DNA of 32,000 nucleotides from Methylorubrum extorquens. GTDB lineage: Bacteria > Pseudomonadota > Alphaproteobacteria > Rhizobiales > Beijerinckiaceae. The notes beneath the pieces are model-generated. The model had not been told where the DNA came from. It was given only the letters and a program-made list of their open reading frames with translations, and ran no database searches. The stretch spans positions 1,650,001 through 1,682,000 of the forward strand of contig LT962688.1 of NCBI GenBank assembly GCA_900234795.1, in the 5' to 3' direction. Position numbers and translations under genes: made by a program. Within the stretch, counting starts at the first letter, position 1. Every line of letters begins with the position of its first letter. Of the stretch, positions 1 through 32,000 are shown piece after piece.

Positions 1-235
1 CGGCGCGCTGGGCGAGCCGGCGCGCGCCCTCGTCTGGCAGGGCCGGATGGATCGGCAGCAGGCTCGCGCCGCTGCGGCGGGCGGCGAGGATGAAGGCAAG
101 ACCCTGGGCGGTGTCGCGGAAGCGCGCGGCGACGCGCTCGCCGCTGCCGCCGCGCAGGGCCGCCGTATCCGCGACGCGCCGGATGGCGGCCTCCATCGCG
201 TCCGCTGGGATGGTGCGGCCGTCGATCTCGATCAT
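1..235 (-). CDS. Adenylate-forming (AMP-dependent synthetase/ligase-like) enzyme, N-terminal fragment; continues past the window start
   Basis: Hand translation of the minus strand. ATG at 235-233 has GGAG 6 nt upstream. Product: MIEIDGRTIPADAMEAAIRRVADTAALRGGSGERVAARFRDTAQGLAFILAARRSGASLLPIHPALPDEGARRLAQRA. This resembles N-termini of adenylation enzymes. It is absent from the ORF track because there is no stop inside the window. The family call rests on a short fragment only. Confidence 0.4.
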   Translation of the reverse strand, partial: MIEIDGRTIPADAMEAAIRRVADTAALRGGSGERVAARFRDTAQGLAFILAARRSGASLLPIHPALPDEGARRLAQRA

Positions 236-254
236 GCAGGCTCCGGAAAGGGCG

Positions 255-1951
255 TCAGGGGAGGAAGGGAACAGGGCGTTGGGCGCCAGCAGGCTGCCGC
301 CCGCCTCGCCGAGCCCGAGCTTGCGCGACAGCAGCGCCTCGACCCGCAGCCGGGGCGCCTCGGCAGCGAGGCGGGCGAAACGCGCCTCCAGCCCATGCTC
401 CGCCGCGTGGTGCCGCAGACGCTGGCCGAGGCGGCGCCAGAACCCTGCCTCGTCGAGGCCGTGCCGGCGCTGGAGCAGGCGGGTGATCTCGCAGAGGTTG
501 AAGACGAACAGGCTGTCGGTGACGAGTTCGGCGAGCGTCGCGGCCGAGCGCATGGCGTGGAAGCGGTCGTCCGCCGGCCCGGCATGGGCCGGGTCGATCG
601 CCCCGAAATCCGGCACGCGCTCCGGGCTCGTCACGAAGTCGGGCGCGTATTCCGCGCTCTCGTGGAAGTCGCGCAGGATCACCCGATCCGGCCAGCCGTC
701 GCGGTGGACCAGAATCATGTTCTGGCCGTGCGCCTCCAGGGCGACGCCGTGGCCCGCGAGCAGGTGCCAGACCGGCAGCACCGCGACCGTGACCAAGCGG
801 TCGAGCCAAGCGTCGCGGCCGTAGCGTTCGAGCCAGGGCGCGATGAAGGGGCTCCCGTCCGCCTCGCACACGGCCAGCGCGTTGAAGGGCACGGCCGCTT
901 CGCCGGGAACGAGACGCGGGCTCTCCCGCCAGATCGCGGCGAGCTGCCCGGCGAGCGGACCGTCCCGGTCGGCGAGCGCGGCAGCGTATTCGCGCAGCAC
1001 CGTCACGCGGCCCTGCAGCGCGGGATCGGCGGCGACGAGGCCGGCGAGCCAGTCGGACAGGGCCGGGCCGGTCAGCACGAAATGCGGGTCGAGGATGCGC
1101 AGGCTCGAGGTCGAGACGACGGCAAGCGCCAGCTTCACGCTCGCGGCGGACGGGTCGTCGAGATTGTGCAGCGTGCGCAGGGACTGGCTCGCGACATAGC
1201 GCGGGCCGGCGGTGCCGAGCGCGACGGCGCGGCCCTCCGCCAGCCAGGGGGCGCAAAGCCTCCTCTTCGAGCCGGCGCATCTGCCAGGGATGGACCGGCA
1301 GCAGCGTGTGCGTGTCGATGGAATGGCCGGCTGCGGCGAGGCGGCTGGCGAGGACGTCCCCCTCCCCGCCGAGTTCGGCCCGCCAGAACCCATCCTCCGG
1401 GCCCGGCAGCGCGAGGGCGATGGTGTCCCGACGGACAGCCAGCCATTCGAGGCGGAACGGCGCGGCGGCTTCGGGCCCGTAGCGGTGGTGATCCTCCAGA
1501 GAGAAGCCGGTGCGCGCCTTGAAGCTCGGATGGTAGGGATGGCCCTCCCACAAAGCCGCATCGAGCGCGGCGAAGGGCAGCGCGCGGCGCTCCGGCGGCG
1601 ACAGGTTTTGGCTATTCCAGCGGCAGAGTTCGACCGTCTGCCGAAGCTCGGCCCGCAGCCGCGTCCGGTGCTCCGGGGCGGCGGGAAGGGCTTCCACGAG
1701 GGTGGCGAGGTCGGCCTGCACCCAGGCGCCCTCTTCGCCTGCCATCTCGACCGAACCGGAATCGAGGCGGGGGCGGCCGAAGGGGGGCCGAGAGTACCGG
1801 CCGCGCGAAAGCGATGGGAGCCGACGCGCCATGCGATCCGACCGGAGACGTTGGGGGCCGGCTCGCGCTCGGCCAGCCCTTCGAACAGGACGGCTTCGGC
1901 CAACTGGCGCAGGACACGCGCTTCGGGCTGCTCCAAGGTTTCGGGAAGCAT
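255..1951 (-). pseudogene. IucA/IucC-family NIS siderophore synthetase (second copy), frame broken twice at homopolymers (assembly error or genuine pseudogene)
   Basis: ATG 1951 lies 4 nt after the stop of the upstream gene. The N-terminal segment is MLPETLEQPEARVLRQLAEAVLFEGLAERE...WRVGSHRFRAAGTLGP. The core lies in the ORF-track frame 255..1832 (FGRPRLDSG...WEGHPYHPSFKARTGFSLEDHHRYGPE...LLPVHPWQ). The C-terminal part returns to the first frame (WLAEGRAVALGTAGPRYVASQSLRTL...VALEAHGQNMILVHRDGW...RDFHE). The frame switches fall at G6 1782-1787 and G5 1247-1251. The 3' end is uncertain (see findings). Confidence 0.8.
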
Positions 1952-1955
1952 GGCC

Positions 1956-3740
1956 TCAGGACGCGAGGGCATGGCCGGCCTCGCCCCGAGCCGCCCGAAG
2001 CAGGAGCGGGTTCGGCATGTCGATGTAGTTGCCGGTGCCGTCGCCCGAGGCGAGTTCGTCGCGGTCGGACAGGCGCACCCGCAGGTTGGCCTTGGTGCAG
2101 AGCGTCGGACCGTCGAGCACCGAGCGGGCGAAGGCGCGGCCGGCGCCGGTCATGCGGCGTGCCATCGCCTCCAGGCGGCGGGCGAGGTCGTCGAGGAGCG
2201 TTTCCTCGCGCGCCACCCCGTCATGGCCCATCCGGGCGATGACGGAGAAGATCTGGTTGACCACGAGATAATAGGCCAGCCGTCGGCGGATCTCGCCGTC
2301 CGGGAAATAGAGCGAGGCGATGGCGCCGGTCTCGGGCGCATCGCGCAGCAGCCGGGGGCGTGCGGATTCCGAGAGGTAGAAGCCCTGGTTGTCGCGGTAG
2401 AAGCCGCGCTCGGGCCAGCCGGAGGCGACATCGAGCAGCGCGTTCTGCTGGTGGGCCTCCAACGCGATGCCGTGCGCGTCGTAGAGGGCGACGACGGGCT
2501 CCAGCATGCAATCGAGATAGCGGGCGAACCACGTGCGGGCGGCCTGGGCGCGCGCAGCCGAACCCTCCGGGCAGACCTGCCGCAGCAGGGCCTCCAGCCG
2601 CGAGAGCCGGCCGGGCAGCGGCTCGGCGGTGAGGGCTGCCAGCGTGGCGACACCCCGCTCCGCCCCGTCGCGGAACGGATTCTCGCGCAGGACCGTCTCG
2701 AAGCCGCTCTCTTCGCGGTCGGGGCTGTGCAGGGTGAGGTAGGCGGGGTCGGCGAGGATCTGGAAGTTGAGATGGCGGGTGCCGAAACCGCTCTTGCCCA
2801 GCAGCCGGGCCATGGCGACGCCGGCCTTGAGTTCGGCGAGCCGGTTCACCCGCAGCGAGTTGGTGAGGGTGACGGGCAGCGAGAACTTCGCCATCCACGG
2901 GCTCTCGGCGGCGTAGACGGTGCGCAGCGAGGAGGTCGCGGTGAAACGGGGGCCGAAGGCGCCGAGCCGCCGCAGTCGGCCCGCCTCGACCCATGCGGCG
3001 ACGTGCGGCTCCAGCATCAGCGCCTCGGCCTGGAGCGGATGCATCGGCAGGGCGATCTCGTCGGCGCGCAAGCCCAGCTTAGCAGCGTCGGGGCCGAGCA
3101 GGTCGAGGGCGAGGTCGGGCGCGGTGCGGGCCACCGCCGAATCGTGGCGGATGAGGCTCGCCTCAGCGGCGAACACCGCGAGCTGGAACGTGCCCTCCTC
3201 CTCCGGCGCGTAGGCGCGGGCCTGCCAGGTGGTGAGGCCCTGCCGGCTCTTGGGCGTCGGGTGCAGCCAGTGGCCGAAGACGAGGGCGCGCTCGGCGGCG
3301 ATGAAGCCGGTTTCCGCATCCGCCGCCCGCTCCGCGAGGTCGAGCAGGCGCGCGGTCTCACGGTAGCTGTCGAGCACGCGCCCGAGGAGTTCCAGCTCCC
3401 GCTCGCGGGCGGTGTCACCCCGCCCCTCATCCGTGCGCGAATAGGCCTCGCCGAGAAGCTCCTGAAGCGCGCGCATCGGCGCCACCGGCCGCCAGCGCGG
3501 CTCGTGCAGGTGGCGGGTCCAGAGGCGGCCGAACGCCTGCGCGCCGCACAGCGAGGGCGACAGGATCTCGGCGCGGATCGCGAGGCGGCGGCTGCGCAGG
3601 TTCCACTCGATGCACGGCGCGGGCGGCCCGTCCGTCAGCGCGTGCCGGATGCGGATGCCGGGGTCGATCTCGCGCAGATATCCGTTGGCGAAGCTGCGGA
3701 AGGCGGCTGCCTCGGCCACAGCTTGAGACGAAGGTGGCAT
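1956..3740 (-). CDS. IucA/IucC-family NIS siderophore synthetase (first copy)
   Basis: Track ORF 1956..3782. The likely start is ATG 3740, with AGGAGG 13 nt upstream. Family motifs are present: GHWLHPTPKSRQG, ATSSLRTV, LEAHQQNALLD, FYRDNQGFY. The FhuF-like C-terminal region ends in NPLL. Confidence 0.85.
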   Translation of the reverse strand: MPPSSQAVAEAAAFRSFANGYLREIDPGIRIRHALTDGPPAPCIEWNLRSRRLAIRAEILSPSLCGAQAFGRLWTRHLHEPRWRPVAPMRALQELLGEAYSRTDEGRGDTARERELELLGRVLDSYRETARLLDLAERAADAETGFIAAERALVFGHWLHPTPKSRQGLTTWQARAYAPEEEGTFQLAVFAAEASLIRHDSAVARTAPDLALDLLGPDAAKLGLRADEIALPMHPLQAEALMLEPHVAAWVEAGRLRRLGAFGPRFTATSSLRTVYAAESPWMAKFSLPVTLTNSLRVNRLAELKAGVAMARLLGKSGFGTRHLNFQILADPAYLTLHSPDREESGFETVLRENPFRDGAERGVATLAALTAEPLPGRLSRLEALLRQVCPEGSAARAQAARTWFARYLDCMLEPVVALYDAHGIALEAHQQNALLDVASGWPERGFYRDNQGFYLSESARPRLLRDAPETGAIASLYFPDGEIRRRLAYYLVVNQIFSVIARMGHDGVAREETLLDDLARRLEAMARRMTGAGRAFARSVLDGPTLCTKANLRVRLSDRDELASGDGTGNYIDMPNPLLLRAARGEAGHALAS

Positions 3741-4616
3741 GATCTTCGAAACCTCCTGAGAGCCTTGAAGGCCCGGCCGCATCGCGGCGGGGGGCGTGCG
3801 CCCGACTGATCTGATCCGCCGGCCCGGCGCCGCGTCATCGGATCGACGCGGCGGTCCGCTCGCCGGGCCGCCCGTGCGTCATCGTCGTCATGGGCCGCGA
3901 GCGCGCGGCGAACTCACCGTTGCGGCGGGCGTGGGGGAGCGTGCGGTTTCGAGAGAAAGAAAAGGTCGTCGATGGAAGCGTAAGGATAAGAAAATGGATC
4001 TTCGTCGTACTTGCTCATCGGACTGAGGGCTCCCTCGAATCGCTTGAGGCTGAAGGCGTGTTGCGCAAACTTCAGGCATGCGTCAAGAGAAGATGAATTT
4101 ATTGGAATTGTTCTTGATATAGGGTGATTGCCTAGTCGCCTTGTCGCGACAGTTGGTTGCCATCGAAAATATTATTTATTTGTCCGTCGCTTTATCCGGT
4201 GCGGACCGGTTCCGTGCCTCCGCCGGTTACGGCGTGAGCTTGCCCAGCGAGCCATCCCTGATTGTGCCCGCGATCCCGCGGCGCCGGACCGCCGTCCGTC
4301 TCCGAGCCGGGCTTCGATCCCGGCGCCGCCGGATGATCGCGACCTGTGAAGCGCGCATTTCGCCGTGATGGGAAAAATCCGTTGCTGATCCGCAACGAGG
4401 TCATGAAATGACTTGTAGTCTTTAGCTGTTATAATTCTCGTCTTGTTTCTGGGGCGGGTATTTCGACTGTCTGTGCAACGTCTTGCGACAGCATCGTCCG
4501 CTAGACTGGAAATGATACAAGCTATTGTGGGGCTTGCATAATCCACGCGTCTCCTTCTGGTCGGTCCTCAGTCATCGATCAGCGTGGGATCATCTGTGGG
4601 CGACGGGACCGACCTC
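3741..4616. promoter_or_regulatory. Divergent control region between the siderophore synthetase operon and the ECF sigma gene; markedly lower GC than its flanks
   Basis: About 0.87 kb without a convincing ORF. AT-rich tracts at 4092-4130 and 4165-4182 (gaaaatattatttatttg). Perfect TATAAT at 4430-4435 on the plus strand. Small inverted repeat gttgc-tgatcc-gcaac at 4381-4396. No operator could be assigned with certainty. Confidence 0.5.
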
Positions 4617-5138
4617 ATGGCGGGAGGGGCGGCGGGGGTGTCGATCGATGCCCTCTACCGTCACGAGGGGCTGAAGCTCCGGCGTTTCCTCCAGCGCCTG
4701 CTCGACAACCCGGCCGACGCCGCGGATGCGAGCCAGGAAACCTACCTGCGCATGGTCGCCGCGCTCTCGCGCACGAGCATCGAGCACCCCTCGGCCCTGC
4801 TGTTCCGCATCGCCACCAACGTCGCCCTGCGGATGCGCAACCGCGGCCGGCTGGAGCGGATTCTGTTCGCGGCGAAATGCGAGGCGGAACTCGCCGAGAT
4901 CGCCGACGGCTACGCCCTCCCGGAGCGGCAGACGATCGCCCGCCAGGAGCTGAAGCGCCTCGCCGCGGCGATCGACGCCTTGCCGCCCCGCTGCCGCGAG
5001 GTGTTCCTGCTCAGCCGCCTCGACGGCCTCGCGAACGGCGAGATCGCGCAGCGCCTCGGCATCTCGCGCAACATGGTCGAGAAGCACATCATCAAGGCCC
5101 TGCTGCATTGCCGGCGCAGCCGCCTCGATCTTTTTTGA
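4617..5138 (+). CDS. ECF (FecI/PvdS-type) RNA polymerase sigma-70 family factor
   Basis: Track ORF 4584..5138; the ATG at 4617 is the likelier start. Region 2 (ASQETYLRMV) and region 4 helix-turn-helix (LPPRCREVFLLSRLDGLANGEIAQRLGISRNMVEKHIIKAL) are visible. A FecR-like gene follows directly. Confidence 0.85.
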   Translation: MAGGAAGVSIDALYRHEGLKLRRFLQRLLDNPADAADASQETYLRMVAALSRTSIEHPSALLFRIATNVALRMRNRGRLERILFAAKCEAELAEIADGYALPERQTIARQELKRLAAAIDALPPRCREVFLLSRLDGLANGEIAQRLGISRNMVEKHIIKALLHCRRSRLDLF

Positions 5139-5148
5139 ACGAGTCGCA

Positions 5149-5176
5149 TCAGGAGGCGGCGACCTCGTTGATCTAA
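5149..5176 (+). repeat. Copy A of a duplicated 28-29 nt motif (tcaggaggcggcgacctcgttgatctaa)
   Basis: Lies between the sigma stop (5138) and the fecR-like start. A near-identical copy sits at 6253-6281. Confidence 0.6.
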
Positions 5177-5214
5177 GGGGATAGGACACCCGCGCTGCGC
5201 CATTTCGGGCCGCG

Positions 5215-6210
5215 GTGGGACCCAGGGGGATTGGCGTGGCCGGCAGCGACGGGACGGAGGCCGACGAGGCCGAAGGGGCTGACAGCGATGAGGATCCGGT
5301 CGAGCGCGAGGCCGCGGCCTGGGTCGCGCGGCTCTCCTCCTCCGACGCCACGGAAGCCGACCACAGGGCCTTCGAGACCTGGCGCAAGGCCGATCCCGTC
5401 CACGCCGCGGTCTATGCCGAGATGGATGCGTTGTGGCGCCGGCTCGGGCATCTGCCCGATCCCCGCCCGCGCAAGACGTCGGACAAGACATCGAGCAAGA
5501 CACCGAAATCGCTCGCCGGCCTTGCCGCCGTCGCCCTGATCGCGGGCGCCCTGGCCTACGAGACCGGTCTCCTCGACCGGCTGCGCGCAGATCTGTGGAG
5601 CGGCGTCGGCGCCATCGAGCACGCGACGCTGCCCGATGGCAGCCGCGTCGATCTCAACACGGACACGGCGATCGCGGTGCGGTTCACCGAGGGGGAGCGC
5701 GGGATCGCGCTACTGCGCGGCGAGGCCAGTTTCGATGTCGTGCCCGATCGGAGCCGGCCCTTCGTCGTGCGCGGCGGCGGCCTGAGCGTGCGTGCGGTCG
5801 GAACCCGCTTCTTCCTGCGCGCGGACGGGGCGGACCGTCCCGTGGGCGTCGCGGAGGGGCGTGTCGATGTGTCGGCCGAGAGCGGGCGCGTCGTCGTCTC
5901 GGCCGGGGAGGAAGTCAGGATCGGCGGCGACGCCCTGCAGGTGGCGGCGGCGGATGTGGAGCGCGCCACAGCCTGGCGCGACGGCCGGCTGATCTATTCC
6001 GGAAAGGCGCTGGCGGCGGTCTTGACGGAACTGAACCGCTACCGCCGCGGGCGCATCGTGCTGCTCGACCGTGGGCTCGGCGAGCGGCGCGTGACCGGCG
6101 CGTTCGATGCCCGCAACACCGACGACGCCCTCGACGTGATCGCCGCGACCATGGGCACCCGCATCCGGCGGCTCTCGCCGCTGCTGGTGCTGGTCGGATC
6201 GCCCCTGTGA
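5215..6210 (+). CDS. FecR-family transmembrane anti-sigma factor / sensor
   Basis: The N-terminal anti-sigma domain pattern is present (EREAAAWVARLSSSDATEADHRAFETWRKADPVHAAVYAEMDALWRRL). One hydrophobic span follows (LAGLAAVALIAGALAY), then a periplasmic FecR domain (LPDGSRVDLNTDTAI..., GEASFDV). An alternative start is GTG 5236. Confidence 0.8.
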   Translation: MGPRGIGVAGSDGTEADEAEGADSDEDPVEREAAAWVARLSSSDATEADHRAFETWRKADPVHAAVYAEMDALWRRLGHLPDPRPRKTSDKTSSKTPKSLAGLAAVALIAGALAYETGLLDRLRADLWSGVGAIEHATLPDGSRVDLNTDTAIAVRFTEGERGIALLRGEASFDVVPDRSRPFVVRGGGLSVRAVGTRFFLRADGADRPVGVAEGRVDVSAESGRVVVSAGEEVRIGGDALQVAAADVERATAWRDGRLIYSGKALAAVLTELNRYRRGRIVLLDRGLGERRVTGAFDARNTDDALDVIAATMGTRIRRLSPLLVLVGSPL

Positions 6211-6252
6211 GCGGGGCGATGAGGGCGCGCGAAAAAAATCGCTCTGCCCACG

Positions 6253-6281
6253 TCAGGAGATGGCGCCTCCGTTGATCTTAA
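6253..6281 (+). repeat. Copy B of the duplicated motif (tcaggagatggcgcctccgttgatcttaa)
   Basis: Lies between the fecR-like stop (6210) and the receptor start (6345). It shares tcaggag-NN-ggcg-N5-gttgatct with copy A. Confidence 0.6.
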
Positions 6282-6344
6282 ACGTCGAGGGCGCGGAGAA
6301 CGCAGAGCGTGCCGCCCCTCCCGACGGATCGATGGGGCTTTGGT

Positions 6345-8900
6345 ATGGCGTCGCGCGCGCGCAGGTTTTCACAGGGCCGGATGGCGGGGATCGCACTGGC
6401 CGGCGTGTCGGTCGCGGTGATGGCTCAGGCGGCCGCGCAAGCCGGCGAGGCGAAGCGGCCCCGCGGCCCCACGATCCTGGCGGAGGCACCGGTGGGGGGC
6501 GCTCCCGTCCGGCTCGCCATCCCGAAGGGTTCACTGGAGGCCGGCCTCGTCGCCTTCACCGAGCAGGCCGGGGTCAAGCTGGTCTACCCGACCGAGCTGA
6601 CGGCGCGGCTCGAGACACCGGGCCTCGCGGGCGAGTTCGCCCCGCTCAACGCCCTGACCACGCTCTTGGACGGCACCGGCCTCACCTATCGTCCGGCCGG
6701 CGCCTCGACCATCACCCTGGTCAACCCGCGCTACGTCCAGCTCGGCGCGGCGCCGGCCGGCGCGGTGACCCTCGATGAACTACACGTCGAGGGGCAGGCT
6801 CAGGCCCGGGGCCGTGCCACGGCCGCCGGCCTGCCGCCGCCCACCGGTACGGTCGGGCAGCCGCCCGTGCCCTATGCCGGCGGTCAGGTCGGCTCGGGCG
6901 CCCGTGTCGGCTTGCTCGGCAATCGCTCCGTCCTGAAGACGCCCTTCAGCATCACGGGTTACACGGAGAAGCTGATCGCGGACCAGCAGGCGGTGTCGCT
7001 CGCCGATGTCGTGCTGAACAATTCGTCGGTGCGCAACGACGCCCCGCCCTACAGCGAGCGCGATTCCTATTTCATCCGCGGCTTCTCGGTCACCAATCTC
7101 GACACCGCCTTCGACGGGCTGTTCTACCTCGCCAACCCGCGCCGCACCTTCACGGAGGGCCTTGAGCGCGTCGAAGTGCTGCTGGGGCCGACAGCGCTTC
7201 TGAGCGGCGGCACCGGCCGCGTCGGCGGCACGATCAACCTCATCCCCAAGCGCGCCTACGACGAGCCGTTCGCGCGCCTCACCACGACCTATATCAGCGA
7301 CGCGCAGATCTGGACCCATGCCGACCTCGGCCGCCGCTTCGGCGAGTCCAAGGAATGGGGCGTGCGCTTCAACGGCGCCTACCGCACCGGTGCCACGCCG
7401 CTCGACAACAACGCGATCGAGGTGGGCGTGGCGGCGCTGGGCCTCGACTACCGCGGCGACCGGTTCCGCGCCTCGCTCGACATGACCCACTCGACGCAGA
7501 ACGTCACGGCGCCGACCTCGCTGTTCAACGCGGTCGCGCCCGGTATTCAGATTCCCCGTGCCCCGAACAACCGGACCAACACCGCGAATCCGTTCGAGTA
7601 CAACGACAGCCGCTACGGCATGATCACGGGCCGGGCCGAGTACGACGTCCTGCCTGACACGACGGTTTACATCGCCGGCGGCGCCAGCCGCTACAACGAA
7701 GACTTCCTCACCTCGAATTACCGCGTGACGAGCGTGACCGGGCAGGCGACCAACCTACTCGCGATCCAGCCGCAGGAAATTCAGGGGCTCACCGGCGAGG
7801 TGGGCCTGCGCACCCGCTTCAGCACCGGCTTCCTCAATCATCAGGTGAACATCGCGGCCGTCGAGGCGAACAACAAGAACTTCCGCAGCGGCTTCGTCCC
7901 GCCCGTCTTCACCCCTTACACGATCAACATCTACAATCCGGTCTACCTGCCGACCGGATCGATTCCGACGATCGGACTTCCCCGCTCCGCCGCGCAGCCG
8001 CTCTTCGCCCAGCTTTCCGCGCGCAGCGTGGCGGTGGCCGACACCCTGTCGTTCTTCGGCGACGACCGCTTCCTGCTGACGCTCGGTGGTCGCTATCAGG
8101 AGATCGACCAGCAGGGCTTCGCCACCCGTCCGGGGCCGACGCAGGGGCAGGTGACCTCGAACTATCAGGAGGGCCGCTTCAGCCCCGCCATCACCTTCGT
8201 GCTGAGCCCGTTCGAGAACCTGTCCTTCTACGGCAACTACATCGAGTCGCTCGACCCGGTGGCCGGCCCGCCCTCGACGGCGAGGAATGCCAACGAGATC
8301 TTCCCGCCCGCGGTGGGGCGGCAGAAGGAGATCGGCGTCAAGTACGATTTCGGCACCATTGCCGCCACGGCCGCTCTGTTCGAGATCGAGCTGCCGAGCG
8401 CCTTCACCGATCCCGCGACCAACATCTACTCGGTCAGCGCCCGTCAGCGGAACCGCGGCGTCGAACTCAACGTGTTCGGCGAGCTCGTCCCAGGCCTGCG
8501 GCTGCTCGGCGGCGTCACCTTCATCGACGCGGAACTGGTTCGGGCGACGAATGCGCTGGCCAACGGGAAGGCGGCTCCCGGCGTGCCCGACACGGCCTTC
8601 AACCTCTACGCCGAGTACGACCTGCCGCCGTGGCTGGCGCCGGGCCTGACCCTGACGGGACGGGCGATCTACACCAGCAGCATGTTCTACGATCAGGCCA
8701 ACACCCAGTCGGTTCCGGACTGGACGCGCTTCGATGCCGGCCTGCGCTACACGACAGAGGGCGTGAACGGAAAGCCCGTCGTGTTCCGCGCCCTCGTCCA
8801 GAACCTGCTCGACGATTCGTATTGGGCCTCCGCCGCCCGCGGCTTCCTCGCCGTCGGCGCGCCGCGCACCTTCATCGTCTCCGCCTCCGTCGATTTCTGA
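6345..8900 (+). CDS. TonB-dependent siderophore receptor with N-terminal STN signalling domain (FecA-type transducer)
   Basis: Signal peptide MASRARRFSQGRMAGIALAGVSVAVMAQAAAQA. STN-like segment (IPKGSLEAGLVAFTEQAGVKLVYP...LTYRPAGASTITLV). TonB-box-like VTLDELHVEG. Plug and barrel follow, and the protein ends in the typical aromatic residue (...SASVDF). The track ORF starts at GTG 6309. Confidence 0.9.
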   Translation: MASRARRFSQGRMAGIALAGVSVAVMAQAAAQAGEAKRPRGPTILAEAPVGGAPVRLAIPKGSLEAGLVAFTEQAGVKLVYPTELTARLETPGLAGEFAPLNALTTLLDGTGLTYRPAGASTITLVNPRYVQLGAAPAGAVTLDELHVEGQAQARGRATAAGLPPPTGTVGQPPVPYAGGQVGSGARVGLLGNRSVLKTPFSITGYTEKLIADQQAVSLADVVLNNSSVRNDAPPYSERDSYFIRGFSVTNLDTAFDGLFYLANPRRTFTEGLERVEVLLGPTALLSGGTGRVGGTINLIPKRAYDEPFARLTTTYISDAQIWTHADLGRRFGESKEWGVRFNGAYRTGATPLDNNAIEVGVAALGLDYRGDRFRASLDMTHSTQNVTAPTSLFNAVAPGIQIPRAPNNRTNTANPFEYNDSRYGMITGRAEYDVLPDTTVYIAGGASRYNEDFLTSNYRVTSVTGQATNLLAIQPQEIQGLTGEVGLRTRFSTGFLNHQVNIAAVEANNKNFRSGFVPPVFTPYTINIYNPVYLPTGSIPTIGLPRSAAQPLFAQLSARSVAVADTLSFFGDDRFLLTLGGRYQEIDQQGFATRPGPTQGQVTSNYQEGRFSPAITFVLSPFENLSFYGNYIESLDPVAGPPSTARNANEIFPPAVGRQKEIGVKYDFGTIAATAALFEIELPSAFTDPATNIYSVSARQRNRGVELNVFGELVPGLRLLGGVTFIDAELVRATNALANGKAAPGVPDTAFNLYAEYDLPPWLAPGLTLTGRAIYTSSMFYDQANTQSVPDWTRFDAGLRYTTEGVNGKPVVFRALVQNLLDDSYWASAARGFLAVGAPRTFIVSASVDF

Positions 8901-9037
8901 GAAACCGACACGTCGCTTCCAGCTCCGCCCTGCCCCGACATCGCGAAGGGGTAAGGGCGGGCCGCTCGCCCCTCAGCGCTCCGGCCTTCCGGCGGCGATC
9001 ACCGCCAAGCTGACCGGTCTGTGTGTTTTGTGGCTTC

Positions 9038-9053
9038 TGGCACGGGTCCTGCA
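9038..9053 (+). promoter_or_regulatory. Candidate sigma-54 (RpoN) -24/-12 promoter
   Basis: TGGCACGggtcCTGCA against the consensus TGGCACG-N4-TTGCW. The GG and GC are at correct spacing, with one mismatch. It lies 52 nt upstream of the ATG of the binding-protein gene. Confidence 0.5.
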
Positions 9054-9104
9054 ATGTGGTTTTTGACCACTTTGATGGATGCGTGGGAACTCGGGAGCCT
9101 CAGC

Positions 9105-10676
9105 ATGGCCGGTACAATGGACCGCAGACGGTTTCTTCAGGCGAGCGCCGCCGCTGTGGGTTTTGCCCAGATCAATCCCGACTTCCTGGTCTCCTCGGCC
9201 TTCGCCCAATCGGGCAAGCCGCTGGTCTTCCTCTCGGCCGAGAACATCACCGGCAACTGGGACCCGACCGCCCACACCACGCTCTCGCAGAAGAACATCG
9301 AGGGCTTCGTGATGGGCTTCCTGACCCGCACGCCGATGACCCTCGATGACCCCGGCAAGGTCGTCTACGAACTCGCCACCGACATCCGGTTGCTCGATCC
9401 GCACCGCCTGCAGATCAAGCTGCGCAAGGGCGTGCAGTTTCACGACGGCAAGCCGTTCGGGCCCGAGGACGTCAAGGCGACCTTCGAGTACGGCGCGGGC
9501 AAGGACCGGCCGGCGCAGTGGTATCCCGGCCCGACCGAGACGTTGACGATCACCACGCCCGACGACGAGACCGTGATCGTCGACACATCGAAGGGCGGCT
9601 ACCCCGCCCACCTCTTCATCTTCCTGGCTTCGTTCCTCCCGATCCTCTCGGCCAAGGACGTGGCCGAGGGGCCGGGCGGCGCCCTCACCCGGCGCCTGAA
9701 CGGCACCGGCCCGTTCCGCTTCGTCGAGCAGCGCGGCAACGACACCGTGCTCAAGGCCCATGACGGCTATTTCCGCGGCAAGCCGGGGATTCCCGGCATC
9801 AACTTCACCTTCACCGGCGATTCGACCACGCGGATGCTGTCGCTGATGAACGGCCAGGCCTCGATCGTCGAGCGGCTCGAACCCGAGCAGGTCGAGACGG
9901 TCAAGAACAACCCGAAGATCGCGATCAACGAGGTCGTCTCGGTCGAGAACAAGTATCTCTGGTTCCGCTGCTCCAAGCCGCCCTTCAACGACGTGCGGGT
10001 GCGCATGGCCGCCTGCCACTCGATCGACCGGGCGATGCTCTTGGAGATCCTCGGCGCGGCGGGCCACGCCTCGGCCAACTTCATCTCGCCGGTGAAGTTC
10101 GGCTACGTCGATCTGAAGAACTACCCGGCCTACGACCCGGCCAAGGCCCAGGCGCTGCTGGCCGAGGCGGGCTTCCCCAAGGGCAAGGGGCTGCCGCCGC
10201 TCGAATACATCACCTCGGTCGGGTTCTACCCGAAGACGAAGGAATACGGCGAGGTCATCACCGCGATGCTCAATGAGCAGGGCTTTCCGGTGAGCCTCAC
10301 GGTGCTGGAGCCGGCGGCCTGGAACGAGCGGCTCTATCATCGCCCCGGCGGCGGGCCCGGCCACATGGTCGATTGCGGCTGGTCCACCGCCTCGCCCGAG
10401 CCGGATCTGGTGCTGCGCACCCACTTCCACTCCTCCTCGCACCGCATCACCGGCATCGAGGATGCGCAGATCGATGCGAGCCTCGACAAGGAGCGCGCGG
10501 CGCCGACGCTGGAGGAGCGCAAGGCCATCCTCCAGAACGAGACGATGCCGCTGCTGGCCGCCAAGATGCCGGCGCTGTCGCTGTTCACTTCGGTGATGAT
10601 CCACGCGATGCAGCAGGAGCTGAAGGGCCTCTACATCTACCCGGACGGCTCGATCGACGCCTCGAAAACCGCCTGA
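9105..10676 (+). CDS. ABC transporter substrate-binding protein, family 5 (DppA/OppA/nickel/opine type), Tat-type signal
   Basis: Track ORF 9021..10676. ATG 9105 has GGGAG 7 nt upstream. MAGTMDRRRFLQASAAAVGFA is a twin-arginine leader. The family-5 layout is visible (PFRFVE..., GYFRGKPGI, LWFRCSKPPFNDVRVR). Confidence 0.85.
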   Translation: MAGTMDRRRFLQASAAAVGFAQINPDFLVSSAFAQSGKPLVFLSAENITGNWDPTAHTTLSQKNIEGFVMGFLTRTPMTLDDPGKVVYELATDIRLLDPHRLQIKLRKGVQFHDGKPFGPEDVKATFEYGAGKDRPAQWYPGPTETLTITTPDDETVIVDTSKGGYPAHLFIFLASFLPILSAKDVAEGPGGALTRRLNGTGPFRFVEQRGNDTVLKAHDGYFRGKPGIPGINFTFTGDSTTRMLSLMNGQASIVERLEPEQVETVKNNPKIAINEVVSVENKYLWFRCSKPPFNDVRVRMAACHSIDRAMLLEILGAAGHASANFISPVKFGYVDLKNYPAYDPAKAQALLAEAGFPKGKGLPPLEYITSVGFYPKTKEYGEVITAMLNEQGFPVSLTVLEPAAWNERLYHRPGGGPGHMVDCGWSTASPEPDLVLRTHFHSSSHRITGIEDAQIDASLDKERAAPTLEERKAILQNETMPLLAAKMPALSLFTSVMIHAMQQELKGLYIYPDGSIDASKTA

Positions 10677-10703
10677 CTGAACTTGTCCGCGCCCGGCGCG
10701 TGA

Positions 10704-10730
10704 CCCGGCCCGCCTCTGCGGGCGGCCGGG
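10704..10730 (+). other. GC-rich stem-loop just after the binding-protein gene (possible intra-operon mRNA stabiliser or attenuator)
   Basis: cccggcc-cgc-ctct-gcg-(ggc)-ggccggg. The outer 7-bp stem is perfect and no U-tract follows. Confidence 0.3.
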
Positions 10731-10769
10731 CCCCGCCCCGCCGATTCCGTCACCGGACCCGATGCCCCG

Positions 10770-11752
10770 ATGTTCGTTCTCAGTTTCCTCGCCCGGCGCC
10801 TCGCGCAGGGTGCGGTCATCATCTTCCTCGTCTCGCTGCTGATCTTCACCCTGCTGCGGGTGATGTCGGGCAACCCCGTGCGCCAGATGGTGGGCGGGAT
10901 GGCGCCCGACTCCCCTGGTGGAGCAGATCGCCACCACGATGGGCCTGCGCGATCCGATCATCGTGCAGTTCGGCCGCTACGCGGCAGGGGTGGTCCAGGG
11001 TGATCTCGGCCGCAGCTTCATGCGGCCGGCTAACGGCGCGGCGACGGGGGGCGCGAATTTCGACGACATGACCCGCGGCGAGCGGGCCGGGGGTCGGCGA
11101 TCTCATCCTCGACGCCCTGCCGATGACCCTGCAGCTCGCCGCCCTTGCGCTCGCCATCGCCCTGGTCTTCTCGGCCCTGCTCGGGATCGCGGCGGGCCTG
11201 CGTCCCGGTGGGTTCTTCGACCGGCTCGCCTTCGCGGTCTCCTCAATCTTCATCTCGATCCCGAATTTCTGGCTCGGCATCGTGCTCGCCCTGCTCCTGT
11301 CGGTGAAGCTCGGATGGCTGCCGGCGATCGGCTATGGCGGCTTCTCCTACACGGTGCTGCCGGCCCTGGTGCTCGCCGTCGAACTGTCGCCGGTGCTGAT
11401 CCGGACGCTGTCGAGCGCGGTGGCGGCGCAGATGGGCGAGTCTTACGTCGCCGTCGGCCATGTCCGCGGCCTGTCGCGCCCGCGCATCGTCGCCGCGCAT
11501 GCCCTGCGCAACGCCTCGGTGCCGCTCCTCAACCTGCTCGGCGTGCAGTTCTCCTCACTGCTCGGGGGCGTGATCATCGTCGAATACATCTTCGACTATC
11601 CCGGCCTCGGACTGCTGACGATCAACGCCGTGCTCCAGCGCGACTTCCCGCTGATCCAGGGCATCGCGATCGTCACCAGCGCGATTTTCGTCCTCATCAA
11701 CATCCTCGTCGATCTCGCGGCGACCACCATCGATCCGAGGCTCGAATATTGA
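10770..11752 (+). pseudogene. ABC transporter permease (DppB/OppB-like), frame broken twice at homopolymers
   Basis: Three track pieces: 10770..11003 (MFVLSFLARRLAQGAVIIFLVSLLIFTLLRVMSGNPVRQMVGGMAPD), the start of 10918..12675 (VEQIATTMGLRDPIIVQFGRYAAGVVQGDLGRSF) and 11123..11752 (the rest of the permease). Deleting one C in 10912-15 and one G in 11089-93 gives a continuous DppB-like protein. Confidence 0.8.
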
Positions 11753-12675
11753 TGGATGCCGTGGATTCCACCCTGACGCTGGCTCCGCCCCGCGTCGATG
11801 TCACGGCGTCGCGCTCGATCGGCCGGCGCATCCTCGGGCGCGCCGCCCGCTCCGGGGGCTTTCGCGTCGGCTTCGTCGTGCTCGCCCTCCTCGTGCTCGC
11901 CGCCGCGCTCTACCCGGAACTCAGCGGAATCGACCCGGCGATGCGGGATATCCGGGCGCGCCTGCTGCCGCCGCTGTTCCTCGGCGACAAGTGGAGCTGG
12001 GCGCACCCGCTCGGCACCGACCAGATCGGCCGCGACATGCTGGTGCGCTGCCTCGTGGGCCTGCGCTACTCGCTGCTGATCGGCGTGGCCTCGGTCGCCG
12101 TGACCGTCATCATCGGCTGCGCGCTGGGCACCGTCGCCGGCTATTTCGGCGGGCGCACCGACACGGTGATCATGCGGATCACCGACGCGCAGCTCTCGAT
12201 CCCGATGATCATCCTGGCGATCGCCGTGCTCGGCGCCGACCGCCCGACGATCCCGGCGATCATCCTCGTGCTCGGCCTGTCGAACTGGCCGGTCTATGCC
12301 CGCGTCATGCGCTCGGTGGTGATGGCCGAGCGCGGGCGCGAATACGTGCGGGCCGCGCAGGTCTCGGGCGCCACGCATCCGCGCATCATCCTCACGCTGC
12401 TGGTGCCGCTGTTGGTGCCGCCGCTGCTCTTCACCTCGGTGCTCGATGTCGCGCGGATGATGATCTTCGAATCGACGCTGGGCTTCCTCGGCCTCGGCGT
12501 GCAGCCGCCGACGCCGACCTTCGGCAGCATCATCGCCGACGGGCGCAAATACCTGCTCAACGCGTGGTGGATCGCCACCATGCCGGGCGTGTTCCTGTGC
12601 CTCACGCTCACCGGCATCAACCTGATCGGCGCCGCCTTCGAGCGTGCCCGCAACGCGATCCACGGGGGCGCCTGA
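11752..12675 (+). CDS. ABC transporter permease (DppC/OppC-like)
   Basis: The ATG overlaps the upstream TGA (TGATG). MDAVDSTL...HPLGTDQIGRDMLVRCLVGLRYSLLIG...; an EAA-like loop is present (EYVRAAQVSGATHPRIIL). Confidence 0.85.
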   Translation: MDAVDSTLTLAPPRVDVTASRSIGRRILGRAARSGGFRVGFVVLALLVLAAALYPELSGIDPAMRDIRARLLPPLFLGDKWSWAHPLGTDQIGRDMLVRCLVGLRYSLLIGVASVAVTVIIGCALGTVAGYFGGRTDTVIMRITDAQLSIPMIILAIAVLGADRPTIPAIILVLGLSNWPVYARVMRSVVMAERGREYVRAAQVSGATHPRIILTLLVPLLVPPLLFTSVLDVARMMIFESTLGFLGLGVQPPTPTFGSIIADGRKYLLNAWWIATMPGVFLCLTLTGINLIGAAFERARNAIHGGA

Positions 12676-14513
12676 TGGACCCGGTGCTCTCCGTCCGCGA
12701 CCTCTCGGTCGCCCTCACCCTCCCCGGGCGTGAGCGAATCATTCTCAATCGCATCAGCTTCGACGTCGCCCCGCGTGAGATCGTTGGCGTCGTCGGCGCC
12801 TCGGGCGCCGGCAAGACCGTGCTGTCGCGCGCCGTGGTCAACTGGATCACGGCCCCGCTCGCCATCCGCTCCGGCACCGTGTCCTTCCGCGGGCAGGATC
12901 TGCTGGCGCTGCCGCCGCGGGCGATGCGGCTCTTGCGCCGCGACATCGCCTATGTCGGCGCCGACCCGATGGGCGCCCTCGACCCGACCCTGCCGGTCGG
13001 GCGCCAGATCGTCGAGAAGCTGCGCGCCGTCATGCCCGAAGTGAGCCGAAAAGAGGCGCAGGCGCGCGTGATCGCCCTGCTCGATGCCGTGCGCATTCCC
13101 TCGGCCCCCGCGCGCTTCCACGATTACCCCTCGCAGTTCTCCGGCGGGATGATGCAGCGCGCGCTCATCGTCGACGCCATGGTCTCGAACCCGGCCCTGC
13201 TGGTCGCCGACAACGTCACCCAGCCCCTCGACGTGACGGTCGCCGCCCAGGTGATCCGCCTGATGCGCGAACTCACCGAGCGCTTCGAGACGGCGATCCT
13301 GTTCGTCTCCTCCTCGCTGCCCGTGGCACGGGAGGCAGCGAGCCGCACCCTGGTGATCGATGCCGGGCGTCTGGTCGAGGAGCAGCCGACCGAGGCACTG
13401 ATCGCGGCCCCGCGCCACGCCTATACCCGCGATCTCGTCGCGCAGATCCCGGTGATTTGGGGCGAGCGCCCGCGCCTGCCCGCGATGCCGAAGGCCCCCG
13501 GCGCGCGGCCGTCTCAGCCGATCATCAGCTTGCGGGACGTGTCGCAGACCTACCGGGTGAAGCGGCGCGGGAGCTTTGCCGGCACGAGCGCCCTGCGGGC
13601 GGTCCGCAATGTCACCTTCGACATCGCCCAGGGCGACAGCTTCGCGGTGGTGGGCGAATCCGGCTGCGGCAAGTCCACCCTGATGCGGCTTCTGAGCCGC
13701 CTGGAACGCCCGAGCGGCGGCAGCGTGCTGTGCGCGGGCCGCGACATCGCCGGCTTGTCGGGGGCCGAACTCCTCGGCTTCCGCCGCAAGCTGCAACTGG
13801 TGCTCCAAGACCCGTTCAACTCGCTGCCGCCGCGCACCGGCATCGGCGCCATGCTGGAAGCGCCCCTGCGCACCCATGGCTGGCGCGACCCGAGAAAGAT
13901 CCGCGAGCGGGTGCGCGCGGTGATGGACGATGTGGGCCTGCCCGTCGCACTCTACGACGACCTGCCGCTCGGGCTCTCGGCCGGGCAGCGCCAGCGCATC
14001 AACGTCGCCCGCGCCATGGTGCTCGAGCCTCAGATCCTGCTCATGGACGAGACACTTTCGGCCCTCGACCAGACCGAGCAGTTCAAGCTGCTGGCGCTGT
14101 TCGAGAAATTACAGCGCACGCACGGGCTGACCTACATCTACATCAGCCACGACCTCGCGATGGTGCGCAAAGCCTGCAACCGCATCGCGGTGATGTATCT
14201 CGGCGAGGTCGTCGAACTCGCCGACAACGAGCGCCTGTTCTTCGATCCCGGCCACCCCTACACCCGCGCCCTGCTCTCGGCGATGCCGGCTCTGGAGGCG
14301 CGGCGCTACCGGCCGGAGGATTGCCTGATGGAGGGCGAGCCGCCGAGCCCGATCGACCTGCCGCAGGGCTGCGCCTTCCGCTCGCGCTGCCCGCAGGCCT
14401 TCGACGCCTGCGCCACGCATCCCCCGCTCCTCACCGTGCGCGGCGCGCACGACTTCGCCGCCTGCCACCGCGTGCCGGGCGCCGGCGCCGCTCTGCTGGC
14501 GGGCGCTGCCTGA
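12675..14513 (+). CDS. Fused double ABC ATPase (DppD-DppF type)
   Basis: The ATG overlaps the upstream stop. Two Walker A motifs (GASGAGKT, GESGCGKS). Signature-like FSGGMMQR and LSAGQRQR. Walker B LLVAD and LLMDE. A C-terminal oligopeptide-type extension is present (CAFRSRCP). Confidence 0.9.
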   Translation: MDPVLSVRDLSVALTLPGRERIILNRISFDVAPREIVGVVGASGAGKTVLSRAVVNWITAPLAIRSGTVSFRGQDLLALPPRAMRLLRRDIAYVGADPMGALDPTLPVGRQIVEKLRAVMPEVSRKEAQARVIALLDAVRIPSAPARFHDYPSQFSGGMMQRALIVDAMVSNPALLVADNVTQPLDVTVAAQVIRLMRELTERFETAILFVSSSLPVAREAASRTLVIDAGRLVEEQPTEALIAAPRHAYTRDLVAQIPVIWGERPRLPAMPKAPGARPSQPIISLRDVSQTYRVKRRGSFAGTSALRAVRNVTFDIAQGDSFAVVGESGCGKSTLMRLLSRLERPSGGSVLCAGRDIAGLSGAELLGFRRKLQLVLQDPFNSLPPRTGIGAMLEAPLRTHGWRDPRKIRERVRAVMDDVGLPVALYDDLPLGLSAGQRQRINVARAMVLEPQILLMDETLSALDQTEQFKLLALFEKLQRTHGLTYIYISHDLAMVRKACNRIAVMYLGEVVELADNERLFFDPGHPYTRALLSAMPALEARRYRPEDCLMEGEPPSPIDLPQGCAFRSRCPQAFDACATHPPLLTVRGAHDFAACHRVPGAGAALLAGAA

Positions 14514-15838
14514 TGCCGCCCCTTCCCGAGACAACGATGACATCCATGCCCGACATAATGGCCTTCGCCCCCGTGCGGATCGACCCCGCCCGCCTCCAGG
14601 CGACGATGGAGGCGGTCTCCGCCTTCGGCGCCGGGCCGGACGGCGCCCTGACTCGCCTGACCCTGTCGCCGGAGGACGGGCAGGCGCGCGACTGGCTCGC
14701 CGCGTGGTTTTCCGCGCACGGCTTCACCCCGCGGGTCGATGCGATCGGCAACCAGTTCGGCTGTCTGGAACTGGCCGGACCCGGCGCGCCCACGGTGATG
14801 GTCGGCTCGCATCTCGACAGCCAGCCCAATGGCGGGCGCTTCGACGGCACGCTCGGCGTGCTCGCCGCCTGCGAAGCCATTCTTTCCGTGCGCGCGGCGC
14901 TCGAAGCGGCGGGCAGGATGTCGGCCTGCAACTTCACGGTCGCCAACTGGACCAACGAGGAGGGCGCCCGCTTCCAGCCGAGCCTGCTCGGCAGCAGCGT
15001 CTTCACCGGTGCGGCCGGGCTCGACTGGGCGCTGGCCCGCAGCGACGGCGACGGCGTCACCGTCGGCGAGGCCCTGTCGCGGATCGGCTATGCCGGGAGC
15101 GACGCCGTGCCGGTGCCGGACGCCTTCATCGAACTGCATATCGAGGGCGGGCCGATCCTCGAGCGCGAGGGCCTGCGCTTCGGGGCCTTCACCCGCTACT
15201 GGGGCGCCACCAAGTACCGCCTCGCTTTCCTCGGGCGCCAGGCCCATACCGGCCCGACGCCGATGGCCGAGCGGCGCGACGCGCTTCTTGGCGCCGCCTA
15301 CCTGATCGCCGACCTCAAGGCGATGACGGCCGATTACGGCCTCGACCTGCACACCTCCGTCGGCCGGCTCGAAGTGCGGCCGAACTCGCCCAACACCGTG
15401 CCGAGCGAGGCGGTTCTGTTCATCGAGCTGCGCTCCGGCTCGCCTGCGATCCTGGAGGAGGCCGAACTTCGGCTGAAGGCGGCCATTGATCTGGCCGCCG
15501 CGCGTGCGGAGGTGGGTCACGAGGTGCGCGCCATCGACCGGCGCGCCGCCGGCCCGATGGCGCCGGGCCTCGTGCGGCTCGCCGAGCGCGCGGGGGCGGC
15601 CAACGGCACGACGACGCGCCACCTCGACACGATCGGCGGCCACGACGCCGTCAGCCTCAGCGCGGTCTGCCCCTCGGTGGTGCTGGCCGTGCCCTGCCGC
15701 GGCGGCGTGATGCACCACCCGACCGAGTTCACGAGCCCGGAGGATCAGGCCTTCGGTACCCAGGTGCTGGCCGACATGCTGATGATCCTCGCCACCGAGG
15801 GCGTGGGCGCCCTCGAGACCGCGGGAGGGGACCGGTGA
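14513..15838 (+). CDS. Zn-dependent M20-type amidase, hydantoinase/carbamoylase family (N-carbamoyl-amino-acid / allantoate amidohydrolase-like)
   Basis: The ATG overlaps the ATPase stop. Motifs GSHLDSQPNGGRFDGTLGV, NWTNEEGARF, ELHIEGGPILE, GRQAHTGPTPM and GGHDA are visible. Confidence 0.8.
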   Translation: MPPLPETTMTSMPDIMAFAPVRIDPARLQATMEAVSAFGAGPDGALTRLTLSPEDGQARDWLAAWFSAHGFTPRVDAIGNQFGCLELAGPGAPTVMVGSHLDSQPNGGRFDGTLGVLAACEAILSVRAALEAAGRMSACNFTVANWTNEEGARFQPSLLGSSVFTGAAGLDWALARSDGDGVTVGEALSRIGYAGSDAVPVPDAFIELHIEGGPILEREGLRFGAFTRYWGATKYRLAFLGRQAHTGPTPMAERRDALLGAAYLIADLKAMTADYGLDLHTSVGRLEVRPNSPNTVPSEAVLFIELRSGSPAILEEAELRLKAAIDLAAARAEVGHEVRAIDRRAAGPMAPGLVRLAERAGAANGTTTRHLDTIGGHDAVSLSAVCPSVVLAVPCRGGVMHHPTEFTSPEDQAFGTQVLADMLMILATEGVGALETAGGDR

Positions 15839-16815
15839 AGACGCTGGGCACCCCCGAGGACGCGTCGGAGCGGCTGGCCGAGGCGGCCCTGGCGCAGGCT
15901 TTCTCCGCGCGGCCCGACCTTCGGGGCAAAGCGCCGCATTACGCCGTGGCGGTGCCGGGCCTCGCCTCGCCCTCCTATCACGGGGTCGAATCCACCACGT
16001 TCCACGTTGCCGAGACCGAGGGCGCCGAACCGAGCCTGTTCCTCAAGGTCTCCGAGCCCTGCGCCGCCGCGCTGCTCGATCCCGCCGCCGCCTTCCGCGG
16101 CGCGCAGACGGTCGCTGCGCTGGGCCTCGCGCCGGAACCGCTGCATTTCGCGGCGGATCAGGGCGCGATCCTGTTCCGGTGCCTCGGCCCAGATTGGCGC
16201 CCGGCCACCCTCGACAGGCTTCAGCAGCCGGACAGCATCGCCACGGTGATCGAGGCCTTCCGCCGGATCGGCGCGGGCGAAGCCCTCGGCCGACGCTGGA
16301 GCGTGTTCGACGCGATCCGTGACCTTCGCGCCCTGCTGGGGCCGGAGGCCGATGCCCTGCCGCCGGACGCGTGGTTCCTGTTCGACTGGGCCGAGGCGAT
16401 CGAGGCGGCGCTGACCGCCGCCGGCACGGACATCCGCCCGGCCCATGCCGACCTGCACGCCTCCAACCTGCTGTTCGGCCCCGGCGGCGCCCTGCAACTC
16501 GTCGATTTCGACATGGCCTGCGACACCGACCCCCATTACCAGCTCGGCGCCTTCCTCAACGAGGCCTGCACCTTCGAGGCGCCGATGAAGGCCGGCATCG
16601 AGATGGCGGAGGGGCGCTTCCGTCCGGACGTGTTCAACCGCGCCCGCGCCTATGCCGCCGCCGACGACCTGCACTGGGCCTTGCGCGCGCTGGCCATGGA
16701 CCGGCTCTCGCCGCGCCGCGGGCTCGAATTTCGCAAATACGCCGCGTGGCGCTTCCTGCGCTGCCGGATGCTCGTCGGCCGGCCGGGCTTCGAGGAAACC
16801 CTGAGGGCGCTGTGA
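15835..16815 (+). CDS. Kinase-fold phosphotransferase (APH / choline-kinase superfamily), paralogue 1
   Basis: The GTG start overlaps the amidase stop (GTGA). Candidate ATP lysine in LFLKV, catalytic loop HADLHASNLLF, and Mg-binding LVDFDMA. No clear glycine-rich N-terminal loop was seen. Confidence 0.65.
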   Translation: MKTLGTPEDASERLAEAALAQAFSARPDLRGKAPHYAVAVPGLASPSYHGVESTTFHVAETEGAEPSLFLKVSEPCAAALLDPAAAFRGAQTVAALGLAPEPLHFAADQGAILFRCLGPDWRPATLDRLQQPDSIATVIEAFRRIGAGEALGRRWSVFDAIRDLRALLGPEADALPPDAWFLFDWAEAIEAALTAAGTDIRPAHADLHASNLLFGPGGALQLVDFDMACDTDPHYQLGAFLNEACTFEAPMKAGIEMAEGRFRPDVFNRARAYAAADDLHWALRALAMDRLSPRRGLEFRKYAAWRFLRCRMLVGRPGFEETLRAL

Positions 16816-16850
16816 TGGCCCGCTCGACGACGATTATCCCGTTGCTTCCC

Positions 16851-16958
16851 CCTCATCCTGAGGGGCCGCGAAGCGGCCTCGAAGGGGGCTCCCGTTCCCG
16901 CGCGAACCCCGGAGCCCCCTTCGAGGCCTCCGCTTTGCTTCGGCGCCTCAGGACGAAG
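16851..16958. repeat. Nested-palindrome intergenic element (REP-like), family 1, copy 1
   Basis: The inner inverted repeat is perfect: cctcgaagggggctcc (16877-16892) and ggagcccccttcgagg (16911-16926). The outer pair is cctcatcctgagg and cctcaggacgaag (11/13). It shares modules with 28160-28275. Confidence 0.8.
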
Positions 16959-17037
16959 TTCGGAGCAAGGGCCTGATTGCGCGCGCAAAGACCTGCGGTT
17001 TCGGCCCGCCGACCGAACGAGCTGTGAGGAGACGACC

Positions 17038-17973
17038 ATGATCGCTCTGGGCCATGCCGCCACCGAGGCTGAGCACGCCTTCGAGGCGGCCCTGCGCACC
17101 GTCCCGCGCTGGCAGGGGCGCCCGACGCGCTACCGCCCGGTGCTCGGCGGGATCAGCAACGTCAACTGGCGCGTCGAGATCGAGGGCGAGCCGCATCCCT
17201 ATTTCGTCAAGATGCCGGGCCGCGGCACCGAGATGTTCATCGACCGCGCCGCCGCCCGCGCCGCCAGCCGGCAGGCGGAGGTGATCGGGCTCGGCCCCCG
17301 CACCTTCGACGACCTCGACGCCCATGGCATCGAGATCGCCGAGTTCGTGGACGGGCGCCGGCCCTCGACCAACCGCGACTTCGCCGACGCGGCCCTGCGG
17401 GCGGAGGCGATGCGCGTCTATCGCCGCTTCCACGCGGCCCCGCTCCTGCCGCTGACCAAGACCGTGTTCGACATGATCGATGAGCACGACCGGCAGGCGG
17501 CCGAACTCGGCGCGCTCCTGCCGCCGGATCAGGCCTGGCTCACCCGCCAGACCCGGCTGGCGCGGGCGGCGCTCGAAGCCTCGGGCCTCGACCTCGTGCC
17601 GTGCTTCAACGATCCGATGCCGGGCAACTTCCTCCTCGGCGAGGACGGCTCGATCCTGCTGATCGACTTCGAGTACGCCTCCAACAACGACCGGCTCTAC
17701 GACATCGCGATCTGGAGCGGGGAGATGTTCTTCCCCGAAAGCGTCGATCGCGAACTAATCGAACAATATTTCGGCCGCTACGACGAGGCGCTGTTCGCGC
17801 GCCTGATGGTGCACAAGGCGCTGGCCGACGTGAAGTGGTCGACCTGGGCGATGGTGCAGAACCGGATCTCCACCCTCGACTTCGATTTCTACAAATACGG
17901 GATCTGGAAGCACATGCGCGCCCGCTCGATCATGAACGACCCGCGCTGGCCGCTCTTCCTGAAGGCGCTCTGA
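17038..17973 (+). CDS. Kinase-fold phosphotransferase (choline/ethanolamine-kinase-like), paralogue 2
   Basis: GAGGAG lies 7 nt upstream of the ATG. Motifs: GGISNVNWRVE (nucleotide loop), YFVKMPG, CFNDPMPGNFLL (a Brenner-like motif with Phe where His is usual), LIDFEYASNNDRLYDIA. Confidence 0.65.
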   Translation: MIALGHAATEAEHAFEAALRTVPRWQGRPTRYRPVLGGISNVNWRVEIEGEPHPYFVKMPGRGTEMFIDRAAARAASRQAEVIGLGPRTFDDLDAHGIEIAEFVDGRRPSTNRDFADAALRAEAMRVYRRFHAAPLLPLTKTVFDMIDEHDRQAAELGALLPPDQAWLTRQTRLARAALEASGLDLVPCFNDPMPGNFLLGEDGSILLIDFEYASNNDRLYDIAIWSGEMFFPESVDRELIEQYFGRYDEALFARLMVHKALADVKWSTWAMVQNRISTLDFDFYKYGIWKHMRARSIMNDPRWPLFLKAL

Positions 17974-17976
17974 GCG

Positions 17977-18783
17977 ATGGACTTGGCCTTGCCCGCGACC
18001 GACCCTCTCGCCCCGGAATCCATCCTCGCCTTTGCCGCCGAACTGGCCGAGGCCGCGCGCCCGATCGCGCTCGCCTATTTCCGCACCCCGCTCGACATCG
18101 TGACGAAGGCCGACGAGAGCCCGGTGACGTTGGCCGATCGCGCCATCGAGGTGCGCCTGCGCGGCCTGATCGAGGCGCGGTTTCCCGATCACGGCATCTT
18201 CGGCGAGGAGATGGGAGTGAAGCCCGGAGCCACGCCCGGCAGCGGCCCGGTCTGGGTGATCGACCCGATCGACGGCACCAAGAGCTTCGTCACCGGCTTG
18301 CCGCTGTTCGGCACCCTGGTCGCCTTCCTCGACGGTGGCGTACCGCTCGTCGGGCTGATCGACATGCCGGCTTTGGGCGAGCGCTGGACCGGCGTGCCGG
18401 GGCAGGCGCGGTTCGGGGCCGAGCCCGCCCGCACCAGCACCTGCCGGAGCCTGTCCGCGGCGCGCTTCTTCACCACCTCGCCCGAGGGCTTCACCGGGGC
18501 GGACGAGGCACGCTACCGCCGTCTCAGCGCAGCGACAGCCCTGCGCCGCTTCGGCGGCGATTGCTACGCCTACGGCCTGCTGGCCTCCGGCCATTGCGAC
18601 CTGATCGCCGAGACCGGCCTGCAACCTTACGATTACATGGCGCTGGTGCCGGTGATCCGCGCGGCGGGCGGGGTCATCACCGACTGGAGCGGCGAAGATC
18701 TCACCCTCGCTTCCGACGGGCGGGTGCTCGCGGCGGCGACGCCGGACCTGCACGCCGAGGCTTTGGCGATCCTGCGGGCGTAG
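17977..18783 (+). CDS. Inositol-monophosphatase-fold phosphatase, HisN (histidinol-phosphatase)-like
   Basis: Motifs KADESPVTLADRAIE, FGEEMG, WVIDPIDGTKSFVTGLPLFGTLVA and GDCYAYGLLASGHCDL. It starts 3 nt after the kinase 2 stop. Confidence 0.8.
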   Translation: MDLALPATDPLAPESILAFAAELAEAARPIALAYFRTPLDIVTKADESPVTLADRAIEVRLRGLIEARFPDHGIFGEEMGVKPGATPGSGPVWVIDPIDGTKSFVTGLPLFGTLVAFLDGGVPLVGLIDMPALGERWTGVPGQARFGAEPARTSTCRSLSAARFFTTSPEGFTGADEARYRRLSAATALRRFGGDCYAYGLLASGHCDLIAETGLQPYDYMALVPVIRAAGGVITDWSGEDLTLASDGRVLAAATPDLHAEALAILRA

Positions 18784-18907
18784 GGAGACCTGAGACCGCC
18801 GGCTTCCCCGCGTCGCGGTTTGCCAAGGGGATGTCGCTGAGGTGGAAGCGACGGGGCCCCCGCCGAACAATAATTCCCGACAGCCAGATACGGCTCGGGA
18901 GGTCCCC

Positions 18908-20167
18908 ATGCTCGATGTGACGCCGACCCCGCTTCAGCGCCTGCTGCGCGAGCGTCGCCCCGGCTACACTCTCGCGGCCCCGTTCTACCTCAGCCCCGAG
19001 GTGTTCGAGGCCGACATGGAGATCATCTTCGGCCGCCACTGGATCTATGTCGGCGTCGAGCCCGACGTGCCGGAGGCCGGCGACGTCATGGTCGTCGAGA
19101 TCGGCAAGACCTCGGTCGCGATCGTGCGCGACGACGACAACGCGATCCGCGCCTTCCACAATGTCTGCCGCCATCGCGGCGCCCGGCTCGTCCATGACGA
19201 GAAGTCCACGGTCGGCAACCTCGTCTGCCGCTACCATTCCTGGACCTACGACCTCACCGGCAACCTGATCCATGCCGAGCATATGGGTCCGGACTTCAAG
19301 AAGAGCTGCCACGGCCTCAAGCCCGTGCACATCCGCTCGCTCGCGGGCCTGCTGTTCATCTGCCTCGCCGACCAGCCCCCGGCCGATTTCGACGAGATGG
19401 CCGCAAAGCTTGGTCCCTATATCGAGCCGCACAACGTGCGCGACACCAAGGTCGCCTTCCAGAAGGACATCATCGAGCCCGGCAACTGGAAGCTCACGAT
19501 GGAGAACAACCGCGAGTGCTACCATTGCGGGGCCAACCATCCCGAGCTGACCGTGCCGCTCTTCGCCTACGGCTTCGGCTTCGCGCCCGAGGAGATGGAC
19601 GAGCACGACCGCGCCAACGCCGAGCGCTACGGCTGCCTGCTCAAGACCCGCCACGGCGAGTGGGAGGCGGAAGGCCTGCCGTCGAAGGAGATCGACGAGC
19701 TCGACACGATGATCACGGGCTTCCGCACCGAGCGGCTGCCGCTCGACGGCGAGGGCGAGTCCCACACCCTCGACACCAAGGCCGCCTGCAAGCGGCTGCT
19801 CGGCAACCTCACCAGCGCCAAGCTCGGCGGGCTCTCGGTCTGGACGCAGCCGAATTCCTGGCACCACTTCCTCGGCGACCACATCGTCACCTTCTCGGTG
19901 CTGCCGCTCGATGCCGAGCGCTCGCTGCTGCGCACCAAGTGGCTCGTGCACAAGGATGCGGTCGAGGGCGTCGATTACGATCTCGCCAACCTCACCGGCG
20001 TCTGGGAAGCCACGAACGATCAGGACAGCGAACTCGTCGGCATCTGCCAGCAGGGTGTGGCGAGCCCGGCCTACGAGCCCGGCCCCTACTCGCCGCATAC
20101 CGAGATGCTCGTGGAGAAGTTCTGCAACTGGTATGTCGGCCGCATGGCCGCGCATCTGGGACGCTGA
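18908..20167 (+). CDS. gbcA: Rieske [2Fe-2S] glycine-betaine monooxygenase/demethylase, oxygenase component
   Basis: ATG 18908 has GGGAGG upstream. Rieske motif CRHRG...CRYHSW. Catalytic-domain motifs NWKLTMENNRECYHCGANHPEL and TKWLVHKDAVEGVDYD match my recollection of Pseudomonas GbcA. Confidence 0.8.
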   Translation: MLDVTPTPLQRLLRERRPGYTLAAPFYLSPEVFEADMEIIFGRHWIYVGVEPDVPEAGDVMVVEIGKTSVAIVRDDDNAIRAFHNVCRHRGARLVHDEKSTVGNLVCRYHSWTYDLTGNLIHAEHMGPDFKKSCHGLKPVHIRSLAGLLFICLADQPPADFDEMAAKLGPYIEPHNVRDTKVAFQKDIIEPGNWKLTMENNRECYHCGANHPELTVPLFAYGFGFAPEEMDEHDRANAERYGCLLKTRHGEWEAEGLPSKEIDELDTMITGFRTERLPLDGEGESHTLDTKAACKRLLGNLTSAKLGGLSVWTQPNSWHHFLGDHIVTFSVLPLDAERSLLRTKWLVHKDAVEGVDYDLANLTGVWEATNDQDSELVGICQQGVASPAYEPGPYSPHTEMLVEKFCNWYVGRMAAHLGR

Positions 20168-20170
20168 GCC

Positions 20171-21298
20171 ATGGCCCCGGCCTCCTCCGAACCGGCCGCC
20201 CGGCGGCTGGCGGCCTCCGCGCCCTGGGATGCGGAGGCCGACGACGCATTGGTCTGCCTCGCGGTGCGCGACGAGACGCACGACGTGAAGACCTTCGTGC
20301 TGGCGCCGAAGGAGCCCCGGCTCTTCGCCTACGCGCCGGGCCAGTTCCTGACCTTCTCGTTCGAGATCGGCGGCGAGACCATCCACCGCTGCTACACCAT
20401 CTCCTCGGCCCCGACCCGGCCGCACGCGGTCTCGTTCACGGTCAAGCGCGTGCCCGGCGGCCCGGTCTCGAACTGGCTGCACGACACTCTCAAGCCCGGC
20501 GACACCGTGCGCGCGCTCGGACCGATGGGCGAGTTCTCCTGCTTCACCCACCCGGCCCCAAAATACCTGCTCCTGTCCGGCGGCAGCGGCGTGACGCCGA
20601 TGATGTCGATGGCGCGCAGCTTCCACGATCTGGGCGAAGCCCGCGACGTCGCCTTCGTCCATTCCGCCCGCTCGCCCGCCGACATCGTGTTCCGGGGTGA
20701 ACTGGAGACGATGGCCCGGCTCGATCCCGCCTTCCGCTTCCACGCGGTCTGCGAGACCGATTCCCCCAACGAGACTTGGGCGGGTCCGAAGGGCCGGCTC
20801 TCGCTCGACACCTTGCGTGACGCCGTGCCCGACTTCCTCGAGCGCGAAATCTTCGTCTGCGGCCCGAAGCCCTACATGGACGCGGTGCGGGCCATGCTGA
20901 AGGATGCGGGCTTTGACATGGCCCGGCACCATCAGGAGAGCTTCGACTTCGGCGAGCTGCCGGAGGCCGAGCAGGAAGCCGCGGCGGAAGCCGAGAAGGC
21001 CCTCGACGCCGAGGCCGCGCCCGCGGGCGGCGTGCGCATCTTCCGGGTGGAGTTCGCCAAGACCCGCCGCGTGCTCGAATGCCCGGAGAACGAGACCGTG
21101 CTCGACGCCGCCCGCAAGGCCGGTATCCGCCTGCCCTCCTCCTGCGCCAAGGGCCTGTGCGGCACCTGCAAGTCGAAGCTGACCGCCGGCACCGTCGCCA
21201 TGACCCATGCCGGCGGCATCCGTCAGCGCGAGATCGATGCCGGCATGGCGCTGCTGTGCTGCTCGAAGCCGACCAGCGACCTCGTCGTCGAACGCTGA
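20171..21298 (+). CDS. gbcB: Glycine-betaine monooxygenase reductase component (FAD/NAD-binding ferredoxin reductase fused to a 2Fe-2S ferredoxin)
   Basis: RCYTISS flavin motif, LLLSGGSGVTPMMSM NAD motif, and a C-terminal plant-type ferredoxin (CAKGLCGTCKSKL...LCCS). It starts 3 nt after gbcA. Confidence 0.8.
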   Translation: MAPASSEPAARRLAASAPWDAEADDALVCLAVRDETHDVKTFVLAPKEPRLFAYAPGQFLTFSFEIGGETIHRCYTISSAPTRPHAVSFTVKRVPGGPVSNWLHDTLKPGDTVRALGPMGEFSCFTHPAPKYLLLSGGSGVTPMMSMARSFHDLGEARDVAFVHSARSPADIVFRGELETMARLDPAFRFHAVCETDSPNETWAGPKGRLSLDTLRDAVPDFLEREIFVCGPKPYMDAVRAMLKDAGFDMARHHQESFDFGELPEAEQEAAAEAEKALDAEAAPAGGVRIFRVEFAKTRRVLECPENETVLDAARKAGIRLPSSCAKGLCGTCKSKLTAGTVAMTHAGGIRQREIDAGMALLCCSKPTSDLVVER

Positions 21299-21360
21299 AC
21301 GGGCGGGCTCGGCCCCGTCCGCGACCCCACGCTTTCCCCATCGCCTTCGGGAGTCGTCCC

Positions 21361-23490
21361 GTGATCGCCAATGCCGACGCGCTCTTGAAGCCGCTCACCA
21401 TCAAGGGCCTCACCATCCGCAACCGGGTGATGTCCACGAGCCACGCCCCCGGCTACGGCCGGGATGGCAAGCCGCAGGAGCGCTACCAGCTCTACCACGC
21501 CGAGAAGGCCAAGGGCGGCATCGGGCTGACCATGTTCGGCGGCTCCTCCTCGGTCGCGGTCGACAGCCCCGCCGCGCCCTGGAACCAGATCTCGGTCGCC
21601 GACGACTCGGTGATCCCGTTCTTCCAGCAGTTCTCGGACCGGGTGCACGCGCATGGCGGCAAGCTGATGATTCAGCTCACCCATATGGGCCGGCGCACCA
21701 AGTGGGACACCGAGCACTGGCTCCCCACCGTCTCGCCCTCGCCCCGGCGCGAGCCCGCCTCCCGCACCATCCCGAAGGAGATGGAGGCGGAGGACATCGC
21801 CCGCATCGTCAAGAGCTTCGCCCAGGCCGCGCGCCGCTGCCGCGAGGGCGGGCTCGACGGCTGCGAGGTCTCGGCCGCCCACGGCCACCTGATCGACCAG
21901 TTCTGGTCGCCGTCGGTCAACCAGCGCACCGACCGATACGGCGGCAGCCTGGAGAACCGGATGCGCTTCGGCATCGAGGTGCTGGAGGCCATGCGCGCGG
22001 AAGCGGGCGACGACTACGTCATCGGCATCCGCATGTCCGGCGACGAGATGATCGCCGACGGCCTCAGCCAGGAGGACTGCGTCACGATCGCGAGCGAGTA
22101 CGCCCGGCGCGGTCTCGTGGACTTCCTCAACATCCTCGGCGGGCAGGCGCGCGACCACATCGCCCACGCGATCTCGCTGCCGAACATGTCCTTCCCGGTC
22201 GCGCCGTTCCTGTTCCTGCCGAGCGCGATCAAGCGCGAGGTCGACGTGCCGGTGTTCCACGCTCAGCGCGTCACCGATCTCGCCACCGCCGCCCGCGCGG
22301 TCGCGGAGGGCCATGTCGACATGGTGGCGATGACGCGCGCCCACATCGCCGACCCGCATCTCGTCAAGAAGCTCTCCGAGGGCCGGGCCGACGACATCCG
22401 CCAATGCGTCGGCGCGGGCTACTGCATCGACCGGATCTATGTCGGCGGCGACGCGCTCTGCATCCAGAACGCCGCCACCGGCCGCGAGGCGACGATGCCG
22501 CACGAGATCCGCAAGGCGGATCTGCGCCGCCGGGTCGTGGTGATCGGCGCCGGCCCCGGCGGCCTCGAGGCCGCCCGCGTCTGCGCCGAGCGCGGCCACG
22601 CGGTCGTGCTGTTCGAGAAGAGCGGGCAGGCCGGCGGTCAGATCGGCATCGCGGCCAAGGCCGGCTGGCGCGAGGCGATGTCGGGCATCACCCGCTGGCT
22701 CGTCGCCCAGGTGACCAAGCTCGGCGTCGATCTGCGCCTCAACACCGAGGCGACGGAAGAGGCCGTGCTCGCCGAGAAGCCGGACGTGGTCATCGTCGCC
22801 ACCGGCGGCACGCCCTTCCGCGGCCACGCCAAGGGCGCCGCGCAGCACGCGGTCACCACCGCCGAGGTTCTGGCCGGCGCGGTCGAGCCGACCGGCTCGG
22901 TCCTGCTCTACGACGAGATGGGCCAGCACAATGCGGCCTCGGTGGCCGAGCAATTGGCCAAGCGCGGCTGCCTCGTGGAGATCGCCACCCACGACCGCAT
23001 GGTGGCCGAGGAGGTCGGCACCACCAACCAGCCGATCCACCTGCGCGAACTCTACAAGCTCGGCGTGGTGATGAGCCCGAACCTGGAGCTGATCGAGATC
23101 TATCCCGAGGGCAACCGCTTCGTCGCGGCGTTGCGCAACACCATGACCGACGCCGAGGAGGAGCGCCTTGTCGATCGCATCATCGTCGATCACGGCACGC
23201 TGCCGGTCGATGCGCTCTACCACGGCTTGAAGGAGGCCTCGGTCAACCGGGGTCAGACCGACCCGGACGCGCTGATCCGCGGCGAGCCGCAGCCCTACGA
23301 TCTGTCGAAGGGCTACGCGCTCTACCGCATCGGCGACGCGGTGGCCGGCCGCAACATCCACGCGGCGATCTACGACGCCCTGCGGCTGTGCAAGGACCTT
23401 TTGATTGGGTTCCCCCCCGCACGCGGGGAGAGGGTCGCGGGCACCCTGTCGTGCCTGCGGGAAGCGGAGGCGAAGCCGGAGCGGCGGTGA
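21361..23490 (+). CDS. dgcA: Dimethylglycine demethylase subunit A (OYE-like NADH:flavin oxidoreductase fused to an FAD/NAD(P) domain); the 3' end runs into a repeat
   Basis: GTG 21361 has GGGAG upstream. N-terminal TIM-barrel flavin domain (LTIRNRVMSTSH..., HGHLIDQFWSPSVNQRTDRYGGS). Dinucleotide fold VVVIGAGPGGLEAA. Paired with a dgcB-like gene and ETF genes as in Pseudomonas dgcAB. The last ~26 codons (FPPARGERVAGTLSCLREAEAKPERR) lie in the palindromic element. Confidence 0.8.
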   Translation: MIANADALLKPLTIKGLTIRNRVMSTSHAPGYGRDGKPQERYQLYHAEKAKGGIGLTMFGGSSSVAVDSPAAPWNQISVADDSVIPFFQQFSDRVHAHGGKLMIQLTHMGRRTKWDTEHWLPTVSPSPRREPASRTIPKEMEAEDIARIVKSFAQAARRCREGGLDGCEVSAAHGHLIDQFWSPSVNQRTDRYGGSLENRMRFGIEVLEAMRAEAGDDYVIGIRMSGDEMIADGLSQEDCVTIASEYARRGLVDFLNILGGQARDHIAHAISLPNMSFPVAPFLFLPSAIKREVDVPVFHAQRVTDLATAARAVAEGHVDMVAMTRAHIADPHLVKKLSEGRADDIRQCVGAGYCIDRIYVGGDALCIQNAATGREATMPHEIRKADLRRRVVVIGAGPGGLEAARVCAERGHAVVLFEKSGQAGGQIGIAAKAGWREAMSGITRWLVAQVTKLGVDLRLNTEATEEAVLAEKPDVVIVATGGTPFRGHAKGAAQHAVTTAEVLAGAVEPTGSVLLYDEMGQHNAASVAEQLAKRGCLVEIATHDRMVAEEVGTTNQPIHLRELYKLGVVMSPNLELIEIYPEGNRFVAALRNTMTDAEEERLVDRIIVDHGTLPVDALYHGLKEASVNRGQTDPDALIRGEPQPYDLSKGYALYRIGDAVAGRNIHAAIYDALRLCKDLLIGFPPARGERVAGTLSCLREAEAKPERR

Positions 23491-23600
23491 GGGGGCAGCT
23501 CAGGATGAGCCTCCTCCGGCCAGGCCCCCTCACCCTCGGCTGCCGCCTCGTCGCGCCGACGACAGGGTCGTCGCGACCCTCTCCCCGCGTGCGGGGAGAG
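23412..23600. repeat. Long palindromic intergenic element, family 2 (ctctccccgcgtgcggggagag type)
   Basis: Perfect 25-nt inverted arms at 23415-23439 and 23572-23596. Inner inverted pair ggtgagggggc (23486-96) and gccccctcacc (23524-34). A central gctca-gga-tgagc hairpin. Confidence 0.8.
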
Positions 23601-23662
23601 GGGGATGCACGGTCCTCGTAAGCCCCGTCCGGAACTGTCGCCCAGCCCGTAGGCCCACCGTC

Positions 23663-25562
23663 ATGACCAGCTTCGTGCCCCTGACCACGGTGTTTCCCGG
23701 CCTCGTCTGGCTGATGGCGGCGCTCGCCCTCGTTCAGGGCTTGCGCCGTGCCGCCCTCTGGCGCGTCGGCGCGTCGGCGCCGGTGGCGTGGCTCGACGGG
23801 CTCGCCAAGCTGCCCCGGCGCTACCTCGTCGATGTCCACCACGTCGTGGCGCGCGACGCCTACGCCTCGCGCATGCACGCGGTCGTGGCCGGCGGCCTGC
23901 TCGCGGCCTCGATCCTCACCGCGCTGGCGATCCTGCCGCCGCTGGCGGACTTCCGGCCCTACTGGTTCCTCGTGGCGCTCGCCTTCGGGGTCACGGCGAT
24001 CGGCTCGCTGTTCGTTGGCGCCCGGCGCTATCCGCAGAAGCAGAAGCGCCTCTCCGCCGGGCGTTTCCAGGTCCTGCCGTTCCTGCTCGTCGCCTACGCC
24101 GTCGGCGGCACGATCACCGCCCTCGTCCTCGCGCTCGGCGGCGGTGGCCTGCTCGGTTCCGTCGCGCTCGCGCTCGCGGCGGCCGGCGGGCTCGGCCTCG
24201 CCTTCGAGGTGCGCCACGGCCCGATGCGCCACGCGGCGGCCGGCGCGCTTCACCTCGTCGCCCATCCCCGGCCCGGCCGGTTCGAGGGCCGCCCCGACAC
24301 CGCGCTCCAGCCCCTCGACCTCGACGCGCCCCGCCTCGGTTCGGAGATGCCGGCCGACTTCACCTGGAACCGGCTCCTCTCCTACGACGCCTGCGTCAGT
24401 TGCGGGCGCTGCGAGACCGCCTGCCCGGCCTTCGCCGCCGGCCAGCCTCTGAATCCGAAGAAGCTGATCCAGGATCTCGTCGCCGGCCTCTCGCCGGCCG
24501 AGCCCGCCTATGCCGGCAACCCCTATCCCGGCGGCCGGGCGGCGGAGGGCGCGCGCGGGGCTTTGGCCCGGCTGATCGGGCCGGATGCGCGCATCCATCC
24601 CGACACGCTGTGGTCCTGCACCACCTGCCGCGCCTGCGTCGAGGAATGCCCGATGATGATCGAGCATGTCGATGCCGTGGTCTCCCTGCGCCGGCACGAG
24701 ACGCTGGAGCGCGGAGCGCTGCCCGAGAAGGCCGTCGTCCCGGTGACGGAGCTGCGCCAGTCCGGCGATCCCGGCGGGCGTCCGCTGGCCTCGCGCACCG
24801 ATTTTGCCGCCGGGCTCGACCTGCCGGGGATCGCGGACCGTGAGCCGGTCGATGTCCTGCTCTGGCTCGGCGAGGGCGCCTACGATCTGCGCTACGGCCG
24901 CTCTTTGCGGGCGCTGATCCGGCTCCTACGCGAGGCCGGGGTCGATTTCGCGGTGCTGGGTGTGGAGGAGCGCGACACCGGCGACCTCGCCCGGCGGCTC
25001 GGCGACGAGGCGACCTTCCAGGCGCTGGCGCGGGAGAACATCGCGACGCTTGGCCAATACCGCTTCAAGCGGATCGTCACCGCCGATCCGCACGCGCTGC
25101 ATGCCCTGCGCAACGAGTACCCGGCCTTCGGTGGCCACTACACCGTGACTCACCACACCGCCCTCCTGCTGGAGCTGATCCGGGCCGGCAAGCTCAATCC
25201 GGGCCGTCTGCCGGACCTTTCGGTCACCTATCACGACCCATGCTACCTCGCCCGCTACAACGGGGAGACCGAGGCGCCCCCGCGCGGTGCTCGACGCGAT
25301 CGGCGTCACCCGCCGCGAGATGACCCGGTCCGGGCGCCGGGCGATGTGCTGCGGCGGCGGCGGCGGCGCGCCGGTGAGCGACGTGCCGGGCGAGCGCCGC
25401 ATCCCCGACATCCGCATGGCTCAGGCCGCCGAGACCGGGGCCGGGATCGTCGCCGTCGCCTGCCCCTCCTGCACGGCGATGCTGGAGGGCGTGACCGACC
25501 GCAAGGCAGAGATCCGCGACGTGGCCGAACTCCTGCTCCAGGCGGTGGAGGCGGGCCGATGA
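23663..25562 (+). pseudogene. dgcB: Dimethylglycine demethylase subunit B (membrane-anchored Fe-S / CCG-domain oxidoreductase), one homopolymer frameshift
   Basis: The N-terminal ~220 aa are hydrophobic. Two 4Fe-4S motifs (CVSCGRCETACP, CTTCRACVEECP). The CCG domain is split: ...VTYHDPCYLARYNGETEAP, then the track ORF 25287..25562 (AVLDAIGV...AMCCGGGGG...ACPSCTAML). The break is at C5 25277-25281, and deleting one C restores the frame. Confidence 0.75.
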
Positions 25563-26780
25563 GCCGCCCGCGCCGCGATCCGCGGGCCGAGCGGGCGGCC
25601 TCCCTCGTCGCCGGCGAGGGCCCGCGCCCGCGCTACGACCGCACCCGCCGCGCGACCGCCTCCGGCCGGCCCCGCCGCGACCCGCGGGCCGAGCGCGAGG
25701 CGCAGCGCATCGGGGGCCTTGCGCGAGCGCGCTACGATCTCAGCCAGATCGGCCGCTCTGTCGGCGAGGCGGTCACCGCCGCAACTCGCGCTGCGCCCGT
25801 GGCCGAGGCGCCGAAGACGATCATCGTCGAGACGCCCGCCTTCCTCGTCGCGGTGGTGCCGGACGCCCCCGGCGGCCGCCTCTCGGGCCATGACCGGCAG
25901 GTGATCGGCGCGGCGCGCGCGCTGGCCGGGCGCGAGGGCGCCGTCGCGGTCATCGTGGAAGGGGAGTGCGAGGGGGCTGGGTGCAGCCGGCGCCGACCGG
26001 ATGCTCCGGCTCGAGCGCGCGGAGGGCTACGACCCGGCGGCCCGCGCCGCCCGCATCGAGGCCGCGCTCGCAGGCGTCGGGGCGCGTCACGTCCTGTTCC
26101 CGGAATCCCTCGATGGCGGCGATCTCGCCCGTCGCGTCGCGGTGGGCCTGAACGAGGCGCTGTTCACCAATGCCGAAGTGGTGGCCGCCAAGGGGCTGGT
26201 CCGCCCGGCCCGGGGCCGCCGGGTCGAGCAGAGCCTCGCCCCGCCCCGCCTCGCCACCGTGGCGCCGGACGCGGTCGCCGACTATGCGGGCCCGCCGCGG
26301 GAGGCGCGCGCCCTGCCCTTTGAGGCGTCTGCGCTGGAAACTCCGAAAAGCATCGTCTCGGCGATACGCATCCCGGCCGATCCCGCGACCGTGCCGCTCT
26401 CGCTCGCCGAGTTCGTGGTGTCGGCCGGCAACGGCCTCTCCGATCTCGACACCTTCCGCCAGGTGGTGGCGGCACTTCACGCGACACCCGGCGCCAGCCG
26501 CGTGCTGTGCGATTCCGGGCTGATGCCGCGCCATACCCAGGTTGGCGCCTCGGGCACGGTGCTCGCGGCGACCTGCTACTTCGCGCTCGGCATCTCCGGG
26601 GCGCCGCAGCATCTCCAGGGTGTGGCCGGCTGCGAGCACGTGGTGGCAGTCAACACCGATCTCCACGCGGCGATGATCGAGCGGGCCGGCCTCGCCGTGG
26701 TTCAGGACGCTCAGGCCGTAATGCCGGCCCTGCTGCGGCTGCTGGCGGAAGAGGCAGCCGGGTCGGGGACGGCGTCATGA
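25559..26780 (+). pseudogene. etfA: Electron-transfer flavoprotein alpha-subunit-like, with an Arg-rich repeated N-terminal extension and one homopolymer frameshift
   Basis: ATGA overlap with dgcB. The N-terminal part is in the frame of track ORF 23405..26323 (MSRPRRDPRAER...AVAVIVEGECEG). The remainder is track ORF 26001..26780 (LGAAGADRMLRLE...GISGAPQHLQGVAGCEHVVAVNTDLHAAM). The break is at G5 25972-25976. Confidence 0.7.
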
Positions 26781-27571
26781 GAATCGCGGTGCTTCTCTCC
26801 GCCGGGCTCCATCCGGTCTCCGGGGCATCCGTGCTGCCGCGGCTCGAGGCGCAGGCGATCCGCATGGCCGCCGGGCTCGGCTCGGGGTCCGAGACCCTGG
26901 GCCTGCATGCCGGGCCGGATGCCGCCGCCATCGCCGAGGCGCTGGGCCAGGGCTTGCCCCGGATCGAGCACATCAGGATCGCGGCCGGCGACGACCCGGT
27001 GCCCGCGCTCGCCGCGCGGCTCGCCGAACTTGCCCCCGACTTGATCCTGGCCGGACGGCGCAGCCAGGGCGGCGAGGAGAGCGGCCTCGTGCCCTACGCG
27101 CTGGCTCGCGCCCTCTCGCGACCCCTCGTATCCGACGTGGTCGCGGCGGCGCTCGACGTGGAGGGCGCCCTGCGCCTCGATCAGAGCCTCGGGCGGGGCG
27201 CCCTGCGCCGGGTGGTAGTGCGGGGACCGGTCGTCGTCACCTGCCATCCGGACGCCCCCGCCCCCCTCGCCTACGCCTATGGCCGGGCCCGCCGCGGGCG
27301 CGTCGAGGCGCTGGCCGTCGCGCCGGCATCACTTCCGGCTCTCGCCTTGGCGGTAGAGGAGCGGCCCTATCGCCGCCGGCCCAAGATCGTGAAGGGCGCG
27401 CCCGCGGGCGGCTCGGCGGCGGAGCGGCTGAAGACGGCCACCGGCGAGGGTGGCTCGGCCGCGAGCGGCCGGCTCCTGGTCGAGCCCGATCCCGAGGACG
27501 CCGCCCGCGAGATCCTGGCCTATCTCCGGCAGATCGGCGTGCTCGCCCCGCCGGCGGAACCGAAGACCTGA
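26777..27571 (+). CDS. etfB: Electron-transfer flavoprotein beta-subunit-like
   Basis: ATGA overlap with etfA. MRIAVLLSAGLHPVSG...DLILAGRRSQGGEESGLVPYALARAL. The position after the etfA-like gene matches dgc clusters. Confidence 0.65.
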   Translation: MRIAVLLSAGLHPVSGASVLPRLEAQAIRMAAGLGSGSETLGLHAGPDAAAIAEALGQGLPRIEHIRIAAGDDPVPALAARLAELAPDLILAGRRSQGGEESGLVPYALARALSRPLVSDVVAAALDVEGALRLDQSLGRGALRRVVVRGPVVVTCHPDAPAPLAYAYGRARRGRVEALAVAPASLPALALAVEERPYRRRPKIVKGAPAGGSAAERLKTATGEGGSAASGRLLVEPDPEDAAREILAYLRQIGVLAPPAEPKT

Positions 27572-27584
27572 GGAAAGCGAAACG

Positions 27585-28094
27585 ATGCCCCTGAGCCCGG
27601 ACGACCTGCTGACGCGGCTGCGCGAGCGCGGAATCGCGTACAAGCTCTACGAGCACGAATCCGTGCTCACCGTCGAGGCGATGATGGCGATCTGCGGCGA
27701 CATCGCCGGCGCCCACACCAAGAACCTGTTCCTGCGCGACGGAAAGAAGACCTACTTCCTCGTCACGCTCCAGCATGACGCGCAGGTCGATCTGAAGGCG
27801 TTCCGCGCCGTGCTCGGCGCCCGCGGCGGCCTGTCCTTCGCGAGCCCCGATGCCTTGCGCGAACAACTCGGGGTCGAGAGCGGGGCCGTGTCGCCGCTGG
27901 CAGCGCTCAACGCTGCGCCGGGCAGCGTGCGGGTCTTCCTTCAGGACAGCCTGCTGGCGGAGACGCGGATCAACATCCACCCGCTCGTCAGCACGCGCAC
28001 CCTCTCGCTCGTTCCGGCCGATCTCGTGGAGGTTCTGCGGGCCGAGGGGCACGAGCCCACGGCGGTCGCCCTGCCGGAGAGCGCGGCGGCCTGA
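27585..28094 (+). CDS. YbaK/ProX-type aminoacyl-tRNA trans-editing (deacylase) domain protein
   Basis: GAGGAAAG lies upstream of the ATG. YEHESVLTVEAM...AHTKNLFLRDGKKTYFLV...VDLKAF...LSFASPDALREQLGVESGAVSPLA...IHPL matches the family layout. Confidence 0.7.
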   Translation: MPLSPDDLLTRLRERGIAYKLYEHESVLTVEAMMAICGDIAGAHTKNLFLRDGKKTYFLVTLQHDAQVDLKAFRAVLGARGGLSFASPDALREQLGVESGAVSPLAALNAAPGSVRVFLQDSLLAETRINIHPLVSTRTLSLVPADLVEVLRAEGHEPTAVALPESAAA

Positions 28095-28159
28095 AGATCC
28101 TCAGTGCCTGTTCGATGTGCGACGGCAGCACCGCAGGCCGTGTTCTCTTCCCATCCGCG

Positions 28160-28275
28160 CCCTCATCCTGAGGTGCCGGAGCAAAGCGGAGGCCTCGAAG
28201 GAGGGCTCCAGAGAGCACCGCGATCCCTGGAGCCCTCCTTCGAGGCTCGCTGACGCGAGCACCTCAGGATGAGGG
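28160..28275. repeat. Nested-palindrome intergenic element (REP-like), family 1, copy 2
   Basis: The outer inverted repeat is a perfect 15 nt: ccctcatcctgaggt (28160-74) and acctcaggatgaggg (28261-75). The inner one is a perfect 17 nt: cctcgaaggagggctcc (28192-208) and ggagccctccttcgagg (28229-45). Confidence 0.85.
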
Positions 28276-28393
28276 CGCGGGTTGGATCGCGTAAAAGTGC
28301 CTCACACAATGCCCGGCGGATTGTCCCCGCTCCCGCGCTGACGGCGCGGCGGGCGTCGTGAGAGACATTCGATCGGTCACGTCAAACCGGCCC

Positions 28394-28615
28394 TCAGGCG
28401 CGCTGGATGGCCATCGGGAAGGCGAAGGACAGGAACAGCGTCTCGCCGGCCTTCGCCTCGACCTGGGCCGGCTCGATGCGGGAGCGCAGACCCGGCAGTG
28501 CGGCCCGGTTCAGGCCGATATCGGCCAGAGCCGCATCGCTGAGGTCCATCAGAGCCTCTTCATCCGCCCGAGCGCGGAGCCGGGCGCGAACACTTTCGAA
28601 AACCTTGCCGAACAT
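28394..28615 (-). CDS. Small DUF1127-like protein
   Basis: Track ORF 28394..28648 begins at TTG; ATG 28615 is the likelier start. MFGKVFESVRARLRARADEEALMDLSDAALADIGLNRAAL fits the DUF1127 pattern (R-rich helix, then L.DLSD..L.DIGL.R). The C-terminal 30 aa are uncharacteristic of the family. Confidence 0.5.
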   Translation of the reverse strand: MFGKVFESVRARLRARADEEALMDLSDAALADIGLNRAALPGLRSRIEPAQVEAKAGETLFLSFAFPMAIQRA

Positions 28616-28854
28616 GAGATGAGCCTCGATCGCGCCGTCGTTGATCAAGACGAGGACGGCCCGCGTCGGAACTCATATGATCCTTCCTCTGTCCTCGGAG
28701 GAGCGCGGAAGCTTGGGAGCAGACTTGCTCCGTGCGCATGCATTGAGCAGGAAGGCCCGAAATTTAGCGAATTGCTCACCTGTTTTGCATGAAGCCGCCG
28801 GTCCGCCCGAGCGTTGCCGGCGGCGAGCCGCCCTGCAGGAGAGCGGAATCGACC

Positions 28855-28887
28855 AAAAAACCCCTCTTCCGGAGCCGGAAGAGGGGT
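28855..28887 (-). terminator. Rho-independent terminator for the sdaA transcript
   Basis: The minus strand reads CCCCTCTTCCGG-ctc-CCGGAAGAGGGG followed by TTTTTT. That is a 12-bp perfect stem, a 3-nt loop and U6. Confidence 0.75.
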
Positions 28888-28950
28888 TGCGGGATCGGTC
28901 GGTGCCGGTGTGATCGGAAAAGGGCCGACACGGGTCCGATCGGCGCTTCG

Positions 28951-28982
28951 TGCAGCGGAGGGGCGCCGCGCGCCCCGCTGCA
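28951..28982 (-). other. GC-rich imperfect hairpin downstream of sdaA
   Basis: tgcagcgg ... ccgctgca forms an 8-bp perfect stem with partly pairing GC-rich interior. No U-tract follows. Confidence 0.25.
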
Positions 28983-29043
28983 GCGTGCTGTACGGCACGC
29001 CCCAACGCTGGTCGTTCTCACCCGCGCCGGCGGGCGCGCTGCC

Positions 29044-30405
29044 TCAGCAGGCGGCGACGTTGACGGCCAGCCCCCCGAGCGAGGTTTCCTTGTACTTGGC
29101 CTGCATGTCGTGGCCGGTCTGGCGCATGGTCTCGATCACCTCGTCGAGGCTCACCCGGTGCTGGCCGTCGCCGCGGAGCGACAGCGAGGCCGCCACCACC
29201 GCCTTGTTGGCGCCGAAGGCGTTGCGCTCGATGCAGGGCACTTGGACGAGGCCGGCGATCGGATCGCAGGTCATGCCGAGATGGTGCTCCATGGCGATCT
29301 CTGCGGCGTTCTCGATCTGGAAGGCCGAGCCGCCGAGCGCGGCGGTGAGCCCCGCCGCCGCCATCGCCGCGGCCGAGCCGACCTCGCCCTGGCAGCCGAC
29401 CTCCGCCCCCGAGATCGAGGCGCGGGCCTTGATCAGCCCGCCGATGGCGGCGGCGGTGAGCAGGAACTCGCGCCCGCGCTCGTCGCTCCAATCGGGGCAG
29501 AAATCGCGGGTGTAGCGCAGCACCGCCGGCACGATGCCGGCCGCGCCGTTGGTCGGCGCCGTCACCACCCGGCCGCCCGAGGCGTTCTCCTCGTTGACGG
29601 CCAGCGCGTAGAGGCTGATCCAGTCCATGATCTCGTGGGCCGGGCGGCTGTTGGCGAGCTTCGTCGCCTCCAGCGACTCGTAGAGCCGCTTGGCGCGCCG
29701 CCGTACCCGCAGGCCGCCGGGCAATTCGCCGTCCATGCGCAGGCCGCGCTCGATGCAGGCGAACATCGCATCGCGGATCGCGTCGAGGCCGGCATCGATC
29801 TCGTCGCGCGGGCGCAGGGTCAGCTCGTTGGCGAGCTGGATCTGCGGGATCGTCAGCCCGGTGCGCAGGGTCAGGTCGAGGAGTTCGCGCCCGCTGCCGA
29901 AGGCGAGCGGGGGTGGCACGCACTCCGCATGACCCGCCGCGGCGGCTTCCGCCTCGGCGGCGGTGACGACGAAGCCGCCGCCGACCGAATAGAAGATCTG
30001 GTCCTCGATCAGCGCATCCCCGGCATCGTAGGCGCGAAAGCGCATGCCGTTGGTGTGCAGCGGCAGGATGTCCTTGAAGTTGAAGACGAGGTCGCGCTCG
30101 GGCTCGAAATGGACGCCCGGAATGCCGAGATCGCCGGTGCGGCGCAGTTCGTCGGCGAGCGGCGCCGTCCGATCCGGGTCGATGGTGGAGGGCGCGTGGC
30201 CCATGAGCCCGAGCAGGATCGCCACGTCGGTGCCGTGGCCGCGCCCGGTCCAGGCGAGCGAGCCGTAGATCTCGGCGCTGACGCGGGCGACGCCAGCGCG
30301 GGTGAGCACGGTCTCGCGGAACCGGCGCCCGGCGATCATCGGCCCGACGGTGTGGGAGCTCGACGGACCGATCCCGATCTTGAACAGATCGAAGGTGCTG
30401 ATCAT
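29044..30405 (-). CDS. sdaA: L-serine ammonia-lyase (iron-sulfur-dependent L-serine dehydratase, single chain)
   Basis: Track ORF 29044..30453. The likely start is ATG 30405, giving the canonical N-terminus [48 protein letters not shown] and a C-terminal SLGGLAVNV are also present. Confidence 0.9.
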
Positions 30406-30547
30406 CGGGTCCGTTGCTCTCTCAAAAGGCGGCTCTCCCCGACATGGATGCAAGTTCGGGGGAGATGCGCGTCATGGCAGGGTGCCGGGGCCGCGCGGGA
30501 GCCATAGGGACGAGATGGGCTCGCCGCCGGCGTGTATCAATCCTGCA

Positions 30548-31138
30548 TCAATGCGCGGCGGACCCTTCGACCCCGAAGACGGCCTCATTGAGGAAGCCGT
30601 GGACGTAGGTCGAGAACGAGCGCCAGCACTCGACGCGGTAGAGCGGTGCGGCGGTGGCGCGGATCAGCACGATCTCGGCCTTGCCGAGCAGGGTGCGGGT
30701 GGCGCTGCCCGGCGGGAAGGCGGCCTCGGACAGGTCGAGCGGGCAGCCGGCATTGAGCACCGCCGCGGCCTGCCGGCCCGACACGTCGATGCCGACATTG
30801 CGGTGCGAGACGTCGACCAGCGAGTGGGGCAGCCCGGCGAGCGCCTCGTGGATGCGGCCCTGGAGCAGGTCGGCATCGGCCTCTGGGCCGCCGACGAGCC
30901 ACTCGTCGGGCCCGAGGCGGGCGATCCAGACCTCACCGTCGGTGCCGACCGTGTTGATCGGCGCATCGAGCGCGAGCCCGGCGAGTTTCGGCGCGGTGCC
31001 GGCGGCGAGCCGCGCCCGCAGGGAGAAGCGCGCCTCGGCGCCCGCGGGCCGGACCGACACGCCCGAACCGGCGGGGGCCGAGCGGGAGAGAGCGCCGAGC
31101 GGCAGGGCGCGGGCGGCACGGTAGCGGGTCTCAAGCAT
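30548..31138 (-). CDS. soxG: Sarcosine oxidase gamma subunit
   Basis: 196 aa. It overlaps the soxA stop by 8 nt. LGPDEWLV...LVDVSHRNVGIDVSG is typical of SoxG. It sits immediately 3' of soxA. Confidence 0.75.
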   Translation of the reverse strand: MLETRYRAARALPLGALSRSAPAGSGVSVRPAGAEARFSLRARLAAGTAPKLAGLALDAPINTVGTDGEVWIARLGPDEWLVGGPEADADLLQGRIHEALAGLPHSLVDVSHRNVGIDVSGRQAAAVLNAGCPLDLSEAAFPPGSATRTLLGKAEIVLIRATAAPLYRVECWRSFSTYVHGFLNEAVFGVEGSAAH

Positions 31139-32000
31139 TGATGCGCTCCCCCTGGACGTCGAAGAAGACCGGTTCGCAGACGGTGACGCGGGTGAACCCG
31201 TCCGGCGTGGTGACGAAGAGATGGCCGTTCATCCGCTCGCGTCCGCCCTCGACCAGGGCCAGCGCGATGGAGCGGCCGCAATTGGCGCTCCAGTAGCTCG
31301 ACGTGACATGGCCGAGCATGCGCATCGGGATCGGCTGATGGGTATCGGTGACGATCTGCGCGCCCTCGTCGAGGACGAGCTTGGGATCGTCGGTCATGAG
31401 GCCGACGAGCTGCTTGCGGCCGGTGGCGACCACGTCGGGGCGCGCCAGCGAGCGCTTGCCGACGAAGTCTCCCTTGGCCTTCGGGATCATGCCGGCCATG
31501 CCGACATCGCCCGGCGTCACCGTGCCGTCGGTCTCCTGGCCGACGATGATGTAGCCCTTCTCGGCGCGCAGCACGTGCATCGTCTCGGTGCCGTAGGGCG
31601 TGATGCCGTGGGCCCGGCCCGCCTCGAACACCGCCTCCCAGACCGCGCGGGCGTGGTCGGCGGGCACGTTGATCTCGAAGCCGAGTTCACCGGTGAACGA
31701 CACCCGGAACAGCCGGGTCGGCACGCCGCAGATCGTCCCTGAGCGCATCGCCATATGCGGAAAAGCGTCCGGCGACAGATCGATGCCGTCGACCAGCGGC
31801 GCGATCACGGCGCGGGCCTTCGGGCCCTGGAGCGCGATCACCGCCCATTGCTCGGTGGTCGAGGTCAGGAACACTTCAAGCTCCGGCCACTCGGTTTGGA
31901 GGTAGTCCTCCATATGGCCGAGCACCCGCGCCGCGCCGCCGGTCGTGGTGGTGACGTGGAAGCAGGTATCCGAGACGCGGGCGACGACGCCGTCGTCAAG
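31131..32000 (-). CDS. soxA: Sarcosine oxidase alpha subunit, C-terminal (aminomethyltransferase-like folate-binding) part; 5' end outside the window
   Basis: The frame is open to 32000 (LDDGVVARVSDTCFHVTTTTGGAARVLGHMEDYLQTEWPELEVFLTSTTEQWAVIALQGPKAR...). A GcvT-like fold follows (FRVSFTGELGFEINVPA). Confidence 0.85.
   Translation of the reverse strand, partial: LDDGVVARVSDTCFHVTTTTGGAARVLGHMEDYLQTEWPELEVFLTSTTEQWAVIALQGPKARAVIAPLVDGIDLSPDAFPHMAMRSGTICGVPTRLFRVSFTGELGFEINVPADHARAVWEAVFEAGRAHGITPYGTETMHVLRAEKGYIIVGQETDGTVTPGDVGMAGMIPKAKGDFVGKRSLARPDVVATGRKQLVGLMTDDPKLVLDEGAQIVTDTHQPIPMRMLGHVTSSYWSANCGRSIALALVEGGRERMNGHLFVTTPDGFTRVTVCEPVFFDVQGERINA

What the first reader, a model, noticed from the sequence alone, without database searches (positions are those of the whole stretch)
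9105..18783. Unassigned importer-amidase-kinase-kinase-phosphatase module fused to the head of the glycine-betaine demethylation operons
Four enzymes with no pathway I can name sit between a family-5 (DppA/opine-type) ABC importer and gbcAB. They are a hydantoinase/carbamoylase-family M20 amidase (GSHLDSQPNGGRFDGTLGV), two distantly related kinase-fold proteins (HADLHASN...DFD; GGISNVNWRV...NDPMPGN...DFEY) and a HisN-like IMPase-fold phosphatase (WVIDPIDGTKSF). Start/stop overlaps at 11752, 12675, 14513 and 15835 couple the importer, the amidase and kinase 1 translationally. The next genes follow on the same strand with gaps of 222, 3 and 124 nt, leading into gbcA. Characterised betaine/choline loci, as far as I know, use ProX/ChoX-type binding proteins rather than DppA-type ones. 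A kinase pair plus a phosphatase in one operon implies a phosphorylated intermediate or two substrates. My hypothesis (inference only) is uptake of an amide- or ureido-linked amino-alcohol or N-methylated conjugate. The amidase would release a product that passes through a phospho-intermediate and into the betaine/sarcosine/serine route encoded downstream.
Basis: partly seen in the sequence, partly recalled or inferred. Interest (0 to 1): 0.7.

Follow-up and report, generated by a model that had tools for sequence, protein, structure and literature searches.

The report
Orphan ethanolamine-releasing kinase–amidase catabolic module
The genes are a real, widely conserved and mobile bacterial gene set that most likely takes up a small nitrogen-blocked amino-alcohol, phosphorylates it, unblocks it and releases ethanolamine; its position next to the glycine-betaine genes here is a local accident, and its substrate is still unknown.

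Summary
One thing was missed: the first permease carries two +1 homopolymer insertions, probably sequencing errors.

The window is Methylorubrum extorquens-like. Importer, M20 amidase and both kinases are co-conserved in about 60 of 64 fully flanked loci, from at least 262 species genomes. So the module is real.

The link to betaine is not supported. gbcAB follows in only 4 of 80 loci, and synteny breaks exactly at the phosphatase stop codon.

Elsewhere the same core is joined to ethanolamine-disposal genes:
- EutBC, or a full eut microcompartment
- the gamma-glutamyl-ethanolamine route
- a phospho-lyase-like gene

The importer is swapped for a sodium symporter or a urea-transporter homologue. 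The phosphatase is a relative of whichever histidinol-phosphatase type is usual for that bacterial class (IMPase-type or HAD-IB).

Best model, by inference: a small ureido- or N-acyl-ethanolamine is phosphorylated first and then deblocked to phosphoethanolamine. This is then dephosphorylated to ethanolamine.

I found no publication on this gene set.

The parts
9105..10676 (+). Periplasmic solute-binding protein, family 5 (Dpp/opine type), with a twin-arginine-like signal peptide (MDRRRFLQ)
   Evidence: PF00496 at 216 bits. No NCBIfam equivalog reached. The best solved relatives are only about 110 bits: DppA and 6tfq. AgaA (6hlx) and AccA score about 75 bits. Orthologues are 75-97% identical in 67 of 80 loci.
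10770..11752 (+). ABC permease 1 (DppB-like), interrupted in this sequence by two +1 insertions at 10912 and 11089
   Evidence: Three-frame translation. Alignment to the intact 326-aa L001 gene. These are the only uncompensated indels in the module. BPD_transp_1 at 121 bits on the C-terminal part.
11752..12675 (+). ABC permease 2 (DppC-like)
   Evidence: BPD_transp_1 at 85 bits; OppC_N match below its cut-off (22 vs 23.9 bits). TGATG overlap with permease 1.
12675..14513 (+). Fused double ATPase (DppD/DppF-like)
   Evidence: Two ABC_tran and two oligo_HPY stretches. TGATG overlaps at both ends.
14513..15838 (+). M20 amidase of the hydantoinase/carbamoylase family. It keeps the anion-binding Arg307 but has Gly212 where canonical carbamoylases have the carbamoyl-orienting Gln.
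   Evidence: TIGR01879 at 285 bits and NF006772 at 754 bits. Residue mapping onto 8c46 and its paper. Conservation across 85 homologues.
15835..16815 (+). Kinase 1: APH/choline-kinase fold, paralogue of kinase 2
   Evidence: PF01636 at 45.6 bits. 27% identical to K2. The HxDxxxSN and LvDFD catalytic motifs are conserved in 69 homologues. Found next to K2 in 79 of 80 loci.
16816..17022 (.). Inserted palindromic element between K1 and K2. It is not part of the ancestral module.
   Evidence: Absent from L001, L003 and L015; present in L002. Nested inverted repeats at 16853-16956. The 222-nt K1-K2 spacer (16816-17037) that contains it folds at -117.7 kcal/mol, z = -4.7.
17038..17973 (+). Kinase 2: choline/ethanolamine kinase family
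   Evidence: PF01633 at 67.5 bits. The closest solved structures are choline/ethanolamine kinase family proteins. Invariant NDPMPGN and IDFEY motifs in A1. 57-99% identity across the 80 loci.
17977..18783 (+). IMPase-fold phosphatase of the histidinol-phosphate phosphatase (HisN) type. The predicted substrate here is a 2-aminoalkyl phosphate such as phosphoethanolamine.
   Evidence: TIGR02067 at 275.9 against a cut-off of 275.15. All published HisN motifs are present (sequence, criteria). Best PDB hits are 5eq7, 4n81 and 5yht. Present in 47 of 80 loci. Replaced by a HAD-IB phosphatase resembling histidinol-phosphatase in beta/gamma-proteobacteria.
18784..18907 (.). Synteny breakpoint between the module and the gbcA-like gene
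   Evidence: Homology to L005, L007 and L008 ends at 18778-18784. In L012 EutBC follows at this point instead. The scan found no promoter-like or terminator-like site here.

Best explanation
The stretch 9105-18783 is one copy of a conserved, horizontally mobile catabolic module. Its invariant heart is an amidase plus two paralogous choline/ethanolamine-type kinases.

I propose the following route.
1. A small, uncharged, nitrogen-blocked amino-alcohol is taken up. An N-carbamoyl (ureido) or N-acyl derivative of ethanolamine, or of a C3 analogue, is most likely.
2. The kinases phosphorylate its hydroxyl group.
3. The amidase removes the blocking group from the phosphorylated compound. This gives phosphoethanolamine, plus CO2 and NH3 if the group is carbamoyl.
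4. The histidinol-phosphatase-type enzyme removes the phosphate and releases ethanolamine.
5. In other genomes the ethanolamine, or phosphoethanolamine directly, is consumed by genes attached to the module. These are EutBC or the eut microcompartment, the gamma-glutamyl-ethanolamine route, or a phospho-lyase-like enzyme.

In relatives the phosphorylated intermediate is probably the inducer sensed by the DeoR regulator. That regulator has been deleted in this lineage.

The adjacency to gbcAB-dgcAB is a lineage-specific rearrangement and has no demonstrated functional meaning.

Shown: gene content, co-conservation, swapping of parts, family memberships and active-site conservation.
Inferred: the substrate class, the order of steps and the identity of the intermediates.
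For: Co-conservation. K2 relatives were confirmed in 262 stretches of one-genome-per-species contigs. Among 64 loci with full flanks, the importer is present in 60, the amidase in 62, K1 in 64, DeoR in 53 and the HisN-like phosphatase in 38. The module also lies on 84 plasmid records. A copy flanked by transposase genes sits on a Klebsiella contig carrying plasmid replication genes.

Ethanolamine as product. Non-homologous ethanolamine-disposal modules are attached in independent arrangements:
- EutB-EutC directly downstream in 23 of 64 loci.
- EutBC right after K2 in Paracoccus yeei pYEE1.
- EutBC divergent from the module in L079 and on pRi1724.
- EutBC after a HAD phosphatase in Paraburkholderia.
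- A complete eut microcompartment (EutN, EutA, EutB, EutC, BMC, ALDH, EutQ) in a Propionibacteriaceae genome.
- The four-enzyme gamma-glutamyl route (GS-like, SDR, ALDH, C26 hydrolase) in Arthrobacter and Leucobacter. This matches the S. coelicolor ethanolamine pathway described in PMC9397018.
- A class-III-aminotransferase-like gene next to K2 in Rhodococcus, and with microcompartment shell genes in L. ruminantium.

A 2-aminoalkyl phosphate as intermediate. The phosphatase is HisN-type in alpha-proteobacteria and actinobacteria (TIGR02067 229-306 bits). In Pseudomonas and Paraburkholderia it is HAD-IB of the Pseudomonas histidinol-phosphatase type (NF052360 244 and 225 bits, cut-off 280).

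A small urea-like or amide substrate.
- The importer is exchanged for a sodium:solute symporter. In Leucobacter it is exchanged for a urea-transporter-family protein (PF03253; TIGR03441 151 bits).
- The M20 enzyme belongs to the carbamoylase family.
- An amidase-signature amidase can accompany it. It is the only amidase found at the locus in Methylocella silvestris, Thioclava and L. ruminantium.

Kinase before amidase.
- The amidase keeps the anion-binding Arg in 85 of 85 homologues. Ethanolamine derivatives have no carboxylate.
- PMC10952681 reports that this enzyme family accepts phosphonate or sulfonate in place of the carboxylate.
- With the amidase acting first, the kinase and the phosphatase would form a futile cycle.
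Against: - No substrate has been identified. N-carbamoylethanolamine is not a known natural metabolite.
- Both kinases carry the choline-kinase motif that in characterised members accompanies binding of a cationic amine (own knowledge). A neutral blocked amine fits this less well.
- The need for two kinases is unexplained. They could be a heterodimer, serve two substrates, or act in two steps.
- In 71 of 85 amidases, including the window's, the Gln that orients the carbamoyl group in canonical carbamoylases is Gly. The acyl group may therefore not be a plain carbamoyl.
- The phosphatase meets every published sequence criterion for a true histidinol-phosphate phosphatase. Its real substrate could be histidinol phosphate.
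- Phosphorylating and then dephosphorylating costs one ATP with no obvious return.
- In this window the regulator is missing and one permease reads as frameshifted.
Confidence: 0.6

Rival explanations
1. The module delivers a choline-like or N-methylated amino-alcohol. After dephosphorylation this is oxidised to glycine betaine and demethylated by the GbcAB-DgcAB system encoded downstream. In Methylorubrum the two form one functional unit.
For: K2 is a choline/ethanolamine-kinase family member. gbcA follows on the same strand after 124 nt, with no terminator-like site found. The adjacency is kept in four related species. In other genera the same position is occupied by genes that consume the released amino-alcohol, so the position could be meaningful.
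Against: The adjacency occurs in only 4 of 80 loci, and synteny breaks exactly at the phosphatase stop codon. Other Methylorubrum/Methylobacterium genomes have either EutBC (L012, L013) or neither EutBC nor gbcAB at that point. I found no choline dehydrogenase or betaine-aldehyde dehydrogenase among the ORFs examined in the window. Every other attached module deals with a primary amino-alcohol.
Confidence: 0.1
2. Amidase-first route. The amidase frees ethanolamine from its conjugate. The kinases then make phosphoethanolamine, as in known amino-alcohol kinase plus phospho-lyase pathways. The phosphatase is a safety valve or regulator, not a pathway step.
For: Kinase plus class-III-aminotransferase-like gene pairs occur in the Rhodococcus and Leucobacter ruminantium versions. 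This resembles the known kinase/phospho-lyase logic (own knowledge: mycobacterial aminopropanol microcompartment; AGXT2L1). The kinases carry the choline-kinase motif.
Against: In most genomes no phospho-lyase gene is attached, while a phosphatase and EutBC are. Kinase and phosphatase would then cancel each other. The amidase's conserved anion-binding Arg would have no partner on an unphosphorylated ethanolamine conjugate.
Confidence: 0.15
3. The phosphatase is simply a histidinol-phosphate phosphatase for histidine biosynthesis. It is not part of the pathway, or the pathway handles a histidinol-containing or histidine-derived compound.
For: TIGR02067 is passed, though barely, and all HisN motifs are present. 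PGAP names the orthologues hisN. A paralogous cluster lies on the mikimopine and cucumopine Ri plasmids. On pRi1724 it lies beside an FGase-family (N-formylglutamate amidohydrolase) gene.
Against: It is present in only 47 of 80 loci. It sits on plasmids: large Agrobacterium plasmids, pRi1724, pYEE1 and others. It is replaced by the other histidinol-phosphatase type in beta/gamma-proteobacteria at the same place, just before EutBC. It keeps company with ethanolamine genes, not his genes.
Confidence: 0.08
4. Detoxification or resistance: APH-type kinases and an amidase inactivate an imported peptide-like antibiotic or antimetabolite.
For: The APH fold. A weak similarity to corramycin phosphotransferase and to GntI. 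A Dpp-type importer, which is a common entry route for such compounds (own knowledge).
Against: A dedicated high-affinity importer, a catabolic-type repressor and attached ethanolamine-degrading enzymes all argue for nutrition. The kinases are closest to choline/ethanolamine kinases.
Confidence: 0.03

Closest known systems
Amino-alcohol kinase plus phospho-lyase catabolism (mycobacterial aminopropanol/aminoacetone microcompartment; animal ethanolamine kinase plus AGXT2L1/ETNPPL). Own knowledge.
   Same: A kinase of the APH/choline-kinase fold makes an amino-alcohol phosphate. In the Rhodococcus and Leucobacter ruminantium versions a class-III-aminotransferase-like gene, and in the latter shell-protein genes, accompany the kinases.
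   Different: The window and most relatives have no lyase. They have an amidase, a second kinase, an importer and a phosphatase. The proposed kinase substrate is a blocked amino-alcohol, not a free one.
N-acetylglucosamine/N-acetylgalactosamine catabolism (NagK-NagA-NagB; the DeoR-type regulator AgaR). Own knowledge.
   Same: The logic of steps: phosphorylate the hydroxyl of an N-acylated amino-alcohol, deacylate the phosphorylated compound, then remove the amine. The regulator is of the family that usually senses phosphorylated intermediates.
   Different: The enzyme families are unrelated. An extra dephosphorylation step is present. The substrate is not a sugar.
Ethanolamine utilisation (eutBC, eut microcompartment) and the actinobacterial gamma-glutamyl-ethanolamide route (GlnA4; PMC9397018)
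   Same: These are the modules physically attached to the core in other genomes. They define the product.
   Different: None of them is present in the window. The module acts upstream of them and is not part of any described eut locus.
acc operon for agrocinopines on pTiC58 (AccR, AccA-E, AccF, AccG). Own knowledge.
   Same: A DeoR-family repressor, a family-5 binding-protein ABC importer and an IMPase-family phosphatase acting on a phosphorylated intermediate. AccA is among the solved relatives of the binding protein, at about 75 bits.
   Different: In acc the substrate arrives already phosphorylated and is cut by a phosphodiesterase. Here there are two kinases and an amidase and no phosphodiesterase.
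Hydantoinase/carbamoylase family amidases (beta-ureidopropionase, L-carbamoylase, allantoate amidohydrolase)
   Same: Family membership, metal ligands, catalytic Glu and anion-binding Arg are all conserved. The family is known to accept phosphonate or sulfonate analogues.
   Different: The carbamoyl-orienting Gln is Gly in this orthologue group. No hydantoinase is present. The genomic context is amino-alcohol catabolism, not pyrimidine or purine catabolism.
GbcAB-DgcAB glycine-betaine/dimethylglycine demethylation
   Same: It is the physical neighbour in this window: gbcA-like, gbcB, dgcA-like, dgcB-like and ETF genes.
   Different: It is not co-conserved with the module (4 of 80 loci). The gbcA-like protein itself scores below the NCBIfam equivalog cut-off (448 against 670).

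Membership tests
Choline/ethanolamine kinase family (PF01633), kinase 2 | Profile score above Pfam's gathering threshold | tested here: met
   67.5 bits against a cut-off of 29. The closest solved structures are choline/ethanolamine kinase family proteins 3dxq and LicA 4r77.
Choline/ethanolamine kinase family (PF01633), kinase 2 | Catalytic loop (xNDxxxxN) and choline-kinase motif (IDFEYxxxN...D...E) | tested here: met
   NDPMPGN and IDFEYASNNDRLYD are invariant or nearly invariant in 16 diverse orthologues. The motif definition is from my own knowledge.
Choline/ethanolamine kinase family (PF01633), kinase 2 | Phosphorylates choline or ethanolamine | not testable with these tools
   Needs an enzyme assay.
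Choline/ethanolamine kinase family (PF01633), kinase 1 | Profile score above the gathering threshold | tested here: not met
   28.3 bits against 29. It passes APH PF01636 instead, at 45.6 against 23.2. The catalytic HxDxxxSN and DFD motifs are conserved in 69 homologues.
IMPase-type histidinol-phosphate phosphatase (HisN, TIGR02067) | Equivalog score cut-off | tested here: met
   275.9 against 275.15, a marginal pass. Cluster-linked homologues elsewhere score 229-306.
IMPase-type histidinol-phosphate phosphatase (HisN, TIGR02067) | HisN sequence motifs 1-5 of Kulis-Horn et al. 2017, especially motif 5 (R-aromatic-G-G-D-x-Y-x-Y) | tested here: met
   KADESPVTLAD, GEE, WVIDPIDGTK, GLPLFGTL and RRFGGDCYAY are all present (sequence, criteria).
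IMPase-type histidinol-phosphate phosphatase (HisN, TIGR02067) | Serves histidine biosynthesis as the cell's histidinol-phosphatase | tested here: inconclusive
   The context argues against it: the gene is optional within the cluster (47 of 80), plasmid-borne in many hosts, and next to EutBC. Whether this genome has a second hisN could not be checked.
Hydantoinase/carbamoylase family amidase (TIGR01879) | Profile score; metal ligands, catalytic Glu and anion-binding Arg | tested here: met
   285 bits against 204. H100, D111, E149, E150, H209, H401 and R307 are invariant in 85 homologues.
Hydantoinase/carbamoylase family amidase (TIGR01879) | Gln that orients the carbamoyl group (Gln196 of RrCbAA) | tested here: not met
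   Gly212 in the window and in 71 of 85 homologues; Cys in 6; Gln in 8. The seven Gln forms whose loci were identified (L083-L086, L090-L092) lie in loci that also encode an amidase-signature amidase.
Dpp/Opp-type ABC importer | Family-5 binding protein, two BPD_transp_1 permeases, ATPase(s) with an oligo_HPY tail | tested here: met
Dpp/Opp-type ABC importer | All components intact | tested here: not met
   Permease 1 has two frame-shifting +1 insertions in this sequence. These are probably artefacts, because the same kind of error occurs twice more in the window.
Glycine-betaine demethylation locus (gbcAB-dgcAB) | Co-conservation of the module with gbcAB | tested here: not met
   4 of 80 loci. 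The synteny break lies at the phosphatase stop codon.
Ethanolamine utilisation (eut) locus | Presence of EutB and EutC | tested here: not met
   No EutB or EutC homologue in the window at E <= 1e-5. They are present beside the module in 23 of 64 fully flanked loci and in several plasmid and actinobacterial versions.
acc-type (agrocinopine) catabolic operon | Phosphodiesterase (AccF) acting on an imported phosphodiester | tested here: not met
   No such gene is in the window module or in the relatives examined. The family definition is from my own knowledge.

The most novel reading that the evidence does not exclude
The locus encodes an undescribed 'kinase-first' route for small ureido- or N-acyl-ethanolamines. 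An ATP-dependent phosphorylation gives the blocked amino-alcohol the anionic handle that a carbamoylase-type amidase needs. The phosphoethanolamine formed is then handled by dedicated phosphoethanolamine phosphatases. These appear to have been recruited separately from the IMPase-type and the HAD-IB-type histidinol-phosphate phosphatases. The module is mobile and present in at least 262 species genomes. Carriers include plant symbionts and pathogens, leaf methylotrophs, and a Klebsiella contig with plasmid replication genes.
Probability: 0.4. Interest if true: 0.7.

Novelty: new variant of a known kind. Interest (0 to 1): 0.55.

Why it matters
If the model is right, this is an unassigned and widespread route into ethanolamine metabolism. 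It would name a function for proteins now annotated as 'phosphotransferase', 'Zn-dependent hydrolase' and, probably wrongly, 'histidinol-phosphatase hisN'.

It would give a clear example of two unrelated histidinol-phosphatase scaffolds taking on what looks like the same new job. It would also point to a nutrient that plant-associated, marine and clinical bacteria all compete for and that nobody has identified.

The comparative data narrow the ligand search to small, neutral urea-like or amide derivatives of C2-C3 amino-alcohols. The question can therefore be tested directly. For genome annotation, it also shows that the betaine context in Methylorubrum should not be used to infer the module's function.

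Tried and rejected
- Literature. Ten full-text searches on combinations of ethanolamine ammonia-lyase, choline/ethanolamine kinase, amidase, DeoR, hisN, N-carbamoyl-/hydroxyethyl-urea, N-acetylethanolamine and the Ri-plasmid opines found nothing on this gene set. The LBA9402 Ri-plasmid paper does not mention the cluster.
- Solved structures. No orthologue with a bound ligand exists for the binding protein, the amidase or the kinases.
- Promoter and terminator scan of 8700-19100. No promoter-like site and only one terminator-like site, on the minus strand, no more than expected by chance. This is uninformative for a 70% GC alpha-proteobacterium.
- Agrobacterium C58 fitness data. None of the 30 matching plasmid records is a C58 plasmid, so I did not pursue C58 data.
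- Substrates considered and set aside:
  - Pantothenate, thiamine-breakdown products, cobinamide and muropeptides. Each has an amidase-plus-kinase logic, but none yields ethanolamine.
There is no link to the conserved partners.
  - Opines such as mikimopine or cucumopine. The chromosomal module occurs in many bacteria not known to carry Ti or Ri plasmids.
  - Long-chain N-acylethanolamines. The transporters seen are a symporter and a urea-channel homologue.
- Gene decay. I considered that the frameshifts mean the module is decaying. I rejected this as the main reading, because four identical homopolymer +1 errors are spread over unrelated genes.

Full report
**1. What is in the window**

The window is about 70% GC. 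Kinase 2 is 99% identical to a Methylorubrum extorquens protein. The DNA of the module is about 93% identical to Methylobacterium sp. R2-1, Leaf123, M. aminovorans and M. thiocyanatum.

- a family-5 binding protein (9105-10676)
- two permeases (10770-11752 and 11752-12675)
- a fused double ATPase (12675-14513)
- a hydantoinase/carbamoylase-family M20 amidase (14513-15838)
- an APH-fold kinase, K1 (15835-16815)
- a choline/ethanolamine-kinase-family kinase, K2 (17038-17973)
- an IMPase-fold phosphatase (17977-18783) that just passes the HisN equivalog model (275.9 against 275.15 bits)

These are followed by gbcA-like, gbcB, dgcA-like, dgcB-like and ETF genes. The four start/stop overlaps and the gaps of 222, 3 and 124 nt are exact. 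K1 and K2 are full-length paralogues at 27% identity.

**2. Corrections to the observation**

Permease 1 is split over three frames by single-base insertions in a C-run at 10912 and a G-run at 11089. The relatives that are about 93% identical have an intact 326-aa gene. Two more uncompensated +1 insertions in G/C runs lie at 25277 and 25976, in the dgcB-like and etf genes. Four errors of one kind in 32 kb, in unrelated genes, look like a sequencing artefact and not gene decay.

The DeoR regulator gene that lies between the ATPase and the amidase in most relatives, including M. thiocyanatum, has been cleanly lost in the window and its nearest relatives.

The 222-nt spacer between K1 and K2 consists of a 207-nt insertion absent from L001, L003 and L015. 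It carries nested inverted repeats, and the spacer folds into a long hairpin of -117.7 kcal/mol, z = -4.7.

**3. The module is real**

A scan of one genome per species found 262 stretches encoding K2 relatives, and I fetched 80 loci. Among the 64 loci with enough flank on both sides:

| Feature | Loci with it (of 64) |
|---|---|
| Importer | 60 |
| Amidase | 62 |
| K1 | 64 |
| DeoR regulator | 53 |
| HisN-like phosphatase | 38 |
| EutB/EutC | 23 |
| gbcAB | 4 |

Carriers include Methylobacterium, Aureimonas, Agrobacterium, Rhizobium, Neorhizobium, Bradyrhizobium, Mesorhizobium, Phyllobacterium, Beijerinckiaceae, Skermanella, Acidisoma, Devosia and Janthinobacterium. The module is also on 84 plasmid records. 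A transposase-flanked copy lies on a Klebsiella contig that carries plasmid replication genes. Chance juxtaposition is excluded.

**4. The betaine link is not supported**

gbcAB-dgcAB follows the phosphatase only in the window and four close relatives. Homology with M. rhodesianum, M. populi and M. zatmanii ends at 18778-18784, which is the phosphatase stop codon. In M. fujisawaense, EutBC occupies that position.

The scan found neither a promoter nor a terminator in the 124-nt gap. Read-through in this strain therefore cannot be excluded. Nothing suggests a shared pathway, however.

**5. What the module is attached to elsewhere**

| Host | Arrangement |
|---|---|
| Agrobacterium, Neorhizobium, Bradyrhizobium, Tardiphaga, some Methylobacterium and Aureimonas | phosphatase immediately followed by EutB-EutC |
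| Paracoccus yeei pYEE1 | EutBC directly after K2; the phosphatase is moved upstream |
| A Beijerinckiaceae genome (L079); pRi1724 | EutBC divergent from the module |
| Paraburkholderia sprentiae | AS amidase, DeoR, M20, K1, K2, small membrane protein, sodium:solute symporter, HAD phosphatase, EutB, EutC |
| A Propionibacteriaceae genome | K1-K2-M20 runs straight into EutN, EutA, EutB, EutC, shell proteins, aldehyde dehydrogenase and EutQ |
| Arthrobacter and Leucobacter chromiireducens | GS-like enzyme, short-chain dehydrogenase, aldehyde dehydrogenase and gamma-glutamyl hydrolase as neighbours |
| Rhodococcus | a class-III-aminotransferase-like gene follows K2 |
| Leucobacter ruminantium | K1-K2 sit beside aldehyde dehydrogenase, shell-protein genes and such an aminotransferase-like gene |

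(AS amidase = amidase-signature amidase, PF01425.)

The Arthrobacter and Leucobacter set has the composition of the Streptomyces coelicolor ethanolamine pathway (PMC9397018). The Rhodococcus gene best matches the C-terminal domains of two long fusion families and, less well, the lyase PbfA. The L. ruminantium layout resembles the mycobacterial amino-alcohol microcompartment (own knowledge).

Three or four non-homologous ways of disposing of ethanolamine or phosphoethanolamine, attached in independent arrangements, identify the product as an ethanolamine-type amino-alcohol.

**6. The phosphatase**

- In alpha-proteobacteria and actinobacteria it is HisN-type (TIGR02067 229-306 bits).
- In Pseudomonas oryzihabitans and Paraburkholderia the phosphatase at the same place is a HAD-IB enzyme. 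Its best model is the Pseudomonas-type histidinol-phosphatase (NF052360, 244 and 225 bits, below the cut-off of 280).
- In both settings the phosphatase thus resembles the histidinol-phosphatase type known from that class. This is HisN in Rhizobiales and actinobacteria (PMC5516325) and HAD-IB in beta/gamma-proteobacteria (PMC10804674).
- Histidinol phosphate is a 2-aminoalkyl phosphate, and phosphoethanolamine is its minimal core. This convergence is the strongest evidence for a free-amine, phosphorylated intermediate.
- Caveat: the window's protein has all five published HisN motifs. Its nearest solved relatives are 5eq7, 4n81 and the M. tuberculosis histidinol-phosphatase 5yht. To my knowledge 5eq7 is the Medicago histidinol-phosphatase. 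By sequence alone it cannot be told apart from a true histidinol-phosphatase.

**7. The amidase**

It belongs to the carbamoylase family. Mapping onto the Rhizobium radiobacter enzyme 8c46 and its paper gave these results across 85 homologues:
- The metal ligands, catalytic Glu149, His401 and the Arg that binds the substrate's acid group (Arg307) are invariant.
- The Gln that orients the carbamoyl group is Gly in 71, Cys in 6 and Gln in 8.
- The seven Gln forms whose loci I identified lie in loci that also encode an amidase-signature amidase.

That second amidase accompanies the M20 enzyme in gamma/beta-proteobacteria, actinobacteria and pRi1724. It is the only amidase found at the locus in Methylocella silvestris, Thioclava and L. 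ruminantium. The paper notes that this enzyme family also hydrolyses analogues in which the carboxylate is replaced by a phosphonic or sulfonic acid group.

**8. The importer is interchangeable**

Three forms occur:
- the Dpp-type ABC system in alpha-proteobacteria
- a sodium:solute symporter with a small membrane protein in gamma/beta-proteobacteria and actinobacteria
- a divergent urea-transporter-family protein in Leucobacter chromiireducens (PF03253; TIGR03441 151 bits against a cut-off of 274.6)

In Beijerinckiaceae an OprB porin accompanies the genes. In two Methylocella species urease genes are adjacent. The urea-channel homologue, the carbamoylase family and the interchangeable amidase-signature amidase (its best-scoring named families include the AtzE and allophanate-hydrolase types) all point to a small, neutral, urea-like or amide compound.

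**9. Model and order of steps (inference)**

If the amidase acted first, the kinases and the phosphatase would undo each other. If the kinases act first on the blocked amino-alcohol, every variant makes sense:
- The phosphate supplies the anionic group that the amidase's conserved Arg needs.
- The amidase releases phosphoethanolamine.
- Phosphoethanolamine goes either to a phosphatase and then to EutBC or gamma-glutamylation, or to a phospho-lyase.
- The phosphorylated intermediate is the natural signal for a DeoR-type regulator.

The precedent for 'phosphorylate, then deacylate, then deaminate' is NagK-NagA-NagB (own knowledge).

Unexplained points:
- why there are two kinases
- the Gly-for-Gln change in the amidase
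- the cost of one ATP per molecule
- the natural source of such a compound. N-carbamoylethanolamine appears in the searchable literature only as a synthetic chemical.

**10. Literature and limits**

No paper in the searchable library deals with this gene set. Subscription journals are not covered. The substrate assignment is inference throughout, and nothing here tests enzyme activity.

**Verdict**

- The connection to betaine catabolism is not supported.
- The module is an orphan, mobile, ethanolamine-releasing pathway whose substrate remains to be found.

Noticed in passing
window 10912, 11089, 25277, 25976: Four uncompensated single-base insertions relative to relatives about 88-94% identical. 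Each lengthens a C or G run. They split permease 1, the dgcB-like gene and an etf gene across frames. The pattern suggests homopolymer sequencing errors in this assembly.
   Followed up: yes
window 16816-17022: A 207-nt insertion between K1 and K2. It carries nested inverted repeats (16853-16956), and the spacer containing it forms a very stable hairpin (-117.7 kcal/mol, z -4.7). It is present in Leaf123 and absent from L001, L003 and L015. It looks like a small palindromic mobile or REP-type element. Only one copy is in the window.
   Followed up: partly
window 14513 (ATPase/amidase junction): The DeoR-family regulator gene found here in most relatives, including M. thiocyanatum, has been precisely deleted in the window, L001-L003, L005, L007 and L008. 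The ATPase stop now overlaps the amidase start. The module may be constitutive or controlled differently in this lineage.
   Followed up: partly
L083 (pRi1724, 68995-85476) and pRi2659: A complete paralogous copy (K2 about 53% identical) lies on the mikimopine and cucumopine Ri plasmids. On pRi1724 it is flanked by EutCB, an FGase-family (N-formylglutamate amidohydrolase) gene, an amidase-signature amidase, a second DeoR gene and a chemoreceptor gene. Whether it relates to opine use is unknown.
   Followed up: partly
amidase residue 212 (window about 15146-15148) and homologues: The carbamoyl-orienting Gln of canonical carbamoylases is Gly or Cys in 77 of 85 homologues. Gln is retained in 8. 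The seven of these whose loci I identified (L083-L086, L090-L092) all lie beside an amidase-signature amidase. One Gly form (Pseudosulfitobacter) also has such a neighbour.
   Followed up: partly
window 18908-20167: The gbcA-like Rieske oxygenase scores 448 bits against the GbcA equivalog cut-off of 670, and gbcB scores 386 against 500. Their assignment to glycine betaine rests on similarity and on the dgcAB/ETF neighbours, not on equivalog membership.
   Followed up: no
window 4590-8900: A TonB-dependent siderophore-type receptor (6309-8900; TIGR01783 319 bits) lies immediately upstream of the module. A match to it is seen only in six close Methylorubrum/Methylobacterium relatives (L001-L003, L005, L015 and, by DNA, its 3' end). 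The ORFs at 4590-6275 upstream of it were not examined.
   Followed up: no
L081, L082, L072 (Methylocella tundrae and M. silvestris): The module, or K1-K2 plus an amidase-signature amidase, lies next to the urease gene cluster. In M. tundrae it also lies next to a CN-hydrolase and a gene with a DMFA2_C (dimethylformamidase-type) domain, forming a nitrogen-scavenging neighbourhood.
   Followed up: no
L091 (Klebsiella pneumoniae complex contig): The seven-gene symporter version of the module sits between transposase genes (IS110- and DDE-type). The contig also carries Rep3 and CcdAB genes, so it looks plasmid-derived. The same K2 protein is indexed in 69 blocks of the public assembly collection (24 carrying contigs were read). 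The module therefore also circulates in clinical Enterobacteriaceae.
   Followed up: no
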